Shown: one piece after another, positions 1-45,596 of the stretch
Layout: each line of letters begins with the position of its first letter
Position numbering within the stretch: the first letter of the stretch is position 1
Source of the DNA: a virus
Lineage: Duplodnaviria; Heunggongvirae; Uroviricota; Caudoviricetes
Virus record (IMG/VR): IMGVR_UViG_2778261121_000003
Location: 1 to 45,596 of that record
Reading direction: 5' to 3' (one strand)
DNA length: 45,596 nt
Translations under genes and position numbers: made by a program
The notes under the pieces: model-generated
Seen by the model: the letters and a program-made list of their open reading frames with translations, nothing else
The model's database searches: none
Told to the model about the DNA's origin: nothing

Positions 1-124
1 ATGTAGCTTTTTGTTTTTCGCAATTGTCGGTTTTTTTTATTAAATTTAGTTTTTTATTAGAGGCTATTTTCTCTGTTTCTTCTCTAACTTCTTTTATCGT
101 CATGTAAGTTTCTTTTGTCATTAT
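1..124 (-). CDS. partial hypothetical protein (N-terminal part only; runs off the left edge of the window)
   Basis: Reverse-strand reading frame open from an ATG near 101-124 to the window edge (translation MTIKEVREETEKIASNKKLNLIKK...); very AT-rich; no convincing SD; not in the supplied ORF track because truncated. Confidence 0.25.
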   Translation of the reverse strand, partial: MMTKETYMTIKEVREETEKIASNKKLNLIKKTDNCEKQKAT

Positions 125-268
125 AATTCGACCTACTGGAATATCTTGATTTAAGAGGCTACAAATATAGTTCAGCCAATCAAGAAATTTTTTCAGCCGG
201 AGGTTTGTACTTCAAAAAATGTGATGAATGTCACATGCAGGTGCTCTCATACACCTGCATGTAGACTA

Positions 269-835
269 TTAATCATTCAATAATCTATATTTTCTTTTGA
301 TTAAATCTTCACCTTTTTTGGTGAACACAAAACCAAATTGCGATTTTTTGTTCAGCCGAAGGACTCTGTTATCCAACGCATCTGTTGATGGAATCAATGT
401 TTGATCATCTATCCAATTAAGCAGCGTAAGAAAGTTCAGCAGCCTCAACGTTGTTGTGCGAAGCTCTTTCGATATATTTTCAATGCTGGCAATTCGTCTT
501 TCTTTTTTCTCAGGTGGCACAGATAATTGTTCTTGAGATTTCGTGGATAGATAATCAATTTCGTTTGCTGCATCGAATGATATGTGAGGCGTAATTTTGC
601 TAAAAAAGCCTTTCGCTGACTCACTTGATAATAAACCAGACCTATTCATATCGTTTGTTATTCTGTACAGGAGTGGACTGTGTTTCATTTCAGGATAACG
701 TTGATAAAAGTTAAGCAATTCAAAAGCAGCATTAGCACCAACAAGAAAATCAGAAGGATCGCTGACTTTCCAGAAAGAATGATTTTTCTTAGCGCCAGTG
801 GTGTCAACAAATGATAATTCTTTTAACCAACTCAT
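269..835 (-). CDS. hypothetical protein (AT-rich accessory gene)
   Basis: ORF 269..868 in the track; preferred start is the internal ATG at 835 (MSWLKELSF...), which has an AAGGAG SD 6 nt upstream on the minus strand; no recognisable motifs. Confidence 0.6.
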   Translation of the reverse strand: MSWLKELSFVDTTGAKKNHSFWKVSDPSDFLVGANAAFELLNFYQRYPEMKHSPLLYRITNDMNRSGLLSSESAKGFFSKITPHISFDAANEIDYLSTKSQEQLSVPPEKKERRIASIENISKELRTTTLRLLNFLTLLNWIDDQTLIPSTDALDNRVLRLNKKSQFGFVFTKKGEDLIKRKYRLLND

Positions 836-900
836 GATGTGCTCCTTTCTAACAAGTGAGCACATCATAGAATTAGTAGATAGGGGGTAAATATGAAATG

Positions 901-1179
901 TTACGGCAACCTGCTCAGTATTTCCTCTAGATCTTTTTTTGTCATATTGGAGTTTTCATAGATGCGCATGATTTTCTCACGCGTCTTAGCGGAAACCCCA
1001 ACGGCAGATGTGACTTTGTCAAATTCAGCCATAGTCATCGTCTCTAGAATGGCATTGATAACTTCAGCCTTAGACATCTTGATTTTTTTCTCTTTGAGTT
1101 TTATTTGGAATTTTCCAAGTTTTTCATTGGCCTTATCAGACAATGCCACTTGGCAATAAGTTGTTTTCTTTTCGCTCAT
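901..1179 (-). CDS. hypothetical small Lys-rich protein
   Basis: 92-aa ORF co-directional with and immediately downstream of the helicase gene; no recognisable motifs. Confidence 0.5.
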   Translation of the reverse strand: MSEKKTTYCQVALSDKANEKLGKFQIKLKEKKIKMSKAEVINAILETMTMAEFDKVTSAVGVSAKTREKIMRIYENSNMTKKDLEEILSRLP

Positions 1180-1181
1180 AA

Positions 1182-2741
1182 CTAATCTCGTTTCAGAACT
1201 CCAAAATCGAATGCGCCATCAATTGGCAATACACCTTCTGCAAAGCCAGGTGTAGTGTCGATGATGTGTTTTCGCTCATAAGAGTGAGACAACAGGTATT
1301 TGTTGCTAATGTCAATGAAATCAGTGATAAAACACACGTTTGCCTGATTCTTCTTGGCTCGTAAGCCACGACCGACACGTTGTCTCATTTCAACTTCTGC
1401 TTTCCCGCCACCAGCAAGAATGACCGCACCAACGCTTGGCACATCAACACCGACATCCAGAATAGTCGAGCCTATTAAAACATCTATTTCACCAGACGCT
1501 AAACTGTTCAGCTTTGCTTGCCTTGTCGCCTGGTTCGATTCCCCATAGATGAAGTCAACTCTAAGACCGGACTCCTTCATCATCTCCATCAGGATTTGCC
1601 CGTGGCGTTTAAGACGAACCAGAGTCATGCAGTTGAGAGAGTGTTGCTTATAGAGCAATGCTTCGCGCACAATGGCCTCGTTACGTCCCAAATTATACAC
1701 GATCCCCAACTGATAAGCCTTTTGGTAGGCAGTGCTCATACCTACTCTAAAATTGAGGTGTTTGTTAGCAAGTTCTGCCTTGATTCTGACCTCGTCCGGT
1801 TTGTAGGCAACTTTATGATAAAGGAAGTATGGCTTTGCCAGAATGCCTCTATCAATCAGGTACTTTTCCGTGACTTTTATTTCAATTCGCCCGGCTACAG
1901 CCATCAGACGCATGTTGGCTTCCGTAGAATCCTTCATGAACGGCGTTGCCGTAAGCGCCAGGCGATAGTCTGCGTTCGCACATAATCTGGCAATGTCATA
2001 GAAATTAGAGCCTGAAGACTCATGCGCCTCTTCCAGAATAAGAAGAGAGACACTTGAAAGGAAGCGTTTCACCAACTCCCGACGTTTGAGGTGGTAGCTT
2101 TTCTTATCTGGAGTTGCATCGCGTGGTGGTTCTTCAAGGAAACTTGCAAGAGTTTGAACTGTAGCGACGTTGATATGTCGTGATACCTGGAACTCACCCG
2201 AGCCAATTACTCCAACCTTTTGGTCTTTTAACCACGGTTCGCCATTTTCGGCGCGGTAGTCGATGGATCTCTGGAAGTTTTCGGCCATCTGAAACATCAG
2301 AACAGAGCGGGTTGTTAAAAATAATGTCATTCGACCGATACGTGCAGCTGCTTTGCAGGCAACATTAGATTTCCCGCCACCAGTAGCGATCTGCGCAATC
2401 ATCATTCCCTCTCGAACCAGTGTTTCCACAGTCTGATCCTGATACGCATAATCAGGATTGTATGGGAATGGGTTAACCGCCGGATTTGGTTTACCAAGCG
2501 CCGGGGCTTTGTCTTTGCGGATATGAACACATTTGATGCCCGCCTTGTTCAAGTTCGCCGCTACAGGCTTGGCAAAGCCAGCAGGGAACGAGTTTTTACT
2601 CCAGTTGAACATCGTGCTTGTGCCCTTCCAGTCGCCAGTCTCGACTTCGTAGCTCAACATTTGCTGCACCAGTTGCTTTACCTTGTCATCTGCGCCAGAA
2701 ATAAGCGCATTTACTGCGTTAGATACAATCCGAACAGTCAT
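1182..2741 (-). CDS. superfamily-2 (DEAD/DEAH-like) DNA/RNA helicase
   Basis: 519-aa ORF; Walker A-like ATGGGKS, motif II-like LILEEAHE, motif VI-like QRVGRGLR visible in the translation. Confidence 0.85.
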   Translation of the reverse strand: MTVRIVSNAVNALISGADDKVKQLVQQMLSYEVETGDWKGTSTMFNWSKNSFPAGFAKPVAANLNKAGIKCVHIRKDKAPALGKPNPAVNPFPYNPDYAYQDQTVETLVREGMMIAQIATGGGKSNVACKAAARIGRMTLFLTTRSVLMFQMAENFQRSIDYRAENGEPWLKDQKVGVIGSGEFQVSRHINVATVQTLASFLEEPPRDATPDKKSYHLKRRELVKRFLSSVSLLILEEAHESSGSNFYDIARLCANADYRLALTATPFMKDSTEANMRLMAVAGRIEIKVTEKYLIDRGILAKPYFLYHKVAYKPDEVRIKAELANKHLNFRVGMSTAYQKAYQLGIVYNLGRNEAIVREALLYKQHSLNCMTLVRLKRHGQILMEMMKESGLRVDFIYGESNQATRQAKLNSLASGEIDVLIGSTILDVGVDVPSVGAVILAGGGKAEVEMRQRVGRGLRAKKNQANVCFITDFIDISNKYLLSHSYERKHIIDTTPGFAEGVLPIDGAFDFGVLKRD

Positions 2742-2785
2742 AAACCTCTTTCCTTAGTGCCTTTTGTATGTTATTTGGCTATTAT

Positions 2786-2807
2786 AATAAGTAAGTAATT
2801 ACTTAGT
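2786..2807 (+). promoter_or_regulatory. conserved intergenic motif (ATAAGTAAGTAATTACTTAG), putative phage promoter/operator
   Basis: Member of the GATAAGTAAGTA-type motif family found about 14 times in intergenic DNA, always in + orientation; here in the divergent region between the helicase and ParB-like genes. Confidence 0.4.
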
Positions 2808-2823
2808 AGATTGTAGCAATAAA

Positions 2824-3504
2824 ATGGATGTAAAAATCACGATTTTGCAGGTTGATGTTGCCAACCTTCGCCCGAATACCTGGAACACCAATTCGGTTGG
2901 TGCGCAGAATTTTGAAAAACTGAAAGGTTCTATCGAAAAATTGGGCTTTTTTAAGCCAATTTTGGCTCGTGAACTTGAAGATGGATTTTTTGAAATCCTC
3001 GGCGGCGAACATCGCTGGCGTGCTGCTATTGAGCAAGGAATTTCAACGGTTCCGGTGCTTTCTGTGGGCAAAATTAGCGATGTCGTAGCTAAACAGATGT
3101 CACTGGTGGACAACGAGCGATACGGTGAAGACGACCAAATCGCATTGCAACGCTTCATTGAAGAAATTCAGTCAGAACTTGACTATCAACTGTCTGAAAT
3201 CGCCCCGTATGACGACGAAATCTCGATGGTTTTAGCAAAAGAGGCGGCAATCGACCTTGAAGCACTGGAGGCGTTGTCTCGTGGTAGTGATGAGCCTGTC
3301 GATACCGACAAACGAGAGAAAACCGAACGTGTGGGGGCGGAACATCAGACCATGCGCTTCAAAGTAACTTTCGATGCGTCAGATCGTGTTGCAGAAACCA
3401 TAAAAAACATCATCAAAGAGCAGGCTATTAACACCGGTAATGAAATGGAGAACGCTGGTGAGGCTCTGGTGTGGCTGGTCGACTACTACAAGGAGCGTAT
3501 GTAA
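2824..3504 (+). CDS. ParB N-terminal domain (ParB/Srx-like) protein, paralog 1
   Basis: 226 aa; ParB-box-like GGEHRWRAAIEQG followed by a hydrophobic stretch, typical of the ParB/sulfiredoxin N-domain. Confidence 0.8.
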   Translation: MDVKITILQVDVANLRPNTWNTNSVGAQNFEKLKGSIEKLGFFKPILARELEDGFFEILGGEHRWRAAIEQGISTVPVLSVGKISDVVAKQMSLVDNERYGEDDQIALQRFIEEIQSELDYQLSEIAPYDDEISMVLAKEAAIDLEALEALSRGSDEPVDTDKREKTERVGAEHQTMRFKVTFDASDRVAETIKNIIKEQAINTGNEMENAGEALVWLVDYYKERM

Positions 3505-4172
3505 TGACCAAAAAGTTTGAAATCGTATATCGCGACCCGGCAGATCTTATTCCCTATGAGATGAATGCCAAAAAGCATGATGAACAGCAGATCCGAGATC
3601 TGGCCGCAGCCATTAAAAAGCGCGGATTTGACCAGCCAATTACGGTCGATAAGAACGACGTAATTATTACTGGCCACGGCCGCCGTGAGGCTGCAATTTT
3701 TGCTGGACTTGAGCGCGTACCGGTTATTGTTCGCGATGATCTCAGTGATGACGAGGTTCGTGCGAAGCGCCTTGAAGATAACCGACTTGCCAGCATTGAT
3801 TACGATGCAATTAAGCTACAGAAAGAGCTTGAGTCGCTTGTTCTGGACGATATCGAGGTTTTCGGCTTTGAAGAGCGTGAGTTGAATGTTCTCGTTGGCA
3901 GTATGACAGAAGAAATGGACACCGACTCGCTAGTTATCGATCTTGGCGAAGAAACTAAACGACAGAAGGATGAACACACCGAGATCAGTCGTGAAGTTGC
4001 AGCGGAAGAAGTACGTGTTGTCGACGTATTGGGCTTTAAAACGCTCCCTGCTGGCTCTGCCATTGTTGTTGGTGATTTGCTTGCCCATATGGAAGAAATG
4101 ACGGGAGAAAGCGGGGTAGACGCATTTGTGGCATATGCGGAGAAGATCTCTTCCGGGGAGATGGCTGCATGA
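3504..4172 (+). CDS. ParB N-terminal domain (ParB/Srx-like) protein, paralog 2
   Basis: Start ATG at 3504 overlaps the upstream stop (TAATG) with AGGAG SD at 3491-3495; ParB-box-like ITGHGRREAAIFAG. Confidence 0.8.
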   Translation: MTKKFEIVYRDPADLIPYEMNAKKHDEQQIRDLAAAIKKRGFDQPITVDKNDVIITGHGRREAAIFAGLERVPVIVRDDLSDDEVRAKRLEDNRLASIDYDAIKLQKELESLVLDDIEVFGFEERELNVLVGSMTEEMDTDSLVIDLGEETKRQKDEHTEISREVAAEEVRVVDVLGFKTLPAGSAIVVGDLLAHMEEMTGESGVDAFVAYAEKISSGEMAA

Positions 4173-4834
4173 GCAAATACATCATCAACGTATCGTTTCA
4201 GACACGCGTAAATAAAACCACGCGCACGTTGGAAATCGCTGAGTCGTTTGGGCTTGGCCTGGACGAAAAAGAGTGGACGCTTTACGACAATCTGGAGCTG
4301 GAAGTGAAGCAGGGCGATGTGGTGTACATCACCGGCCAATCCGGTTCCGGCAAATCCGTTGTGCTGCGCGAGTTACAACGACAGATGAAGGATGAAGGGC
4401 TGTCTGTAGCCTCCATCGATGATTTTACCTTCGATAATGAGGTTAACGTCATCGATCAGTTGGGCAAAACGACCAGCGATGCGCTTGGGTTGTTATCTAT
4501 GGCTGGTCTGAACGATGCATATCTGTTTGTTCGCAAGCCTTCTGAAATGTCAGACGGTCAGAAATATCGTCTCAAGATTGCCAAACTGATTGAGTCAGGC
4601 GCTAAAGTGTGGGCTGCTGACGAGTTCGGTGCTGTTCTCGACCGTGTAACCGCTCAGGTTGTGGCATCTAATCTCCAGCGTGCCGCTCGAAAGGTTGGTG
4701 CGACGGTAATGGTGGCGACGACTCACGAAGACCTGAAGAACGCGCTGCGCCCGGATATGCAGATCACCAAGCACTACAAAGAACGCGTGAAGGTGGAATA
4801 TCACAATGGTAGTCATGATGAGGTCTATTCATGA
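4169..4834 (+). CDS. minimal ABC-type ATPase (nucleotide-binding domain only)
   Basis: 221 aa; Walker A GQSGSGKS, ABC-signature-like SDGQKYR, Walker B/D-loop VWAADEFGAVLD, H-loop-like ATTHE; start overlaps the upstream stop (ATGA). Confidence 0.75.
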   Translation: MSKYIINVSFQTRVNKTTRTLEIAESFGLGLDEKEWTLYDNLELEVKQGDVVYITGQSGSGKSVVLRELQRQMKDEGLSVASIDDFTFDNEVNVIDQLGKTTSDALGLLSMAGLNDAYLFVRKPSEMSDGQKYRLKIAKLIESGAKVWAADEFGAVLDRVTAQVVASNLQRAARKVGATVMVATTHEDLKNALRPDMQITKHYKERVKVEYHNGSHDEVYS

Positions 4835-5721
4835 CGGACATCATCATTAAACGCTACCGCCCTGAAGAGTTTCCGCGTCATCTGGACTTTCTGGAGCGAA
4901 TGACTGTTACAAAGGGAACTGTAGAGGACTGGCACGCTCTTAAGTCGCTTCACTACAAAACAGACGGCAAACCTTTCGCGCCAACTTACTATCGCTGCGA
5001 ACTTGATGACCGTCTGGTGGGCGTCGTGGTTATGGCTTACCCGAAACTACTGTTGGCACCTCGCCACCGCATGTTTCCTAAGTTGAAACCAACCACTAAT
5101 ACCACCGTGGCTAACCAGTACTGGGGTCGGTACGTGAATAACAACTTTGCGGTGATTAGTCGCTCAGTTGTGGATACTCAGTATCGTGGCGTAGGCGTCT
5201 CTTATCGAATGATTAACCTGGTTAGCAGGATGCATGACCGGCCAATCATTGAGATCCAGTCCTCGATGAGCAAATACAATCCCTTCGCCATGAAAGCAGG
5301 GTTTAAGTTCATCCGCCCTGAGCGACCGAAGAGCTATGAAAGTGCACTGCGTGTTTTCCAGCGTCATTTTCGTTCCGACCCGGGTGATAACGAGGCGATC
5401 GTCAAAGAGTTGTTCGCAATGAGCGAGTCACGTCGTCGCCGTGCACTGCGTGATCTGGTGGCGGACTACCACAAGAACAGTTCCCTGGCAAAAGCTGGGC
5501 GGAATCGCGGCACGACGATTCAGGACATTGCCGACAGTCTGGTGGACGAGGCCAGTATTGTGAAGCTGCTCAAGGACATTCACAACCTGAGCTTTACGTC
5601 TCCGTTGTATGGTGTGTATCGAAACCCTGACTTTGGTCGTCGACTGCCTGACACGCTGCCACTGCTGGCATTCGACAAACAACCTTTGGATAAACCGTTA
5701 GAAATTGCTTTACCGGCATAA
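4831..5721 (+). CDS. hypothetical protein with probable GNAT-fold acyltransferase domain
   Basis: 296 aa; GNAT motif-A-like VDTQYRGVGVSYRMINLV after a hydrophobic beta-strand; long C-terminal extension; start overlaps the upstream stop (ATGA). Confidence 0.6.
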   Translation: MTDIIIKRYRPEEFPRHLDFLERMTVTKGTVEDWHALKSLHYKTDGKPFAPTYYRCELDDRLVGVVVMAYPKLLLAPRHRMFPKLKPTTNTTVANQYWGRYVNNNFAVISRSVVDTQYRGVGVSYRMINLVSRMHDRPIIEIQSSMSKYNPFAMKAGFKFIRPERPKSYESALRVFQRHFRSDPGDNEAIVKELFAMSESRRRRALRDLVADYHKNSSLAKAGRNRGTTIQDIADSLVDEASIVKLLKDIHNLSFTSPLYGVYRNPDFGRRLPDTLPLLAFDKQPLDKPLEIALPA

Positions 5722-5730
5722 GGATTTGCC

Positions 5731-5997
5731 ATGACGTTAACCGACAAACAAAAGGACATCATCAAAACGCTCAATCTCGGTTATGAGCGAGGTCATCTAC
5801 TTGATCTGGACGAATTGCTTGAAGTTTTGCCGTACAAGACAACAAAGCAAAGTATCCAGTTCTCAATTCGCGCTCTGATAAAAAAGGGGCTGGTGGAGAA
5901 AGGGCATACGCGCCAACGCAGTGACAATCGCTATCACCGCCGGACTCTTGGGTTAACCACTTTAGGTCGAGCCAAAGCGAAGTTACTGGTGATGTAA
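5731..5997 (+). CDS. small putative DNA-binding (winged-helix-like) protein
   Basis: 88-aa basic protein at the end of the ParB/ABC/GNAT operon; SD AAGGA upstream; HTH assignment is inference from size and charge pattern. Confidence 0.5.
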   Translation: MTLTDKQKDIIKTLNLGYERGHLLDLDELLEVLPYKTTKQSIQFSIRALIKKGLVEKGHTRQRSDNRYHRRTLGLTTLGRAKAKLLVM

Positions 5998-6021
5998 TCG
6001 GTCTGGGACGTTATTTAAAGA

Positions 6022-6076
6022 CCTGCTTCTGTATATATAAATAATAAGTAACTTATTAAATATATACGGAAGCAGG
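6022..6076. repeat. 55-bp AT-core palindrome, copy 1
   Basis: CCTGCTTCTGTATATATAAATAATAAGTAACTTATTAAATATATACGGAAGCAGG; near-perfect dyad symmetry; a near-identical copy lies at 36151-36205; flanked by outer inverted GGTCTGGG/CCCAGACC. Confidence 0.8.
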
Positions 6077-6193
6077 CTTAGTAAGACATGCCCAGACCTA
6101 ATTAGACACACCAGAAAACAAGTTGGTTAGCAGATGCAGTAAACAAGTTGTTTTAGAGCGCATGGACGCGCTCTGTGTGTTTTAGAGGGATCT

Positions 6194-6826
6194 ATGACTG
6201 TCGAAAAAGACGAGGTAAAAACTCGCCTGACACCAGCGGAGTGGGCCGAAGCTGAAGCCAAATGGACGTCAGGCGAATATACACTCTCAAAGCTGGAGGA
6301 AGAGTACGGCATTCGTCGTGAAACACTCTCCAGACATTTCAAAAAGCGAGGATTAGAGAAAGGCGCGGACTCTGTTGGGAAGATGGTTCGTGAGTCTCTT
6401 AAATCTGACGCAGAGCTTCGCGCTAAAGCCCGTGCGGAAAAGATAGAAGAACGTCGTACACGTTATGACGGCTGGGCGTATGCGTTGGGGCAGATGGTGA
6501 TGGTCGAAGTCACTACGGCCAAACGTGAGGGTAAGCCTTTAGGGGCGATTGAGGGTTCTCTCAAGAGCTTACAGAGAGCCAGTAATACCCTTGCAAAATG
6601 CTTTGAAGTTTCGTCCAAAGCATTGGGCATGGATCATGCGGAAAATGACGAGGAAGAAATTCCTAACCTGGTATTTGGTGAGCTTACGCCTTCCCAGGTG
6701 GCGAAATTACGTCAGGAAGACGACGAGCCTGAAATCATCGATGACGAATTGCTTGAGACGTTGGAAGAAGAAGCTCTAAGCGAATTTGATGCGACAGATG
6801 ATGGAAGTGAAGGGGAGGACGAATAA
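6194..6826 (+). CDS. putative terminase small subunit
   Basis: 210 aa; HTH-like N-terminus and acidic C-terminus; sits directly upstream of and abutting the large terminase gene; SD GAGGGA. Confidence 0.55.
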   Translation: MTVEKDEVKTRLTPAEWAEAEAKWTSGEYTLSKLEEEYGIRRETLSRHFKKRGLEKGADSVGKMVRESLKSDAELRAKARAEKIEERRTRYDGWAYALGQMVMVEVTTAKREGKPLGAIEGSLKSLQRASNTLAKCFEVSSKALGMDHAENDEEEIPNLVFGELTPSQVAKLRQEDDEPEIIDDELLETLEEEALSEFDATDDGSEGEDE

Positions 6827-8082
6827 TGGCAATCCCGTCCTCGCTCAGTCTTGTGCAACTGCATTCTGGACAGATGAAAGTCTTCCAGTCTCCGCATCGA
6901 TTTAAAGTTGTTTGTGCTGGTCGACGCTGGGGAAAATCCCGGTTGTCGATCTCCACTATTATTCGTGCGGCGGCAAAGGAAAAAAAGCAAAGGGTCTGGT
7001 ATGTCGCTCCTACTTACCAGATGGCTCGCCAGATTTTGTGGGACGATCTACAGGAAGTTCTGCCCCGTAAGTGGGTTAGGAAAAAGAACGACACCACGAT
7101 GACAATCGTGTTGAAGAACGGTTCGGAGATCGCCCTCAAAGGTGCTGATAAACCTGACACTCTGCGCGGCGTAGCGTTGCATTTTGTAGTGCTTGATGAA
7201 TTTCAGGATATGAAGGCTGACACCTGGTACAAGGTGTTACGACCTACTCTTTCATCGACACGCGGCGGTGCACTGATTATTGGTACGCCAAAAGGCTTCT
7301 CGGAATTTCACAAACTGTGGACTATAGGCCAGAACGTAGAGCTGCAAAGAAAGGGACAGTGGAAGAGCTGGCAGTTTGTAACTGCTGATTCGCCGTTTGT
7401 GCCTACGGCGGAAATTGAAGCTGCTAAGAACGATATGGACCCTAAATCGTTCGCTCAGGAGTACCTGGCCAGCTTTGAAAATATGTCCGGGCGCGTTTAC
7501 TACCCGTTCGATCGAAACGTGCATGTTAAACCGCTTCAGTTCAACCCTCGGTTGCCTATATGGGTAGGACAGGACTTCAACATTGACCCGATGTCTTCCG
7601 TAATTTTGCAACCTCAGCCAAATGGTGAGCTATGGGCAATTGATGAATTGGTGCTCTTTTCCTCTAACACGGCAGAGGTTTGTGATGAGCTTGAGAGGCG
7701 CTTCTGGCGCTGGAAATCACAGATAACGGTATTTCCAGATCCGGCAGGTGCTTATCGCCAACATGCTCGCGGGGAGTCTGACGTAGACATATTCAAAGAG
7801 AAGGGATTCTTACGTGTCGATTATTCGAAAAAGCACCCGCCAATTGCGGATCGTGTTAATGCTGTTAACCGAATGCTGATGACCGCATCTGGAGATATCC
7901 GGCTGTATATCGATCCGAAGTGCAAGCATTTGATTGATTCACTGGAAAAGGTCATCTACAAGCCTGGAACACGAGATATGGATAAGACAGGTGGCATTGA
8001 GCATAGTGCAGACGCATTGGGCTATCCAGTACATCGTAGGTATCCAGTCAAAAACCGTGTTATTCTTGGTGGTTCTCGATAG
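6826..8082 (+). CDS. terminase large subunit
   Basis: 418 aa; Walker A VVCAGRRWGKS and Walker B HFVVLDEFQ in the N-terminal ATPase region. Confidence 0.85.
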   Translation: MAIPSSLSLVQLHSGQMKVFQSPHRFKVVCAGRRWGKSRLSISTIIRAAAKEKKQRVWYVAPTYQMARQILWDDLQEVLPRKWVRKKNDTTMTIVLKNGSEIALKGADKPDTLRGVALHFVVLDEFQDMKADTWYKVLRPTLSSTRGGALIIGTPKGFSEFHKLWTIGQNVELQRKGQWKSWQFVTADSPFVPTAEIEAAKNDMDPKSFAQEYLASFENMSGRVYYPFDRNVHVKPLQFNPRLPIWVGQDFNIDPMSSVILQPQPNGELWAIDELVLFSSNTAEVCDELERRFWRWKSQITVFPDPAGAYRQHARGESDVDIFKEKGFLRVDYSKKHPPIADRVNAVNRMLMTASGDIRLYIDPKCKHLIDSLEKVIYKPGTRDMDKTGGIEHSADALGYPVHRRYPVKNRVILGGSR

Positions 8083-8097
8083 GTAAGTAATTATCTA
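8078..8097 (+). promoter_or_regulatory. conserved intergenic motif (GATAGGTAAGTAATTATCTA)
   Basis: GATAAGTAAGTA-family motif 12 bp upstream of the portal start. Confidence 0.35.
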
Positions 8098-8108
8098 AGG
8101 TTATTCAA

Positions 8109-9683
8109 ATGGAATTGAACGACAAACAAATTAAGGATCTGGTGGCGCGACGCCACCCGGAATACGAAAAGAAAAAAGAACATTGGGACTTCCTCGCCAG
8201 CACTTACGCTGGCGGGCGTGGTTGGTTTACAGACAATATCTTTCGTTACTTTAAAGAGGGAGATCAGGAGTTTAAGGAGCGAGTTGAACGTGCTTATCGC
8301 TTCAACCACACTCGTGAGGTGGTAAACCTCATCAACAAATATCTCTTTAAAGAAGACATTCATAGAAATATCGAAGAGGCACCAGAGCAGATCCGCAATT
8401 TCTGGAAACGTGCGACCCGCCAGAATGCCTCTATTGACTCATTTATGGCCGCTATTGATTTGCAGTCGTCTATTTACGGTCGCATATGGGTTGTTGTCGA
8501 TAGCACGATGAGTGGTGATGTTGAGTCAGTAGCTGACGAGAAAAAGAAAGATGCTCGCGCCTACGCCTACTGGATTTCACCTCAGCAAATGCTGGATGTG
8601 GCATGGGACGACGACGGGAATATGTTGTGGGCGTTAATTGTGGAAGTCGCTCGTGATGACGCAGATCCTTTTACTTCTACAGGTCAGGAATACCAACGTT
8701 ATCGTCTGTGGACACAAAACGAGTGGTATCTGTTCCGTGAGGAAGTGAAGAAAGGCGCTGGTGGAGCGGGTCGCCGTCAGGCAAAAGTTATTTTAGAGGA
8801 TAGCGGTGCGCATAATCTCGGCGTAGTTCCTGTGTTTCCTGTTGATTGTATTGGAGAAAGTGAATCACCGTATTTCAGCCCATCGTTGATCGATGATATC
8901 GCTTATCTTGATCGTGCGGTTGCAAACTATCTGTCAAACCTTGATGCCATTATTCAGGATCAGACATTTAGCCAGTTGGCTATACCGGTACAGTCGCTTT
9001 TACCTGGTGATGAAAACCACACTAAAGTGCTTGAAATGGGCACAAAGCGAGTCTTCACCTACGATTCTGAAGGTGGAAACCAGCCGTTTTATCTGTCACC
9101 AGACCCGAAACAAGCTCAGATGATCATCACTACGATTAAGACGGTGATTAACGAAATCTACCATTCAGTTGGTGTAGCTGGTGAGCGAACGAAGCAGGAC
9201 AACGCACAGGGAATCGATAACTCATCTGGTGCCGCAAAAATGTATGACTTCCAGCGTGTAAATAGCTTGCTTGTCACAAAAGCAGAGCGTCTGGAAAGGG
9301 CTGAACGCCAAATCATGCTACTGGTTGCGAAATGGATGGGGGTAGATCTGGACGAAGACCACTCTTTAATTGCGTATCCAGAAAGTTTCGATATTCGTGG
9401 CCTTACAGATGAATTTTCTGTTGCCGAGAAACTGTCGTTACTTCAGGCACCGGACTCTGTACGTCGTCACCAGATGGAAATGCTGATTGAGAAGATTTTC
9501 CCGAACATCACTGAGGCGATGAAAAAGGAATTTGATAAAGATCTCTTGAATTTTCCGCCAAAAAATGATCTAAACACCCTTGAAAATAAGTCGGTACTTA
9601 CTTATGATCGTGGTGCAGCCCAAGAAAGCGGGCAAGATCAACCCCGAGGGAATGGGGACTCATCTACTCAAGAGAACGAGTGA
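8109..9683 (+). CDS. portal protein (putative)
   Basis: 524-aa ORF immediately after the large terminase; assignment by size and position; no motif verified. Confidence 0.7.
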   Translation: MELNDKQIKDLVARRHPEYEKKKEHWDFLASTYAGGRGWFTDNIFRYFKEGDQEFKERVERAYRFNHTREVVNLINKYLFKEDIHRNIEEAPEQIRNFWKRATRQNASIDSFMAAIDLQSSIYGRIWVVVDSTMSGDVESVADEKKKDARAYAYWISPQQMLDVAWDDDGNMLWALIVEVARDDADPFTSTGQEYQRYRLWTQNEWYLFREEVKKGAGGAGRRQAKVILEDSGAHNLGVVPVFPVDCIGESESPYFSPSLIDDIAYLDRAVANYLSNLDAIIQDQTFSQLAIPVQSLLPGDENHTKVLEMGTKRVFTYDSEGGNQPFYLSPDPKQAQMIITTIKTVINEIYHSVGVAGERTKQDNAQGIDNSSGAAKMYDFQRVNSLLVTKAERLERAERQIMLLVAKWMGVDLDEDHSLIAYPESFDIRGLTDEFSVAEKLSLLQAPDSVRRHQMEMLIEKIFPNITEAMKKEFDKDLLNFPPKNDLNTLENKSVLTYDRGAAQESGQDQPRGNGDSSTQENE

Positions 9684-9691
9684 TAAGTAAC
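9681..9691 (+). promoter_or_regulatory. conserved intergenic motif (TGATAAGTAAC)
   Basis: Motif-family member overlapping the portal stop codon, 14 bp upstream of the scaffold gene start. Confidence 0.3.
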
Positions 9692-9704
9692 AAAAGGAAT
9701 TTTT

Positions 9705-10592
9705 ATGAATCTGTGGCAAATGCTTTTGGCCAGTCGTGGTCTGATGGGTGTCGCTGAAGCGCATGAGCGTGGAGGCGCTGGCGGTGTAGCTGCTGATAAT
9801 GAGCAGAGTACACAAGATCCTGACAAACAGGGTGAACAAAAAGAGCAGCCGAAGGGTGATGACGAATACGCTGGCATGACTCATGAAGAGTTACTGGCCG
9901 AACTTCGTAAAACCAAGAAAGCTGGTGCTGAACTGCTGAAAGAGAACATGAAGCGCAAAGAGAAAGAGCGCACATTGGCCGATCAGCTTGCTCAGTACGG
10001 TGATATCGACCCGGCGCGTGCTCGCCAGCTTTTAGAAGCTGAACAGGCCGCAGAAAATGCACGTCGTGAGGCGGAGCAAGCTGAACTGGAGCGTCGTGGT
10101 GAGTTCGATGCTGTTAAAAAACAGATGATCGAAGCACACCAGGCAGAGCTGGCACAGCGTGACGAACGTTATACAGCACTGGAAAGTGAAAACGCATCAC
10201 TGAAATCTCAATTAGTCGAGATGACCGTGGGCGCTTCCTTCAGTAACTCTCTCTTCCTACGTGACAAAGTTCTGATGACTCCGGCAAAAGCCCGCGTGAT
10301 CTACGGTTCTCATTTTGAAGTGGGTGAAGACGGTAGCGTAGTGGGTTATGACAAACCGGCAGGTCATAAAGAACGAGCTGTTCTGGTTGACGGTGAAGGT
10401 AAGCCGTTGCCGTTTGAATCCGCGATTGAACGCATTGTGCGGGCAGATCCGGAAGCTGACGCATTGATGCGTAGCGAAGCCAAGCAGGGTGTAGGCTCAC
10501 ATTCCAAATCGACCTACACAATATCCCAACCGAAGAACAAGTCGACTATGGATAAGTTGGCCTCCGGTCTGGGGAAAATTGGACTTAAGTAA
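9705..10592 (+). CDS. putative scaffolding protein
   Basis: 295 aa, highly charged and Ala/Glu/Gln-rich (coiled-coil-like), located between portal and capsid genes. Confidence 0.55.
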   Translation: MNLWQMLLASRGLMGVAEAHERGGAGGVAADNEQSTQDPDKQGEQKEQPKGDDEYAGMTHEELLAELRKTKKAGAELLKENMKRKEKERTLADQLAQYGDIDPARARQLLEAEQAAENARREAEQAELERRGEFDAVKKQMIEAHQAELAQRDERYTALESENASLKSQLVEMTVGASFSNSLFLRDKVLMTPAKARVIYGSHFEVGEDGSVVGYDKPAGHKERAVLVDGEGKPLPFESAIERIVRADPEADALMRSEAKQGVGSHSKSTYTISQPKNKSTMDKLASGLGKIGLK

Positions 10593-10617
10593 CATCTAAA
10601 TCAAAGGGAATTGATAG

Positions 10618-11496
10618 ATGCCATTACTGCGTGAAGAAGCTGAAAAGCTGTCTAACAACGAACTTGAACAGGGTGTGATCGAAACTATCATCGATCGCGA
10701 TGACCTGTTTGCCATCCTGCCTTTTATGAAAATTAATTCAAAGGCATATCTGTACAACCGTGAAAAAACGCTGAGCGAAGCTACTTTCATTGATGTGAAC
10801 GACACCATCACCGAAGGTGCAGCAACCTTCGAAGAGAAAGTTGCGAAGCTGCGCATTCTGGCTGGCGACGTTGACGTCGACAAATTCCTGGCTACCACTA
10901 TGGCTGATACCAACAACCAGCTGGCTATCCAGGTTCGTCAGAAAGTCAAAGGTCTGGCTCGTGCCTTCCGTCGCAATCTGATTGTTGGCGACTCCACCAC
11001 TAACAACAAAGCCTTCGACGGTATTCCGAAGCTGATGCATGACGATCAGAAGATCGACATCTCCGGCGCATCCATGACTTTCTCTATGTTCGACGAACTG
11101 ATCGACGCAGTTAAAGATCTGGGCGCAGACTGCATCATGATGCGTTCTGAGCATCTTCGCGCATATCGTGCGCTGCTGCGAACTGTAAACGTAGGCCCGT
11201 CCGAAATCATGATGGAAAACTTCGGTCGACCAATGCTGTGCCATAACGGCGTTCCGTTTATCGTAAACGACTTCATTCCGGTTGTGGACTCCACCAAAGC
11301 GGATATCTACTGTCTGCACCTTTCTGAAGAGAACGGCGTTACTGGTCTGTATGGCGGCGACAACGCAGGTATCGTTGTTGAAAACATTGGTACTGTACAG
11401 AACAAAGACGCAGTACGTACCCGTGTGAAGTGGTACTGCTCTCTGGCGAATAAGCACGATAAGGCTATCGCTGCACTGACCAATGTAAAAATTTAA
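10618..11496 (+). CDS. major capsid protein (putative)
   Basis: 292-aa ORF after the scaffold gene and followed by a strong intrinsic terminator; positional inference. Confidence 0.6.
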   Translation: MPLLREEAEKLSNNELEQGVIETIIDRDDLFAILPFMKINSKAYLYNREKTLSEATFIDVNDTITEGAATFEEKVAKLRILAGDVDVDKFLATTMADTNNQLAIQVRQKVKGLARAFRRNLIVGDSTTNNKAFDGIPKLMHDDQKIDISGASMTFSMFDELIDAVKDLGADCIMMRSEHLRAYRALLRTVNVGPSEIMMENFGRPMLCHNGVPFIVNDFIPVVDSTKADIYCLHLSEENGVTGLYGGDNAGIVVENIGTVQNKDAVRTRVKWYCSLANKHDKAIAALTNVKI

Positions 11497-11505
11497 TCAG
11501 TGTGG

Positions 11506-11523
11506 TAGATAGGTAATTATCTA
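11506..11523 (+). promoter_or_regulatory. conserved intergenic motif variant (TAGATAGGTAATTATCTA)
   Basis: Palindromic variant of the motif family, immediately upstream of the terminator hairpin. Confidence 0.3.
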
Positions 11524-11530
11524 TGTTAAA

Positions 11531-11557
11531 GGGTGGGCTATACGCCCACCCTTTTTG
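11531..11557 (+). terminator. rho-independent terminator
   Basis: GGGTGGGC-tatac-GCCCACCC hairpin followed by TTTTT. Confidence 0.7.
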
Positions 11558-11569
11558 TAGGAGCGAGAA

Positions 11570-12490
11570 ATGCCAGAACAAAAGATGAAGATTACGGAAG
11601 AGGCATTTTCGGATTTTACGGGGCATATGTGCCGTGCCGGATTTACCAATTCTATCTCCAACGAACCTTTAACCGATCGACAGCAGAGTCAGCTATCTGC
11701 TTGTTTACAGGCGATTCCTTTCTTCCAAACCGTAAATATCACCCCGGTATCGCCGTCAATTATGGTTGGGGAAACGGTTCAATTAAGTGCAGGTATCACA
11801 ATGAGCAAGAGTGTTAGTTCGTTTACTTGGGAATCAGACAATGATCGAATTGCAACAGTAAACGACAGTGGGCTGGTGACAGGTGTGAATCCAGGGAAAG
11901 TAAATATTACTGCCACCGATCGGGAAACCCAGCTTTCAGCATCAGTGGAAGTTACGGTGAACCCAATTGCCGTTCAATCCGTAACTTTAACGCCGAACTC
12001 AACGAGTGTTGAGAAGGGTAATACGGTCAATCTGACAGCAAATATTCAACCGTCTAATGCGACTAATAAGGCAGTTACATGGACTTCCAAAAATGAGGAC
12101 AAGGCAACGGTAGACCAGAGTGGAAACGTTACTGGTGTTGAGGTTGGGACTGCCATAATCGAGGTTACTACAGAAGATGGCGGCAAAAAGGCAACCGCAA
12201 CGGTGGAAGTAACATCGCCTGTTGTGTCTGTTACTGGTGTCGAGATTGAACCAAGCAGCACGACAGTTGAAGAAAACAGCACTGTTCAGTTGACCGCAAA
12301 TGTAGAACCGGCAGGAGCCACAAATAAAACCGTTACTTGGGAATCCAAAAATACCGAGTTTGCAACGGTGGACAGCGAAACCGGTGTTGTAACTGGTGTT
12401 GCGGCTGGCACTGCCACAATCGAGGTTACTACCCAAGATGGTAGCCACAAAGCGACAGCTACTGTAGAAGTTACTGCCGCACAGGAATAA
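11570..12490 (+). CDS. Ig-like (BIG2-type) repeat protein, possible head decoration/surface protein
   Basis: 306 aa with three tandem ~85-aa repeats (pattern V..V.L.P....V..G.TV.LTA...P..ATNK.VTW.S.....ATVD..G.VTGV..GTA.I.VTT.DG...A...V.V); SD AGGAG. Confidence 0.75.
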   Translation: MPEQKMKITEEAFSDFTGHMCRAGFTNSISNEPLTDRQQSQLSACLQAIPFFQTVNITPVSPSIMVGETVQLSAGITMSKSVSSFTWESDNDRIATVNDSGLVTGVNPGKVNITATDRETQLSASVEVTVNPIAVQSVTLTPNSTSVEKGNTVNLTANIQPSNATNKAVTWTSKNEDKATVDQSGNVTGVEVGTAIIEVTTEDGGKKATATVEVTSPVVSVTGVEIEPSSTTVEENSTVQLTANVEPAGATNKTVTWESKNTEFATVDSETGVVTGVAAGTATIEVTTQDGSHKATATVEVTAAQE

Positions 12491-12495
12491 TCAAT

Positions 12496-12519
12496 ATTGG
12501 GCGGCTTTCGCCGCCCAAT
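12496..12519 (+). terminator. strong hairpin (terminator-like, no T-tract)
   Basis: ATTGGGCGGC-tttc-GCCGCCCAAT, 10-bp perfect stem directly after the stop of the Ig-like protein gene. Confidence 0.4.
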
Positions 12520-12535
12520 ATAGAGAGAAAGCGTT

Positions 12536-12970
12536 ATGAAACCAGCAAAAATTGTTTTATTAGAACCGCAATTTTCCGGTTATTCGGGAGTACTGTGTGG
12601 CGTTCAGTTCGAGAACGGGGTGTCCGTATCTGAGTTGCCTTTTATCGATCAGCAGAGGATTTGTGCCTCAATGCGAGCGTCAACAGTAGAGGGCAAAAAT
12701 GTTTCTCCGTCAGCCGCATACAGTGACCGTGGTGAATTGACAGTAGACATGATCACCGAGCCAGCAGCGCCTGACATTGTGCCAATGAAACGTGGGACGC
12801 CAGATGAACCGGCCAAACAGATCCAGACTTTCACACGAGAAGAGTTGGAGTCAATTGCAGACAATGAAGGCATTGCTGGTCTACGTGTGATTGGTAATCA
12901 GGTGGGTGTTAAAGCGAAAGGAATCGTCGAGATGATTGAAGGCATCCTGAAAGCACAAGGCGGTGATTAA
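12536..12970 (+). CDS. hypothetical virion-module protein
   Basis: 144-aa ORF inside the head/tail morphogenesis block. Confidence 0.55.
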   Translation: MKPAKIVLLEPQFSGYSGVLCGVQFENGVSVSELPFIDQQRICASMRASTVEGKNVSPSAAYSDRGELTVDMITEPAAPDIVPMKRGTPDEPAKQIQTFTREELESIADNEGIAGLRVIGNQVGVKAKGIVEMIEGILKAQGGD

Positions 12971-13803
12971 TGGCGCAGATCGACTCGTATCGTAGCGGTG
13001 AAGCTGTTTCTCTTTCATTTGCCTTCAACGTGCTGGATATCGAATCAGCTACCTACACAGTAAAGGACAGCACCGGGGCTATTCTCGTTGATGGTGAGTC
13101 GCTAGAAATTACCAGCGGGCAAATGTCGATTCCGGTTGTAGTGTCGGCTAAATATAATCGACTCTCTGAGAAAGAACGCGATCTGCGATACGTCATTGTG
13201 AAGGCTGTTGCATCAGGACTGACGCATGAAGAGCGACAAATGTATGTTCTGCTAAATAGTTTTGAACTGTCGATACCAGAACAGTCGTTTGCAACTGTCG
13301 CTGATGCTCAAATGCAGGCGATCGATATGCTGAATGGGGACACTTTGCTGTCGGATGGTGAAGGTTTAATGCGCAAGCGTCTCATTGAGGCTACCAGACG
13401 AATTAAAACTTTACCGTTCTCAATCCGCAAAATTCTACGTATCGACTTTGACCGATACGATCGTCCTCAAAATATGCTGAATGTGTATGACATTCCGTGG
13501 GGAGCAGATGGAGCATACCGGCATGATTTAGTTGATTGGGAAAAGATGACGCAGGAGAAGTTTGAAGAGTTCCCTGACTACTTCAAAGAAGCGTTGATGC
13601 TCGCCGTTGTCAACGAAGCGTGTGAGATCGCAAATGGCAATGATGTAGCCGCAGCACGAGAGGATGGCATTTTGTCAGAGTCCATCGGTGAAACAACCAA
13701 CATGTACCGTACCGGTAAAGCTGCAAACGTGCATGTGGCTCGCAGTACCTGGCGCTTGCTGGTCAGTTACATCAACAACCGTATGATTGTTCGCCGTGCG
13801 TAA
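12970..13803 (+). CDS. hypothetical head-tail joining/completion protein
   Basis: 277-aa ORF; start overlaps the upstream stop (TAATG); position between head and tail genes. Confidence 0.55.
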   Translation: MAQIDSYRSGEAVSLSFAFNVLDIESATYTVKDSTGAILVDGESLEITSGQMSIPVVVSAKYNRLSEKERDLRYVIVKAVASGLTHEERQMYVLLNSFELSIPEQSFATVADAQMQAIDMLNGDTLLSDGEGLMRKRLIEATRRIKTLPFSIRKILRIDFDRYDRPQNMLNVYDIPWGADGAYRHDLVDWEKMTQEKFEEFPDYFKEALMLAVVNEACEIANGNDVAAAREDGILSESIGETTNMYRTGKAANVHVARSTWRLLVSYINNRMIVRRA

Positions 13804-13882
13804 CGCCAGTCGCATTATTTACTTTTGGTCTAAAGGGTTTTTGGCCAGTAATGAGAGCGACCGACAACAACAGGGAGAGAGC

Positions 13883-14227
13883 ATGAATATTTCATGGCAA
13901 ACAGAAATTGCGATCTACCGCTTTGGCGCAAAGAACGTTTACGGTGAGGCGCAATTACAATTCGTCAGGAAGACGAATGTCGGCGTGGTTAAGTTCGAAC
14001 AGAGTAATGAGAAATCGTCAGTTCGTGCTGATAGCTCTGGTAGTCGTGGTAAGGCGAGTCTGGAGCTGTTTGATGCTGTGTTAGTTGTCCCTTTAGAAGC
14101 GGCTGTACAACTTGATGATGTGCTGATCCTTGAAGGTCAAAAATTAAAGGTGTCCAGTGTTCATCGCCGCTGGGGGCTACGAGGAAGACCTGGTCATCTT
14201 GAAGTGGGGGCGAATATATGGGTCTGA
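13883..14227 (+). CDS. hypothetical head-tail adaptor protein
   Basis: Preferred start ATG 13883 (MNISWQ...) with GGGAGAG SD; in-frame with track ORF 13787..14227. Confidence 0.5.
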   Translation: MNISWQTEIAIYRFGAKNVYGEAQLQFVRKTNVGVVKFEQSNEKSSVRADSSGSRGKASLELFDAVLVVPLEAAVQLDDVLILEGQKLKVSSVHRRWGLRGRPGHLEVGANIWV

Positions 14228-14691
14228 AATACGATGCGCATCAGTTCAAACGTGCGGGGAATAGACTCAATAACAGCCAGAAAGCATTTAAGCGATATCT
14301 TATTCGGGACATGGAAAAGCTGGCGCGTTTGGTTGAGCGTCTCAGCCGTGCAATGGCCCCGCTGGAAACCGGCTCTCTGGAGACAGCCATCTTTGCCAGG
14401 GTGATTAAAGAAGGTTATTCAGGGCTGCGCATTGAGCTTTCTGTGTCTGGAGCAAAACCACGTCAGGGGCATCCGGGCGTAGAAGTCGGTGACTATGCTA
14501 AGTACATGGAGCTGGGTAAATACCGACTCGGTTATCTTTCTCGAATGAAGAACGTGACAAACCCACCAATTGCCGGTGTTAAACCTCGTGTTGGGCCACA
14601 CTTTCTGGAAAGAGCGGTGGAAATTAGCGAGAAGCAGTTCTCAGAAGCGATTCTTGAGGCTGCCAGAAAAGCAGGTTTTACGAGAGGTTAA
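14218..14691 (+). CDS. hypothetical head-tail/tail-completion protein
   Basis: 157-aa ORF overlapping its neighbours. Confidence 0.55.
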   Translation: MGLKYDAHQFKRAGNRLNNSQKAFKRYLIRDMEKLARLVERLSRAMAPLETGSLETAIFARVIKEGYSGLRIELSVSGAKPRQGHPGVEVGDYAKYMELGKYRLGYLSRMKNVTNPPIAGVKPRVGPHFLERAVEISEKQFSEAILEAARKAGFTRG

Positions 14692-14692
14692 T

Positions 14693-15076
14693 GTGTTTAT
14701 TGAAGCGTTTGCAAGTTTGATGCAGAAGGCAAAGATTGGCATGGTCGGGACTGACATTTTCTGTCACTACTTGCCTGCCAATGTGAAATCTGGCGTCCTG
14801 CTTATTAACCCAAATACCGGTATCAGCATCGATCATGAGCTACAGGGCTTTTACCACGAATCATTCACAATAATTGTGCGTGGTTCGTCAATTACTACGA
14901 CGGTTGAGAAAGCCAATAAAATCATTGAGATGTTTCCAGTAGAGGAAACGGAATCTGGTGGTGTTTATTTTCGACTGGTACGACCGATGGCGATGCCAAT
15001 CATTTATCCCAAAAATGATGGAGCATTAATAGAAGCAGGCATTCCTGTTGAATTTGCTGGCTATTTATTGAATTAA
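14693..15076 (+). CDS. hypothetical tail terminator/completion protein
   Basis: Preferred GTG start at 14693 right after the upstream stop, with GAGAGG SD; in-frame with track ORF 14570..15076. Confidence 0.45.
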   Translation: MFIEAFASLMQKAKIGMVGTDIFCHYLPANVKSGVLLINPNTGISIDHELQGFYHESFTIIVRGSSITTTVEKANKIIEMFPVEETESGGVYFRLVRPMAMPIIYPKNDGALIEAGIPVEFAGYLLN

Positions 15077-15083
15077 GTTAATC

Positions 15084-15103
15084 GGTAAGTATATACTTAC
15101 TAT
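15084..15103 (+). promoter_or_regulatory. conserved intergenic motif (GGTAAGTATATACTTACTAT); possible sigma70-like promoter
   Basis: Motif-family member; upstream TTGAAT (15068-15073) and TATACT about 18 bp later resemble -35/-10 elements; 48 bp upstream of the major tail protein start. Confidence 0.4.
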
Positions 15104-15150
15104 TAGCGCAATGAATGCGTAGAATTAACGGAAAAAGGAGTTTTCCATCA

Positions 15151-15888
15151 ATGTCTAATACCCATGTAAAAAACATCAAACTTGGTGCCTGTAAGGTGTC
15201 GTTTGGTGGTGTGGATTTGGGTTACACCAAAGGTGGTGTTCAGGTTGAAGTGGCGACTGAGACTCTGAAAGTCACCGTAGACCAGCTAGGACAAACAACA
15301 ATATCCGAGTTGGTTCAAGGGCGTAACATCACCATCACTGCGCCTTTAGCAGAATCTGTGCTCAAAAATATGGTCGACTTGATGCCCGGCTCTTCTATGA
15401 GTGAAGAGGGGGATGTGGTGACTATTACATCAGCATATGGCGTAAACCTTATTGATGTGGCAAAAGAGTTAATCCTGACACCTCAGGATGGAACAGACTA
15501 TGTGCTGATTATTCCCAAAGCCGCTACAGCAGGCAACTTCACTATGACCTACCAGTCTGATGATGTTCGAGTGTTCTCTGTAGCTTTCTCTGCATACCCT
15601 GATGATAATGGTGTTCTTGGAAAAATGGCCACGCCTAAGCCTGTTCAAAGTGTAACTATTTCACCAGCATCACCTACTGTAAATGTTGGTGAAACAGTGC
15701 AGTTGAGTGTGGGTTTTACTCCGGCTGAGGCGACTAATAAGACGGGAATTTGGTCATCTGACTCTGAACATGCGAATGTTGATCAGAGAGGTTTAGTTAC
15801 AGGTGTAAGTGAGGGAACTGCAAATGTAACCTTTACGTCTGATGATGGCGCAAAAACGTCTACCGTCTCAGTCACCGTATCTGAATAA
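15151..15888 (+). CDS. major tail protein with C-terminal Ig-like (BIG2) domain
   Basis: Start ATG 15151 with AAGGAG SD; C-terminal ~80 aa match the Ig-like repeat pattern of the 11570 gene; followed by a terminator; position before the G/T chaperone and tape measure (lambda gpV-like architecture). Confidence 0.7.
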   Translation: MSNTHVKNIKLGACKVSFGGVDLGYTKGGVQVEVATETLKVTVDQLGQTTISELVQGRNITITAPLAESVLKNMVDLMPGSSMSEEGDVVTITSAYGVNLIDVAKELILTPQDGTDYVLIIPKAATAGNFTMTYQSDDVRVFSVAFSAYPDDNGVLGKMATPKPVQSVTISPASPTVNVGETVQLSVGFTPAEATNKTGIWSSDSEHANVDQRGLVTGVSEGTANVTFTSDDGAKTSTVSVTVSE

Positions 15889-15902
15889 ATAGAATTAATA
15901 AT

Positions 15903-15927
15903 GAGGCTCAGGATGAGCCTCTCTTTT
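15903..15927 (+). terminator. rho-independent terminator
   Basis: GAGGCTCA-gga-TGAGCCTC hairpin followed by TCTTTT. Confidence 0.65.
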
Positions 15928-15943
15928 AAAAGGATTTAAACCA

Positions 15944-16261
15944 ATGACCAAATTACTCGATCTCGATTCCATTCTGCCTCCGAAGAAAAGCATCAAATTT
16001 GGCGGTCAGGAATATCCCATCGTTGAAATGACGGTAGGTTTGTTCGTTTCCATCAAGCAGATGGAAGGCAAAGATCTCATGAACATGTCTCCTGTTGAGC
16101 AAGTGACAGCTTATGCAGATCTGGTTCGTAAGGTTATCCCTTCAGTACCTAACGAAGTTCTCGAAAAACTGACAGTTCCGCAACTCCAGCAGATCTTCAC
16201 CTTCGCTATGGAAGTGATTGATGAAGAAAACGAAAAAGCGGCTGGCGAAGGGGCAAAGTAA
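15944..16261 (+). CDS. tail assembly chaperone (lambda G-like)
   Basis: 105-aa acidic protein directly upstream of the tape measure gene, with an overlapping -1 frame ORF (G/GT arrangement). Confidence 0.7.
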   Translation: MTKLLDLDSILPPKKSIKFGGQEYPIVEMTVGLFVSIKQMEGKDLMNMSPVEQVTAYADLVRKVIPSVPNEVLEKLTVPQLQQIFTFAMEVIDEENEKAAGEGAK

Positions 16262-16611
16262 TTTCCCGCGATGAATCCGGGACAAGGACCGTTTCAATAG
16301 ATCTCGGATTCTATTTCAGTCGTGTAGTTGCTCACTACGCTGTGTCGCCATTAGAGCTATTGAACATCCCTCTCACGATGTTCTGGATGCTCAGTCGCAA
16401 TATAGACCGTCTGCGTGCGGAAGAGGATGTCCGCAACTTACAAGTCGCTCGTGCGTCCCAGGCGGATGGCGATGCTGTGAAGGCGTTCATGGAGGGTTTG
16501 CAACTCAGGATTGGAAGACCAGTCGTAACAGATAAAGTCTACGATCCAAGCCAGGATAAGGCAGACCCTGACGCCAAAGAGCAACTGATGCAAATATTTG
16601 GCAGAGGATGA
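16225..16611 (+). CDS. tail assembly chaperone frameshift extension (lambda T-like part of a G-T fusion)
   Basis: -1 frame relative to the G-like ORF is open from 16225 (no stop before the track ORF 16342..16611); A-rich slippery tract GAAAAAG at 16232-16238 inside the overlap; ends just inside the tape measure start. Confidence 0.5.
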   Translation, partial: RKRKSGWRRGKVISRDESGTRTVSIDLGFYFSRVVAHYAVSPLELLNIPLTMFWMLSRNIDRLRAEEDVRNLQVARASQADGDAVKAFMEGLQLRIGRPVVTDKVYDPSQDKADPDAKEQLMQIFGRG

Positions 16612-16618
16612 CAAGGGA

Positions 16619-19600
16619 ATGTCACAAAACGTAGAGTTTATCCTGTCGCTGGAAGACAAACAGTTTACAGCGTCAATCGATCGTGCGGGGAAACTGCTTA
16701 CTCGATTTGGTGAGCAGGTAACAAAGCCTGCTCAAAAAATCCAAACCTTTGAACGCTCTTTGGGTTCGGTCGCCCGTATCATTGGCGTTCTGGAAAGCAA
16801 GCTCGATTCTACGGCAGATAAACTACAGGATGTAGCTGCCGGTTTTGAGCTTGCTTCAGATGCTACGCGTAAAATGCGTGGCAACATCACCAGCCTCAAT
16901 TCTGGTCTTAAAGTCCTGATTGAGCGCGTCGATACGACAACTTCTTCAGTAGATAAACTCACCGCGTCATTACGTAAAGTGCAATCAGAGCTAAATGATT
17001 TCTCTGATTGGGCGACCTATGCAAGCAAAAGCGCAAGCCGCTTTGGAACGGAGGTCAAAGAAGCCTCTGCGTCCGTGAGTGGCATGAATACGCGCCTTAA
17101 TACCACGACGAAGCGACTCAGTAATTGGGGTGTCACAACGAGTCAGGCTGCCGAGGGACTGAAAAAGGTTCGTGAGCAGATGGACGAAGTTATCGGACGT
17201 CAGCAACTGATTAGCAAGCCGGTACGCGTTCGTACATCTGTAAGTGGCGATGGTGGTAGCGGGCGGCGTAGCGGCGCTTCTGGCCACAGCGGTAAAAATA
17301 ACGAAGGAGGTATGTTCTCTGGCCTTCGTGGCAACATTTTCCTGCTTGGCGAGATCGGAGATGCAGCCAGAACGGTTACTGACATCATGTTTGGGTGGCA
17401 GAAGCCTATTGTTGAAGCTGCGGCCGAAATGGAACGTATGCGGGTGATGCTTCGAGGGTTGAATAAGGAGAAGTCCAACCCTGGACAGGCTGCCGCCGAT
17501 GATATGAAGTACATCGTGGATATGGCTAAGAGCGCCCCATTTGCGATGGAAGCTCTAACCGATTCGTTCGTTAAATTCCGCTCAGCAGGATTAGATCCAA
17601 CAGATGGCTCTTTAAAGACTCTTGTCGATTCCGTTGCTCGTTTTGGTGGGGATAGCGAACTTCTGAAGCGTGCATCCATTGCTGTTCAGCAGATGTCTGG
17701 TAAGGGTGTTGTATCGATGGAAGAGCTTCGCCAGCAATTAGGTGAGGCGATTCCGACAGCAATGAACGCAATGGCCAAGGCTGCTGGTCTGACAATGGGC
17801 GAGTTAACTAAAGCTGTAGCATCTGGAACGGTAGAAGCCAAAAACGCACTGGCACTTATGTTCAAAGAGTTGAAGATGCAGAACGAGGGGGCTGCGTCCG
17901 AAATGATGAACACTTTTACCGGTACGTTGGCGCAGATGCAGACGGCCTTTACGCTATTTGCGGATAAAGTTGGCCAAGCTGGTTATTTGTCCTCTTTAAA
18001 AGAGGGGATGAAAGAACTTACCTCTTTGATGAATAGCACAGATGGTATGTCTTTTGCTCACTCATTGGGAAGTGGATTGACAACGGCTGTGGATGGCTTG
18101 CGTGATTTGGCAATGTGGCTGATTAAAAATCAAGAACTGGTCATTGCCTTCGGCAAGGTAGTAGCTGCTATGGTGGCCTTTAAGCTACTTAAGGCTGGTA
18201 TTTCTGGAGTTATAGGAACTGCCAGTCAGATGACGTCTGCTTTTGCGAATATGTCTACCACTATACAAGGGACATTTAATCTCGCTTCCACAGCCGTTAA
18301 ACGATTTAATCGGGCAGCGAGCATGGGGCTATCACCTATACCATCTTTAATCTTCGCTATTCGTAATGCGTTCAGTGGATTGGTTGCGTTCATGGCCGCA
18401 AATCCGATAGGTTTTGCTTTTACCGCAGCAGTAACAGCAGTGTCATCGCTGATTTTTTACATGCAGGTACTCAGAGGAAAAATTGAGGATGTCGTAAATA
18501 AAGTCAGAGAGATACCTGAAGCAATGACGGCGGCAGATCGCGCGATGCTGGAGTCTGCAAAGCGAGAGAAAGATCGTCAGATCAGCAAGCTAGAGAAGGA
18601 GGTAACAACAGGTAAACGATCACAGGTTTCAAGAGATGGGCTGGTTTATGAAACAGATGTTGACGTTAACAGCACCAAACAACAACTTGAAAACCTAAAG
18701 AAAGAACGCGATGACATAGCTAAAACACTTGGCGAAGGCATTGAGAAGAGCGTCTATAAAAGCGTCACCAAAGGTTTAGACGATGCAATTGCCGAAGTAA
18801 ACCAGAAGGCAAACGTCTCTTTGGTTGCAAATGCTAAGGAGTTGGAGCAGCTTAACAAGAAGAATGAGGAGATTGCCGGCAGAACTGACCTATCTGATCA
18901 CGAGAAGAGTCAATTAAGAGCCGCGAATAACGCAAAAATCGAGCGTTTATATTCTGAGGCGGATCTTCAAAAACTCAAAGGTTATCAGGATATTCAGAAG
19001 GGTATTCTTAATGATCTTGTTAACTTAAATGAGGATTTTAAAAAGGCTACAACGGCAAATAATACTGAACAGCTCAAAGAAATTCAGGCTCGGATTGATG
19101 CTCAGATAGCTAACAAGAAATCGATAGAAGAGCAGATCGAAAATGTTACGACCAGCCTTAGTGTGAAAGCTGGTAGCGGTCTTAAGTCAATTAATGGCGG
19201 TAAAATTGGTGAGTTTTCAAGCACACCAGTTGATGCTAATTCCAAAACTATGACTGGTTTTTGGAAACAGCAGATGGACTCTAAAAGGTATCAAAGAGTC
19301 AATCTAGATGGTTCCGCATTATACGACTTACAAGGTCAACCTGTTGTTGGGCCTCGACAACTCAAGGAGCAATTAAGACAGAAGAAAATTTACGGTGATG
19401 TGAAATTAGAGCAGTTGTCAGAAAATGACCGCATCGCAGTAATTAAGACTCTGACAAAAGCTCGTGAACTTGATGCTGAAGCAGCGGATAAGGCAGCAAA
19501 CCGTACCGCAAAAGCAGCCGAGAGAGCAGCAAAGAAAGAACAGGCAGCGCAACAGAAACTGGCAGCCGGATACCAGAAGGCTCTGGACAAAGCCGATCAG

Positions 19601-21184
19601 CTTATGGGGCAAATGGGTGAAAGCTCTAAGGCTACGGTATCGTTTGATCAGTCTCTTCGCGATACAACGAAATCGCTAACTGATTTGGCTAATGCGGTTC
19701 CTAACGAGTTCATCACTCAAGAGATGATCGACAAGGCGAAAAAACGTCTTGAAGACCTCAAAAATGCGACACCTGAATATCGCGAGATGTTTAATCGCCG
19801 CAATGTTGAGCAGATGATCTCCACTTGGGCACCGGAGGCGGATTCCATTATTAGTGCTGGCTATACGCCGTCTCGTGAAGAGAAAGTTGCTGATTTCGAA
19901 GACACCTACAACCGCAATCTCAAAGCGTTGATAGAACTTCGTGATAAGGCGTCTGATCCTAAAGTCGTGGCGCTTTATACAAAGAAAATCAATCAACTGA
20001 TTGCTGCTGGCAATACCGCGCTTATTAAAGAGACGGGGACCGCGACGCAGAAGTTGGCACTGGAATACGAAAACCTGGCAGAGCAGATCGAAAGCACCTG
20101 GACTGATTTGTTTAGTGGCTTAACTGATGTCCTGACTGATTTCGTTATTAACGGGAAGATGAGTTTCTCCAGCCTATCTCAGTCCATTTTGAAAGATATC
20201 ACCAATATGGTCGTGAAGTCGCAGATCACGCTGCCTCTAATGAACATGTTGGGGATGGGAACCACCGCAGCTGGTAGTTCACAGAGTGGTAATTTGCTGA
20301 CCGGGGTTGCTTCCGCCGTTGCCAATCAAGGGGTACGAATGGGCAACACTGTTAACGGCGACAAGTCGGTAGGAGAAGCCACGAAGGAGACGTCCAGTTC
20401 GGTAACTGGATTGGGGCAAACAACACAGCAGACCACCAGCGCAATTGGCACAGCAACAAATGCGATTGGTAGCTGGGTATCGGGGCTATTTGATAGCACC
20501 GAAGCCAAAGATGCTGAGACAAAAGCAGTGAAGGATTCCATCTTCTCGATGCAGAACCTCAGCTCTGTTACCGGTGCTCTGTCTGCCGCGTTTGCAATGC
20601 TTGGAGCTAATGCTTCCGGCTCTGGTAATAAGTGGTTGAATTTCGGCGCGACAGTTGCATCTGGGTTGGTTTCAGTATGGGCAGGTGGTGGTTTCGACAG
20701 TGTGACATCAAGCTCTGCTAAAACCGCAACCAGCAGTGTGACATCAAGTTCTGCTAAAACCGCAACTAGCAGTGTGGCTGACGGAACTAAAGGCATTCCT
20801 GCAATCCCGAAGTTTGCAAATGGAGGAATATTCGGAAAAGACGGCGTGATCCCGCTCCGGGCATACCAGAAAGGCGGTATCGCCAACTCACCTCAATTGG
20901 CGTTGTTTGGGGAAGGCGATATGAATGAGGCGTATGTTCCATTGCCTGATGGTCGAACAATCCCTGTAACGCTCAGTACCGATGGTATGAGTGGAGGCGG
21001 AAATGTTCTTTCTCCTGTATCAATTGAGATCAATGTCCATAGTGACGGTAGCACAACTGAATCCGGCGATACAGAAAGCATATGGAACAATGCCGCTCAA
21101 CGGGTGAAAGCCGTCGTACTTGAGACTATCGCTCAAGAAAAACGCCCTGGCGGATCACTCAACCCAAACACTCAACGTAACTAA
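16619..21184 (+). CDS. tail tape measure protein
   Basis: About 1520 aa, long alpha-helical/coiled-coil composition with Gly/Ser-rich C-terminal region; canonical position after G/GT; start could instead be the TTG at 16598. Confidence 0.9.
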   Translation: MSQNVEFILSLEDKQFTASIDRAGKLLTRFGEQVTKPAQKIQTFERSLGSVARIIGVLESKLDSTADKLQDVAAGFELASDATRKMRGNITSLNSGLKVLIERVDTTTSSVDKLTASLRKVQSELNDFSDWATYASKSASRFGTEVKEASASVSGMNTRLNTTTKRLSNWGVTTSQAAEGLKKVREQMDEVIGRQQLISKPVRVRTSVSGDGGSGRRSGASGHSGKNNEGGMFSGLRGNIFLLGEIGDAARTVTDIMFGWQKPIVEAAAEMERMRVMLRGLNKEKSNPGQAAADDMKYIVDMAKSAPFAMEALTDSFVKFRSAGLDPTDGSLKTLVDSVARFGGDSELLKRASIAVQQMSGKGVVSMEELRQQLGEAIPTAMNAMAKAAGLTMGELTKAVASGTVEAKNALALMFKELKMQNEGAASEMMNTFTGTLAQMQTAFTLFADKVGQAGYLSSLKEGMKELTSLMNSTDGMSFAHSLGSGLTTAVDGLRDLAMWLIKNQELVIAFGKVVAAMVAFKLLKAGISGVIGTASQMTSAFANMSTTIQGTFNLASTAVKRFNRAASMGLSPIPSLIFAIRNAFSGLVAFMAANPIGFAFTAAVTAVSSLIFYMQVLRGKIEDVVNKVREIPEAMTAADRAMLESAKREKDRQISKLEKEVTTGKRSQVSRDGLVYETDVDVNSTKQQLENLKKERDDIAKTLGEGIEKSVYKSVTKGLDDAIAEVNQKANVSLVANAKELEQLNKKNEEIAGRTDLSDHEKSQLRAANNAKIERLYSEADLQKLKGYQDIQKGILNDLVNLNEDFKKATTANNTEQLKEIQARIDAQIANKKSIEEQIENVTTSLSVKAGSGLKSINGGKIGEFSSTPVDANSKTMTGFWKQQMDSKRYQRVNLDGSALYDLQGQPVVGPRQLKEQLRQKKIYGDVKLEQLSENDRIAVIKTLTKARELDAEAADKAANRTAKAAERAAKKEQAAQQKLAAGYQKALDKADQLMGQMGESSKATVSFDQSLRDTTKSLTDLANAVPNEFITQEMIDKAKKRLEDLKNATPEYREMFNRRNVEQMISTWAPEADSIISAGYTPSREEKVADFEDTYNRNLKALIELRDKASDPKVVALYTKKINQLIAAGNTALIKETGTATQKLALEYENLAEQIESTWTDLFSGLTDVLTDFVINGKMSFSSLSQSILKDITNMVVKSQITLPLMNMLGMGTTAAGSSQSGNLLTGVASAVANQGVRMGNTVNGDKSVGEATKETSSSVTGLGQTTQQTTSAIGTATNAIGSWVSGLFDSTEAKDAETKAVKDSIFSMQNLSSVTGALSAAFAMLGANASGSGNKWLNFGATVASGLVSVWAGGGFDSVTSSSAKTATSSVTSSSAKTATSSVADGTKGIPAIPKFANGGIFGKDGVIPLRAYQKGGIANSPQLALFGEGDMNEAYVPLPDGRTIPVTLSTDGMSGGGNVLSPVSIEINVHSDGSTTESGDTESIWNNAAQRVKAVVLETIAQEKRPGGSLNPNTQRN

Positions 21185-21226
21185 CTATCGACTGCCCCGA
21201 CGGGGGCAGCCTCACAAGGATGTGAG

Positions 21227-21562
21227 ATGGAAAGACAAACGTTTAATTGGTATCCAGATTACGAATCTGAAAAAAGCGTAAAACCGAATGTAACGGTACT
21301 TAATTTTGGTGATGACTATGAGCAGCGACAGGCTCAGGGTCTTAATCGTATTAAAGAAGAATGGTCGTTAACCTTTACCAGATCATACAACGAAATTAAT
21401 GCAATCGATGACTTCCTGACTGAGCGAGCAGGCGTTGAGTCGTTCTATTGGGTTAATCCAAGAGGAAAACGGATTGTAGTTGTATGCGACAGTCATACGG
21501 TCAAGCGATATCAAGGGTACGCAGTATTAACCGCTCCATTCAGACAAGTATTTGAGGTTTAA
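21227..21562 (+). CDS. minor tail protein (lambda gpM-like)
   Basis: 111 aa; LNFGDDYEQRQAQGLN resembles the lambda M motif RFGDGYSQRAPAGLN; canonical position after the tape measure. Confidence 0.9.
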   Translation: MERQTFNWYPDYESEKSVKPNVTVLNFGDDYEQRQAQGLNRIKEEWSLTFTRSYNEINAIDDFLTERAGVESFYWVNPRGKRIVVVCDSHTVKRYQGYAVLTAPFRQVFEV

Positions 21563-21568
21563 GTATCT

Positions 21569-21592
21569 GGATAAGTAAGTACTAATTTACTA
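21569..21592 (+). promoter_or_regulatory. conserved intergenic motif (GGATAAGTAAGTACTAATTTACTA)
   Basis: Motif-family member followed by a GC hairpin (GGCGCT...AGCGCC) and the L-like gene. Confidence 0.35.
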
Positions 21593-21644
21593 TCATTGTG
21601 GCGCTGACAGGATGTTAGCGCCTACTTATTTCAAGGATGAAACA

Positions 21645-22343
21645 ATGGGAATTAAAGCTGATATTCAGAGCTTATCTCCCTCTGCACTCATTGAGTTGTT
21701 CGTACTGGATATGTCGAACACAACTTCAGGGGGGGAGCTGTTCTTCCACGCCGGAACAAACGAACTGATGCAACCGGTCGTTTGGCAAGGAGTGACATAC
21801 GAGCCGTGGCCAATCAAAGCATCAGGCTTTGACAAAACTGGCCAGGGAACGTTGCCACGTCCAAAAATTCAGGTATCGAACTTTGCCGGAATCGTCTCTG
21901 CGGAAGTTCAGGCAAACGACGATCTCGTTGGCTGCCGCATTATTCGCAAGATGACGCTGGCTCGCTTCCTCGATGCCGTTAATTTTAAAGACGGCAACCC
22001 AACAGCAGATCCAAACCAACATTTCCCGGATGAAATGTGGTTTATCGAACAGAAAACTCTCGAAACTCATCAGGTTGTCGAGTTTGAATTGTCCAGTGTG
22101 TTCGATTTGATGGGGGTGCAACTGCCGTATCGTCAGATCATTAAAAACACCTGCCCGTGGAAATACCGAGGGCCAGAATGCGGCTATACCGGCCCATATT
22201 TCGACAAAAATAACCAGCAGACGTCTATGTCTGGTGCGGATTACTGCACAAAACGTTATGACGCCTGTAATGCGCGTCGGAATTATTTTGCCAACGGTGT
22301 GATCCATTTTGGCGGGTTTATTGGAGCTACGCGGTATGGGTAA
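21645..22343 (+). CDS. minor tail protein (lambda gpL-like, Fe-S cysteine motif)
   Basis: ARFLDAVNF and CPWKYRGPECGYTGP closely resemble lambda L (ARFLDAVNF / CTWTYRGDECGYSGP); preferred start ATG 21645 with AAGGA SD (track start 21612). Confidence 0.9.
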   Translation: MGIKADIQSLSPSALIELFVLDMSNTTSGGELFFHAGTNELMQPVVWQGVTYEPWPIKASGFDKTGQGTLPRPKIQVSNFAGIVSAEVQANDDLVGCRIIRKMTLARFLDAVNFKDGNPTADPNQHFPDEMWFIEQKTLETHQVVEFELSSVFDLMGVQLPYRQIIKNTCPWKYRGPECGYTGPYFDKNNQQTSMSGADYCTKRYDACNARRNYFANGVIHFGGFIGATRYG

Positions 22344-23133
22344 TAAAGCAATCCCTGAGCTTGGCTCTGACGTTATGCAGCAAATCTATCTCTGCGCCAT
22401 AAATCGCTACCCTAATGAAGCGTGTGGCTTTCTGGTTAGAACTAATGGCGACAAATATCGATTTATGGAAGCGCGGAATGTTTCGGAGAACCCGCAGAAC
22501 ACTTTTGTAATGCACGTTGACGACATTATGGCGGCAGAGGATGCGGGTGATGTTATCGCAATCTGGCATTCACATACTGATGAATCAGCAGAAGCATCTG
22601 ATGCCGATCGTGCAGGCTGCGAAGCGACGGAAGTTCCGTGGATGATTCTGGCTATTCGCAAGAATGTTGAGGGAGATGCCCCTTTCCATTTTAGCGAGAT
22701 GAATGTGATCACACCTGATGGTTTCGAAATGCCATACCTGGGCAGACCGTATGTATTTGGCGTATTCGATTGCTGGATGTTGTGTCGGGACTATTTGAAG
22801 CGTGAGTTTAACGTCGAACTAAACCCGAACGCACACCTGCATATTCCATCGTGGTACACCGGCGATAACGACATTCTCGACCAGAACTACCGAAACGAAG
22901 GATTGGTACGGCTTGCGCCCGGAACAGAACCTCAACGTGGGGACGTCTTCTTTATCCAATACGGGAAAATGCCTGACCACTGCGCGGTTTATATCGGCGA
23001 TGGGATGATTCTTCATCACCAGATCGACCGCCTAAGTTGTCGTGCTTATTACGGCGGAATGTATCAGAAACATACGACGCATCACTTGCGTCACAGAGAC
23101 TTGCTCAAGGGAGATGAGACGTGTCTGAGTTAG
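22309..23133 (+). CDS. tail tip assembly protein (lambda gpK-like; JAMM/MPN plus NlpC/P60 domains)
   Basis: HSHTDESAEASDADRAG (JAMM-type HxH...D) and FDCWMLCRDYL (NlpC/P60-type catalytic Cys); start uncertain (22309, 22336 or 22375). Confidence 0.85.
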   Translation: MAGLLELRGMGNKAIPELGSDVMQQIYLCAINRYPNEACGFLVRTNGDKYRFMEARNVSENPQNTFVMHVDDIMAAEDAGDVIAIWHSHTDESAEASDADRAGCEATEVPWMILAIRKNVEGDAPFHFSEMNVITPDGFEMPYLGRPYVFGVFDCWMLCRDYLKREFNVELNPNAHLHIPSWYTGDNDILDQNYRNEGLVRLAPGTEPQRGDVFFIQYGKMPDHCAVYIGDGMILHHQIDRLSCRAYYGGMYQKHTTHHLRHRDLLKGDETCLS

Positions 23134-23714
23134 TTCATGTGCAGCTTGGCGGCCCTATGGCCAAACATTTTGGCCGCCACTGGCATCTAAAGGTGCGTAA
23201 TACAAAACAGGCTCTGGATTTAATTGAGGCCAACAAGCCTGGGTTTAAAGCATGGATGAAGCGCAACATCAAAACCTATGACAGATACCACATCCAGATC
23301 ACCAATAAACAGGGCCACAAGTGGTCTGTGGACGAGAGTGAATATCAGATGATGGGGCAGTCTGAAAGCATTGCCAAAATTCGCATTACCCCTGTTCCGC
23401 GAGGAAGTGGCGGATCTGCTTTTGGGTGGTTTCAGACGGTTGTTGGAGCCACTTTATTGGTGGCATCTTTTTTTGGCTTGCCCGCTCTTGCCCCTCTCGG
23501 TTTGTCACTGATGATGGGCGGTATATCACAAATCATATCGCCGCAAGCCACTAACGAAAGTGTGAGACAGGCAGATAACTCGAACTCTTATTATTTCGAC
23601 GGCCCTCAAAATACAGAAAACCAGGGCAATCCAGTACAACTTATCTACGGCGAGGAAATTCTGGTTGGCTCACAGGTTGTGAGTTCTTCAATCACGATTG
23701 ACCAGCTAATGTAA
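23121..23714 (+). CDS. tail assembly protein (lambda gpI-like)
   Basis: 197 aa; hydrophobic Gly-rich C-terminal segment (VVGATLLVASFFGLPALAPLGLSLMMGG) typical of gpI; position between K-like and J-like genes. Confidence 0.8.
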   Translation: MSELVHVQLGGPMAKHFGRHWHLKVRNTKQALDLIEANKPGFKAWMKRNIKTYDRYHIQITNKQGHKWSVDESEYQMMGQSESIAKIRITPVPRGSGGSAFGWFQTVVGATLLVASFFGLPALAPLGLSLMMGGISQIISPQATNESVRQADNSNSYYFDGPQNTENQGNPVQLIYGEEILVGSQVVSSSITIDQLM

Positions 23715-23732
23715 ACAAGGATTTTTTTGAAC

Positions 23733-26700
23733 ATGGAACAGTTCAAGAAGAAAAAGTTACCGCTGTTTATTGCAGGTGCGGGTGGTAAAAAAAGCAGCAA
23801 AAGCTCTAGCCGTACACCGGTTGAAGCCGACGATACCGTAAATTCTCGTGCAATGGCCGCTATCCTCGATCTTCTTGGGGAAGGGGTAATTGGCGGCTTG
23901 GTAAATGGCGCAAGATCTATTTTTATCGACGATCTGCCGATTGTAAATGAAGACGGTTCCTCCAACTTCAGCGGAATCACATGGGATTTTCGCGACGGTT
24001 CGCAAGACCAGACTCCAATGTCTGGCTTTGATTTCGTTGAAACGCCTAAATCCGTCAATATCCAGTTAAAAAAAACACATTATGTAACGGTTTCAATCGA
24101 TAACGATGAAGCTGATCGGGTTCGTGTCATCATGAAGTTTCCTTCTTTGCGAAGCATAGATAAAAAAACTGGTGACACGAACGGTACAACCGTTGAGTAC
24201 AAGTTCCAGATAGCAAATGGCGACTCAACATTTGTAGATGTGGTCGCAGAAGGTGAAAAAAGCGTTGGCATTAAGCTAACTGCAAAGAAGACAGGTGTTT
24301 ATTACCGTAGCTATGAGCTGAAGCTGCCTAAGCCTGGACGCGCGTACAAGGTTCGTGTAGTCCGTATTACCGATGATAACAGCAGCCAGTATCTCTATAA
24401 CGATACATGGGTGGACTCAATAGGTGAGATTGTAGATACACCGATGAACTACCCAAACTCTGTGCTGGTGGGTCTGAAGATTAATTCTGAGCAATTTGGT
24501 AGCACCATGCCATCTCGTTCGTATTTGGTGCGTGGATTAAAAATTCGCGTGCCGTCAAACTACAACGAGGCAAGCAACACTTATGATGGTGTATGGGATG
24601 GCACTTTTAAGCTGTTGTCTTCTTCAAACCCTGCGTGGATTCTCTTTGATTTGCTTACCAATGCTCGATATGGCCTTGGTCAGTATGTGTCGGAATCTAT
24701 GATTGACCTCGGCCAGCTATACCAGATCGGTCGATATTGTGACGAAGAGGTTGATGATGGCTTTGGTGGTAAAGAGAAACGCTTTGCAATCAATACGCAG
24801 ATCACCAGTCGACAGGACGCATACCGATTAATTCAGGATATTGCCGGTGCATTCCGCGGTATGGTGTTTTGGGCTGGTGGCATGGTTAACATCATGCAGG
24901 ATAGTCCATCAGATCCGGTAATGATGTTTACCAACTCCAACGTCAAAGATGGACTGTTTACCTATAAAGGTTCTGCGCGTAAAGATCGCCCATCCGTTGC
25001 GCTCGTAACCTACAACAACAAGGAGGACGGTTATAAGCAAAACATCGAGTACGTTGAAGATCAGGACGCAATGCGCCGTTATGGTGAGCGTAAAACAGAA
25101 GTCGTAGCATTTGGATGTACAAGCCGAGGCCAGGCTCACCGAGTTGGTTTGTGGCTTTTGTATACCGCCAGAATGGAGTCGGATGTAATTACATTTACTG
25201 CCGGTTTAGACGCCTCATTTCTGATGCCCGGTGAAACCGTTCTGATTCAGAACAAATATCGTGCAGGTAAACGTAACTCCGGTCGAATTGTGGAGTTTAC
25301 CAAAAACAGCATCACTCTCGATGCGCCTGTGTCGTTAGCTAAAAGCGGGAGCTTTATTCGGATACTGAATCAGGAAGGCAAAATCGTTGAACGCGATGTT
25401 CTTGAAACTGGCGAAAACATAACAAAGGTTACATTTTCAAAAGCCCTGTCGTCAGCTGAAACACCTGTTTTGAACGGTGTCTGGACAATTACAGAACCAG
25501 ATCTCGAACCTATGCGCGTTCGCATCGTTAACATCGCGCAGGGGGAAACTCCGGGTAGCTTTGACATCACCGCTGTTGAGAACAATTCGTCTAAATATGA
25601 GGCTATTGACAATGGTGCAACGCTTATCCCGCAGAATACGACGGTATTGGACCCGACTTACTCCAAGCCATCTAATTTGCAAATCACTGAAGGGACTTAT
25701 CTCTCAAGCCCGGGCAACCTGTCAGTAAAACTGACTGCAACATGGGAAGGGAAATCTCCAGAGTATTGGATCAGTTGGCGACGTTCTGATGAAAACAATG
25801 TATCGAACTGGCAATCGGCGCGTGTAACCGAAGAGCAATACGAAATCGTTAATGTCGCGGAGAATGGACGCTACGACTTCCAACTGTATGCGGTTTCATT
25901 CAACGGTAAAAAAACAGAGATTATCAGTACCGTTTATCAGGTGTTGGGCACGATGACACCGCCGGATGCCCCAACGTCATTAACGGCCGTTGGAGACTAT
26001 CGTAATGTGATACTGAATTGGGTTAATCCAGATTCGGTAGACCTTGATCACATTAATGTTTACGCATCCCAGACCAACAATCTGGATACGGCGAAACTGA
26101 TCGCAGAGTCTGCAAGCACCACCTTTACACATGCTGGTCTTGGGGATAGCGAAACGTGGTATTACTGGGTTCGAGCATCGAACAAGCGCGGCATGTTAAG
26201 TCCTCCGAACTCAAACTTGGGTACAGAGGCGACAACTCGCGATGTACTGTCGTTCCTGGAAGGTAAGATTACATCGTCTGAGCTTGGTCAGGCTCTGCTT
26301 GAGGACATCAACAGCAAAGCCTCTCAGGAAGCAGTTGACGAGTTAAATGAGCATATCAACCAGAGCGTCGAATCTTTGGAGGGGACGGTAAACAACGTTA
26401 AGGAAGATATAGCTGACTTAGAAAAGCAGTTCAGCGACAACATCGCGGACTTTGAAATAACCTTCAATGAGCGCAGCGATGCTTTGGAGAGTGCGCAAAA
26501 CGAGCTTAGAGGTGAGGTTTCTGCAACGATCGATAAGGTCAATGAAGCGTTTGAAAAAATTGATGCTACTAATGCTGCAATTGTTGAAATCGAAAACACC
26601 GTATCTGAACACGATACTGCACTCGCTAACGCAGCCGAGGCGATAAGTGCGGCAAGAAACGAAGCTGCGGCTCTTATTGCTGAGGAGCGCGAGGCTCGTG

Positions 26701-28460
26701 TAGAAGGTGATGCTGCAAACGCTAAACAACTGGAAGTGTTGCAGTCAACGGTAGAGGAAAGCTCCGCTGCCGTTGAAGAAATGAAAAAGACGGTTGCAGA
26801 GGTCGATCGTGCCAGCGCAGAACTTACTACGAACATTGAGGCGTTGGCCAAAACAAATATTGACCTGGCTCTTCGTCAAGATGAAGACCAGCACAAGCAG
26901 ATGGTCAATAACGCGAAGATCTCAACAACACAGAAAACCTTTGCTGATGATATGTCTGCAATGGCTACGAAGGTTGAAGAGATTCGTGTTGAACTTGAAG
27001 AAGACATCAGGAGTAGCATTCTGGAAGAATCTACCGCGCGCGTAGATGGTGATGAAGCGTTGTCAAACCGTGTAACTCAGCTGCAATCTAAGTTTGAAGG
27101 AGATATCAGCGCGGCGATTAGCACAGAACAGGAGGCTCGTGCATCTGCTGATGAGGCTCTGACAACACAGATCACTCAGCTTGAGTCAAAAGTAAGTAAC
27201 GATATCGTAGCGGCAATTAAGGAGGAGCAAGAAGCACGAGCAACGGAAGATTCTGCGCTGGCAAGCCAGATCACTCAACTTCAGGCAAAAGTTGATGATG
27301 ATATTTCTGCTGCAATACGTAGTGAGCAGGAGGCTCGTGCAAACGGGGACTCTGCTTTAGCCCAACAAATAAACCAACTCCGGGCACGGGTTGACGATGA
27401 TATATCAGCAGCCATTACTCAAGAGCAGGAAGCAAGAGCAAGTGCTGATGAGGCTTTATCCCGAGAAATTAACAGTCTGCGAGCGCAGACTGAAACTGAT
27501 ATTGCCGCAGCTGTTGCTGTAGAGACAAAGGCAAGGACGGATGCCGATAGCGCATTATCCAGCCAGATTACATCTCTTACAGCAAAAGCTAATGATCTCG
27601 AGGCGTCTATTGCCAGAGAGACAATTGCTCGAGCAGATGGTGATGAGGCTTTAACAAGAGATTTATCAAGTTTAATAACTCAGACGACGAATGATATTAG
27701 AGCAGATATAACAACTGAAGCACAGGCCAGGGTTGATGCTGACTCGGCATTATCATCGCGGATTACCACACTAACCTCCAAATATAAGGACGACATAAAA
27801 GCTGCGATTGCAACTGAGACGCAAACACGTACAGAGCAGGATGCTGCATTGGCGACTCAAATCACAAATTTAGAGTCTCAAACAGCAGCCAACATTTCTG
27901 CGGCGGTCACAACCGAAACGACAGCGAGAACGCAGGCAGATAATGCTCTGGGTGGTCGAATTGATACTCTTAGAGCTGAGGTGAATGGAAATAGTGCAAC
28001 AATTCAACAGCAGGCGACAGCTATTGCTGATACAAACAGAAAAGTATCAACTGCGTATACGTTGAAAATGGAAACCTCCACTAGCGGAGGACAGAAGTAC
28101 GTTGCAGGCATTGCTCTTGGAATTGACACAACAGGTCTTTCTCAGTTTTTGGTGCAGGCGGATAGATTTGGTTTGGTTAACTCAGTAAACGGGCAGATCA
28201 CCACGCCATTTGTTATCGAAAACAGTATCGCTTACATGAATGGTGCGTATATCAAGGATGGTACAATCACCAATGCAAAGGTAGGTGATCTGCAATCTAC
28301 CAATTTTGTTAGCGGTAGATCTGGATGGCGGTTTGGCAAAAATGGAACGCTTGAGATCAACGGTAATAGCGGAGGTAATGGGCGACTGGTCATAAATGGT
28401 CAGCGGATTGACGTTTATGACGATAACAACGTCCTACGAGTAAGAATTGGCCTTCTGTAA
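23733..28460 (+). CDS. tail tip / central fiber protein (lambda gpJ-like) with internal coiled-coil repeat insertion
   Basis: About 1575 aa; blocks such as NYPNSVLVGLKINSEQFGS, AFGCTSRGQAHRVGLWLL and C-terminal KYVAGIALGID...LSQFLVQADRFGLVN match lambda J; about 10 tandem ~33-aa heptad-like repeats (DDISAAI..EQEARA..D.AL...I..L) in the C-terminal third. Confidence 0.9.
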   Translation: MEQFKKKKLPLFIAGAGGKKSSKSSSRTPVEADDTVNSRAMAAILDLLGEGVIGGLVNGARSIFIDDLPIVNEDGSSNFSGITWDFRDGSQDQTPMSGFDFVETPKSVNIQLKKTHYVTVSIDNDEADRVRVIMKFPSLRSIDKKTGDTNGTTVEYKFQIANGDSTFVDVVAEGEKSVGIKLTAKKTGVYYRSYELKLPKPGRAYKVRVVRITDDNSSQYLYNDTWVDSIGEIVDTPMNYPNSVLVGLKINSEQFGSTMPSRSYLVRGLKIRVPSNYNEASNTYDGVWDGTFKLLSSSNPAWILFDLLTNARYGLGQYVSESMIDLGQLYQIGRYCDEEVDDGFGGKEKRFAINTQITSRQDAYRLIQDIAGAFRGMVFWAGGMVNIMQDSPSDPVMMFTNSNVKDGLFTYKGSARKDRPSVALVTYNNKEDGYKQNIEYVEDQDAMRRYGERKTEVVAFGCTSRGQAHRVGLWLLYTARMESDVITFTAGLDASFLMPGETVLIQNKYRAGKRNSGRIVEFTKNSITLDAPVSLAKSGSFIRILNQEGKIVERDVLETGENITKVTFSKALSSAETPVLNGVWTITEPDLEPMRVRIVNIAQGETPGSFDITAVENNSSKYEAIDNGATLIPQNTTVLDPTYSKPSNLQITEGTYLSSPGNLSVKLTATWEGKSPEYWISWRRSDENNVSNWQSARVTEEQYEIVNVAENGRYDFQLYAVSFNGKKTEIISTVYQVLGTMTPPDAPTSLTAVGDYRNVILNWVNPDSVDLDHINVYASQTNNLDTAKLIAESASTTFTHAGLGDSETWYYWVRASNKRGMLSPPNSNLGTEATTRDVLSFLEGKITSSELGQALLEDINSKASQEAVDELNEHINQSVESLEGTVNNVKEDIADLEKQFSDNIADFEITFNERSDALESAQNELRGEVSATIDKVNEAFEKIDATNAAIVEIENTVSEHDTALANAAEAISAARNEAAALIAEEREARVEGDAANAKQLEVLQSTVEESSAAVEEMKKTVAEVDRASAELTTNIEALAKTNIDLALRQDEDQHKQMVNNAKISTTQKTFADDMSAMATKVEEIRVELEEDIRSSILEESTARVDGDEALSNRVTQLQSKFEGDISAAISTEQEARASADEALTTQITQLESKVSNDIVAAIKEEQEARATEDSALASQITQLQAKVDDDISAAIRSEQEARANGDSALAQQINQLRARVDDDISAAITQEQEARASADEALSREINSLRAQTETDIAAAVAVETKARTDADSALSSQITSLTAKANDLEASIARETIARADGDEALTRDLSSLITQTTNDIRADITTEAQARVDADSALSSRITTLTSKYKDDIKAAIATETQTRTEQDAALATQITNLESQTAANISAAVTTETTARTQADNALGGRIDTLRAEVNGNSATIQQQATAIADTNRKVSTAYTLKMETSTSGGQKYVAGIALGIDTTGLSQFLVQADRFGLVNSVNGQITTPFVIENSIAYMNGAYIKDGTITNAKVGDLQSTNFVSGRSGWRFGKNGTLEINGNSGGNGRLVINGQRIDVYDDNNVLRVRIGLL

Positions 28461-28487
28461 TGTAGAAAAAAATATTTACATCGGTAA

Positions 28488-28508
28488 AAATAAGTAGGTA
28501 CTTACTTT
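28488..28508 (+). promoter_or_regulatory. conserved intergenic motif (AAATAAGTAGGTACTTACTTT)
   Basis: Motif-family member followed by a hairpin (GGTGGGC...GCCCACC) and AAGGAG SD of the tail fiber gene. Confidence 0.35.
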
Positions 28509-28552
28509 ATGGTGGGCAAGGATAGCCCACCAAATCAAGGAGCATATTCAAC

Positions 28553-31500
28553 ATGTGGTACAGGGAAGGTACTATCACATTTACACAGGGTAGTAATACT
28601 CTAGTTGGGGTTGGGACAGCCTGGAACGTAACAGCTAATGGTGTGTTGCCGGGAATGATCGTCATTGGTCCCGACAATAAGCTGTATGAGATCAAGCGTG
28701 TAACCAGTGATACGAATATTGTTCTCTCAGAACCTTATACCGGCGAAACTCAGTCTGAAGTTCCGTGCCGAATCATTACGACCTATGAAGGCGACTTAAC
28801 ACAGTTTAGCGCGCGCTTTACTGCGCTAATGTCGCGTATGTCGGCTGATTCCAAGTCCATGCGCAGTTGGTTGACTGCGCTGGATGAGGTGACAATCGAG
28901 CGTGAAGACGGTACAGAAGTGACCGTTAAGCCGCTGATGCAGATCGTCAACGAGCACAACGAAAACGTTGAGTGGTATAAAAATAACACCGACGCGATTG
29001 ACGCTGCTGGCGACAAAGCTCGTGAGGCGGCGGCCAGTGCTGCCGCAGCAGCAGAAAGCGCCAATACCGCTGGAGAAAAAGCATCTCAAGCGTCTCAAAG
29101 TGCACAGGCTGCAGCTTCGTCACAAAGTGCCGCTAGCGCGAGTGAGTCTGCTTCAAGGGTATCTGAAACGAACGCAGAATTAGCAAAAGAAGCAGCTGCA
29201 CAATCGGAGGCTATCGCATCATCAGCAGCTGCTGCGGCTAATGAAAAAGCTATAGAGGCCACAAATCAGGCAACAACTGCGAAAAATTATGCATTAGAAG
29301 CAAAGTCATCTGAATTAAATGCAAAGGCTTCAGAAGACAATGCGGCTTCCTCTATGGCCGCAGCTGCTGAATCTGCAAGTTCTGCGTCTTCATCAGAGAG
29401 TTCTGCTTCTGCTTCAAAAGATGAGGCTGCACGTCAAGCATCTGAGGCTGCTGGAAGTGCTGTGATAGCGTCAACAAAGGCAACAGAGGCGGAAGGCAGT
29501 GCTACGGCTGCATCTCAGAGCAAAACTGCTGCTGAATCCGCTGCGATACGTGCAGAAGCTGCCGCTGATCGTGCTGAGGAGATTGCCGGTGCAGTTGCGA
29601 TGGAAGACGCAAGTCTTACAACTAAAGGTGTTGTGAAACTTAGTAGTGCTGTCGACAGCACCAGTGAATCGCTGGCCGCAACGCCAAAAGCAGTTAAAGC
29701 AGCCAATGACAATGCAAATAGCAGGTTGGCGAAAAATCAGAACGGTGCAGATATCCAGGATAAATCAGCTTTTCTGGACAATGTTGGCGTCACCAGCCTG
29801 ACGTTTATGAAAAACAACGGAGAAATGCCGGTTGATGCTGACCTGAATGCTTTTGGCCCCGTTGAGGCTTATCTTGGCGTCTGGTCTAAAGCAACATCCA
29901 CCAACGCAACACTGGAGAAAAATTTCCCGGAAGATAATGCTGTCGGTGTGCTTGAGGTTTTTGCAGCTGGCAATTTTGCAGGTACGCAACGCTTCACCAC
30001 GAGAGACGGCAATGTATACATACGCAGACTCGCCAATAAGTGGAATGGCTCTGATGGTCCGTGGGGCATATGGCGTCACACTCAATCAGCTACCCGCCCT
30101 TTGAGTACGGCTATAGACCTGAATACGCTTGGAGCCGCCGAACATCTTGGTTTATGGCGTAACAGTAGCTCGGCTATAGCTTCATATGAACGCAATTATC
30201 CAGAGGAAGGCGGCTTTGCTCAGGGGATGCTTGAGATCCTCGAAGGCGGAAATTATGGAAGAACGCAACGTTATACCACTCGCCGTGGAAATATGTATGT
30301 CCGCTGCCTTGCGGCAAGCTGGGATGCATCAAATCCGCAGTGGGAACCGTGGTTAAGAGTCGGTCATCAGTCAGAGAGCCGTTATTACGAAGGTGATTTG
30401 AATGTTCTAACCGACCCTGGTATTTACAGTGTGACGGGTAAAGCGAGCAATGGTCCATTGCTGGATTCATCCGGTGCAACACTACTAGGGGTGTTAGAGG
30501 TTATCAGACGTTTTGATTACGTTGCCGTATTGCAACGCTATACCACAACAGGGACAGGAACGACAACGAAAGGTCGCTCATATGAACGAGTCTATACCGC
30601 CAGCTCATGGAGCGAATGGCGGGAAGTCTACACCTCGTATTCACTTCCCCTGAATCTGGGTATCGGTGGCGCAGCAGCAAAACTCACCAGTCTGGACTGG
30701 CAGACCTACGACTTTGTGCCGGGCAGTCTGATAACCGTTCGGCTGGATAACATGACCAATATTCCCGACGGTATGGACTGGGGGGTCATTGATGGCAACC
30801 TGATAAACATCGCTGTTGGCCCAAGTGATGATACCGGTACGGGACGCTCAATGCATGTATGGCGCAGCACTGTAAGTAAAGCCAACTACCGCTTTTTTAT
30901 GGTGCGTATTTCAGGAAATCCGGGAAGCCGCACGATCACAGCAAGACGTGTGCCAATTATCGACGAAGCCCAAACCTGGAGTGCTCACCAGACATTCAGC
31001 GGTGGTCTTGGCGGAGAGCTGTCCGGCAATGCTGCTACAGCTACTAAATTGCAGACAGCAAGAACCATCGGTGGTGTAAGCTTCGATGGCACTGCTAATA
31101 TTAATTTGCCTGGTGTTAATGCTGCCGGTAATCAGAACACTACCGGTAACGCGGCCACAGCGACCAAGTTGCAAACTGCTAGAACTATTAACGGGGTGTC
31201 GTTTAACGGCTCTGCGAATATTTCAATACCAACAATTACGTCCAGAGGACGCGTTACTGCGCTCACCGGTACAACACAAGGTGCTGCGACTGGATTGCAG
31301 ATGTACGAGGCATATAACAATGGTTATCCTTCTGATTACGGAAATGTACTTCACTTAAAAGGGGCAACGGCCGTTGGTGAAGGCGAGTTGTTCATTGGCT
31401 GGAGTGGTACAAGTGGCGCTCATGCACCTGTACATGTACGTTCGCGACGAGATACTGATACGGCTAGTTGGTCAGAGTGGGCGCAAGTTTATACGTCCAA

Positions 31501-32320
31501 AGACTCAATTCCGGGTGTTAATGCCACCGGTAATCAGAATACTACTGGCAATGCAGCATCAGCCACAAAGTTACAAACTGCCAGAACAATTGGAGGTGTT
31601 AGTTTTAACGGTACAGCCAATATTAACTTGCCGGGCGTTAATATAGCGGGTAATCAGAATACGACTGGCAATGCAGCATCAGCCACAAAGCTACAAACGG
31701 CTCGAACTATAGGTGGTGTTAGTTTTAACGGTACAGCCAATATTAACTTGCCCGGTGTGAATATAGCGGGTAATCAGAATACGACTGGTAATGCTGCAAC
31801 CGCCACAAAATTGCAGACAGCAAGGAAAATTGCTGGTGTGGCGTTTGATGGCTCTGCCGATATAACTTTGACTGCGACTAATGTTAATGCTTATACGAAA
31901 ACAGAGGTAACAAACCTTCTAAGTTCCTATGTGAAGAGCACTGCTCTTCCAAGCATGACTGTGCGAACTTCCTCTGTTTCTGGTGGGGATATGGGCATGA
32001 GTTTGTCTGCATTCATTAGCCACCTTAGATCAAATGGAGCGTTTAGCAAAAGTTATTGGATTGGCTTTGGCGATGCTATGGGATTCAATGCTGGCAGTAT
32101 AAACAATATAACGGGATTTGGTGCTGTAGAATTAGCAGAATCTATAATCGAAGTTTTTAATCTACCTAACGGTGATTATACAATTCGTTTAACAACGTCA
32201 CACAAAGCTGATTACGGTGGAGTGACAAACGCAATCCTCGTTTATCACTACCGTAGTAATAGAAGTCCGTCAGGTCAATGGCTTAAATTTGCCGGTACTG
32301 TTGGGGCAACAAGCAACTGA
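28553..32320 (+). CDS. long tail fiber protein (repeat-containing)
   Basis: 1255 aa; N-terminal Ala/Ser/Glu-rich low-complexity helical region; five copies of a ~40-aa module NQNTTGNAA(S/T)ATKLQTARTIGGVSFNGTANINLPGVN with near-identical 120-bp DNA repeats. Confidence 0.85.
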   Translation: MWYREGTITFTQGSNTLVGVGTAWNVTANGVLPGMIVIGPDNKLYEIKRVTSDTNIVLSEPYTGETQSEVPCRIITTYEGDLTQFSARFTALMSRMSADSKSMRSWLTALDEVTIEREDGTEVTVKPLMQIVNEHNENVEWYKNNTDAIDAAGDKAREAAASAAAAAESANTAGEKASQASQSAQAAASSQSAASASESASRVSETNAELAKEAAAQSEAIASSAAAAANEKAIEATNQATTAKNYALEAKSSELNAKASEDNAASSMAAAAESASSASSSESSASASKDEAARQASEAAGSAVIASTKATEAEGSATAASQSKTAAESAAIRAEAAADRAEEIAGAVAMEDASLTTKGVVKLSSAVDSTSESLAATPKAVKAANDNANSRLAKNQNGADIQDKSAFLDNVGVTSLTFMKNNGEMPVDADLNAFGPVEAYLGVWSKATSTNATLEKNFPEDNAVGVLEVFAAGNFAGTQRFTTRDGNVYIRRLANKWNGSDGPWGIWRHTQSATRPLSTAIDLNTLGAAEHLGLWRNSSSAIASYERNYPEEGGFAQGMLEILEGGNYGRTQRYTTRRGNMYVRCLAASWDASNPQWEPWLRVGHQSESRYYEGDLNVLTDPGIYSVTGKASNGPLLDSSGATLLGVLEVIRRFDYVAVLQRYTTTGTGTTTKGRSYERVYTASSWSEWREVYTSYSLPLNLGIGGAAAKLTSLDWQTYDFVPGSLITVRLDNMTNIPDGMDWGVIDGNLINIAVGPSDDTGTGRSMHVWRSTVSKANYRFFMVRISGNPGSRTITARRVPIIDEAQTWSAHQTFSGGLGGELSGNAATATKLQTARTIGGVSFDGTANINLPGVNAAGNQNTTGNAATATKLQTARTINGVSFNGSANISIPTITSRGRVTALTGTTQGAATGLQMYEAYNNGYPSDYGNVLHLKGATAVGEGELFIGWSGTSGAHAPVHVRSRRDTDTASWSEWAQVYTSKDSIPGVNATGNQNTTGNAASATKLQTARTIGGVSFNGTANINLPGVNIAGNQNTTGNAASATKLQTARTIGGVSFNGTANINLPGVNIAGNQNTTGNAATATKLQTARKIAGVAFDGSADITLTATNVNAYTKTEVTNLLSSYVKSTALPSMTVRTSSVSGGDMGMSLSAFISHLRSNGAFSKSYWIGFGDAMGFNAGSINNITGFGAVELAESIIEVFNLPNGDYTIRLTTSHKADYGGVTNAILVYHYRSNRSPSGQWLKFAGTVGATSN

Positions 32321-32440
32321 TTTAGATATTATTTATATGGCTGTGAGGTTTAAAAATGCGATCTCACAGCCGTAATCATAGGGATATATTATTGAGTTAC
32401 GAGATACGAATTTGAACAGTCGTTAAACGAAATACTGTAT

Positions 32441-32455
32441 TGATAAGTAAGTACA
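32441..32455 (+). promoter_or_regulatory. conserved intergenic motif (TGATAAGTAAGTACA)
   Basis: Motif-family member upstream of the lysis cassette. Confidence 0.35.
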
Positions 32456-32524
32456 CACCTACAATAAGAGGGTGAAATGTGATATAAGTCCGCCATCCCG
32501 ATTTGACTTTTCATGGAGGAAAAC

Positions 32525-32848
32525 ATGTCGAACGAGATGGCGGGCGTTACAACTGAGCAAGTTGAGCGTATAGCCGCGATCGTTGCTCGGGAGGTTGTTG
32601 GCAAATTAGGTAAAGAGCTACGTGAAGAAATTGGCCAGGAGGTCAACGATCAGCTGAAAACCTACTTTGGTGATATGACCCCGGCGCAACATAGTATTCA
32701 ACACTCCAACCTGGACAAACTCCTTAACCGGTTAGATTCCATCTCAAGTGGGTTCTTTGGCGGCATTGTTTCTAAAATAACGTCGTTCATTATTACCGCA
32801 CTGCTTTTGGGGTTAGCCGCGTATGGCGTAAAAAATGGACTGCAATAA
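32525..32848 (+). CDS. putative holin-like lysis protein (single C-terminal TM segment)
   Basis: Preferred start ATG 32525 with GGAGG SD; hydrophilic N-terminus and C-terminal hydrophobic helix FFGGIVSKITSFIITALLLGLAAYGV; first gene of the lysis block. Confidence 0.4.
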   Translation: MSNEMAGVTTEQVERIAAIVAREVVGKLGKELREEIGQEVNDQLKTYFGDMTPAQHSIQHSNLDKLLNRLDSISSGFFGGIVSKITSFIITALLLGLAAYGVKNGLQ

Positions 32849-32861
32849 CAGGAGATCAAGG

Positions 32862-33554
32862 ATGAAGACTCCGAGAGGCATTCGTAATAATAACCCCGGT
32901 AATCTTGATAAAGGATCACCGTGGCAAGGTCTGGTTGCGAATCCAGACGAACCGCGCTTTTGCACGTTTAAAGACCCTGTTTGGGGGATTCGTGCGCTGG
33001 CGGTGACTCTAATTACCTACCACGACAAACGTCGCGCAAAAGACGGCTCAAGTATCGATACCATTCGTGAAGTTATTGAACGTTGGGCACCGCCGAATGA
33101 AAACAACACTGACGCCTACATTAATGAGGTGTCTAAAGCCGTTGGTGTAACCGCAGACATGATCATCGATCTGCATGATTACGACATCCTTCGACCTTTG
33201 GTTGAGGCAATCATTCGCCACGAGAATGGTCGAGGTCCACTAAAAACGCTGAACACCTGGTATGCGACAGAAGTTATTGAGGAAGGCCTGCGTCGGGCTG
33301 GCGTCGTTAAGTCGGTGAAAACCGTGAAGGCTGTTCCTGTAACTAAAGAAACCGCAGGCGCAACTGTTACCGCAGGGATTGGTCTGGCGCAGCTTGCCGA
33401 TGTTATGCCGCAGGTTTCCGCTGCTATGGATAAGGCACAAGGCCATATCTCTAGCGGGGATACAGTACGCATCATCTTCGGTATTGCCACTATTGTTGTG
33501 GCCGGATTCATTGCCTGGTCGCAGGTAAGAAAACACCAGAAAGGGATGGTTTAA
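32862..33554 (+). CDS. putative endolysin / peptidoglycan hydrolase (family not recognised) with C-terminal membrane anchor
   Basis: Start ATG 32862 with GGAG SD; located between the holin-like gene and spanins; C-terminal hydrophobic helix IIFGIATIVVAGFIAWSQV; catalytic family not identifiable by eye. Confidence 0.4.
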   Translation: MKTPRGIRNNNPGNLDKGSPWQGLVANPDEPRFCTFKDPVWGIRALAVTLITYHDKRRAKDGSSIDTIREVIERWAPPNENNTDAYINEVSKAVGVTADMIIDLHDYDILRPLVEAIIRHENGRGPLKTLNTWYATEVIEEGLRRAGVVKSVKTVKAVPVTKETAGATVTAGIGLAQLADVMPQVSAAMDKAQGHISSGDTVRIIFGIATIVVAGFIAWSQVRKHQKGMV

Positions 33555-33555
33555 T

Positions 33556-33807
33556 ATGCTAGGCAGCCTGATGACAAAGCTAAAAGTTGCTTTGATTACG
33601 CTGGCTGCCGTTCTTTTCGTTCTGGTCGGCGCTTATACGATGGGCGGAAATGCGGCGCGACGAGCAATGGAAGAGAAGGCAAAACAGGAAGACAGAAAAC
33701 GACTTCAAAACACAGTGAAAGTGGTGAATGAGACGAGCAGTAAAATACGTCAGAAAGATGCTTCTGCCGTTCATCGTGAGTTGTATGATAAGTGGGTGCG
33801 TCATTAA
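33556..33807 (+). CDS. i-spanin (Rz-like)
   Basis: 83 aa; N-terminal TM helix (LKVALITLAAVLFVLVGAY) followed by a charged helical region; an o-spanin lipoprotein ORF overlaps in a different frame. Confidence 0.7.
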   Translation: MLGSLMTKLKVALITLAAVLFVLVGAYTMGGNAARRAMEEKAKQEDRKRLQNTVKVVNETSSKIRQKDASAVHRELYDKWVRH

Positions 33808-33943
33808 ACCACAAACAGCCAGCGTGTTGTTCTGCGATGGGGCTGAGCCTATCTATATCAGCAATAATGATGTAATGACTGAAGAAACCGAACGCCAAAT
33901 CCTTTTTCACAATACGATGGGAGAGAGGGTTTGTGGTTGGTGA
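33728..33943 (+). CDS. o-spanin (Rz1-like outer-membrane lipoprotein)
   Basis: Signal peptide with lipobox MISGC (LLPFIVSCMISGC); overlaps and extends beyond the i-spanin gene. Confidence 0.7.
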   Translation: MRRAVKYVRKMLLPFIVSCMISGCVIKPQTASVLFCDGAEPIYISNNDVMTEETERQILFHNTMGERVCGW

Positions 33944-33950
33944 TGTCGAA

Positions 33951-33972
33951 GTTCCCCTCAAATGAGGGGAAC
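33951..33972. terminator. hairpin between convergent genes (possible bidirectional terminator)
   Basis: GTTCCCCTC-aaat-GAGGGGAAC between the o-spanin stop and the stop of the minus-strand toxin gene; no clear T-tract. Confidence 0.4.
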
Positions 33973-33975
33973 ACA

Positions 33976-34497
33976 TTATTCTTCGAACAATTTTTCGATA
34001 GATTTTGTAGGATAGAACAAAGAACGCTCGTTGTTACCAACCAGCTGGATAAAGCCTAAACTTTTATAAAACGCCTTGGCTTTGTCATTTAACGCCTCAA
34101 CGAAAAGTCCATGAATGCCTACAGCAAGAGATGCATTGTACACAACGCGCATTGCATGTGTTACAAGCATTGAGCCAAATCCTTGACCTTGAAGGGACTT
34201 GTCCAAAGCCAGCCTACCCAAAGTAACACTTGGAACATTCCGATAAGGAACCTTCTTTTGTTTGCTTCTTGAAGGTAAGGACTCCTTTTCAAAGCAGCTG
34301 CCTGACAAAGTGTAATACCCTAACACTTTGGGTCTGTCTTCTTTAGTGCAAAGCACATAAGCGCGAAGAATTTTTCCCTCATGCTGCCTTTTTAAGTGGT
34401 TGGTTAAAAAGGCATTTAGTGATTCTTCACCGCAATCAAAACCATTCAAATCATAATCTTTCTCTCCAGAGAAAATTTCTATCTTTATATTATCCAC
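33976..34497 (-). CDS. GNAT-family acetyltransferase toxin (TacT/AtaT/KacT-like)
   Basis: 173 aa; GNAT motif LQGQGFGSMLV; size and sequence character typical of GNAT toxins paired with DUF1778 antitoxins; GTG start 7 nt after the antitoxin stop, with GGAG SD. Confidence 0.8.
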   Translation of the reverse strand: MDNIKIEIFSGEKDYDLNGFDCGEESLNAFLTNHLKRQHEGKILRAYVLCTKEDRPKVLGYYTLSGSCFEKESLPSRSKQKKVPYRNVPSVTLGRLALDKSLQGQGFGSMLVTHAMRVVYNASLAVGIHGLFVEALNDKAKAFYKSLGFIQLVGNNERSLFYPTKSIEKLFEE

Positions 34498-34504
34498 GAG
34501 TAAA

Positions 34505-34774
34505 CTACTCCATGCTTTTCAGACGATCAGCAGCTCGTTTCAGCTTGTCGTTCGGTGCCGGAGGATTGCTTATAGCGTCCATAACCAGATTCCAGGATTC
34601 TTCATTCAGAACTAGTCTACGGTGTTGCTCTATAACTTTCACGGCACGTTCAGATGCACTGCTAACCATAAACTGAGTAATGCTCTGGTTAGACATTGCG
34701 GCAGCTTCCTCGATGATGCTTTTATCGTCATCGGTTAATCTCAAATCGATGCGCTGCTTTTTTAGTGCTGACAT
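34505..34774 (-). CDS. DUF1778-type (RHH) antitoxin (TacA/AtaR-like)
   Basis: 89 aa from ATG 34774 (AGGAGG SD); RIDLRLTDDDKSIIEEAAAMSNQSITQFMV...NPPAPNDKLKRA matches the DUF1778 antitoxin pattern; directly upstream of the GNAT toxin. Confidence 0.8.
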   Translation of the reverse strand: MSALKKQRIDLRLTDDDKSIIEEAAAMSNQSITQFMVSSASERAVKVIEQHRRLVLNEESWNLVMDAISNPPAPNDKLKRAADRLKSME

Positions 34775-34894
34775 GTATTCCTCCTGATGGCCGTGATGTA
34801 GGAAGGCCATCAATCTCCTCTGTTCAAACTGAGTTTTCGACTCAAAAATTACTTTAAAAGGCTATAGCCCATTACGTGTGCATTATCAAATTGT

Positions 34895-34913
34895 GTACGG
34901 CATATCACCGTAC
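34895..34913. promoter_or_regulatory. palindrome in TA/ParA divergent promoter region (candidate operator)
   Basis: GTACGG-catatca-CCGTAC about 120 bp upstream of the antitoxin start, in the 280-bp divergent intergenic region. Confidence 0.3.
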
Positions 34914-35092
34914 TTGTAATATAGAGGTCATTGTTACTTTTTTCAACAGACAAATACAAGCTATGATTGCCAATTGTTAATCACAACCTACCATTTAACC
35001 TTTACACCGCAGCCGTAGGCATTTAGGCTATATCACATATAAGAAAACAAGTTGTTTCAGACGATAATTATATACGCAAAGGGAACTCTCCA

Positions 35093-35761
35093 ATGACCAA
35101 GATCTTTGTGGTTGGCGGCACAAAGGGCGGGCCTGGCAAATCCACCGTTGCCCAGCAAATTGCCGTTTGCCTGAAAGTCAAAAAGAAGAAGAAGGTTTAT
35201 ATTACCGATATAGATATTCAGCGCACGACAACGAGCTGGTGTGAAGACCGTCGACAGAACGAAGACCTTGAGCTGATTCCTTTTGCATACGTTCAGGATG
35301 ACATCATTAAGCACCTAAAATCGCTTCAGGGTAGAGCTGAGTATGTAGTGGTAGATGCTGGTGGCTTTGACTCCGAAATTCAGCGACAAGCGATGCTGAT
35401 GGCCGACGTTATCATTATCCCGCTGCGTCCTAAGCGTCGTGATTTGAAATCTCTGCGTGACATCGATCCTATTATCGACAATGTTCGCAATGTAAACGAT
35501 AAAGTGAAGGTACGCGCGGTCATGAACCAGTGCCCGGCTTTGCCATCACAAGTATCTCGCATTCTGGCGGCTAAAGAGATTGTCGAGACGTTTGGCATCG
35601 AGTCTGCGCCTGTCAATCTATATAACCGCAACGTCTACGATGATGCGGAAGAGTCTGGTCGTTCTATCTTTGAAATGACCGGTAGCGAGCGCGACAAAAA
35701 GGCGGAAGCCGAGTTTGAAGAATTTGTAGATTATCTGTTGAGTCTGGAGGAAGAAGAATAA
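35093..35761 (+). CDS. ParA/MinD-family partition ATPase (type Ib, ParF-like size)
   Basis: 222 aa; deviant Walker A VVGGTKGGPGKST. Confidence 0.85.
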   Translation: MTKIFVVGGTKGGPGKSTVAQQIAVCLKVKKKKKVYITDIDIQRTTTSWCEDRRQNEDLELIPFAYVQDDIIKHLKSLQGRAEYVVVDAGGFDSEIQRQAMLMADVIIIPLRPKRRDLKSLRDIDPIIDNVRNVNDKVKVRAVMNQCPALPSQVSRILAAKEIVETFGIESAPVNLYNRNVYDDAEESGRSIFEMTGSERDKKAEAEFEEFVDYLLSLEEEE

Positions 35762-36120
35762 TGTCCATGAAAATGGGTGACCTAGCAAAGCGCAAAGAGC
35801 CTGATGCACCGGCTAAGAACACAACTCCTTTGCGCCAACCAGTCAGACCGCAGGGACGCCCGACTCGTGGCAAAGAGAAAATTAAAAGCCGCACAATGTC
35901 ACTGGAGGACGAATACTTCGAACTGCTTGAGATGATGAAGTTCATCCCTCGCTTCGAGAAGTTCACCCGTTCTGACGTGATTCGCGCAGCCATTTTCCAT
36001 CTGGCAGAGAAGTCACCGCAGGAAATCGAGGACATCGTGAAACTTAACGAGGCGATCACAGCTGCCGACGTTACGATGCGTACCGATGAAATCAAGCGAG
36101 AACTCATGAAAAAAGGCTGA
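35761..36120 (+). CDS. putative ParG-like RHH centromere-binding partner
   Basis: 119 aa; basic disordered N-terminus then a short strand-helix-helix-like C-terminal region; translationally coupled to the ParA gene (ATGTCCATGA overlap). Confidence 0.5.
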   Translation: MSMKMGDLAKRKEPDAPAKNTTPLRQPVRPQGRPTRGKEKIKSRTMSLEDEYFELLEMMKFIPRFEKFTRSDVIRAAIFHLAEKSPQEIEDIVKLNEAITAADVTMRTDEIKRELMKKG

Positions 36121-36150
36121 CAACTACCGGTCTGGCAGCTTCAATCAGAA

Positions 36151-36205
36151 CCTGTTTCTGTATATAAATAATAAGTAACTTATTAAATATATATACGGAA
36201 GCAGG
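36151..36205. repeat. 55-bp AT-core palindrome, copy 2
   Basis: CCTGTTTCTGTATATAAATAATAAGTAACTTATTAAATATATATACGGAAGCAGG; near-identical to 6022-6076, with the TA-repeat count shifted between arms; 30 bp downstream of the ParA/RHH cassette. Confidence 0.8.
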
Positions 36206-36287
36206 TCTTTTAAAAGACACCCACCAGAACAACTCCCTTCCGTTTCCACTTCCAAAAACTGACACCAGTCGCTATCATCCGCTCATT

Positions 36288-36303
36288 GTGATAAGTAAGT
36301 AAC
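36288..36303 (+). promoter_or_regulatory. conserved intergenic motif (GTGATAAGTAAGTAAC)
   Basis: Motif-family member 20 bp upstream of the next gene start. Confidence 0.35.
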
Positions 36304-36322
36304 TACCTACCAGGTGAGCCAC

Positions 36323-37063
36323 ATGAGCCAAATCTTTTTCGACACCATCGACAACGACCAGTACGACTTCATGACAGAGTGGAATACCGCTGTTATGGAT
36401 AAGTGGGTTGCTGAAAACATTGGTTTGTCGCGCTGCAAAGACGAGGCTGAACTTTTCGATACGAAGTGGTTTGATTACCGCGACATGCATCCTCTTATGG
36501 CCACCTGTCTATTTACGGAGGCATACAAACGTCAGTACTCAAATATCATGCTGACGCACGGTCGTGAACACTTTGAAACAGCTCCGTTCACCACCGGGTT
36601 AAAACGCCTGCCTTATCAGGAGTTGTCGACTGCCAATAAAACGTCGCTATGGAAAGCACGCCAGTTTGCTGACCGCTATTGCTGCTCATACGACTACTTT
36701 ATCTCCACCGTGCTTTCCGCAGCTGCACGACGTCTGTGGGACAAGCTGCCTCGCCCACAGCATTTGTGGCAGCCAGAACTGATTGAGATATTTGAAGAGA
36801 AATTAGCCAGACGCGCAACAACCCGTCTGGATGACTCTCTGGTTAGCTTTAAGCATATGGGAGACATGCAGTTCAACCCGATCCAGGAAAGCTATTTTGA
36901 GTGGATTCTGGAGCGTTTACGCACCATCCCCCGCAGCAAGCGCATACGCGCAATTTTCTCCGCTATCTGGCTAATGGAAATCGTTCCAGAGCGCCTTATT
37001 TCCGCCCACTTTCCAGAAGAACTGGAAGAAGCACGGCGGTTTATTGATCCCCTATCTAATTAA
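36323..37063 (+). CDS. hypothetical protein
   Basis: Preferred ATG 36323 with AGGTGAG SD (track start 36314 is GTG); no recognisable motifs. Confidence 0.6.
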   Translation: MSQIFFDTIDNDQYDFMTEWNTAVMDKWVAENIGLSRCKDEAELFDTKWFDYRDMHPLMATCLFTEAYKRQYSNIMLTHGREHFETAPFTTGLKRLPYQELSTANKTSLWKARQFADRYCCSYDYFISTVLSAAARRLWDKLPRPQHLWQPELIEIFEEKLARRATTRLDDSLVSFKHMGDMQFNPIQESYFEWILERLRTIPRSKRIRAIFSAIWLMEIVPERLISAHFPEELEEARRFIDPLSN

Positions 37064-37106
37064 CTAATACTAGAAAACAATTTGTTTAAAAAACAAAGGA
37101 AAGCAC

Positions 37107-38447
37107 ATGACCGAACTTTGCCATACAGGACGCGGGCTGTCCGAAGAGTTTGATGAAGATTTCCAGAACAGATTGACGGCATATTTTTGTCGTGATCACG
37201 AGTTTCTTACTCGTGCGGGAGATCTGGTTGTGCCTAGCCAATTTGCCAATGCGGCCAATGCCATATTGGTTAATATGGTTTCGGGCTATTACCGTATGTA
37301 CAAGAGCGCGCCCTCTTCATCTGCAATTCTGGATATGCTTAAGCGTGCGAAACGCGATAAGACTATCCGTGAGGAACTATTCGCCGATGTTGTTGCTGCG
37401 TTTAAGCGCATCCTTGCAGAAAAATTGTCCGATACCTCGTACATGGTTGACCAGGTATCAACCTTCGCAAAAAGCGTAGCGTTTGATGATGCTCTGATTA
37501 AGGCTGCTGAACTGAAAGAGAAGGGCGACTTTCAGGGGGCGATGGCAATCATGGCCAAGGTTCAGCAGATTGGATCGAACGAAGCGACCGGAATCTATGA
37601 CTACTACACCTCCGCAAGTGAGCGATTGAAAGCGCGTGAATATGAGGCTTCAGAGGAGTATGTGCCAAACAGCATTACAACTGGACTCCCTCTGCTCGAT
37701 AGGTTGCTGTACCAAAAAGGCTGGGCGAAGCGTGAAATGGTGCTCTTCATGGGGTTCGCTAAATCCGGTAAATCGACCGCAATGGGTGAGTTTTCCATAA
37801 ACGCAACGCTTGCTGGCTACAATGTTCTGTATCTCTCGCTGGAGGTTCACACCAACATTTTGTCCGATCGTTTTGATGCAAGATTGTCGGAGACGGAAAT
37901 GTCCAAGCTGGTGGAACGGCGCGATGAAGTTCATCGTAAGTTGGCAGAGTTGGGAGCCACGAAGGGGATTGGTAGTTTGTGGGTTGTTGAGCGTCCGTCA
38001 GGAAGTATGTCACCGGCAGATCTGGACCGTATGCTTAACAGCATGAAAGCCAATGGCATGGTGCCTGACATGGTTGTTGTCGACTACGCAGATTTGATGC
38101 GTGCCAGTTATGACCTTCGTGATGATCGCGCCAATATTCGTAGTATCTACACCGATTTACGTGCTCTTTATGACAAACATAACGTTGCTGGGATCACGGC
38201 ATCGCAGACAAACCGTGAAGGTGGCGCGTCAGAAGTTGCCACAATGATGCACGCTGCCGACAACATCGAAAAAGTACGTATTGCTGACCTGGTAATAACG
38301 ATCAACAAAACCGAAGAAGAAGAAGCGAAAGGAGAGGCTCGTCTCTACTTTGCTGGTTCGCGTAACCAGCAGGGAGGGATCAGCATTCGCGTTAAACAAA
38401 ACCTCGAACAAATGCGCTTCATTGAGCGAATCTTAGACGTTACCTAA
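37107..38447 (+). CDS. DnaB-like replicative DNA helicase
   Basis: 446 aa; Walker A GFAKSGKST and RecA-like C-terminal domain after an N-terminal helical domain. Confidence 0.8.
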   Translation: MTELCHTGRGLSEEFDEDFQNRLTAYFCRDHEFLTRAGDLVVPSQFANAANAILVNMVSGYYRMYKSAPSSSAILDMLKRAKRDKTIREELFADVVAAFKRILAEKLSDTSYMVDQVSTFAKSVAFDDALIKAAELKEKGDFQGAMAIMAKVQQIGSNEATGIYDYYTSASERLKAREYEASEEYVPNSITTGLPLLDRLLYQKGWAKREMVLFMGFAKSGKSTAMGEFSINATLAGYNVLYLSLEVHTNILSDRFDARLSETEMSKLVERRDEVHRKLAELGATKGIGSLWVVERPSGSMSPADLDRMLNSMKANGMVPDMVVVDYADLMRASYDLRDDRANIRSIYTDLRALYDKHNVAGITASQTNREGGASEVATMMHAADNIEKVRIADLVITINKTEEEEAKGEARLYFAGSRNQQGGISIRVKQNLEQMRFIERILDVT

Positions 38448-38529
38448 AAAATAAGCGTGGAGAACACCTCCACGCTTGATTCATTGGTGAAACAACTTTT
38501 CTTTTGCCAAACCACAAAAGAAAAACACA

Positions 38530-39710
38530 TGAGCCTTTATGTTATATCAACATTTAGGTTGGTCACAATATTGCCTGTTAAAAGTGGAATTATCGTGAGC
38601 GAGCTGAAAGAGCTAATTACCGAATTAGATTTTGAACAATGGTTGGACACTGAAGGTATCGTTTATCGACGTGGAGGTGTGAGTACTCGCGGTCGTGAAG
38701 TGAATATCAAGGAGTGTCCGGTATGCGGCAGCTCCAACTGGAAGGTATATTTCAATCTGACCAGTGGCGTCGGTAAATGCTTCGCTGGTGATCATCCCGA
38801 AGAGATTCAGTTCAATAAGCTGGTCTTCCTCAAGCACTACAGCGGCAAATCACGACGACAGTTCGAGGAATATGTGCAGAACGCTCTTCTTTCCCAGGGG
38901 TGGGCACCAAAGAAAGAAGAGATAGTGCTTGCAAGCACAGTCGAGTTAGAGGGACCACTTGCACTCCCTCGTCATTACGAACTTCCTATAGATGGCCGCC
39001 TTCCAGACTATCTGGTTGAACGAAACATATCGCCTGAAATGGCAAAGTATTTTGACCTACGATACTGCGTCGAAGGCAAGCACGCTTATGTTGACCCGTA
39101 TACAGATCAGGTTAAAGGACAGATATTCGATATGCGAATACTGATACCGGTTTACGATCTGGATGGGGTAATGAAGACATTTCAGGGACGAGACATTACC
39201 GGTACAGCTGAACGTCGCTACCTCTTTCCTATGCAGCTTCCAGCTTCAGGTAAGTTTCTCTACAACGGCCATAATGCGGTCGGCAAACAGACTGTAGTTG
39301 TCTGTGAGGGGGCGTTCGATGTTATGGGGGTTAAACGAGCTATTTTTGATGAAGAAACATTACGTGATTACGTGGAACCGATAGGAACGTTCGGGATGCA
39401 TCTATCTGGTAACACCACTCAGGATGCAGAAGATCAGTTAGGCGCGTTCCTGACGCTCAAGGCGCGTGGGTTACGTAATGTGATCATGATGTGGGATAGT
39501 GAAAAGCAAGCTATACGAAACACTATGGCCGCAGCCAGGCGACTGACCAGTATCGGTCTTAATGTCAAAGTTGCGTGTTTGGGTGAGGAAGGCCTCGACC
39601 CGGGCGGTGCAACGCCAGAACAAATTATCAAAGCCTATTATCGGGCAAAACCGTATACCAAACAGTTGGAGTTGCAAAGCAAGGTTTTGGGCATTAAGGC
39701 TCTATCGTAA
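38530..39710 (+). CDS. DNA primase (zinc-ribbon plus TOPRIM)
   Basis: Zinc-finger-like CPVCGSSNW...CFAGDHP and TOPRIM-like VVVCEGAFDVMGV; start uncertain because the track start GTG 38457 lies inside a hairpin (alternatives ATG 38530, GTG 38596). Confidence 0.75.
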
Positions 39711-39722
39711 CAAACGCCGTTA

Positions 39723-39745
39723 AAATAAGTAGATGGTTACTTATC
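39723..39745 (+). promoter_or_regulatory. conserved intergenic motif (AAATAAGTA-n6-TACTTATC inverted repeat)
   Basis: Motif-family member upstream of gene 39786. Confidence 0.35.
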
Positions 39746-39785
39746 TTTCTGTAAGAATACTTTCATCTGTTAGCTAGGAGTTGGT

Positions 39786-40568
39786 ATGAAAGACGAAATT
39801 CAGAAATTAGCCTGCGACATCATTGATAAAACTGGTTTAGAAATCAGCGAGAGCAATCGACTAGACATCATTGAAAAAGCGGTAAAAACAGCAATGGATC
39901 ATATCGCCACTCGTTTGGTTGAGATCCCGCTACCAGGGCTACCTTATCTGAAAGTTGAGTTACACGTATGGGGTGAACCTTCTTGTGTAGGGCGTTCTGC
40001 ATTAGTTGTTTTTATTAGCAAAGAAAACCCGCTCAGTCTTAAAGTGCAGGTTGGTGCATGGATGGATGGCAAAGTGATCTACACAAATACCGTTTTTTGT
40101 GCGCCAAACGACAGTATTATTGAAGAGGCTATTCAGGAATCACTTCTAACTATGCATAGCTTAGTTTTGCTGGAAGACAAGCAAAACTACGAAGAGTACT
40201 TACGGTCGATAAAAGGTGAGAGAACATTGTCACTTAAAGCCGATTTCGTTACCCCGACAAACCTGTTGGAAGTCTTGCTTAATAAAGGGGCTAATGATGC
40301 CGTAAATGTAATCAGAGAGAGTGAGTATGCGTCTCTTTGCGACATGTGCAAAAGCCAGTTGGATCTGGTGCATATCGTTATTGATGCTGGGAAGGCATGT
40401 GATGGCGTAATGGCGGAATTTGCTGGGAAGATGGTCAGGATTGCTAACGAATTACCGATGATAGAGCAAGAGGCTAAATCATACGCCACCAATCATGTCA
40501 CAGAGCTTCTTGTCCCCTATCGATTAGAAAGCAATCAGCGCAAGATGATTAGCTGGGGAAGTTGGTAA
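39786..40568 (+). CDS. hypothetical protein
   Basis: 260-aa ORF with AGGAG SD; no recognisable motifs. Confidence 0.6.
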   Translation: MKDEIQKLACDIIDKTGLEISESNRLDIIEKAVKTAMDHIATRLVEIPLPGLPYLKVELHVWGEPSCVGRSALVVFISKENPLSLKVQVGAWMDGKVIYTNTVFCAPNDSIIEEAIQESLLTMHSLVLLEDKQNYEEYLRSIKGERTLSLKADFVTPTNLLEVLLNKGANDAVNVIRESEYASLCDMCKSQLDLVHIVIDAGKACDGVMAEFAGKMVRIANELPMIEQEAKSYATNHVTELLVPYRLESNQRKMISWGSW

Positions 40569-40599
40569 TCTCTCCGCGCGTCGTTTTTTTACGCAAACA

Positions 40600-40614
40600 A
40601 TGATAGGTAAGTAC
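40600..40614 (+). promoter_or_regulatory. conserved intergenic motif (TGATAGGTAAGTACA)
   Basis: Motif-family member 10 bp upstream of the 40625 ATG. Confidence 0.3.
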
Positions 40615-40624
40615 AAGATTATTT

Positions 40625-41107
40625 ATGGCGATTGTTGTGAAAGCTGATTTGTCAAAAATCCCCTCTATTTCAGGAAATAATGGTTATTCACTTCGTTGTG
40701 AGGAAGTAAAGATAAACGGTGAGTCGGCATATTGCAGCTACTCCGTTTGCCAGCACACCATTCTTGCCTTCAAAGAAAACCGTCTTCCTCGAACTTCATT
40801 CCAGTCGTGCGCAACCGCTATCAAAGCAGGCAAATGCAAGGCGTTAAAAATGATGGTTGAAGAGATTCGTAAAGGAGAATCTCTGTATTTCGAAGATATG
40901 ACCGCGCTCATTAAGGAGGTTGAAGAACGGAATAAACAAGCCAGAACTATAAAACGAAAACGTGACAGCGTAACGATTAATAGCATGGTTAAGAAGAGCG
41001 CCACATCACAAACAGCGATCACTGACGTGTATGCGGCGTTGCTTGAAGAAACAACAAAAGAAACACATGAGCAAATCGATCAACATATGGAGGCAAAACA
41101 ACAATGA
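40625..41107 (+). CDS. hypothetical protein (Cys-rich N-terminal region)
   Basis: 160-aa ORF; several Cys in the first 80 residues; no clear SD; overlaps the ligase start (ATGA). Confidence 0.5.
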   Translation: MAIVVKADLSKIPSISGNNGYSLRCEEVKINGESAYCSYSVCQHTILAFKENRLPRTSFQSCATAIKAGKCKALKMMVEEIRKGESLYFEDMTALIKEVEERNKQARTIKRKRDSVTINSMVKKSATSQTAITDVYAALLEETTKETHEQIDQHMEAKQQ

Positions 41108-42426
41108 AAAAGTTGATCGCACTTAAGCATAAGCTGGACGAAATGAAAGCTATGGGAACCAATGCAAAAAAAGAGGCATTGGCCAACATGGATGACTTCG
41201 AGCAAAGCATGGTTTCATTGATGCTCAACCCTTTCATCCGTTTTGGGGTAAAGAAATACAAAGTGGCAGAGCCGCTTAGTGAGTCCGTCCCAAGTGACGA
41301 AAAAGCCATTGATATACTGAATAAGCTGGCCTCTCGCGAGCTGACGGGGAACGCAGCAATAGTTGCTGTTGAGTCTATCGTGGCGTCAATGTGCGCCGAT
41401 GGGCAGGACGTCTTCCGTCGTTTCCTCTTAAAAGATCCGAAAGCTGGCGTTGGGATTAGCCTATGCAACAAGGTTTTTGAAAATCCCATTCCGAAATTCG
41501 AGGTGCAGCTGGCGTCACCGTATAAAGAAAAAGGCGACAAATACCCCTTCAAGCCAAATCCTAAAGCAAAATGGCCGATGATTGGCAGCCTTAAGCTCGA
41601 TGGTTTGCGAGTAATTTGCGAGGTTATTGTTGACGAAGAAGAGGTTAACTTCCTTTCTCGTACTGGTAATCCAATCACGTCTCTCGATCACCTAAAGCCA
41701 GCCATGCTCGAATTAGGCAAACTTTCAGGCCACAAACACATCTTCTTCGATGGTGAAGGAACAGCCGGTTCATTTAACCAGTCCGTATCTGCATTGCGCA
41801 AAAAGAACGTGCAGGCAATTGGCGCTATTTATCATGTTTTCGACTTCTTCCTACCGGAATGGCGGGCACAGGCTAAATCCAAAGAGTATGCAAAGACAGG
41901 TATGAAGCTGAAAGAGCGCCTGGCTATGCTCGTGGCGTTGTTCAAAAACGATCGCAGTGAAGACTACGCGCAAGACATTCACCTGCATCCGTTCTACATC
42001 ATCCATAGCCACGAAGACTTCATCGAACGCTTCATGAAACGCCTGGACGATAACGAAGAAGGGGAGATGGGCAAAGATCCGAACTCTGTTTACGAGTTTA
42101 AACGTACCCGCAGCTGGTGGAAGTTAAAAGACGAAGATTCAGAAGATGGTGAAATTATCGACTTTGAGCCGGGCGACCCGGACTCTGGTTTTGCCAACAC
42201 GCTTGGAAAAATTGTTATTCGCCTTGAAAACGGTGTGATTGTTCGTGCGAGCGGCATTAAGCATAAATATCTGGACGAGATCTGGAACAACAAAGAGAAG
42301 TACCGTGGTCGTATTGTTGAGGTTCATTGTCACGAGAAAACACCGGATGGCAGCTTACGCCACCCACGACTGAAATGGCCGCGTTGCTTACGCGATACAG
42401 AAGATCGAATCGGAGATAAAGAATGA
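41104..42426 (+). CDS. ATP-dependent DNA ligase
   Basis: 440 aa; adenylation motif I KLDGLR (IGSLKLDGLRVICEV). Confidence 0.85.
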   Translation: MKKLIALKHKLDEMKAMGTNAKKEALANMDDFEQSMVSLMLNPFIRFGVKKYKVAEPLSESVPSDEKAIDILNKLASRELTGNAAIVAVESIVASMCADGQDVFRRFLLKDPKAGVGISLCNKVFENPIPKFEVQLASPYKEKGDKYPFKPNPKAKWPMIGSLKLDGLRVICEVIVDEEEVNFLSRTGNPITSLDHLKPAMLELGKLSGHKHIFFDGEGTAGSFNQSVSALRKKNVQAIGAIYHVFDFFLPEWRAQAKSKEYAKTGMKLKERLAMLVALFKNDRSEDYAQDIHLHPFYIIHSHEDFIERFMKRLDDNEEGEMGKDPNSVYEFKRTRSWWKLKDEDSEDGEIIDFEPGDPDSGFANTLGKIVIRLENGVIVRASGIKHKYLDEIWNNKEKYRGRIVEVHCHEKTPDGSLRHPRLKWPRCLRDTEDRIGDKE

Positions 42427-42602
42427 TGCTCGGCTGGATGATTGCATTTTTAGCGGTTGGTTTTTTACTCGGTATTGTGGTGATGTCCAGTTGCATCAAT
42501 GACTATATTAAAAGCGGTGTTATAGAACGACGCGGTCGTATTTATCGCATTGTAGAAATAACCCACACAGTGAAGGAGATTAAGGATGATCGTATTAAGT
42601 AA
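42423..42602 (+). CDS. small single-pass membrane protein (paralog family member 1)
   Basis: 59-aa ORF not in the track; start overlaps the ligase stop (ATGA); N-terminal TM (WMIAFLAVGFLLGIVVM) then basic tail RGRIYRIVEITHTVKE. Confidence 0.45.
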   Translation: MMLGWMIAFLAVGFLLGIVVMSSCINDYIKSGVIERRGRIYRIVEITHTVKEIKDDRIK

Positions 42603-42801
42603 GCGGGAGAAGGAAACGCTTCATGAAATCAGTAAGTGGCCGGAGTTCCCTGAGTACTGGAAGCCTAAAACGCGGGCTAAGTTAGAGCGTTTAGGGTTGG
42701 TTGCAAACGTTTCTGAAACGTGGTGCTCGGCCAACTACCAGTTAACTGATAAAGGGAAAGTATTGCTACAGCAATTAGTAGAATCAGGAGTGTTAAAATG
42801 A
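42586..42801 (+). CDS. hypothetical small protein
   Basis: 71-aa ORF overlapping its neighbours; no recognisable motifs. Confidence 0.5.
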   Translation: MIVLSKREKETLHEISKWPEFPEYWKPKTRAKLERLGLVANVSETWCSANYQLTDKGKVLLQQLVESGVLK

Positions 42802-42950
42802 TTCCATACATCTCATTAGCTTTTATGGGTGGCTTCCTTATCGGCTTCGGCATCTGTCGTGATTTAATTAAGCAGGAACTTAAAACCAAAACACTGTGCA
42901 TCGGAAAGCGCGTGTATCGGGTAGTTCATGAAACAAAGGTTAGAAAATGA
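42798..42950 (+). CDS. small single-pass membrane protein (paralog family member 2)
   Basis: 50-aa ORF not in the track; AGGAG SD; ATGA overlap with the upstream stop; TM (ISLAFMGGFLIGFGI) then GKRVYRVVHETKVRK, similar to the tail of member 1. Confidence 0.45.
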   Translation: MIPYISLAFMGGFLIGFGICRDLIKQELKTKTLCIGKRVYRVVHETKVRK

Positions 42951-43237
42951 GCAATTTAACTTCTTTGGAATGGTGGTTGGCCACCTATTTCTTAGCGGCC
43001 GGAGTCGCATTCGCCTTTTACGTAGGTCAGTTAGTCGTAAAACTGCTGCTGATTAAATTTGCCAGTCATAAACGTATCGATGATGGTCTGTGGCGTCTTG
43101 GCACCCTGGTGGAAACTCGCTACGGGCAACTTAAGGAGAACGAAACCATTACTATCCAAGCGAAACGGTTCACTGCGACCATCACAAGAACACCTAGTCG
43201 TAGAGTGGGCTTGATCAAAAAAGTCACAACCGAATAA
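42947..43237 (+). CDS. membrane protein (possible third paralog)
   Basis: 96 aa; N-terminal TM (WWLATYFLAAGVAFAFYVGQLVV); ATGA overlap with the upstream ORF. Confidence 0.55.
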   Translation: MSNLTSLEWWLATYFLAAGVAFAFYVGQLVVKLLLIKFASHKRIDDGLWRLGTLVETRYGQLKENETITIQAKRFTATITRTPSRRVGLIKKVTTE

Positions 43238-43245
43238 AAACATAT

Positions 43246-43268
43246 CAATAAGTATTTACTTACTTATC
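43246..43268 (+). promoter_or_regulatory. conserved intergenic motif (CAATAAGTATTTACTTACTTATC)
   Basis: Motif-family member at the start of the long noncoding/tRNA region; candidate promoter for that region. Confidence 0.35.
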
Positions 43269-44012
43269 TTTTGTGTATAAGATGACTTTGTTTTCGTTGA
43301 GACGCGACTGTTTGAACTTAAATACAAGTGCAAACGAAGAAGTCTATCTGGCAGTAGCCTAATAAGCCAAACACCAGCGAGGTCAGTTTCCAGCCTCGTT
43401 ACCGAAATGGGACACACTGAGCGAGTGTGATTGCAGAACGCAGGAGGGAACATGAGTGTTCCCTCCGATGAAGTAACGGAATGGGCGGTCGGTATATTTT
43501 CAACTCCATATGACTCTCGGATTCTTAGCCACTGACCGCCCATCCTGTTACGTCATTTTGTTCAATTATGTCGTTTATACTGGGTTAAAAGCGGCGACGT
43601 AGCCCGGCTGGTATGGTTAGCCAGCACACAACGTTGAGGCCATTACATTTTTATCAATTCTAAGGTTCTATTCACAGAGATACCGGCGAGCGTTGATATG
43701 TAACATGTTGGGCAAACATTCAATCGGAGTAGTGGCCTCAACGTTGTGAAGACAGGATTGTTGTGTAGGTTTAACCACTGTTGCCATTGGTGCCTGTTTT
43801 CACAACAAATGATTCCATACATCATATTGTATAAATTACAAAGTAGGTGCTGTCCTCAGAAACATCATCTACTTAAAGATTTAGCCTTCTATTGAGCGAA
43901 GTCGAAAGCGTCTGGCACTAACGTAAAGTGCAAGTAGCAGTGCGTTTCCTGGCAGAAACTAACACCGCCGCGATTGGCACTGTTGAGTAATAAATACTGG
44001 CTGTGCCGAATT

Positions 44013-44087
44013 GATGGTGTAGCTCAGCGGTAGAGCAGTTGGCTGTTAACCAACTGGTCGGTGGTTCGAATCCACCCACCATCGCCA
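44013..44087 (+). tRNA. tRNA-Asn (anticodon GTT)
   Basis: Manual cloverleaf: acceptor GATGGTG/CACCATC, anticodon stem GTTGG/CCAAC with loop CTGTTAA, T-arm GGTGG-TTCGAAT-CCACC, encoded CCA. Confidence 0.8.
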
Positions 44088-44092
44088 ATTTA

Positions 44093-44179
44093 GGGGAGTT
44101 AGTCCGTAGAGGTAGCGGTGTAGACTGTAAATCTACTGTCATGGCGACTCGGGTGGTTCGACTCCATCACTCCCCACCA
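44093..44179 (+). tRNA. tRNA-Tyr (anticodon GTA), long variable arm
   Basis: Manual cloverleaf: acceptor GGGGAGT/ACTCCCC, anticodon stem GTAGA/TCTAC with loop CTGTAAA, long variable arm, T-arm GGTGG-TTCGACT-CCATC, encoded CCA. Confidence 0.75.
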
Positions 44180-44183
44180 AATT

Positions 44184-44259
44184 GCCGGTTTAGCTCAGTT
44201 GGTAGAGCAGTCGCTTTGTAAGCGAATGGCCAGCGGTTCAAGTCCGTTAACCGGCACCA
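44184..44259 (+). tRNA. tRNA-Thr (anticodon TGT)
   Basis: Manual cloverleaf: acceptor GCCGGTT/AACCGGC, D-arm GCTC...GAGC, anticodon loop TTTGTAA, T-arm AGCGG-TTCAAGT-CCGTT, encoded CCA. Confidence 0.75.
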
Positions 44260-44751
44260 ACATAATATTGAGAACATTGGCGTAACGGGGTCATATCCCA
44301 ATCTATGAATAAATGTTGCGTTGCAGCGTGACAACCAGTGTTCTCAACATTGTGGTGAATGCACAGGCTGATGTGCCGCAACTACAGTAGTGCGCGCTTT
44401 GCGGGGCTTGCTACAACCCTGTGTCGGAGATCAGCACCGACCATCACAATTTGGCTCTCTTGCAACAGCATAACGCTGAAATATGTCCAACCTGGTGCGG
44501 CCTGTTCACCCGCCGTTAGCTCCACGAAACGGAGCGCACAACAGGAAAGAGCATTGAGAACCGCCGAGACTGCCCTGTTTGAAGCGTAAGTCCGTGCAAA
44601 CGTCATACAGTGCTCTTTTCGTTGTGGTTGATGCGCAGACTGATGCGCGGAAAGAAATGCCCCAGCGACACACGAGGCGAGTTCACACACTGCATTGCAG
44701 TCAGTAGCCGGGGTCGCTAAGCCGGAGTTCAGTACCGGTAACCACAACAAT

Positions 44752-44838
44752 TGGAGAGTAGGGAGCATGGTGCTCAAGCGGTCTTGAAAACCGTCCCATT
44801 GCGCAAGCGATGATGGTTCGATTCCATTACTCTCCGCC
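44752..44838 (+). tRNA. tRNA-Ser (anticodon TGA), long variable arm
   Basis: Manual cloverleaf: acceptor GGAGAGT/ACTCTCC, anticodon stem GCGGT/ACCGT with loop CTTGAAA, long variable arm, T-arm GATGG-TTCGATT-CCATT, encoded CCA. Confidence 0.75.
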
Positions 44839-44993
44839 AGACACAGCGTTGAGCGGTTTGGCCTTTTAATCACCCAGATTAAGACTCCGCTAACATAAAC
44901 CAGACCGCTCAACGCTGTGATAGACAATTACGTCAGACTTTCTTAACCATAGCTTGATAACATCCTAGCAACACTTTTTTCATCGCAAAATTC

Positions 44994-45016
44994 AAAGGGG
45001 CTTCGGCCCCTTTTTT
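44994..45016. terminator. rho-independent terminator (likely bidirectional)
   Basis: AAA-GGGGC-ttcg-GCCCC-TTTTTT between the tRNA cluster (+) and the 3' end of minus-strand gene 45032..45553. Confidence 0.7.
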
Positions 45017-45031
45017 GTTGAATAGTGCAAT

Positions 45032-45553
45032 TTACTTTGCATAGTCGCTTAGTTTTAATATTTCGCGCTTATATTCCTTAACCATGTCACGAGACTCAAT
45101 GTGAATTCGATGTAAAATTTTATCGTTATCTTTATTCTCATTTATCTTAATGAGTGCTAATTTATATTCATAATCATCAAATGCATCAATCAATTTGCGA
45201 CCGGGAATTGTTTCTTCGTCACTCTTAAAGTATATATCTTCAAGCCTGTAATCTAGTTGATTAGATTTTCTTTTCTCGATGTAATCTACTGCCATAGCTA
45301 TTACATCGTTCCTGTCATTTAACCTGGTTTTTTCGGAAGGCACATCTTCGTAACGTTGTACAATTGAACAACCAATAAGGGATGGGATGTAAACATCAAA
45401 ACAAGTAACTCTATCATGCGCATTTTTAAGTTCTTTCTCAAAGTAGTTTCTAACATGCAAAGGCAACTTATCAAAGTAATCATCAATTATAGGAGAACAA
45501 GGAGTTTTATAATTCATAAGAATTGACGGTACGAGCTTTGGATGTCGGAACAT
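45032..45553 (-). CDS. hypothetical protein (AT-rich accessory gene)
   Basis: 173-aa ORF on the opposite strand to the surrounding genes, visibly AT-rich, AAGGAG upstream of the ATG; no recognisable motifs. Confidence 0.6.
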   Translation of the reverse strand: MFRHPKLVPSILMNYKTPCSPIIDDYFDKLPLHVRNYFEKELKNAHDRVTCFDVYIPSLIGCSIVQRYEDVPSEKTRLNDRNDVIAMAVDYIEKRKSNQLDYRLEDIYFKSDEETIPGRKLIDAFDDYEYKLALIKINENKDNDKILHRIHIESRDMVKEYKREILKLSDYAK

Positions 45554-45596
45554 CCACTCCTTTTGAACACCCGAGGGGAAATAATAACTACGAATG

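What the first reader, a model, noticed from the sequence alone, without database searches (positions are those of the whole stretch)
35093..36120. Plasmid-type ParA plus small RHH partner in a phage with no integrase in view: possible phage-plasmid lifestyle
A deviant Walker A ParA (KGGPGKST) with a co-translated 119-aa putative RHH partner, next to a TA addiction module and a candidate centromere palindrome, is the gene set expected for an extrachromosomal (plasmid) prophage. No integrase, excisionase or CI-like repressor is present in the 45.6 kb window. The window is incomplete, so a lysogeny module could lie outside it.
Basis: inference. Interest (0 to 1): 0.6.

Follow-up and report, generated by a model that had tools for sequence, protein, structure and literature searches.

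The report
Partition genes of a known phage-plasmid

Summary
Window 35093-35761 encodes a 222-aa ParA-type ATPase (KGGPGKST). Window 35761-36120 encodes a 119-aa partner whose start overlaps the ParA stop by one base (TAATG). A GNAT/TacA toxin-antitoxin pair lies upstream on the other strand.

The lifestyle inference is also right, but already established. The window is about 94-98% identical to E. coli plasmid pLF82, which is phage Cyrano, and about 83% identical to Salmonella phage SSU5. ParA and partner are 100% identical in protein to Cyrano's. Among 5,426 complete E. coli genomes, 264 carry this region: 488 places, all on plasmids, none on a chromosome. Cyrano has been measured at 5.5 copies per cell and is induced by ciprofloxacin.

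A tyrosine recombinase gene sits about 1.3 kb beyond the window end in relatives. It evidently does not integrate the element.

The partner belongs to a tiny family with no Pfam model. It follows a small ParA in nearly every relative examined. The ribbon-helix-helix fold is only weakly supported, and the "RelE/ParE toxin" label in Cyrano is unsupported.

The 57-bp palindrome is not a par-specific centromere. It recurs elsewhere and survives in pMT1, which lacks these genes. The centromere remains unidentified.

The parts
35093..35761 (+). parA: 222-aa small ParA/MinD-type ATPase. It has the deviant Walker A KGGPGKST and no N-terminal HTH domain, so it is type Ib-like.
   Evidence: (ParF of TP228, E 3e-10), and 19 (NCBIfam ParA_partition, 115 bits, below the curated cutoff of 180). 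The protein is 100% identical over the 218 aligned residues (98% of its length) to pLF82/Cyrano ParA.
35761..36120 (+). Partner gene: 119 aa, translationally coupled to parA. Putative centromere-binding protein. Residues 1-47 form a disordered basic tail with a conserved MGDLAKR motif and a QGRPTRGK motif. Four helices follow (48-59, 70-82, 86-97, 101-118).
   Evidence: The gene directly follows a small ParA in distant relatives. The protein is 100% identical to Cyrano CYRAN_29.
34986..35064 (+). Non-coding block just upstream of parA, nearly invariant across relatives. It contains a putative promoter (-35 TTTACA at 35001-35006, 17-nt spacer, -10 TAGGCT at 35024-35029) and the 13-bp palindrome AAACAAGTTGTTT at 35045-35057. 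It is the best remaining candidate for the par operator or centromere.
   Evidence: The block is nearly identical in the window, SSU5 and Klebsiella pJN2-26, although their par-locus DNA is only about 80% identical. The footprint persists in more distant loci. The promoter assignment comes from reading the alignment; the scanning tool did not call it.
34859..34872 (.). GGCTATAGCC palindrome in the divergent intergenic region. With AGGCTATA at 35025 it gives three GGCTAT hexamers in 279 bp. Weak candidate binding site.
   Evidence: One search counts 3 observed against 0.17 expected, but two of the three are one palindrome.
33976..34497 (-). GNAT acetyltransferase toxin (TacT/KacT type).
   Evidence: Annotated as KacT in Cyrano.
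34505..34813 (-). TacA/DUF1778 antitoxin.
   Evidence: PF08681, E 8.6e-26.
36150..36206 (.). 57-bp AT-rich palindrome with GC-clamped arms (ACCTGYTTCYGTATA...). It lies upstream of the 249-aa gene, helicase and primase module. It is not par-specific.
   Evidence: Folded as RNA it gives -26.3 kcal/mol, z -7.5. Relatives carry a cargo gene between the partner gene and this palindrome.
6021..6077 (.). Second copy of the same palindrome, upstream of the terS-like gene at 6194-6826.
   Evidence: This copy is kept in pMT1, which lacks this ParA and partner.

Best explanation
This is the active-partition cassette of an SSU5-type phage-plasmid of the E. coli Cyrano/pLF82 lineage.

During lysogeny the roughly 108-kb genome replicates as a low-copy circular plasmid. 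The RepA replicon lies outside the window. The small ParA ATPase and its 119-aa partner segregate the copies to the daughter cells.

The proposed mechanism, by analogy with type Ib systems such as ParF/ParG of TP228, is as follows.

1. The partner dimerises through its helical core, probably a ribbon-helix-helix.
2. It binds a cis site near the locus. The best candidate is the invariant block directly upstream of parA.
3. It represses the par promoter.
4. Its flexible basic N-terminal tail stimulates ATP hydrolysis by nucleoid-bound ParA, which moves the plasmids apart.

The adjacent GNAT/TacA pair adds post-segregational killing.

What is shown: gene identity, the conserved gene pairing, near-identity to a documented phage-plasmid, and exclusive plasmid location of relatives. 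What is inferred: the partner's fold, its DNA site and ATPase stimulation.
For: - ParA features and ParF similarity.
- One-base stop/start overlap between the two genes.
- The partner gene directly follows a 221-229-aa ParA/MipZ ATPase in all six relatives of 27-71% identity whose contigs were read. The exception is the borderline hit P0039 (23% identity).
- The window is collinear with pLF82/Cyrano, and ParA and partner are 100% identical in protein.
- 264 of 5,426 complete E. coli genomes carry the region, at 488 places, all on plasmids. It is in 737 PLSDB plasmids.
- pLF82 is circular, has a Rep3-type RepA, and has no other ParA-type ATPase found: of its other annotated 'AAA family ATPase' genes, the one labelled 'septum site-determining' is a kinase-like AAA_28 and another is AAA_5.
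- Cyrano has a copy number of 5.5 and is SOS-inducible. CYRAN_29, the partner, is transcribed 9-fold above prophage background in the lysogen (PMC9928086).
- RHH support: family member P0027 hits Pfam RHH_1 in register (E 0.005). P0039 passes the RHH_1 and RHH_8 thresholds. The window protein gives a weak hit to aCcr1, which I recall to be an RHH family (E 2e-4).
- The AlphaFold model has a disordered tail followed by helices at 48-59 and 70-82.
Against: - No partition experiment on this ParA/partner pair was found in the searchable literature.
- The partner has no Pfam or PDB match.
- hhalign against ParG and CopG is not significant.
- No classical array of short repeats, as expected for a type Ib centromere, was found upstream or downstream.
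- Most of the invariant upstream block can be explained as a promoter plus a 13-bp motif that also occurs before many unrelated genes.
- ParA scores below the NCBIfam ParA_partition cutoff (115 against 180 bits).
Confidence: 0.85

Rival explanations
1. The partner is a global regulator as well as, or instead of, a simple centromere binder, in the manner of KorB of RK2 or omega of pSM19035. It would bind the dispersed 13-bp palindromes AAACAANTTGTTT and/or the 57-bp palindromes. That would couple partition to control of replication, packaging and early genes.
For: - The 13-bp palindrome lies in the parA leader (35045). It also lies before terS (6116, 6141) and the helicase gene (37075): 4 sites against 0.34 expected.
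- pLF82 has 12 such sites, most of them about 12-41 nt upstream of annotated start codons.
- A related AAACA-N3-TGTTT sits before parA in a distant relative.
- The partner carries an AT-hook-like GRP motif next to the putative DNA-binding strand.
Against: - pMT1 has no homolog of the partner or the small ParA (tblastn), yet it keeps the palindrome and the 13-bp motif before terS.
- A 128-aa HTH regulator next to the integrase is conserved in pLF82 and matched by a 128-aa ORF in the same position in pMT1. It is a more economical candidate for binding a dispersed palindromic operator.
Confidence: 0.1
2. The 119-aa protein is a RelE/ParE-type toxin, as annotated for CYRAN_29 in the Cyrano record, and ParA is an unrelated neighbour.
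For: The product name in OV696614 and its listing among 'toxins' in PMC9928086.
Against: - No Pfam, NCBIfam or PDB match to RelE/ParE.
- The model is an unstructured tail followed by four helices, not a RelE-like alpha/beta fold.
- There is no adjacent antitoxin-sized gene.
- The gene is invariably coupled to ParA in relatives.
Confidence: 0.02
3. The element is really an integrating temperate phage, or a strictly lytic one, and the par genes act only during lytic growth, for example by positioning replication or packaging complexes.
For: - A tyrosine recombinase gene (PF00589) lies about 1.3 kb beyond the window end in relatives.
- SSU5 itself was isolated and used as a lytic biocontrol phage (reference list seen).
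- Klebsiella plasmid p2, described as similar to phage SSU5, could not be induced as a phage (PMC8969562).
Against: - 0 of 488 places in complete E. coli genomes are chromosomal.
- pLF82 is a circular 108-kb plasmid with RepA.
- Cyrano is maintained at 5.5 copies per cell, and the partner is expressed in the lysogen.
Confidence: 0.03

Closest known systems
Escherichia phage Cyrano (plasmid pLF82 of E. coli LF82; OV696614 / NC_011917) and Salmonella phage SSU5 (SSU5 supergroup of phage-plasmids)
   Same: - Collinear at 94-98% (Cyrano) and about 83% (SSU5) DNA identity.
- Same order of lysis genes, par, helicase, primase and ligase.
- ParA and partner are 100% identical in protein to Cyrano's.
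- Relatives are plasmids in every complete genome examined.
   Different: - The window lacks the variable cargo gene that relatives carry between the partner gene and the palindrome. The cargo is DUF2971, a GIY-YIG nuclease, a P-loop NTPase or an IS.
- The window's right end (about 45018-45596) diverges from pLF82.
- SSU5 and pJN2-26 lack the GNAT/TacA pair at this position.
Type Ib partition systems: ParF/ParG-parH of plasmid TP228, and the related delta/omega of pSM19035
   Same: - A small ParA without an N-terminal HTH. ParF is the best PDB match (E 3e-10).
- A small downstream partner with a flexible N-terminal tail and a compact C-terminal dimer-like domain.
- An autoregulated-operon layout.
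   Different: - The partner is 119 aa, against 76 aa for ParG (my recollection).
- It has two extra C-terminal helices.
- It shows no detectable homology to ParG.
- No array of short repeats like parH or the omega heptads was found.
P1 and P7 ParA/ParB-parS (type Ia), as also used by pMT1 of Yersinia pestis within the same supergroup
   Same: The same biological role: segregation of a low-copy plasmid prophage.
   Different: - A different class. P1-type ParA is about 400 aa with an HTH, ParB is a large ParB_N/HTH protein, and parS lies downstream.
- pMT1 has that system and lacks the window's genes.
KorB/IncC of RK2, with 12 dispersed 13-bp palindromic operators
   Same: A resemblance only: a 13-bp palindrome dispersed at about 12 promoter-proximal sites on the element.
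   Different: The partner is not a ParB-family protein. The motif also persists in pMT1 without the partner.

Membership tests
ParA/MinD superfamily, small (type Ib) plasmid-partition ATPase | Deviant Walker A, KGGxxK[ST], with the signature N-terminal lysine | tested here: met
   KGGPGKST at residues 11-18. Pfam AAA_31, MipZ, CbiA and ParA hits.
ParA/MinD superfamily, small (type Ib) plasmid-partition ATPase | About 200-230 aa with no N-terminal HTH domain, homologous to ParF-type proteins | tested here: met
   The protein is 222 aa. It aligns over 9-199 with ParF residues 8-189, E 3e-10.
ParA/MinD superfamily, small (type Ib) plasmid-partition ATPase | Reaches the curated NCBIfam ParA_partition equivalog score | tested here: not met
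   115.5 bits against a cutoff of 180. It is a relative, not an equivalog by that model.
ParA/MinD superfamily, small (type Ib) plasmid-partition ATPase | A small centromere-binding partner encoded directly downstream in the same operon | tested here: met
   TAATG overlap. The pairing is conserved in relatives of 27-71% identity.
ParA/MinD superfamily, small (type Ib) plasmid-partition ATPase | A cis-acting centromere made of repeated partner-binding sites next to the operon | tested here: inconclusive
   An invariant block lies upstream and there are three GGCTAT hexamers. No clear repeat array was found. The palindrome was shown not to be par-specific.
ParA/MinD superfamily, small (type Ib) plasmid-partition ATPase | Stabilises a low-copy replicon in vivo | not testable with these tools
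   Needs plasmid-loss assays.
Ribbon-helix-helix centromere-binding proteins (ParG, omega, CopG-like) | A beta-strand, helix, helix core recognisable by sequence profile | tested here: inconclusive
   The window protein has no Pfam hit. Relatives P0027 (RHH_1, E 0.005) and P0039 (RHH_1 and RHH_8 at threshold) hit in register. There is a weak aCcr1 hit, a family I recall to be RHH. hhalign against CopG gives E 0.02 at probability 2%.
Ribbon-helix-helix centromere-binding proteins (ParG, omega, CopG-like) | Homology to ParG itself | tested here: not met
   hhalign probability 0.2%.
Ribbon-helix-helix centromere-binding proteins (ParG, omega, CopG-like) | A flexible N-terminal tail preceding the DNA-binding core | tested here: met
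   The AlphaFold models show no secondary structure in residues 1-47, with mean pLDDT 38-62 per 10-residue block. The linker varies in length and the tip motif is conserved.
Ribbon-helix-helix centromere-binding proteins (ParG, omega, CopG-like) | An intertwined dimer with an antiparallel two-stranded sheet in the major groove | not testable with these tools
   Only monomer prediction was available. Fold searches with the monomer were uninformative.
SSU5-supergroup phage-plasmids | Shared gene repertoire and synteny with SSU5, pHCM2 or pSLy3-type elements | tested here: met
SSU5-supergroup phage-plasmids | Extrachromosomal maintenance in host genomes | tested here: met
   488 of 488 places are on plasmids in complete E. 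coli genomes. This holds for relatives; the window's own replicon state is unknown.
SSU5-supergroup phage-plasmids | A plasmid replication initiator on the same element | tested here: inconclusive
   RepA (Rep3_N/Rep3_C) is present in pLF82 at 31-1086, but it lies outside the window.
SSU5-supergroup phage-plasmids | Production of virions | not testable with these tools
   Reported for the near-identical Cyrano (PMC9928086).
RelE/ParE toxins (the annotation of the partner in Cyrano) | A RelE/ParE fold or profile match, with a cognate antitoxin gene | tested here: not met
   No profile or PDB match. The model is a tail followed by helices only.
TacAT/KacAT GNAT toxin-antitoxin | A GNAT acetyltransferase preceded by a DUF1778/TacA antitoxin in one operon | tested here: met
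   The two ORFs are 7 nt apart on the minus strand.

The most novel reading that the evidence does not exclude
The 119-aa partner may found an undescribed family of centromere-binding proteins confined to SSU5-like phage-plasmids. It would have an RHH-like core, an AT-hook-like GRP motif, and a conserved G-D/G-L-x-K tip that contacts ParA. It would not use a classical repeat-array centromere. Instead it would bind the dispersed 13-bp and/or 57-bp palindromes, linking plasmid segregation to silencing of replication and packaging operons in the way KorB or omega do.
Probability: 0.1. Interest if true: 0.5.

Novelty: already known. Interest (0 to 1): 0.12.

Why it matters
The phage-plasmid lifestyle of this lineage is textbook by now. 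SSU5 is one of the three standard examples, and Cyrano has been characterised experimentally, so the finding adds nothing to that question.

Three smaller points have residual value.

1. The partner gene is mislabelled as a toxin in the public Cyrano record and counted among 'toxins' in the paper. It is almost certainly the ParA adaptor.
2. I found no experimental study of this partition system, and its centromere is unknown, even though the element is in about 5% of complete E. coli genomes and in many Klebsiella, Salmonella and Enterobacter plasmids, some carrying resistance genes.
3. The dispersed palindromic motifs suggest a P1-like scattered operator network that could be tested.

Tried and rejected
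- Sequence searches of the partner against Pfam, NCBIfam and PDB, as a single sequence and as a profile, gave nothing significant.
- The 57-bp palindrome as centromere: rejected as par-specific. pLF82 has three copies, relatives have cargo genes between it and the partner gene, and pMT1 keeps it without these par genes.
- The 13-bp palindrome in the parA leader as a par-specific operator: rejected as par-specific for the same reason.
- A second ParA in the element, Cyrano's 'septum site-determining protein': it is a kinase-like AAA_28 ATPase unrelated to ParA.
- The two ParB_N-domain proteins at window 2824-4172 as the true ParB: considered unlikely. They sit in the packaging-proximal block next to an ABC ATPase, far from parA, and are conserved in pMT1, which uses another par system.
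- The integrase against PDB: no match. Its role could not be resolved.
- The sigma-70 scan did not call the promoter I infer from the alignment.

Full report
**1. Observation**

- Window 35093-35761 (+) encodes 222 aa starting MTKIFVVGGTKGGPGKSTVAQQ, which carries the deviant Walker A KGGPGKST.
- It matches Pfam AAA_31, MipZ, CbiA, ParA and VirC1.
- It matches PHROG 164 'ParA-like partition protein' at E 2e-51.
- It matches NCBIfam ParA_partition at 115 bits, below the equivalog cutoff of 180.
- Its best solved relative is ParF of plasmid TP228, E 3e-10 across nearly the full length.

The next ORF, 35761-36120 (+), encodes 119 aa. Its start shares one base with the ParA stop (TAATG) and follows a GGAGGA.

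Divergently upstream lie a GNAT toxin (33976-34497, minus strand) and a TacA/DUF1778 antitoxin (34505-34813, minus strand; E 9e-26). A 57-bp palindrome lies at 36150-36206.

Downstream are a 249-aa protein of unknown function, a DnaB-like helicase and a Toprim primase.

**2. What the window is**

The par region is 98% identical to Escherichia phage Cyrano and phage CMS-2020a, and 83% identical to Salmonella phage SSU5.

The whole window aligns collinearly with circular E. coli plasmid pLF82, which is Cyrano. The match runs from pLF82 67621 down to 22271, at 94-97.5% identity in the long blocks. ParA and partner are 100% identical in protein to pLF82's.

In the RefSeq complete E. coli genomes, 264 of 5,426 carry this region. 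All 488 places are on plasmids and none is chromosomal. PLSDB holds 737 matching plasmids from Klebsiella, Escherichia, Enterobacter, Salmonella and others, and 703 of them are non-mobilizable.

The literature already describes this lineage.

- SSU5 is named beside P1 and N15 as a standard phage-plasmid and gives its name to the largest supergroup (PMC7969092).
- Cyrano is called a phage-plasmid. It has 5.5 copies per cell, is induced 39-fold by ciprofloxacin, and releases virions (PMC9928086).
- SSU5 parA has been used as a screening marker for such elements (bioRxiv 10.1101/2025.09.12.675607).

**3. Integrase and repressor**

None is in the window. The matching pLF82 annotation shows none either.

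Immediately outside the window, relatives carry two genes:

- a 367-aa tyrosine recombinase (PF00589);
- a convergent 128-aa HTH protein, apparently the 'putative repressor' (CYRAN_45) listed for Cyrano.

They are in pLF82 at 19145-20629. In p009_B they lie about 1.3 kb past the point where the window ends. The recombinase and a 128-aa ORF in the same position are also kept in pMT1.

No chromosomal copy exists among 488 places. I therefore infer a multimer-resolution role, as Cre plays in P1. This is not shown.

pLF82 also carries a Rep3-type RepA (IncFIB typing) at 31-1086. I found no second ParA. The protein labelled 'septum site-determining' in Cyrano is a kinase-like AAA_28 ATPase.

**4. 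The partner protein**

The family is very small. It has 25 clusters among 5.8 billion proteins and 20 representatives among 1.84 billion.

I read contigs for six relatives with 27-71% identity to the window protein: P0010, P0014, P0031, P0034, P0036 and P0038. In all six the gene lies directly after a 221-229-aa ParA/MipZ-type ATPase, usually just past the lysis genes. Only the borderline hit P0039 is not next to a ParA. This conserved pairing is the strongest evidence that the protein is the ParA adaptor.

Alignments show four segments:

- a conserved tip, (K/x)MGDLAK(R/K);
- a linker of variable length;
- a conserved basic stretch, P-x-R-P-Q-G-R-P-T-R-G-K-x-x-I-K-S-R-T-M-S-(L/I)-E-D-E;
- an invariant R-S-D...R core.

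AlphaFold gives no secondary structure in residues 1-47, then helices at 48-59, 70-82, 86-97 and 101-118. Block-mean pLDDT is 78-93 over residues 51-100 in the second model.

The pattern K-S-R-T-M-S-L, then a helix, then F-T-R-S-D-V-I-R-A-A-I reads like a ribbon-helix-helix (my reading of the sequence). Statistical support is thin:

- RHH_1 hits in register in P0027 (E 0.005) and P0036 (E 0.11);
- RHH_1 and RHH_8 hits at threshold in P0039;
- a weak hit of the window protein to aCcr1, which I recall to be an RHH family;
- no hit for the window protein in Pfam or PDB;
- non-significant hhalign results against CopG and ParG;
- empty fold searches.

I put the RHH fold at roughly two in three.

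The 'RelE/ParE putative toxin' label in the Cyrano record has no support. In the LF82 transcriptome this gene is expressed 9-fold above the prophage background, which fits a maintenance function in the lysogen.

**5. The centromere question**

*The palindrome.* It has GC-clamped arms, ACCTGYTTCYGTATA, around an AT-rich centre. It is not tied to par, for four reasons.

- A second copy lies at window 6021-6077, before the terS-like gene.
- pLF82 has a third copy near 92.0 kb.
- Relatives have a variable cargo gene between the partner gene and the palindrome. The palindrome therefore travels with the downstream 249-aa gene and helicase module.
- pMT1 of Y. pestis has no homolog of the small ParA, the partner, the 249-aa protein or the helicase and uses a type Ia ParAB. 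It still keeps the palindrome before terS.

If transcribed, both window copies would fold into very stable hairpins (-26 and -31 kcal/mol, z about -7.5). They look like operon-boundary elements of the phage. I have not identified their function.

*The upstream region.* The 79 bp at 34986-35064 are nearly identical in the window, SSU5 and Klebsiella pJN2-26. The par-locus DNA of these genomes is only about 80% identical, and the sequence further upstream cannot be aligned.

Adding three more distant loci leaves a footprint. It reads as a -35 TTTACA, a 17-nt spacer, a -10 of the TAGGCT/TAGTAT type, and then ATAAGAAAACAnnTTGTTT.

The 13-bp palindrome AAACAAGTTGTTT (35045-35057) is again not par-specific.

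- It also occurs before terS (6116, 6141) and before the helicase gene (37075). That is 4 sites against 0.34 expected.
- It occurs 12 times in pLF82, mostly about 12-41 nt upstream of annotated start codons, and 3 times in pMT1.

It looks like a dispersed operator, comparable in layout to the scattered C1 operators of P1. The conserved 128-aa HTH protein is the obvious candidate binder (inference).

What remains par-specific is the promoter-proximal block and a few GGCTAT hexamers: 3 in 279 bp against 0.17 expected, two of them forming one palindrome. No classical array of short repeats was found. The centromere therefore remains unidentified. My best guess is that it lies upstream of parA.

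**6. Mechanism**

The most likely mechanism is a type Ib-like ParA and adaptor system that segregates the low-copy plasmid prophage. The adaptor would autoregulate the operon and stimulate ParA through its N-terminal tail. The GNAT/TacA pair would back this up by post-segregational killing.

- Shown: gene identities, coupling, conservation, and the plasmid state of relatives.
- Inferred: the adaptor's fold, its DNA site and ATPase stimulation.

Rival readings are listed with their probabilities in the rival-explanations section: global regulator, toxin, and integrating or purely lytic phage.

**7. Verdict**

The finding is already known, so interest is low. The useful by-products are a correction of a public annotation, the exclusion of the palindrome as a par-specific centromere, and two repeated cis motifs worth testing experimentally.

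Noticed in passing
window 36150-36206 and 6021-6077; pLF82 about 30508-30560, 61702-61756, 91960-92014; pMT1 28573-28627: A 57-bp AT-rich palindrome with conserved GC-clamped arms (ACCTGYTTCYGTATA) recurs at operon boundaries: before the 249-aa gene and helicase module, before terS, and after the dam methylase gene in pLF82. It is kept in pMT1. As RNA it folds at -26 to -31 kcal/mol. Its function is unknown; it could be a terminator, a processing site or a protein-binding site.
   Followed up: partly
window 6116, 6141, 35045, 37075; 12 sites in pLF82; 3 in pMT1: The 13-bp palindrome AAACAANTTGTTT, often preceded by AGA/AGT, lies mostly about 12-41 nt upstream of annotated start codons across the element. 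The window has 4 sites against 0.34 expected. This suggests a dispersed operator network like the C1 operators of P1.
   Followed up: partly
window 36121-36149, compared with pLF82 30570-31381: A cargo hotspot lies between the partner gene's stop codon and the palindrome. Relatives carry a DUF2971 protein, a LEM-3-like GIY-YIG nuclease, a P-loop NTPase, hypothetical genes or IS elements there. Every one of the 40 closest E. coli records listed shows an insertion at this point; the window has none.
   Followed up: partly
window 35761-36120 (Cyrano CYRAN_29): The public Cyrano record and paper call this protein a 'RelE/ParE putative toxin'. No profile, structure or context evidence supports that. 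It is the conserved partner of ParA.
   Followed up: yes
window 35850-35880 (partner residues about 30-40): An AT-hook-like motif (PQGRPTRGK; KKRGRPR in the distant member P0039) lies directly N-terminal to the putative DNA-binding strand. A conserved G-(D/G)-L-x-K tip at the extreme N-terminus may be the peptide that contacts ParA.
   Followed up: no
window 2824-3504, 3471-4172, 4169-4834, 4831-5721: Two consecutive ParB_N-domain proteins, an ABC-type ATPase and a 296-aa PHROG 'ABC transporter ATP-binding subunit' homolog lie upstream of the terminase genes. The block is conserved in pMT1. It is unrelated to the ParA cassette and its role is unknown.
   Followed up: partly
window 6150-6190: The terS leader has a GC-rich hairpin (AGAGCGC...GCGCTCT) followed by GTGTGTTTT and flanked by repeated GTTTTAGAG. 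It sits just after the two 13-bp motifs and looks like an attenuator or terminator in front of the packaging genes.
   Followed up: no
just beyond the window's right end; L013 13119-14603; pLF82 19145-20629; pMT1 87222-88706: A tyrosine recombinase (367 aa) is paired with a convergent 128-aa ORF, an HTH protein in the E. coli plasmids, across the supergroup including pMT1. Since all copies are plasmids, a dimer-resolution role is likely but untested.
   Followed up: partly
window 44013-44839: A tRNA cluster: Asn-GTT, Tyr-GTA, Thr-TGT and Ser-TGA. Cyrano annotates Asn, Thr and Ser in the corresponding region.
   Followed up: no
L010 and L011 3441-3900: In a distant relative (partner P0034) the equivalent palindrome arms (ACCTAGCTCTGTATAT) are split by about 200 bp. 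The insert contains iteron-like CAAAACCCAGAGT repeats and a GC hairpin, and it lies just before the 240-aa gene and the helicase gene. This may be an origin-like region.
   Followed up: no
L009 about 2015-2040: In another distant relative a LexA-box-like CTGT-N8-ACAG lies between a divergent S24-peptidase gene and parA.
   Followed up: no

What the first reader, a model, noticed from the sequence alone, without database searches (positions are those of the whole stretch)
42423..43237. Tandem family of small single-pass membrane proteins translationally coupled to the DNA ligase gene
Two unannotated ORFs (42423-42602, 59 aa; 42798-42950, 50 aa) share an architecture: N-terminal TM helix, a Cys, then a basic tail with similar sequence (RGRIYRIVEITHTVKE versus GKRVYRVVHETKVRK). 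A third, longer TM protein (42947-43237) ends with a loosely similar tail. All starts overlap upstream stops (ATGA), implying co-expression with the ligase. Possible roles include membrane remodelling, superinfection exclusion or lysis timing.
Basis: seen in the sequence. Interest (0 to 1): 0.45.

Follow-up and report, generated by a model that had tools for sequence, protein, structure and literature searches.

The report
Paralogous small membrane proteins after ligase
Four tiny genes packed directly behind the DNA ligase gene of an SSU5-type phage-plasmid are real, conserved genes, and two of them are sister copies of one small membrane-protein family; their job is still unknown, and they look like dispensable accessory genes of the lytic programme, not a new kind of system.

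Summary
The window is an SSU5/pHCM2/pMT1-type phage-plasmid, 98% identical to Escherichia phage Cyrano. The reported ORFs exist as described. A is 42423-42602, C is 42798-42950 and D is 42947-43237.

- **Real genes:** all four have their own Shine-Dalgarno site, overlap the neighbouring gene, and are under purifying selection (dN/dS about 0.08-0.2).
- **A and C are paralogs:** hhalign gives E 1e-5 over 49 gapless columns. Single-copy relatives in distant elements match both PHROG families equally well.
- **D is a separate family.** The shared Cys is not a conserved feature.
- **Ancestral layout:** ligase, then one A/C-family gene, then one D-family gene.
- **Topology:** by hydropathy and charge, A, C and D are single-pass proteins with the N-terminus outside and a basic tail in the cytoplasm. 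The A/C membrane helix carries a conserved GxxxG motif.
- **Expression:** they are silent in the Cyrano lysogen.
- **Dispensability:** they are variably lost. A is missing from about 36% of Escherichia elements.
- **Location:** they lie about 9 kb from the lysis cassette.

No homolog has a known function. My best guess, at low confidence, is that they are accessory inner-membrane effectors of the lytic phase.

In passing, the conserved non-coding stretch just downstream (43285-43650) looks like an uncatalogued tmRNA-like RNA carrying the tag ANEEVYLAVA.

The parts
41104..42426 (+). ATP-dependent DNA ligase gene (440 aa). Its TGA stop overlaps the ATG of ORF A.
   Evidence: Matches Pfam PF01068 at E 6.6e-13. 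Annotated as DNA ligase in Cyrano and SSU5. dN/dS is about 0.02.
42423..42602 (+). ORF A, 59 aa, phrog_4381. Single-pass membrane protein: membrane helix at about residues 5-25 with G13xxxG17, then a basic tail carrying RRGRIYRIV-EIT. It is the A-type paralog of the A/C family.
   Evidence: ORF and ATGA overlap. GGAG Shine-Dalgarno site 7 nt upstream. Kyte-Doolittle 2.56. dN/dS 0.075-0.16. Matches phrog_4381 at E 2.6e-38. Ortholog alignment A1. AlphaFold2 gives a confident N-terminal helix and a low-confidence tail.
42586..42801 (+). ORF B, 71 aa, phrog_4054. Soluble and basic, probably a minimal winged helix-turn-helix protein. It starts 17 nt inside the end of A, so the conserved K-E..D-D end of A also encodes B's AAGGAG Shine-Dalgarno site and ATG.
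   Evidence: ORF. AAGGAG site 7 nt upstream. No hydrophobic segment, maximum Kyte-Doolittle 0.33. 32 of 71 columns invariant across 6 orthologs. Only sub-threshold winged-helix matches: HTH_45, SSO5209, HxlR PA1607, MarR and the Csa3 C-terminal domain. Cyrano annotates it as a putative transcriptional regulator.
42798..42950 (+). ORF C, 50 aa, phrog_6302. Single-pass membrane protein: MIPYI N-terminus, a membrane helix with GxxxG, and a tail with the invariant motif GKRVYRVVHET. It is the C-type paralog of the A/C family.
   Evidence: ORF and ATGA overlap with B. AGGAG Shine-Dalgarno site. Kyte-Doolittle 1.84 and tail net charge +7. dN/dS 0.14-0.23. Matches phrog_6302 at E 8e-37. Alignment A2. 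hhalign against A gives E 1e-5.
42947..43237 (+). ORF D, 96 aa, phrog_4507. Carries the spurious RefSeq name 'C-type natriuretic protein'. It has an N-terminal membrane helix, a cytoplasmic helix with the invariant motif KRIDDGLWRLG, and a predicted beta-hairpin (ETITIQ-AK-RFTATI). It is a separate family from A/C.
   Evidence: ORF and ATGA overlap with C. Kyte-Doolittle 2.00 and tail net charge +7. dN/dS 0.08-0.11. Matches phrog_4507 at E 2.2e-57. Alignments A6 and A7. AlphaFold2 gives a helix at 6-61 and strands at 67-71 and 76-80, mean pLDDT 63.7. No Pfam or NCBIfam match.

Best explanation
**What is shown.** ORFs A, C and D are genuine small inner-membrane proteins of an SSU5-type phage-plasmid. 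ORF B between them is a soluble protein that looks like a winged helix. All four are the last genes of the helicase-primase-ligase operon. Each is translated by coupling: it has its own Shine-Dalgarno site and its start overlaps the stop of the gene before it. They are therefore made only when the replication genes are switched on, that is in lytic development, and not in the plasmid or lysogenic state. A and C are duplicates of a single ancestral gene. The conserved core of the locus is one A/C-family gene followed by one D-family gene.

**What is inferred.**
- Each protein inserts with a very short N-terminus in the periplasm and a basic tail in the cytoplasm.
- The GxxxG motif in the A/C helix mediates helix-helix association, possibly with D.
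- The short, strongly conserved cytoplasmic motifs (R-V/I-Y-R-V/I-V in A/C, KRIDDGLWRLG plus a hairpin in D) bind a target at the inner face of the membrane.

**What I think it does.** The genes evolve several times faster than the ligase. They are repeatedly lost, duplicated or swapped for other small membrane proteins. They sit next to anti-defence and accessory genes in relatives. I therefore think they are accessory membrane effectors of the lytic phase. They would block or modify a host inner-membrane function, for example DNA entry by competing phages or cell division. I do not think they are core replication or lysis proteins. The target is unknown.
For: **Real genes**
- The four-gene cassette is present in SSU5, Y. 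pestis pMT1, Salmonella, Enterobacter, Citrobacter and Klebsiella elements.
- dN/dS is 0.075-0.23, and differences fall mostly at third codon positions.
- Each ORF has a Shine-Dalgarno site 7 nt before its start.

**A and C are paralogs**
- Shuffle tests and hhalign support homology.
- In the joint alignment G13, G17, R39, Y41, R42 and T47 are invariant.
- A profile search of 1.84 billion representative proteins finds only 22 proteins, including intermediate forms.
- The single-copy protein P0073 matches phrog_6302 (E 1.2e-8) and phrog_4381 (E 4.3e-8) almost equally. It is 34% identical to A and 33% to C.

**Conserved module and coupling**
- In distant elements with 70-75% ligase identity, the order is ligase, then one or two A/C-family genes, then a D-family gene, always with overlapping starts and stops.

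**Topology**
- Hydropathy and the positive-inside rule point to N-terminus out, tail in.
- AlphaFold2 predicts N-terminal helices for A and D.

**Lytic-phase expression**
- CYRAN_36-39 read log2(FPKM+5) = 2.3-3.0 in LB lysogen cultures, where the floor is 2.32. They are absent from the list of prophage genes expressed in lysogeny (PMC9928086).
- The region is depleted of promoter-like sites (1 found against 9.4 expected), and the single site lies downstream of D.

**Accessory character**
- tblastn against PLSDB finds A in 532 records, C in 682 and D in 653. In Escherichia the counts are 139, 218 and 218.
- A is precisely deleted between two ATGAT repeats, and the result still has an ATGA junction.
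- Some Klebsiella elements have D replaced by an unrelated 138-aa tail-anchored protein, phrog_34759.
- At the same evolutionary distance the ligase is 70-75% identical, while A is 32-35%, C 45-54% and D 16-34%.
- Relatives carry Tad2-like, Acb2/Tad1-like, Lar and NinH genes just downstream.
Against: - No homolog has a known function in Pfam, NCBIfam, PHROGs, PADLOC or PDB sequences. The BFVD fold search found nothing at E <= 0.001. The effector role is therefore inferred from context alone.
- Translation has not been observed. The held supplements of a Y. pestis proteogenomic study contain no peptide from the pMT1 orthologs.
- Topology is predicted, not measured.
- AlphaFold2 confidence for the cytoplasmic tails is low (pLDDT about 58 for A and 39-62 for D). 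It does not confirm a shared tail structure.
- The fixed position behind the ligase, inside the replication arm, fits a replication-linked role equally well.
- SSU5 already carries a gene annotated as the Cor exclusion protein elsewhere.
- Small membrane proteins generally evolve fast, so rapid divergence is weak evidence for a host-interaction role.
Confidence: 0.35

Rival explanations
1. Membrane tether or organiser for lytic DNA replication. A/C and D anchor replicating phage-plasmid DNA or the replisome and ligase to the inner membrane through their basic cytoplasmic tails. In the SSU5 clade, the winged-helix-like protein B would serve as a DNA-binding adaptor. This is functionally analogous to phi29 p16.7 and p1.
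For: - The position immediately after the ligase, within the helicase-primase-ligase operon, is invariant across elements down to 70% ligase identity, and the coupling is retained.
- The genes are silent in lysogeny, like the replication genes.
- The tails are basic, with net charge +3 to +7.
- B, which gives weak winged-helix matches, is embedded between the paralogs.
Against: - C and D persist where the ligase is deleted (L010, L012, L021).
- A is missing from about 36% of Escherichia elements, and D is swapped for another protein in some Klebsiella.
- B is absent from L014, L019 and L022.
- No DNA-binding domain or homology to p16.7 or p1 was detected.
- The proteins diverge far faster than the replication enzymes.
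Confidence: 0.18
2. Lysis-timing proteins (holin, antiholin or a lysis regulator).
For: - Small single-pass proteins with charged C-termini resemble holins and antiholins in outline.
- D gives a weak match to the holin family phrog_2359, at E 0.0097 and over the membrane segment only.
Against: - SSU5 has a complete lysis cassette elsewhere, next to the tail genes: putative holin SSU5_026, endolysin 027 and spanins 028-030.
- The window has its endolysin at 32835-33554, preceded by a 111-aa ORF, about 9 kb upstream.
- The A-D genes lie in the replication operon, not a late operon.
- The holin match is sub-threshold and confined to hydrophobic residues.
Confidence: 0.06
3. A function in the plasmid or lysogenic state: prophage-encoded superinfection exclusion, plasmid maintenance, or a toxin of the type I kind.
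For: - Many temperate phages express small membrane exclusion proteins from the prophage (established knowledge, for example HK97 gp15 and P22 SieA).
- Curing an SSU5-like Klebsiella plasmid increased plasmid uptake and phage burst, but no gene was assigned (PMC8969562).
Against: - In the Cyrano lysogen, CYRAN_37-39 are at or near the RNA-seq floor in LB, and they are not among the prophage genes expressed in lysogeny.
- No own promoter was found.
- There is no match to Hok or other toxin families, or to PADLOC defence models.
- The genes are deleted in many stably maintained plasmids.
Confidence: 0.08
4. The ORFs are not translated. On this view they are chance or relic reading frames, and their conservation reflects an RNA or DNA element.
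For: There is no direct evidence of translation. No peptides were found in the one proteogenomic data set I could search.
Against: - dN/dS is well below 1, with substitutions concentrated at third codon positions, in all four frames.
- The frames stay intact at 16-54% amino-acid identity in distant elements, and the hydrophobic and basic layout is retained.
- Each start has a Shine-Dalgarno site.
- Natural deletions preserve the frame and the coupling.
Confidence: 0.02

Closest known systems
PHROG families phrog_4381 (A), phrog_6302 (C), phrog_4507 (D) and phrog_4054 (B); RefSeq hypothetical proteins SSU5_045-048 and their pMT1 and pHCM2 orthologs
   Same: The window proteins are full-length members, at E 2.6e-38, 8e-37, 2.2e-57 and 1.7e-45. 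They sit in the same order behind the ligase.
   Different: All four families have unknown function. PHROGs keeps A and C as separate families. Here they are shown to be paralogs linked by single-copy intermediates.
Small phage inner-membrane exclusion proteins (T4 Imm, HK97 gp15, P22 SieA); comparison from my own knowledge
   Same: They are small, phage-encoded and anchored in the inner membrane. They are accessory and variable. T4 Imm is also made during lytic infection.
   Different: No sequence similarity was detected. HK97 gp15 and SieA are expressed from the prophage, whereas these genes are silent in the lysogen. An exclusion activity was not tested.
phi29 p16.7 and p1, membrane organisers of phage DNA replication; comparison from my own knowledge
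   Same: They are small early membrane proteins encoded alongside replication genes. p16.7 has an N-terminal membrane helix and a cytoplasmic C-terminal part.
   Different: p16.7 is about 130 aa, with a coiled coil and a dimeric DNA-binding domain. A and C have tails of only 25-35 aa. No homology was detected. phi29 replicates by protein priming in a Gram-positive host.
Holins and antiholins
   Same: They share small size, one membrane helix and a charged C-terminal tail.
   Different: These genes are not next to the endolysin and spanin genes. They lie in a replication operon, not a late one. The only match is a sub-threshold one over the membrane segment, for D.
Type I toxins (Hok/Gef-like small membrane peptides)
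   Same: They are about 50 aa, with a single helix and a polar tail.
   Different: There is no Pfam match. There is no own promoter or evident antisense partner. The genes are translated by coupling within a long operon.

Membership tests
A/C small membrane-protein family (phrog_4381 + phrog_6302) | Full-length profile match to the family model. | tested here: met
   A matches phrog_4381 at E 2.6e-38 over residues 1-59. C matches phrog_6302 at E 8e-37 over residues 1-50.
A/C small membrane-protein family (phrog_4381 + phrog_6302) | A and C share common ancestry, that is, they form one family. | tested here: met
   hhalign gives 82% probability and E 1e-5 over 49 gapless columns. Compartment-preserving shuffles give p about 0.002. 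P0073 matches both PHROGs, at 1.2e-8 and 4.3e-8.
A/C small membrane-protein family (phrog_4381 + phrog_6302) | D is a third member. | tested here: not met
   hhalign of D against A/C gives probability 0.5%, and 1.9% with distant members added. Tail shuffles give p 0.89-1.0.
A/C small membrane-protein family (phrog_4381 + phrog_6302) | Conserved GxxxG motif in the membrane helix and a R-[VI]-Y-[RK]-[VIL]-[VI] motif in the tail. | tested here: met
   G13, G17, R39, Y41 and R42 are invariant in 25 sequences. GxxxG is kept in most distant members I aligned; P0073 reads GxxxA.
Bacterial lipoprotein (possible lipobox around the Cys) | Basic N-terminal region, [LVI][ASTVI][GAS]C lipobox, and a conserved Cys. 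| tested here: not met
   A reads VMSSC but has no K or R before the helix. C reads FGIC. The Cys is absent from distant A-like proteins and varies within C orthologs.
Holin / lysis cassette | Adjacent to endolysin and spanin genes in a late operon. | tested here: not met
   The SSU5 lysis genes are SSU5_026-030, about 12 kb upstream. The window endolysin is at 32835-33554.
Holin / lysis cassette | Sequence membership in a holin family. | tested here: not met
   The only match is D to phrog_2359, at E 0.0097 over residues 6-34, which is the membrane segment. There are no Pfam holin matches.
Prophage-expressed superinfection exclusion protein | Expressed in the lysogen. | tested here: not met
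   CYRAN_37-39 read log2(FPKM+5) = 2.32-3.0 in LB lysogen cultures, where the floor is 2.32.
Prophage-expressed superinfection exclusion protein | Blocks infection or DNA entry by a second phage. | not testable with these tools
   This needs efficiency-of-plating or DNA-injection assays with strains that express A, C and D.
phi29 p16.7-like membrane replication organiser | N-terminal membrane anchor, and encoded among early replication genes. | tested here: met
   Hydropathy. Position directly after helicase, primase and ligase.
phi29 p16.7-like membrane replication organiser | A C-terminal DNA-binding domain, or sequence homology to p16.7. | tested here: not met
   No Pfam or PDB-sequence match. 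The tails are only 25-60 aa and their structure is predicted with low confidence.
Natriuretic peptide ('C-type natriuretic protein', the RefSeq name for D) | Match to the natriuretic peptide family. | tested here: not met
   No Pfam or NCBIfam match of any kind at E <= 1 supports the name. The name is carried by a 604-member cluster and appears to be propagated legacy annotation.
Winged helix-turn-helix DNA-binding proteins (ORF B) | Significant profile match to a winged-helix family. | tested here: inconclusive
   Only sub-threshold matches were found, but they agree with one another and all fall on residues about 31-66. They are HTH_45 (E 0.18), SSO5209 (0.013), the Csa3 C-terminal domain (0.0015), and PA1607 (HxlR-type) and MarR in PDB (0.4-1.1).
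Type I toxin (Hok-like) | Family match, own promoter and an antisense RNA. | tested here: not met
   No Pfam match. No promoter-like site between 38500 and 43799. The starts are coupled to upstream stops.

The most novel reading that the evidence does not exclude
The conserved pair of one A/C-family protein and one D-family protein is a previously unrecognised two-component membrane module of SSU5-supergroup phage-plasmids, a group that includes Y. pestis pMT1 and S. Typhi pHCM2. It would assemble through its GxxxG helices and either tether lytic replication to the inner membrane or switch off a specific host membrane function during the change from plasmid to lytic growth. That would make it a new functional class of phage small membrane proteins.
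Probability: 0.15. Interest if true: 0.55.

Novelty: new member of a known kind. Interest (0 to 1): 0.3.

Why it matters
SSU5-type phage-plasmids are common in clinical Enterobacterales. The region matches 790 PLSDB plasmids, and the adjacent stretch matches 246 of 5426 complete E. coli genomes. The group includes the plague plasmid pMT1 and pHCM2-like Salmonella plasmids.

Small membrane proteins are the least understood part of phage genomes. Showing that these ORFs are real, that two PHROG families are one family, and that the conserved unit is an A/C-plus-D pair gives a defined and cheap target for deletion and interaction experiments.

The result is still incremental. It describes conserved hypothetical proteins of a familiar type without giving them a function.

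The tmRNA-like RNA found in passing just downstream is, in my judgement, the more surprising lead from this region.

Tried and rejected
- **Family searches.** Pfam, NCBIfam, PHROGs and PADLOC scans of A-D returned only unknown-function PHROGs and sub-threshold noise.
- **Solved structures.** PDB sequence searches with profiles of A/C, D and B returned nothing significant.
- **AlphaFold2 on A.** With the A/C alignment it gave one long helix with a low-confidence tail, so it neither supports nor excludes the beta-hairpin reading of the tail.
- **AlphaFold2 on D.** It gave a helix plus a hairpin at mean pLDDT 63.7. Foldseek of that model against BFVD found no match at E <= 0.001. I ran no further fold searches because the models are of low confidence.
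- **D as a third paralog.** Rejected on hhalign and shuffle tests.
- **The Cys as a lipobox or a conserved feature.** Rejected.
- **Literature.** Searches for the RefSeq accessions, the SSU5 locus tags and the 'C-type natriuretic protein' name found no paper.
- **Proteomics.** The Y. pestis proteogenomic small-ORF study (PMC8563848) has no peptide from the pMT1 orthologs in the text held. One supplement file is truncated.
- **Genome-collection scan.** A scan with the A/C motif confirmed only two Kluyvera loci, because confirmation uses sequence A alone.
- **Relatives outside SSU5-like elements.** None was found. The most distant hit, P0083, sits on a 669-bp contig with no usable context.
Full report
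**What the window is.** The region is 98% identical to Escherichia phage Cyrano (the plasmid prophage of E. coli LF82) and 79% identical to Salmonella phage SSU5. It is therefore an SSU5/pHCM2/pMT1-type phage-plasmid. The finding lies at the end of the replication arm: helicase at 37107-38447, primase, two hypothetical genes, and the ligase at 41104-42426. A tRNA cluster follows at 44013-44839.

**Checking the observation.**
- There is a fourth ORF. B (42586-42801, 71 aa) starts 17 nt inside the end of A, and its stop is the one that C overlaps.
- The true layout is ligase-A-B-C-D, with overlaps of 4, 17, 4 and 4 nt.
- Every ORF has a Shine-Dalgarno sequence ending 7 nt before its ATG: GGAG, AAGGAG, AGGAG and AAGG.
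- A, C and D each have one strongly hydrophobic N-terminal segment. None has a basic residue before it, and each has a net-positive tail. B has no hydrophobic segment.

**Are they genes?** Yes.
- The same four ORFs occur in SSU5 (SSU5_045-048), Y. pestis pMT1, and Salmonella, Enterobacter, Citrobacter and Klebsiella elements.
- Against orthologs at 69-79% nucleotide identity, dN/dS is 0.075-0.16 for A, 0.14-0.23 for C and 0.08-0.11 for D. Third-position changes dominate. For B, synonymous sites are saturated, with pN 0.20-0.25 against pS 0.78-0.86.
- In elements whose ligase is only 70-75% identical, the frames, the hydrophobic and basic layout and the overlapping starts all persist. This holds even where the start codon is GTG or TTG.

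**Are A and C one family?** Yes.
- The pairwise score is 53, against 22 +/- 4.4 for shuffles. Shuffling the membrane segment and the tail separately gives p about 0.002, and three other ortholog pairs behave the same way.
- Profile-profile comparison gives 82% probability and E 1e-5 over 49 gapless columns.
- In the joint alignment G13, G17, R39, Y41, R42 and T47 are invariant. G13 and G17 form a GxxxG motif in the helix.
- A profile of both families, run against 1.84 billion representative proteins, finds only 22 proteins, among them intermediate forms.
- Distant elements carry a single copy (P0073 or P0082) right after the ligase. P0073 matches the C and A PHROGs almost equally (1.2e-8 and 4.3e-8) and is 33-34% identical to each.
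- The conserved K-E..D-D end of A coincides with B's Shine-Dalgarno site and start codon. That conservation may be owed to B and not to A.

**Is D a third member?** Not detectably.
- hhalign gives 0.5-1.9% probability and the tail shuffles are not significant.
- D is a family of its own, phrog_4507. It has an invariant KRIDDGLWRLG motif and a predicted C-terminal hairpin of low confidence.
- D-family genes follow the A/C-family gene in every lineage examined. The conserved unit is therefore an A/C-family gene plus a D-family gene.
- B occurs only in lineages that have both paralogs, and not in all of them: L014 has A, C and D without B.

**Expression.**
- In published LF82 RNA-seq (PMC9928086, Table S1), CYRAN_36-39 (ligase, B, C, D) read log2(FPKM+5) = 2.3-3.0 in LB lysogen cultures. 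The floor is 2.32. None is listed among the prophage genes expressed in lysogeny.
- They rise modestly in other conditions. There, B, C and D sit roughly 2-4 times above the ligase. Coupling to the ligase is therefore plausible, but strictly equal expression is not shown.
- A is not annotated in Cyrano, so there are no data for it.
- No sigma-70-like promoter lies between 38500 and 43799, where 9.4 would be expected by chance.

**Dispensability.**
- tblastn against 72,556 plasmids finds A in 532 records, C in 682 and D in 653. In Escherichia the counts are 139, 218 and 218.
- In E. coli and Shigella variants, A is deleted exactly between the ATGAT of its own start and that of B. This recreates an ATGA junction between the ligase and B.
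- One Klebsiella variant has lost the membrane helix of A through a 7-nt repeat.
- Others have lost most of the ligase, all of A and most of B in a single in-frame fusion, but keep C and D.
- Others again have a truncated C, with D replaced by an unrelated tail-anchored 138-aa protein.
- L021 lacks the ligase but keeps the A/C and D genes.
- The small proteins diverge much faster than the ligase.

**What they are not.**
- There are no significant matches in Pfam, NCBIfam, PADLOC or PDB sequences, and no fold match for D.
- The RefSeq name 'C-type natriuretic protein' has no support.
- The lysis cassette is elsewhere. In SSU5 it is the putative holin, endolysin and spanins SSU5_026-030, next to a gene annotated as the Cor exclusion protein. 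In the window the endolysin is at 32835-33554.

**Most likely mechanism.**
- Shown: coupled translation at the far end of the replication operon; single-pass architecture; paralogy of A and C; silence in lysogeny; accessory behaviour.
- Inferred: N-terminus out and tail in; helix-helix association through GxxxG; conserved cytoplasmic motifs that bind a target at the inner face of the membrane.
- I rank "accessory lytic-phase membrane effector" first (0.35). My reasons are the pattern of loss, duplication and replacement, the fast divergence, and the accessory and anti-defence genes nearby in relatives (Tad2-like, Acb2/Tad1-like, Lar).
- A replication tether analogous to phi29 p16.7 comes second (0.18).
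- A function in the lysogenic state (0.08) and lysis timing (0.06) are disfavoured.
- Untranslated ORFs are very unlikely (0.02).

**Novelty.** The ORFs are already catalogued as hypothetical proteins and unknown-function PHROGs. What is new here is:
- the evidence that they are genes;
- the merging of two PHROGs into one family;
- the ancestral A/C-plus-D layout;
- the natural deletion series.

This is a new, uncharacterised member of a familiar kind, small phage membrane proteins, and not a new kind of system.

**Found in passing: a tmRNA-like RNA.**
- *Conservation.* The non-coding stretch directly after D is strikingly conserved across the whole group.
- *Structure.* It folds into a structure supported by covariation: 90 pairs, 97.4% of cells paired against 34-45% when partners are slid, and 15 pairs with compensatory double changes against 4.7 +/- 1.6 in shuffles (0 of 500 shuffles reach 15). 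The caveat is that the structure was derived from the same seven sequences.
- *Tag.* It contains UGCAAACGA followed by exactly ten codons and then one or two stop codons. These read ANEEVYLAVA in the window, ANEDTYLAVA in SSU5 and pMT1, ANDNQYLAVA in Klebsiella, ANDTQYLAVA in L021 and L022, and ANDDVVLMAA in L015. From memory, the E. coli tmRNA tag is ANDENYALAA.
- *Not an ordinary ORF.* Indels of 1-2 nt just upstream show that this is not the end of a conventional ORF.
- *Standard tools.* Rfam gives only sub-threshold tmRNA matches. ARAGORN finds nothing at normal thresholds. I could not find a tRNA-like domain.
- *Cataloguing.* RefSeq annotates nothing there in 246 E. coli genomes. The 2014 exhaustive ssrA survey of RefSeq plasmids and viruses (PMC4131195) lists no such element.
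- This lead deserves an evaluation of its own.

Noticed in passing
window 43285-43650 (possibly to about 43745); tag-like frame 43330-43359 with stops at 43360-43365: A conserved, unannotated structured RNA candidate that resembles the mRNA-like part of a tmRNA.
- It contains UGCAAACGA followed by exactly 10 codons, ANEEVYLAVA, and two stops. The 10-codon frame is kept in all relatives: ANEDTYLAVA, ANDNQYLAVA, ANDTQYLAVA and ANDDVVLMAA.
- The stops lie in a hairpin loop.
- The consensus fold has 90 pairs, 15 with compensatory changes (0 of 500 shuffles reach this).
- Rfam gives only sub-threshold tmRNA matches. ARAGORN finds nothing at default settings. I found no tRNA-like domain.
- RefSeq does not annotate it, and it is not in the 2014 tmRNA survey of plasmids and phages.
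   Followed up: partly
window 43627-43642 and about 43727-43742: A conserved 15-16-nt inverted repeat, CACAACGTTGAGGCC ... GGCCTCAACGTTGTG, flanks a variable spacer of about 85 nt at the 3' side of the conserved RNA-like region. It could be a terminal stem of that RNA or a terminator-like element.
   Followed up: no
window 43252-43283: A near-invariant promoter-like sequence, GTATTTACTTACTTATC...TATAAGAT, lies immediately after the stop of D and before the conserved RNA-like region. The strict consensus scan did not report it.
   Followed up: no
L003 1600-1650; L011 2100-2245; L010 1803-2051; L009 2492-3059: A natural deletion series at the locus.
- L003: A removed precisely between two ATGAT repeats.
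- L011: in-frame loss of A's membrane helix through a GATGCTC repeat.
- L010: an in-frame fusion of the ligase N-terminus to the C-terminus of B that keeps the coupling to C.
- L009: the tail of C plus all of D replaced by a 138-aa tail-anchored protein, phrog_34759.

   Followed up: partly
window 42947-43237 and RefSeq orthologs: The product name 'C-type natriuretic protein' is attached to D orthologs across RefSeq, in a cluster of 604 member sequences. No Pfam or NCBIfam match supports it, so it is probably propagated legacy mis-annotation.
   Followed up: yes
L014 7212-7286; L019 9810-9885: Distant SSU5-like elements carry a tRNA with anticodon CTA, which ARAGORN labels 'tRNA-Pyl'. It is a candidate amber-suppressor tRNA, in the position where the window has tRNA-Asn.
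   Followed up: no
L015 9594-10381; L019 7962-8636 and 11703-12168; L021 and L022 9168-9689 and 10784-12130: In relatives, the region a few kb downstream of the A-D cluster holds anti-defence and accessory genes. L015 has Tad2-like and Acb2/Tad1-hairpin genes. L019 has NinH, Lar restriction alleviation and an ADP-ribosyltransferase. L021 and L022 have a Tad2-like gene and a HEPN-Toprim gene.
   Followed up: no
window 44753-44839: The tRNA-Ser (TGA) gene scores 44.6 bits against Rfam tRNA-Sec, just under the gathering score of 47. It is most likely an ordinary long-arm tRNA-Ser.
   Followed up: no
window 39786-40568 (ortholog of CYRAN_34): In LF82 RNA-seq, the hypothetical gene upstream of the ligase operon's distal part is expressed well above its neighbours. 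It reads about 44 normalised counts in LB and up to log2 8.5 in other conditions. This suggests it has its own promoter inside the replication arm.
   Followed up: no

What the first reader, a model, noticed from the sequence alone, without database searches (positions are those of the whole stretch)
43270..44012. About 740 bp of noncoding, hairpin-rich DNA upstream of the tRNA cluster, including a 16-bp perfect inverted repeat pair
No plausible ORF (the track ORFs here are short and antisense-like). The region contains several strong stem-loops (CACACT...AGTGTG around 43414-43430; GGAGGGAACA-tgag-TGTTCCCTCC around 43444-43467; GGGCGGTC...GACCGCCC around 43483-43541) and a 16-bp perfect inverted repeat CACAACGTTGAGGCCA (43627-43642) / TGGCCTCAACGTTGTG (43733-43748) with a 90-bp spacer. 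It could be a structured ncRNA, a tRNA-precursor leader, or a replication origin.
Basis: seen in the sequence. Interest (0 to 1): 0.5.

Follow-up and report, generated by a model that had tools for sequence, protein, structure and literature searches.

The report
Phage RNA that mimics and targets tmRNA
The "hairpin-rich spacer" is a conserved operon of structured RNAs, and its first RNA copies the tag-coding part of the bacterial ribosome-rescue RNA (tmRNA), lacks the tRNA-like part, and starts with an arm antisense to the host tmRNA's resume codon, so phages may be blocking or rewriting the host's protein-tagging system.

Summary

Window 43290-43444 is a ~155-nt RNA module found in at least five unrelated phage lineages: SSU5/pHCM2/pMT1 phage-plasmids, Felix-O1-like phages, HK620 and ~46-kb siphophages, a D lineage, and Alteromonas elements. 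It has four parts:
- a start-codon-less, tmRNA-like tag frame (ANEEVYLAVA**; family consensus AN[DE]xx[YF]LA(A)VA);
- the invariant A at -4;
- the stop codon in a hairpin loop;
- two covarying pseudoknots.

It has no tRNA-like domain. Its first 25-30 nt are antisense to E. coli tmRNA nt ~67-105. The window's arm pairs nt 82-91 and 95-104, which covers A86, the resume codon and codons 2-5.

Best model (inferred): the RNA docks on host tmRNA, masks the host tag template and offers its own. A pure anti-tmRNA antisense or decoy role is the main rival. A replication origin is not supported.

I found no Rfam family, RefSeq annotation or paper describing it.

The parts
43255..43283 (+). Putative sigma-70 promoter P1 (TTTACT 43255-60, 17-nt spacer, TAAGAT 43278-83). 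It would start the RNA at about G43290.
   Evidence: Read from the sequence. The same TAAGAT -10 sits at the same distance in front of GTTTTCG in Felix-O1-like phages, where the -35 is a perfect TTGACA. The -10 is conserved in SSU5-like relatives. The consensus scan did not list it, so it is inferred.
43290..43314 (+). Antisense 'docking arm' GUUUUCGUUG-AGAC-GCGACUGUUU-G. It is complementary to E. coli tmRNA nt 95-104 (CGACGAAAAC) and nt 82-91 (AAAUAGUCGC, which includes A86, the -1 triplet and GC of the resume codon).
   Evidence: RNAduplex gives 20 bp and -26.3 kcal/mol against host tmRNA, versus -12.9 against its own homologous region. 8 of 600 shuffles bind tmRNA as well anywhere. The arms of all other lineages map to the same tmRNA site.
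43315..43329 (+). A-rich linker upstream of the resume codon. A at -4 (43326) and A at -6 are invariant.
   Evidence: In 69 unique family members, -4 is A in 69 of 69 and -5 is U in 62 and C in 7. These positions correspond to A86 and U85 of tmRNA, and A86 is critical for frame selection (PMC2481249).
43330..43365 (+). tmRNA-like tag reading frame with no start codon: GCA AAC GAA GAA GTC TAT CTG GCA GTA GCC TAA TAA = ANEEVYLAVA**.
   Evidence: Rfam tmRNA_permuted and beta_tmRNA models align here, below threshold. The family has 25 distinct tag DNAs coding 13 peptides. Variation falls at third codon positions and at codons 4-5, and stops are TAA, TGA or TAG.
43349..43369 (+). Helix-5-like hairpin UGGC (43349-52) / GCCA (43366-69), with the last tag codons and the stop codons in its loop.
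   Evidence: RNAalifold consensus. The 3' strand varies as GCCA, GCUA, GUCA or GCCG, and each still pairs with UGGC. Only wobble-type support exists, because the 5' strand is coding.
43378..43412 (+). Pseudoknot a. Hairpin P3 is CGAGG (43378-82) / CCUCG (43394-98). Its loop UUCCA (43388-92) pairs with UGGGA (43408-12).
   Evidence: P3 has 5 fully compensated variants. The loop-downstream pairing has 7 covarying variants: CCGA/UCGG, CCAA/UUGG, CCAG/CUGG, CUCCA/UGGAG, GUCU/AGAC, UUCCA/UGGGA and UUCCA/UGGAA.
43413..43444 (+). Hairpin S1, CACACU (43413-18) / AGUGUG (43424-29), then GAUU and the 3' end of the conserved module.
   Evidence: S1 has 7 covarying variants; z = -2.44. In lineages B, C and E the S1 loop forms a second pseudoknot stem S2, which was not found in this window's lineage. 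The covariance model R1 hit ends at 43444 (148.8 bits).
43443..43466 (+). Hairpin GGAGGGAACA / UGUUCCCUCC.
   Evidence: z = -6.25. Relatives carry longer, compensated versions such as GGAGAGGGCAUG..CAUGCCCUCUCC.
43467..43557 (+). Long imperfect hairpin with a variable apex.
   Evidence: z = -5.47. It has 24 pairs, several with compensatory or G·U changes, in 22 relatives. The T-loop-like UUCAACUCC at the apex is not conserved.
43566..43625 (+). Two conserved small helices: UUAUGUC (43566-72) / GACGUAG (43596-602), and GCUGGU (43607-12) / GCCAGC (43620-25).
   Evidence: RNAalifold consensus. The second helix has one compensatory G-C to A-U change. On its own this segment does not fold better than shuffles (z = -0.46).
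43627..43748 (+).
   Evidence: Repeat I2; z = -6.83. There are 19 pairs, 4 with compensatory changes, and U·G pairs on the + strand. It is deleted precisely in one Klebsiella-type relative (L193).
43743..43806 (+). Hairpin Y. It shares GUUGUG (43743-48) with hairpin X, so the two compete for that hexamer.
   Evidence: Repeat I7; z = -3.15. It is fully compensated in the Klebsiella relative, GUGGUCACGG / CCGUGGCCAC.
43809..43823 (+). Conserved box ATGATTCCATACATC in front of a -10-like TGTATAAAT. This may be a second promoter for the tRNA cluster.
   Evidence: The box is present, near-invariant, in all 55 distinct SSU5-like (A) and D-lineage sequences extracted. The promoter assignment is tentative; one search lists only a weak overlapping match.
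43824..44012 (+). 5' leader of the tRNA-Asn/Tyr/Thr cluster, with a small conserved hairpin GCACU (43914-18) / AGUGC (43926-30).
   Evidence: The tRNAs start at 44013. The hairpin shows two compensatory pairs in the Klebsiella relative. It does not fold better than shuffles (z = -0.17).

Best explanation
The 740 bp are the 5' part of a + strand operon of structured RNAs that ends with the tRNAs and a terminator.

Its first product, about 43290-43444, is a tmRNA-derived RNA without a tRNA-like domain. I propose it works in trans on the host's own tmRNA, in three steps.
1. The 5' arm anneals over host tmRNA nt ~82-104. That stretch holds A86, the -1 triplet, the resume codon and codons 2-5. In HK620-type relatives the arm also pairs with the 3' strand of pseudoknot 1. 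Pairing takes the host tag template out of use.
2. The phage RNA is now tethered next to the host tRNA-like domain and SmpB. It presents its own upstream signal (A at -4) and its own resume codon GCA.
3. Rescued ribosomes then add AN[DE]xx[YF]LAVA instead of ANDENYALAA and terminate at the phage RNA's stop codon. The phage tag lacks the terminal Ala-Ala that ClpXP prefers, so the fate of tagged proteins would change.

What is shown:
- the homology of the tag frame and its codon-like evolution;
- the covarying pseudoknots;
- the absence of a tRNA-like domain;
- the antisense complementarity to E. coli tmRNA.

What is inferred:
- transcription and the RNA ends;
- annealing in vivo;
- translation of the phage tag;
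- its effect on proteolysis.

The downstream hairpins (43443-43806) are conserved RNA structures of unknown role. Processing or punctuation signals for the polycistronic RNA is the likeliest reading.
For: **Tag frame**
- tmRNA covariance models align the resume and tag region in three lineages: E = 0.031 to 1.2, 0.025, 0.0013.
- The family has 13 peptides from 25 tag DNAs. Changes are at third codon positions and at codons 4-5. Position 6 is Y or F only. All three stop codons are used. There is no in-frame start, and pHCM2-type and HK620 sequences carry in-frame stops upstream.
- The alternative xTG frame has ATG, GTG or CTG starts and takes non-synonymous hits.
- A at -4 is invariant in 69 of 69 sequences. 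This position equals A86, which is critical in tmRNA.

**Structure**
- P3, PKa, S1 and S2 have 5 to 7 compensated variants each.

**No tRNA-like domain**
- ARAGORN finds no tmRNA in any locus.
- No other module is shared by the flanks of the lineages that were compared by blastn: the window, two Felix-O1-like loci, HK620, Carvaje, two further C-lineage loci, two D-lineage loci and three Alteromonas loci.

**Antisense arm**
- Arms from every lineage form 20-28 bp (-22 to -34 kcal/mol) with E. coli tmRNA. Against their own homologous region they reach only -9 to -16 kcal/mol.
- 42 of 43 distinct arms map to the same site.
- Watson-Crick alignment to the reverse complement of tmRNA beats all but 0-2 of 1000 shuffles in lineages B, C, C2 and D.
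- For the window's arm, 8 of 600 shuffles do as well by energy.

**Precedent**
- A synthetic oligonucleotide against this same stretch blocks tmRNA in cell-free systems.
- Base-pairing around the resume codon inactivates tmRNA.
- Terminal Ala-Ala is critical for ClpXP degrons, and YALAA dominates gammaproteobacterial tags.
Against: - There are no expression data. No RNA ends, no duplex with SsrA and no LAVA-tagged proteins have been observed. A Y. pestis sRNA survey did not list an sRNA at this pMT1 locus.
- No precedent exists for a ribosome resuming on a template that is only base-paired to tmRNA. In natural two-piece tmRNAs the coding piece carries part of the acceptor stem.
- The arm can also pair in cis with its own tag region, so an intramolecular structure may be the real partner.
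- For the window's own lineage, strict Watson-Crick alignment is not significant. The support comes from energy (p about 0.013) and from homology with the other arms. For lineages D and E the energy test is weak (34 of 600 shuffles).
- The arms are homologous to each other, so they are not independent tests.
- Only the E. coli tmRNA could be examined.
- Some invariance in the tag is built in by the search patterns used to collect relatives.
- Terminal LVA is a good ClpX degron, so LAVA may still be degraded.
Confidence: 0.45

Rival explanations
1. Pure anti-tmRNA antisense RNA or decoy. The arm anneals to host tmRNA and simply blocks or destabilises it, lowering tagging during phage growth or plasmid carriage. 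The tmRNA-like body is not translated. It serves as a mimic that binds tmRNA partners (S1, SmpB, RNase R), or as a cis partner that shields the arm.
For: - The same complementarity data apply.
- Synthetic antisense to this site is enough to block tmRNA in vitro.
- A phage tRNA-like-domain-only tmRNA (DS6A) inhibits host tmRNA.
- This reading needs no unprecedented ribosome step.
Against: It does not explain three things:
- why the tag keeps a codon-like substitution pattern;
- why Y/F and LAVA are conserved;
- why an in-frame stop is always present even though its identity changes (TAA, TGA, TAG), together with the frame-setting A at -4.
Confidence: 0.3
2. Cis-only structure. The 5' arm pairs with the RNA's own tag region, and the complementarity to host tmRNA is a by-product of common descent. 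The RNA then acts on something other than tmRNA, or is a decaying relic of a captured tmRNA.
For: - The arm can form 13-22 pairs with its own region.
- Intramolecular pairing is entropically favoured.
Against: - In every lineage the arm fits host tmRNA much better than its own copy (-22 to -34 versus -9 to -16 kcal/mol).
- The invariant motifs GUUUUCG and GCGAC match host CGAAAAC and GUCGC. They do not match the phage's own ACGAAGA and AGUGC or AAUGC.
- A relic would not keep covarying pseudoknots in five lineages.
Confidence: 0.12
3. Ordinary tRNA-operon leader. The hairpins are only processing or stability elements, and the tag-like stretch is a chance resemblance or a small ORF in another frame (xTG-CAA-ACG...TGG-CAG-TAG, 9 codons).
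For: - The region lies directly upstream of tRNAs in several phages.
- ATG starts the alternative frame in lineages B, C and D.
- The long perfect stems look like RNase III substrates (my own knowledge).
Against: - The module also occurs without adjacent tRNAs, in the HK620 late leader and in Y. pestis pMT1.
- The alternative frame's start is GTG or CTG in other lineages, and synonymous tag changes are non-synonymous in that frame.
- The 20-28 bp match to tmRNA is unexplained by this reading.
Confidence: 0.08
4. Replication origin or another DNA-level element such as a cruciform or recombination site.
For: - Long inverted repeats are present.
- The locus is a hotspot for indels and insertions. 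The caf1 operon lies here in pMT1, and modules are gained and lost.
Against: - There are no iterons.
- There is no AT-rich block.
- DnaA-box matches are at or below chance.
- G·U and U·G pairs are tolerated on the + strand only.
- Strand-specific tag frame.
Confidence: 0.02

Closest known systems
tmRNA (SsrA, Rfam RF00023): its mRNA-like domain and pseudoknots
   Same: - A start-less reading frame begins with GCA AAC GA. and codes a tag of the ANDENYALAA type.
- The A-rich upstream region has the critical A at -4.
- The stop codon lies in a hairpin loop (helix 5).
- Pseudoknots follow the tag.
   Different: - It has no acceptor stem, T-arm or CCA, and so no site for alanine charging.
- It is about 155 nt rather than about 360 nt.
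- The tag ends in LAVA, not ALAA.
- It carries an arm antisense to tmRNA itself.
- It scores below every Rfam tmRNA threshold, and ARAGORN does not call it.
Coding piece of two-piece (circularly permuted) tmRNAs (RF01849-51, RF04321)
   Same: A separate RNA carries the tag template and depends on base-pairing with another RNA that carries the aminoacylated end. The permuted-tmRNA models give the best, though sub-threshold, hits.
   Different: - Natural coding pieces contain the 5' acceptor strand and helix-2 strand, and they pair with a dedicated acceptor piece encoded next to them.
- Here the only partner found is the host tmRNA's own template region, and no acceptor piece is encoded nearby.
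Mycobacteriophage DS6A tmRNA without a tag-coding sequence (tRNA-like domain only), as cited in PMC11915505
   Same: It is a phage-borne partial tmRNA, and it is reported to inhibit the endogenous tmRNA.
   Different: It is the opposite half: tRNA-like domain only, with no tag and no antisense arm.
Synthetic anti-ssrA / anti-tmRNA oligonucleotide used in ribosome display and cell-free translation
   Same: It is antisense to the same stretch of tmRNA. The oligonucleotide TTAAGCTGCTAAAGCGTAGTTTTCGTCGTTTGCGACTA contains AGTTTTCGTC...GCGACTA. It blocks release of stalled ribosomes.
   Different: It is man-made DNA that pairs continuously and carries no replacement template.
Phage-encoded anti-sRNAs and RNA sponges (for example AgvB and AsxR of Stx prophages), and the stable RNAs C and D of the T4 tRNA cluster (both from my own knowledge)
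   Same: They are small phage RNAs that pair with a host regulatory RNA, or unexplained stable RNAs that are co-transcribed with phage tRNAs.
   Different: - No sequence relation was found.
- None of them targets tmRNA.
- None of them carries a tag reading frame.

Membership tests
tmRNA (standard one-piece) | tRNA-like domain: acceptor stem with G3·U70, T-arm, 3' CCA | tested here: not met
   - ARAGORN finds no tmRNA in the window or in 7 related loci, yet it finds E. coli ssrA.
- The only T-loop-like string (43495-503) is not conserved.
tmRNA (standard one-piece) | Start-less tag reading frame with a resume codon, an upstream A at -4, and the stop codon in helix 5 | tested here: met
tmRNA (standard one-piece) | Reaches the Rfam gathering score | tested here: not met
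   - RF00023 gives 10.3 bits against a threshold of 47.
- RF04321 gives 14.5-29.9 bits against a threshold of 47.
tmRNA (standard one-piece) | Pseudoknots flanking the template | tested here: met
   - One covarying H-type pseudoknot after the tag is present in all lineages.
- A second is present in lineages B, C and E.
- No PK1 equivalent was established.
Two-piece tmRNA coding piece | 5' end forms the acceptor stem with a separately encoded acceptor piece nearby | tested here: not met
   - The RNA starts at GUUUUCG, right after a promoter, in lineages A and B.
- No shared second module lies in the flanks.
Trans-acting antisense RNA against a host RNA | Conserved, extended complementarity to a defined target site, better than chance | tested here: met
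   - 20-28 bp pair with tmRNA nt 67-105 in all lineages, at the same site.
- Shuffle tests.
Trans-acting antisense RNA against a host RNA | Physical interaction and an effect on the target in vivo | not testable with these tools
   This needs RIL-seq or CLASH, gel shift, and tagging assays.
Trans-acting antisense RNA against a host RNA | Arm covaries with target differences between hosts | not tested
   Only E. coli ssrA could be fetched.
Replication origin | Iterons or DnaA boxes plus an AT-rich unwinding element | tested here: not met
tRNA operon leader / processing hairpins | Same strand and same transcription unit as the tRNAs, with conserved RNA stems | tested here: met
   -.
- This applies to 43443-44012.
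- Co-transcription itself is inferred.

The most novel reading that the evidence does not exclude
Phages and phage-plasmids, including S. Typhi pHCM2, Y. pestis pMT1, HK620 and Felix-O1-like phages, carry a 'tag-swap' RNA. It docks by base-pairing on the host tmRNA's template, silences it, and makes the host's own tRNA-like domain and SmpB deliver ribosomes to a phage-encoded template. Proteins from stalled ribosomes then receive a phage-chosen C-terminal tag (...YLAVA) with a different proteolytic fate. This would be the first natural bimolecular reprogramming of trans-translation.
Probability: 0.35. Interest if true: 0.95.

Novelty: categorically new. Interest (0 to 1): 0.86.

Why it matters
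Trans-translation is the main ribosome-rescue and quality-control pathway of bacteria. It is known to matter for some phages: lambda-immP22 hybrids need tmRNA, and that plaque assay is used in PMC2481249. No natural RNA that targets tmRNA has been described in the literature I could search.

This module is common and unannotated.
- It is in 258 of 5,426 complete E. coli genomes.
- It is in the classic plasmids pHCM2 and pMT1.
- It is in Felix-O1-like phages, a group used for typing and therapy (my own knowledge).

If the docking model holds, three things follow.
- It shows a new way for a virus to take over a host RNA machine.
- It provides a natural two-RNA version of tmRNA for studying how the ribosome picks the resume codon.
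- It gives a ready-made genetic tool to retarget tagging.

Even the minimal reading, a natural anti-tmRNA antisense RNA, would be a new class of phage counter-measure.

Tried and rejected
- **Rfam.** Searches of the window and of two relatives at permissive E-values found only tRNAs and sub-threshold tmRNA hits. snoRNA, miRNA and plastid hits are noise.
- **A hidden tRNA-like domain.**
  - UUCAACUCC at 43495-503 matches the E. coli tmRNA T-loop but is not conserved.
  - Carvaje has a perfect T-arm in the next hairpin, but the other lineages lack it.
  - The tmRNA_permuted hit in Michonne borrows the T-arm of the neighbouring tRNA-Ile.
- **A 5'-3' closing helix (NGUUU/AAAUN').** It shows covariation, but it overlaps the pseudoknot strand, and the 5' base may lie upstream of the transcript. 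I dropped it.
- **The 5' motif tracking host tmRNA length in Alteromonas (GUUUCG versus GUUUUCG).** Not informative, because that arm simply pairs in a shifted register with GCAAACGACGAAA.
- **Expression evidence.** The Y. pestis sRNA-seq tables list pMT1 sRNAs sR082 and sR083, but sR082 maps next to ymt, not to this locus.
- **The tmRNA database supplement.** It held nothing on phage or Alteromonas tags.
- **Column-based pair counting.** On alignments A1 and A2 it was unreliable, because the A-lineage loop is one base out of register. I counted helices by anchored parsing instead. One earlier parsing script failed and produced no data.
- **Literature.** Searches for a phage RNA that is tmRNA-like, antisense to tmRNA, a tmRNA decoy or mRNA-like-domain-only found nothing relevant.
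Full report
**1. Context**

The window matches SSU5/pHCM2-type phage-plasmids. The best hits to 43200-45000 are Escherichia phages CMS-2020a and Cyrano at 96-98%, and many ~110-kb E. coli plasmids.

The finding lies at the end of a + strand gene block: a ligase-like ORF at 41104-42426, then small ORFs up to 43237. It is followed on the same strand by these features:
- tRNA-Asn, tRNA-Tyr and tRNA-Thr (44013-44259);
- about 490 nt of further non-coding sequence;
- tRNA-Ser (44753-44839);
- another long hairpin;
- a strong intrinsic terminator (44994-45013).

**2. The observation**

All listed stem-loops exist at the stated places, one of them off by a single base. They fold far better than dinucleotide shuffles.

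| Segment | z-score |
|---|---|
| 43440-69 | -6.25 |
| 43466-558 | -5.47 |
| 43625-750 | -6.83 |
| 43741-808 | -3.15 |
| 43408-34 | -2.44 |

I aligned 18-22 divergent relatives from Salmonella pHCM2, Yersinia pMT1, Klebsiella, Citrobacter, Cronobacter, Buttiauxella, Kluyvera and IMG/VR contigs.
- RNAalifold keeps 41 pairs in 43441-43625, 10 of them with compensatory double changes.
- It keeps 19 pairs in the 16-bp-repeat hairpin, 4 of them with compensatory changes.
- There are many G-C to G·U and C-G to U·G changes.

Such wobble pairs would be A·C mismatches on the other strand. This points to a + strand RNA rather than to DNA cruciforms or a - strand transcript.

**3. What the first module is**

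A distant blastn search gave an unexpected result. Window 43278-43432 matches, at about 77% identity, unannotated intergenic DNA in unrelated phages:
- Felix-O1-like myoviruses, inside their tRNA cluster;
- the P22-like phage HK620, between pR'/qut and the late terminator;
- Klebsiella siphophage Carvaje, upstream of a tRNA-Ser.

The shared core contains GCA AAC GAA GAA GTC TAT CTG GCA GTA GCC TAA TAA (43330-43365). This reads ANEEVYLAVA**, which compares with the E. coli tmRNA tag ANDENYALAA.

Rfam's permuted-tmRNA and beta-tmRNA models align exactly this stretch in three lineages, always below threshold.

Two pattern scans of IMG/VR and one of GTDB genomes, plus plasmid hits, gave about 180 loci. 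These yielded 69 unique module sequences in five or six lineages:
- A: SSU5-like plasmids, including this window;
- B: Felix-O1-like phages;
- C and C2: HK620 and 40-55-kb siphophages, plus Pseudocitrobacter;
- D: 80-110-kb contigs;
- E: the Alteromonas sp. IB21 chromosome and marine viral contigs.

A covariance model built from 23 members finds one copy per locus at 66-166 bits. In the window the hit is 43289-43444 at 148.8 bits. The model does not hit the E. coli ssrA locus.

The module is in 258 of 5,426 complete E. coli genomes, and RefSeq annotates nothing there.

**4. Evidence that the tag frame is under coding-type selection**

There are 25 distinct tag DNAs coding 13 peptides, with consensus AN[DE]xx[YF]LA(A)VA.
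- Variation sits at third codon positions (GAA/GAT/GAC, TAT/TAC, TTT/TTC, GCA/GCC, GCC/GCT/GCG) and throughout codons 4 and 5. This is the pattern real tmRNA tags show.
- The stop is TAA, TGA or TAG, and is often followed by a second stop.
- There is no in-frame start. pHCM2-type sequences have an in-frame TGA upstream, and HK620 has an in-frame TAG.
- The overlapping xTG frame (M-Q-T...W-Q*) has ATG, GTG or CTG as its 'start'. It takes amino-acid changes wherever the tag frame changes synonymously.
- Upstream, A at -4 and A at -6 are invariant in 69 of 69 sequences, and -5 is U or C. In tmRNA, A86 (= -4) is nearly universally conserved and essential for frame choice, and U85C is tolerated (PMC2481249).

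One caveat applies. Some positions were fixed by my search patterns, so their invariance carries no weight.

**5. Structure**

- The end of the tag and the stops lie in the loop of a short hairpin, UGGC 43349-52 / GCCA 43366-69. This resembles tmRNA helix 5.
- After it comes hairpin P3, whose loop pairs with a downstream segment to form an H-type pseudoknot.
- Next comes hairpin S1. In lineages B, C and E, the S1 loop forms a second pseudoknot stem, S2.

Anchored counting over 69 unique sequences gives the following:
- P3: 5 fully compensated variants;
- the loop pairing: 7 covarying variants;
- S1: 7 variants;
- S2: 5 variants.

**6. No tRNA-like domain**

- ARAGORN calls no tmRNA in the window or in seven related loci, although it calls E. 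coli ssrA.
- The one T-loop-like string in the window is not conserved.
- In lineages A and B the module begins right after a promoter, TAAGAT at a fixed distance from GTTTTCG, with a perfect TTGACA -35 in Michonne. There is no room for an acceptor strand.
- Apart from one short hairpin-B match between HK620 and the window, blastn-short finds no second element shared by the flanks of the lineages.

The RNA therefore cannot be charged or enter a ribosome by itself.

**7. The antisense arm**

The two invariant 5' motifs, GUUUUCG(U) and GCGAC, are the reverse complements of CGAAAAC and GUCGC in E. coli tmRNA. I fetched that tmRNA from MG1655; its resume codon is at nt 90.

RNAduplex results for the arm against host tmRNA are below.

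| Lineage | Base pairs | Energy (kcal/mol) | Host tmRNA region |
|---|---|---|---|
| Window (A) | 20 | -26.3 | 95-104 and 82-91 |
| HK620 (C) | 28 | -33.6 | 68-105 |
| C2 | 25 | -32.5 | 75-105 |
| B | 22-23 | -22 to -26 | 77 or 81 to 105 |
| D | 21 | -24.3 | 80-104 |
| E | 21 | -24.2 | 82-102 |

- In the window, arm 43290-43299 pairs with host nt 95-104 and arm 43304-43313 pairs with host nt 82-91. They are separated by an internal loop, AGAC against AAA.
- In HK620 the paired region includes the 3' strand of pseudoknot 1.
- The same arms reach only -9 to -16 kcal/mol on the module's own homologous region.
- 42 of 43 distinct arms choose the same tmRNA site.

Significance tests:
- Watson-Crick-only alignment to the reverse complement of tmRNA is matched by 0-2 of 1000 shuffles in lineages B, C, C2 and D. 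It is not significant for lineages A and E, whose pairing uses G·U pairs and loops.
- By energy, 8 of 600 shuffles match the window's arm, 0 of 600 match HK620's, and 34 of 600 match those of D and E.
- The arms are homologous to each other, so these tests are not independent.

The paired region covers A86, the -1 triplet, the resume codon and codons 2-5. It is also the target of the synthetic anti-ssrA oligonucleotide that blocks tmRNA in ribosome display and cell-free translation (PMC3384345 and PMC9029222). Helix formation around the resume codon is known to inactivate tmRNA.

**8. Mechanism**

The data pose a puzzle: a translated-looking template with no way into the ribosome. They also suggest an answer: an arm that ties this template to the host tmRNA exactly where the host template begins.

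My preferred model is docking and tag swap.
1. The arm masks the host template.
2. The tethered phage RNA presents its own A(-4)/GCA signal to SmpB and the ribosome.
3. The ribosome adds ...YLAVA and terminates.

The phage tag keeps the N-terminal AN(D/E) and the Y or F, but it replaces the terminal Ala-Ala. That motif is critical for ClpXP degrons, and YALAA is otherwise almost fixed in gammaproteobacteria (PMC10862746). Terminal LVA is still a ClpX degron, so the fate of LAVA-tagged proteins is open.

Every step beyond complementarity and codon-like conservation is inference. The main rival is a simple anti-tmRNA antisense or decoy RNA. It needs no new ribosome behaviour, but it leaves the coding signature unexplained.

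**9. The rest of the region**

43443-43806 holds five or six conserved RNA structures. Two of them, hairpins X and Y, compete for the hexamer GUUGUG. Hairpin X is cleanly deleted in one relative.

A 15-nt box (43809-23), near-invariant in the extracted A- and D-lineage relatives, precedes a -10-like element and the tRNA leader.

I could not assign functions. Processing or punctuation sites are plausible, because 20-bp perfect stems resemble RNase III substrates (my own knowledge).

An origin of replication is not supported.

**10. Novelty**

I found no Rfam family, no RefSeq or GenBank annotation, and no paper in five literature searches that describes such an RNA.

The nearest known things are these:
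- tmRNA itself;
- the coding pieces of two-piece tmRNAs;
- the tRNA-like-domain-only tmRNA of mycobacteriophage DS6A;
- the laboratory anti-ssrA oligonucleotide.

The combination of an antisense arm against tmRNA with an orphan tag template has no described counterpart that I could find.

Noticed in passing
window 44260-44750: A second block of structured, non-coding modules lies between tRNA-Thr and tRNA-Ser.
- Long hairpins have near-identical stem bases: CA(A)CAGGAAAGAGCA...UGCUCUUUUCGUUGUG, with a conserved bulge.
- Each is followed by a 'GUGGUGAAUGCNCAGGCUGAUG...GAUCAGC..CCACCAC' hairpin, present in two copies (44336-81 and 44608-53).
- The same module types flank the tmRNA-like RNA in HK620 and Carvaje.
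- Whole modules come and go among plasmids that are otherwise 90-98% identical.
- There is no Rfam hit.
   Followed up: partly
window 44244-44555; phage P1 NC_005856 69716-70023 (L207 901-1208): This stretch is 92% identical to phage P1 DNA just downstream of P1's tRNA-Asn and tRNA-Thr. In P1 it is annotated on the opposite strand as the hypothetical proteins Plp and Upl. Given the conserved RNA hairpins, those P1 ORFs may be mis-annotations of an RNA locus.
   Followed up: partly
The 'punctuation' hairpins therefore form a family across the locus.
   Followed up: no
L107 (Y. pestis pMT1, NC_004835) 1313-1790: pMT1 keeps the tmRNA-like module (tag ANEDTYLAVA) and the first hairpins. The locus is broken a short way past the hairpin X equivalent. 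The F1 capsule operon (caf1R, caf1M) follows, and the tRNAs are absent. The RNA locus looks like the insertion point of a plague virulence operon.
   Followed up: no
L002 (Citrobacter phage Michonne) 1-836: The gene just upstream of the Felix-O1-like tRNA cluster that holds the module is annotated 'RNA-binding protein, DUF2828'. I did not test whether it is related to Ro/TROVE proteins, or whether it binds any of the cluster's non-tRNA RNAs.
   Followed up: no
L003 (Klebsiella phage Carvaje) 2630-2712: The long hairpin right after the module contains a perfect T-arm (AUGGGUUCGAGUCCCAU) next to its 3' strand, so it forms a tRNA-like mini-helix. This is seen only in this lineage. It might be a remnant or a variant of a tRNA-like domain.
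   Followed up: partly
window 43911-43926 and 44458-44473: Two further copies resembling the end of the tag (TCTGGCAGTAGCCTAA at 43347-62) are present: TCTGGCACTAACGTAA and TCTTGCAACAGCATAA. They may be degenerate template remnants or chance matches.
   Followed up: no
L132 (Alteromonas sp. IB21) 5900-6660, minus strand: The Alteromonas version is chromosomal and follows a terminator. Behind it lie at least 600 nt of further non-coding sequence, with a repeated GGGCGUUUUGAGAA motif. No tRNA lies within 8 kb.
   Followed up: no
window 41104-42426: A 440-aa ATP-dependent ligase-like ORF, annotated 'DNA ligase' in relatives, heads the gene block that runs into the RNA locus. I did not examine whether it acts on RNA.
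   Followed up: no

Follow-up and report, generated by a model that had tools for sequence, protein, structure and literature searches.

A 45,596-nt stretch of viral DNA (Caudoviricetes; hereafter, the window) closes with an AT-rich open reading frame on the minus strand, beside a group of tRNA genes on the plus strand, and this arrangement raises the question of what the isolated gene encodes and how it came to lie there. The first-pass annotation, made from the sequence alone, described a gene of 173 aa without a recognizable domain, set apart from the tRNAs by a bidirectional terminator, and suggested that it was an acquired accessory gene and a candidate for defence or anti-defence. A minus-strand frame ending at 45032 was indeed found, but its proposed length did not hold. 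The ORF list gives the frame as 45032..45553(-), 173 aa, with an ATG start. When 45032-45595(-) was translated, 14 additional sense codons (IRSYYFPSGVQKEW) were seen ahead of this Met, and no stop codon occurred before the window edge. Up to its final base, the window runs collinear with plasmids of E. albertii and E. coli, in which the gene measures 1263 nt and encodes 420 aa. In E. coli p009_B (WP_101917689.1) and E. albertii p2014C-4015-1 (WP_124781937.1), it is annotated as a "hypothetical protein," occupies the same strand and the syntenic place, and is found between tRNA-Ser and a divergent grxA, which is followed by genes for an integrase and an HTH regulator, and by cobT. The 187-residue fragment encoded in the window showed 98.4% identity to residues 234-420 of WP_124781937.1 and 80-82% protein identity to the E. 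coli alleles, and the family HMM aligned to it at positions 239-426 of 427. The sole library match of the 173-aa sequence, phrog_18168, covered profile positions 236-408 of 408; as judged from these coordinates, the alignment is the C-terminal 40% of a longer protein.

The ATG at 45553 proved to be the Met (Met248) of a conserved W-M-F-R motif that is internal in full-length homologues. Given an internal ATG, an open frame and profiles that continue upstream, the window therefore holds the 3′ 45% of a gene that is cut by its edge. By alignment to the homologues, 45032-45596(-) supplies the final 187 of 420 codons, and the 233 codons before them fall outside the window (Table 1). Neither the start codon nor the membrane hairpin nor the PF16872 region described below is in the window; all three are assigned to this element by way of its 98%-identical relatives and its collinearity with them. 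ORFs that touch a window edge need a check for truncation before they are interpreted, and the present one is a case in point. Among NCBI entries marked as "partial," five clusters of partial copies of this gene were observed (P0001-P0004 and P0014), with 7 to 269 member sequences each; evidently, many assemblies break or open inside this AT-rich gene, as the window does.

Table 1. Positions of the features at and around the truncated gene (window coordinates).
Feature	Position	Strand	Basis
tRNA-Asn, tRNA-Tyr, tRNA-Thr cluster (context, not part of the gene)	44013..44259	+	ARAGORN, Rfam
tRNA-Ser(UGA), conserved left border of the variable slot	44753..44839	+	ARAGORN; same position in relatives
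GC-rich hairpin terminator, common to the tRNA unit (+) and the converging AbiC-like gene (-)	44994..45013	.	Terminator scan, folding
Stop codon TAA	45032..45034	-	ORF list, translation
3′ part of the 1263-nt gene (codons ~234-420 plus stop; variable C-terminal domain)	45032..45596	-	Open frame, homologue identity, family HMM
Internal ATG, Met248, mistaken for a start	45551..45553	-	W-M-F-R motif inside homologues; AAGGAG coding, unconserved

Two other readings of the gene itself were weighed. That of a complete 173-aa gene, starting at ATG 45553 behind its own ribosome-binding site, is what a mechanical ORF finder lists, and an AAGGAG hexamer does lie 3 nt upstream of the ATG. Even so, no in-frame stop codon is present upstream within the window, all alleles conserve the upstream codons at the protein level, and both the PHROG and the family profiles continue through them. 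In addition, the Shine-Dalgarno-like hexamer encodes Lys-Glu and is not kept in the E. coli allele, which reads AAAAGGGACTGGATG instead. We regard a complete 173-aa gene as almost certainly wrong. It is also very improbable that the locus is a decaying remnant or pseudogene, as might be supposed from its very AT-rich sequence, from the many database copies labelled "partial" and from one plasmid copy that was split into six BLAST pieces. Intact 420-codon frames exist in many independent plasmids, the terminator is conserved, and the dN/dS ratio was 0.37 for the part in the window (window allele vs. E. coli alleles) and 0.09-0.12 over codons 1-100. Purifying selection acts on the gene and is more relaxed toward the C-terminus.

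The element that carries the gene was identified from its two halves. Positions 1-20000 of the window are 93-96% identical to Escherichia phages CMS-2020a, PhiR41_1, and Cyrano, and positions 25000-45596 match numerous plasmids of E. coli, 108-112 kb in size, at ~95%; over 20 kb, the identity is 95-96% for CMS-2020a, PhiR41_1, and many of the plasmids. The 45.6 kb of the window are part of an SSU5-like phage-plasmid from Escherichia with a full size of ~108-112 kb. We also considered whether it might be a complete circular phage genome, in which the gene would continue an operon from the window start, and rejected this since the relatives are ~108 kb and the window is an internal slice.

The annotation's claim that the gene is strongly AT-rich was borne out. 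Its GC content is 0.331 over 45032-45553 and 0.340 over 45032-45596 against a mean of 0.464 for the window (33-34% vs. 46%), and only 0.3% of 565-nt segments of the window are as GC-poor, the remaining ones lying at the opposite edge. There, positions 1-700 are equally AT-rich (GC 0.34-0.38), and two minus-strand ORFs of unknown function, 269-868 (phrog_13473) and 901-1179 (phrog_1466), lie downstream of a helicase gene (1182-2741); positions 1-1179 may be a second low-GC accessory block.

Four tRNAs (Asn, Tyr, Thr, and Ser) were located by ARAGORN and Rfam at 44013-44839 on the plus strand, and an Rfam scan of 42400-45596 returned these four and nothing else. The hairpin at 44994-45013 lies 18 nt past the stop codon, is invariant in the three alleles compared, and folds both ways (plus strand, -15.4 kcal/mol, z -2.9; minus strand, -20.6 kcal/mol, z -4.6). 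A simple terminator scan scored it on the plus strand only. Because its minus-strand tail (UUUGAAUUUU) is T-rich, the "bidirectional" function ascribed to it at first reading is plausible, with folding on both strands established and termination scored on one. A sigma-70 promoter scan upstream of the full gene in a relative found no convincing or consensus minus-strand site.

Several other features of this region were recorded. A 7-bp hairpin (TGGATGTCGGAACATCCA) with a T-rich tail, at 45539-45556, was scored as terminator-like on the plus strand; it falls within the coding region on the antisense strand, exactly at the internal ATG, is also present in the E. albertii relative p2014C-4015-1, and has three substitutions in the E. 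coli allele. This hairpin is probably incidental. The ~490 nt between tRNA-Thr and tRNA-Ser (44260-44752) contain no convincing gene and are variable among relatives, with split or partial matches in most plasmids; phage Cyrano has its Asn, Thr, and Ser tRNAs within ~250 nt and has no tRNA-Tyr. No convincing ORF was found in the ~750 nt 5′ of the tRNA cluster (43256-44012). The only signal there was a tmRNA-like match at 43311-43413, which at 17 bits (E 0.013) is far under the gathering score and is probably due to chance.

The distribution of the gene was determined among related elements. Using the full-length protein in a tblastn search of PLSDB, we found the family in 138 plasmids, of which 119 are non-mobilizable and which are mostly 105-115 kb; by comparison, ~1013 plasmids share the tRNA region and ~1394 share the flanking backbone. 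The family is thus present in about 10-14% of related plasmids. Among complete E. coli genomes, the allele group was found in 40, always plasmid-borne, and the tRNA region in 773. No match was obtained by tblastn, with either the fragment or the full-length protein as query, in 50,697 phage records, SSU5, Cyrano, PhiR41_1, and CMS-2020a among them. Rather than being conserved in all relatives with a known function, the gene is confined to a minority of related elements.

What replaces it elsewhere was seen from the slot that it occupies. The flanks of the slot are conserved, with tRNA-Ser on one side and the grxA/phoH-integrase genes on the other, and the occupants differ among relatives. In other plasmids of E. 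coli, Klebsiella, and Enterobacter, the slot holds alleles of 398-408 aa that are matched by the family HMM (E 1e-128 to 1e-160) and are about 20-40% identical to this allele; across the divergent alleles of the slot, lengths of 398-420 aa were seen, with an identity of 20-23% in the C-terminal part. In Cyrano it holds an unrelated 116-aa gene, and in PhiR41_1 other genes. Different occupants between conserved flanks indicate that the slot is a variable cargo position, and the gene is an accessory one in the cargo slot of an SSU5-like phage-plasmid. In the literature searched we found no description of the SSU5-like slot as a hotspot, and a handful of its occupants were inspected here. The allele closest to that of the window (98%) is found in E. 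albertii plasmids of just 62-64 kb. The backbone is closest to the E. coli elements of ~108-112 kb, and those nearest in backbone carry an allele that is 80-82% identical in protein. This mismatch between allele and backbone suggests recombinational exchange of the slot between backbones.

In order to place the protein in a family, single sequences and profiles were both used. The 173-aa fragment had no match in Pfam, and the closest full-length homologues, searched singly against Pfam, NCBIfam, and PADLOC, gave noise only (e.g., ATP-synt_I over the transmembrane region, E 0.27; PtuB over the stalk helix, E 9e-4). No match to PF16872 was obtained, even at E<=10, for the 98%-identical E. albertii homologue (L002), the full-length homologue L001, or P0005, whose numbering is used below; likewise, neither the AbiC (PDLC02343) nor the AbiP (PDLC02351) model of PADLOC matched the window fragment, L001, L002, or P0005. 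The PF16872 model has 80 positions and a gathering threshold of 22 bits, and it matches residues ~128-212; since this region is upstream of the window, the window fragment cannot contain the domain. The absence of a recognizable domain noted earlier is therefore true of single-sequence searches, whereas profile searches link the protein to PF16872.

In a large protein collection the family is small: E. coli alleles share 78-88% identity, and further members 51%, 34%, and 30%. A profile of this close family retrieved PF16872 proteins at E 5e-42 to 5e-24, and the match at 5e-42 is named "putative phage abortive infection protein." An exhaustive HMM search of 1.84 billion representatives gave 276 cluster representatives at E<=0.001. 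PF16872 was matched by 87 of 109 distant relatives (best, 4.8e-17), PADLOC AbiP by 10, and PADLOC AbiC by nine. Four relatives (P0018, P0021, P0022, and P0023) scored 26-36 bits against PF16872 and the E. coli member P0012 exactly 22.0 bits. One member of a 16-sequence alignment of the family matched PADLOC AbiP at E 0.002. When the phage-plasmid clade was aligned to the PF16872-positive clade by hhalign, the two matched over 409 columns (probability 100%, E 2.7e-43), and the homology is therefore full-length, including the C-terminal part in the window. The remote homology search proposed with the annotation thus led to the AbiC/AbiP (PF16872) superfamily, of which the protein is best described, on these profiles, as a deeply divergent member lying below curated single-sequence thresholds. 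We hold it nearly certain that the locus is, taken as one statement, a truncated gene for a 420-aa protein of the AbiC/AbiP superfamily. The "Abi_C" of the literature is the unrelated C-terminal HEPN domain of AbiJ (PMC13590631) and was set aside. A search of PDB sequences with the family profile gave a chance match only (E 0.49).

The divergence of the clade was examined at nine near-invariant core residues of the superfamily (P0005 numbering: H83, Y122, R124, K131, Y150, R155, S156, N169, and H196). The phage-plasmid clade keeps only H83, Y122, and Y150. R124 is replaced conservatively by K, and the other five, on which 100-108 of 109 relatives agree, are substituted (K131E, R155I, S156F, N169F, and H196D). 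The same columns were seen in the 16-sequence family alignment. It is because these core residues are replaced that the Pfam model fails on this clade. Judging from the residues lost, the biochemical activity may differ from that of the rest of the superfamily.

The architecture of the protein was predicted from full-length homologues. A Kyte-Doolittle scan gave a clear first transmembrane helix (residues 1-24, or ~2-17 for the helix proper; mean of a 17-residue window up to 2.88) and a marginal second one (~26-41; 1.61 for the window from residue 26), and the sequence after the second helix is rich in K and R. In an AF2 model of the full-length protein (pLDDT 81, pTM 0.68), residues 2-22 and 24-95 form helices, 106-238 a helical bundle, and 254-414 a C-terminal domain with three short strands; the second membrane helix continues into a helix of ~70 residues. 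The window fragment, modelled separately, was equally confident (pLDDT 81). A structure search had also been proposed, and no informative structural neighbour was returned for either the full-length or the fragment model. The protein is predicted to consist of a two-TM hairpin, a strongly conserved juxtamembrane motif (ATAWxAxEARKSAKAA), a long stalk helix, a helical core (PF16872), and a C-terminal domain of low conservation that makes up the portion seen in the window. The K/R-rich sequence after the TM helices suggests that the bulk of the protein is cytoplasmic; by the hydropathy scan and the AF2 model, this would be ~375 of 420 residues. Conservation falls along its length: identity to distant members is 33-52% for residues 1-100 (hairpin, ATAWxAxEARKSAKAA motif, and stalk), 17-38% for the core (101-233), and 8-23% for the C-terminal part in the window (234-420; all in P0005 numbering).

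The genomic neighbourhoods of distant relatives were also inspected. In Citrobacter, P0018 (L013, 5001-6347) is situated between the tail-fibre assembly and tail-sheath genes of a P2-like prophage, and a gene with a TIR domain (CAP12-PCTIR_TIR) adjoins it at the edge of the locus. This position between tail-fibre assembly and sheath genes is the Z/fun position of P2. Z/fun has been named as a defence locus (PMC13586616). P0023 lies beside an integrase and has SMEK_N, RelA_SpoT, and HEPN-RES genes as neighbours, and P0012 is found among IS elements on IncF-like plasmids of E. coli (L004-L007; gene 6001-7299 of contig L004). On these four contigs, P0012 is always ~550 nt downstream of a gene for a 115-aa DUF6404 protein that is absent from the SSU5-like and P2-like contexts; this gene could be a partner in the P0012 sub-branch. 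We found no partner gene that accompanies the family from one context to the next (SSU5-like, IncF-like, P2-like, and island), which fits a single-gene system.

The best-studied counterparts are from lactococci. AbiC has two TM helices and lowers production of the major capsid protein. AbiP is anchored by a single TM helix and binds RNA more readily than ssDNA; its activity depends on the anchor as well as on nucleic-acid binding, and it keeps early transcripts from being switched off, blocks replication, and is triggered or escaped via the major tail protein, to which escape mutants map (PMC13064643). Like lactococcal AbiC (pTN20; also called Prf; PF16872 putAbiC; PADLOC PDLC02343), the present protein is specified by a single gene on a mobile element, has a predicted two-TM N-terminal anchor and a helical soluble domain, and can be joined to it by profile homology through PF16872-positive intermediates. 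It differs from AbiC in that its closest full-length homologues fall below the PF16872 and PADLOC AbiC thresholds, in that the phage-plasmid clade has an extra variable C-terminal domain (the sole part in the window) and is substituted at several near-invariant core residues, and in its host (Enterobacteriaceae) and carrier (a phage-plasmid). The likeness to AbiP (PADLOC PDLC02351; grouped as "AbiC/P") lies in a membrane anchor and a cytoplasmic helical domain, and in the AbiP model being matched by 10 of the 109 distant relatives of the family; however, AbiP has a single TM helix where two are predicted here (PMC13064643), and the present protein gives no direct sequence match to it. AbiP nevertheless provides a working model, in which a structural protein of the phage is the trigger, nucleic acid is bound, and the early-to-late switch fails. 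Models of lactococcal AbiC and AbiP are likewise without an informative structural neighbour (PMC13064643). The slot itself resembles the P2 old/tin and Z/fun and the P4 psu-int hotspots in being fixed between conserved genes (tRNA-Ser and grxA/phoH) and in having occupants that are interchangeable, low in GC, and unrelated between elements; divergent alleles of one family also occur in it, and the site of P0018 in its P2-like prophage is a further likeness to the P2 hotspots.

Taken as a whole, the low GC content, the presence in a minority of relatives, the variable slot, and the profile homology to AbiC/AbiP uphold the idea of an acquired accessory gene that is a defence candidate, while nothing pointed toward anti-defence. 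The gene is a plausible anti-phage candidate by homology, and not a new kind of system, and its product is best read as a single-gene, membrane-anchored protein that would act in abortive infection or exclusion. We favour, with moderate confidence, an abortive-infection function of the AbiC/AbiP type, and have much less confidence in any specific biochemical step. The gene is a unit of its own, opposite in strand to the tRNA and replication genes and with its own terminator, and would be expressed from its own promoter by the resident prophage-plasmid. The product is predicted to have an inner-membrane anchor and to lie mostly in the cytoplasm, where the variable C-terminal domain might recognize a component of a superinfecting phage, as its pattern of variability and the triggering of AbiP by a phage structural protein suggest. 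Once activated, the protein would, by homology, stop phage development at the membrane-cytoplasm interface. If AbiP-like, it could do so by binding nucleic acid, abolishing the early-to-late transcription switch, and blocking replication; if AbiC-like, by reducing the synthesis of capsid protein. The conserved membrane hairpin may itself contribute to the arrest.

Two other functions were weighed against an abortive-infection role. The protein might instead exclude superinfecting phages, as a membrane barrier of the prophage-plasmid that blocks DNA entry or an early membrane step without suicide or nucleic-acid targeting. Prophage Sie proteins are typically small membrane proteins, and the carrier here is a temperate element; in addition, the phage-plasmid clade has lost several of the superfamily's polar core residues, and conservation is highest in the hairpin and juxtamembrane motif (33-52% to distant members vs. 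8-23% for the C-terminal part). We nevertheless consider exclusion unlikely, in view of the full-length homology to AbiC/AbiP-type proteins found by hhalign, the ~375 of 420 residues predicted to be cytoplasmic, and the fact that AbiC and AbiP act after DNA entry, on replication, the transcription switch, and capsid synthesis (PMC13064643). An accessory function other than anti-phage, be it in anti-defence, as a membrane protein for host fitness or lysogenic conversion, or as a factor in the element's own cycle, seems quite unlikely. It would agree with the fact that the protein itself matches no defence HMM, and with DefenseFinder screens of SSU5-like elements that mention no AbiC-type system (bioRxiv 10.1101/2025.09.12.675607), but the profile links to AbiC, AbiP, and PF16872 are strong, and no anti-defence family was matched. 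Also against it are the distant relatives that occupy a P2-like prophage cargo position and a toxin/defence-like neighbourhood, and the patchy presence and allelic replacement in one slot, which are typical of defence cargo.

A further proposal, which we put forward as rather doubtful, is that the enterobacterial phage-plasmid clade is more than a divergent copy and could be a functionally distinct AbiC/AbiP offshoot that combines a membrane-acting effector with a polymorphic phage-sensing domain. It was considered because the hairpin and juxtamembrane motif are constrained, the polar core is mostly lost, and the C-terminal domain is fast-evolving. Alleles of this domain replace one another at a single locus in Escherichia, Klebsiella, Enterobacter, and Salmonella. 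If the proposal were true, the protein would be a single-protein sensor-effector that current defence finders miss and that is directly tractable in E. coli.

Single-protein AbiC/AbiP systems, and cargo slots in temperate elements, are already known. What is new here, and modestly so, is an enterobacterial phage-plasmid clade that escapes Pfam and PADLOC, has lost core residues, and undergoes allelic replacement at one locus. SSU5-like phage-plasmids are widespread in clinical Enterobacteriaceae, and about one in 10 of them probably has a defence gene that goes unflagged in standard PADLOC/Pfam screens. The mechanism of AbiC and AbiP has been open since the 1990s, and structure prediction has been unhelpful (PMC13064643). 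With an E. coli homologue on a common phage-plasmid, a natural allelic series that varies mainly in the C-terminal domain, and variation in the core residues, this family offers a tractable system for asking what AbiC/AbiP proteins sense and how phages are stopped.
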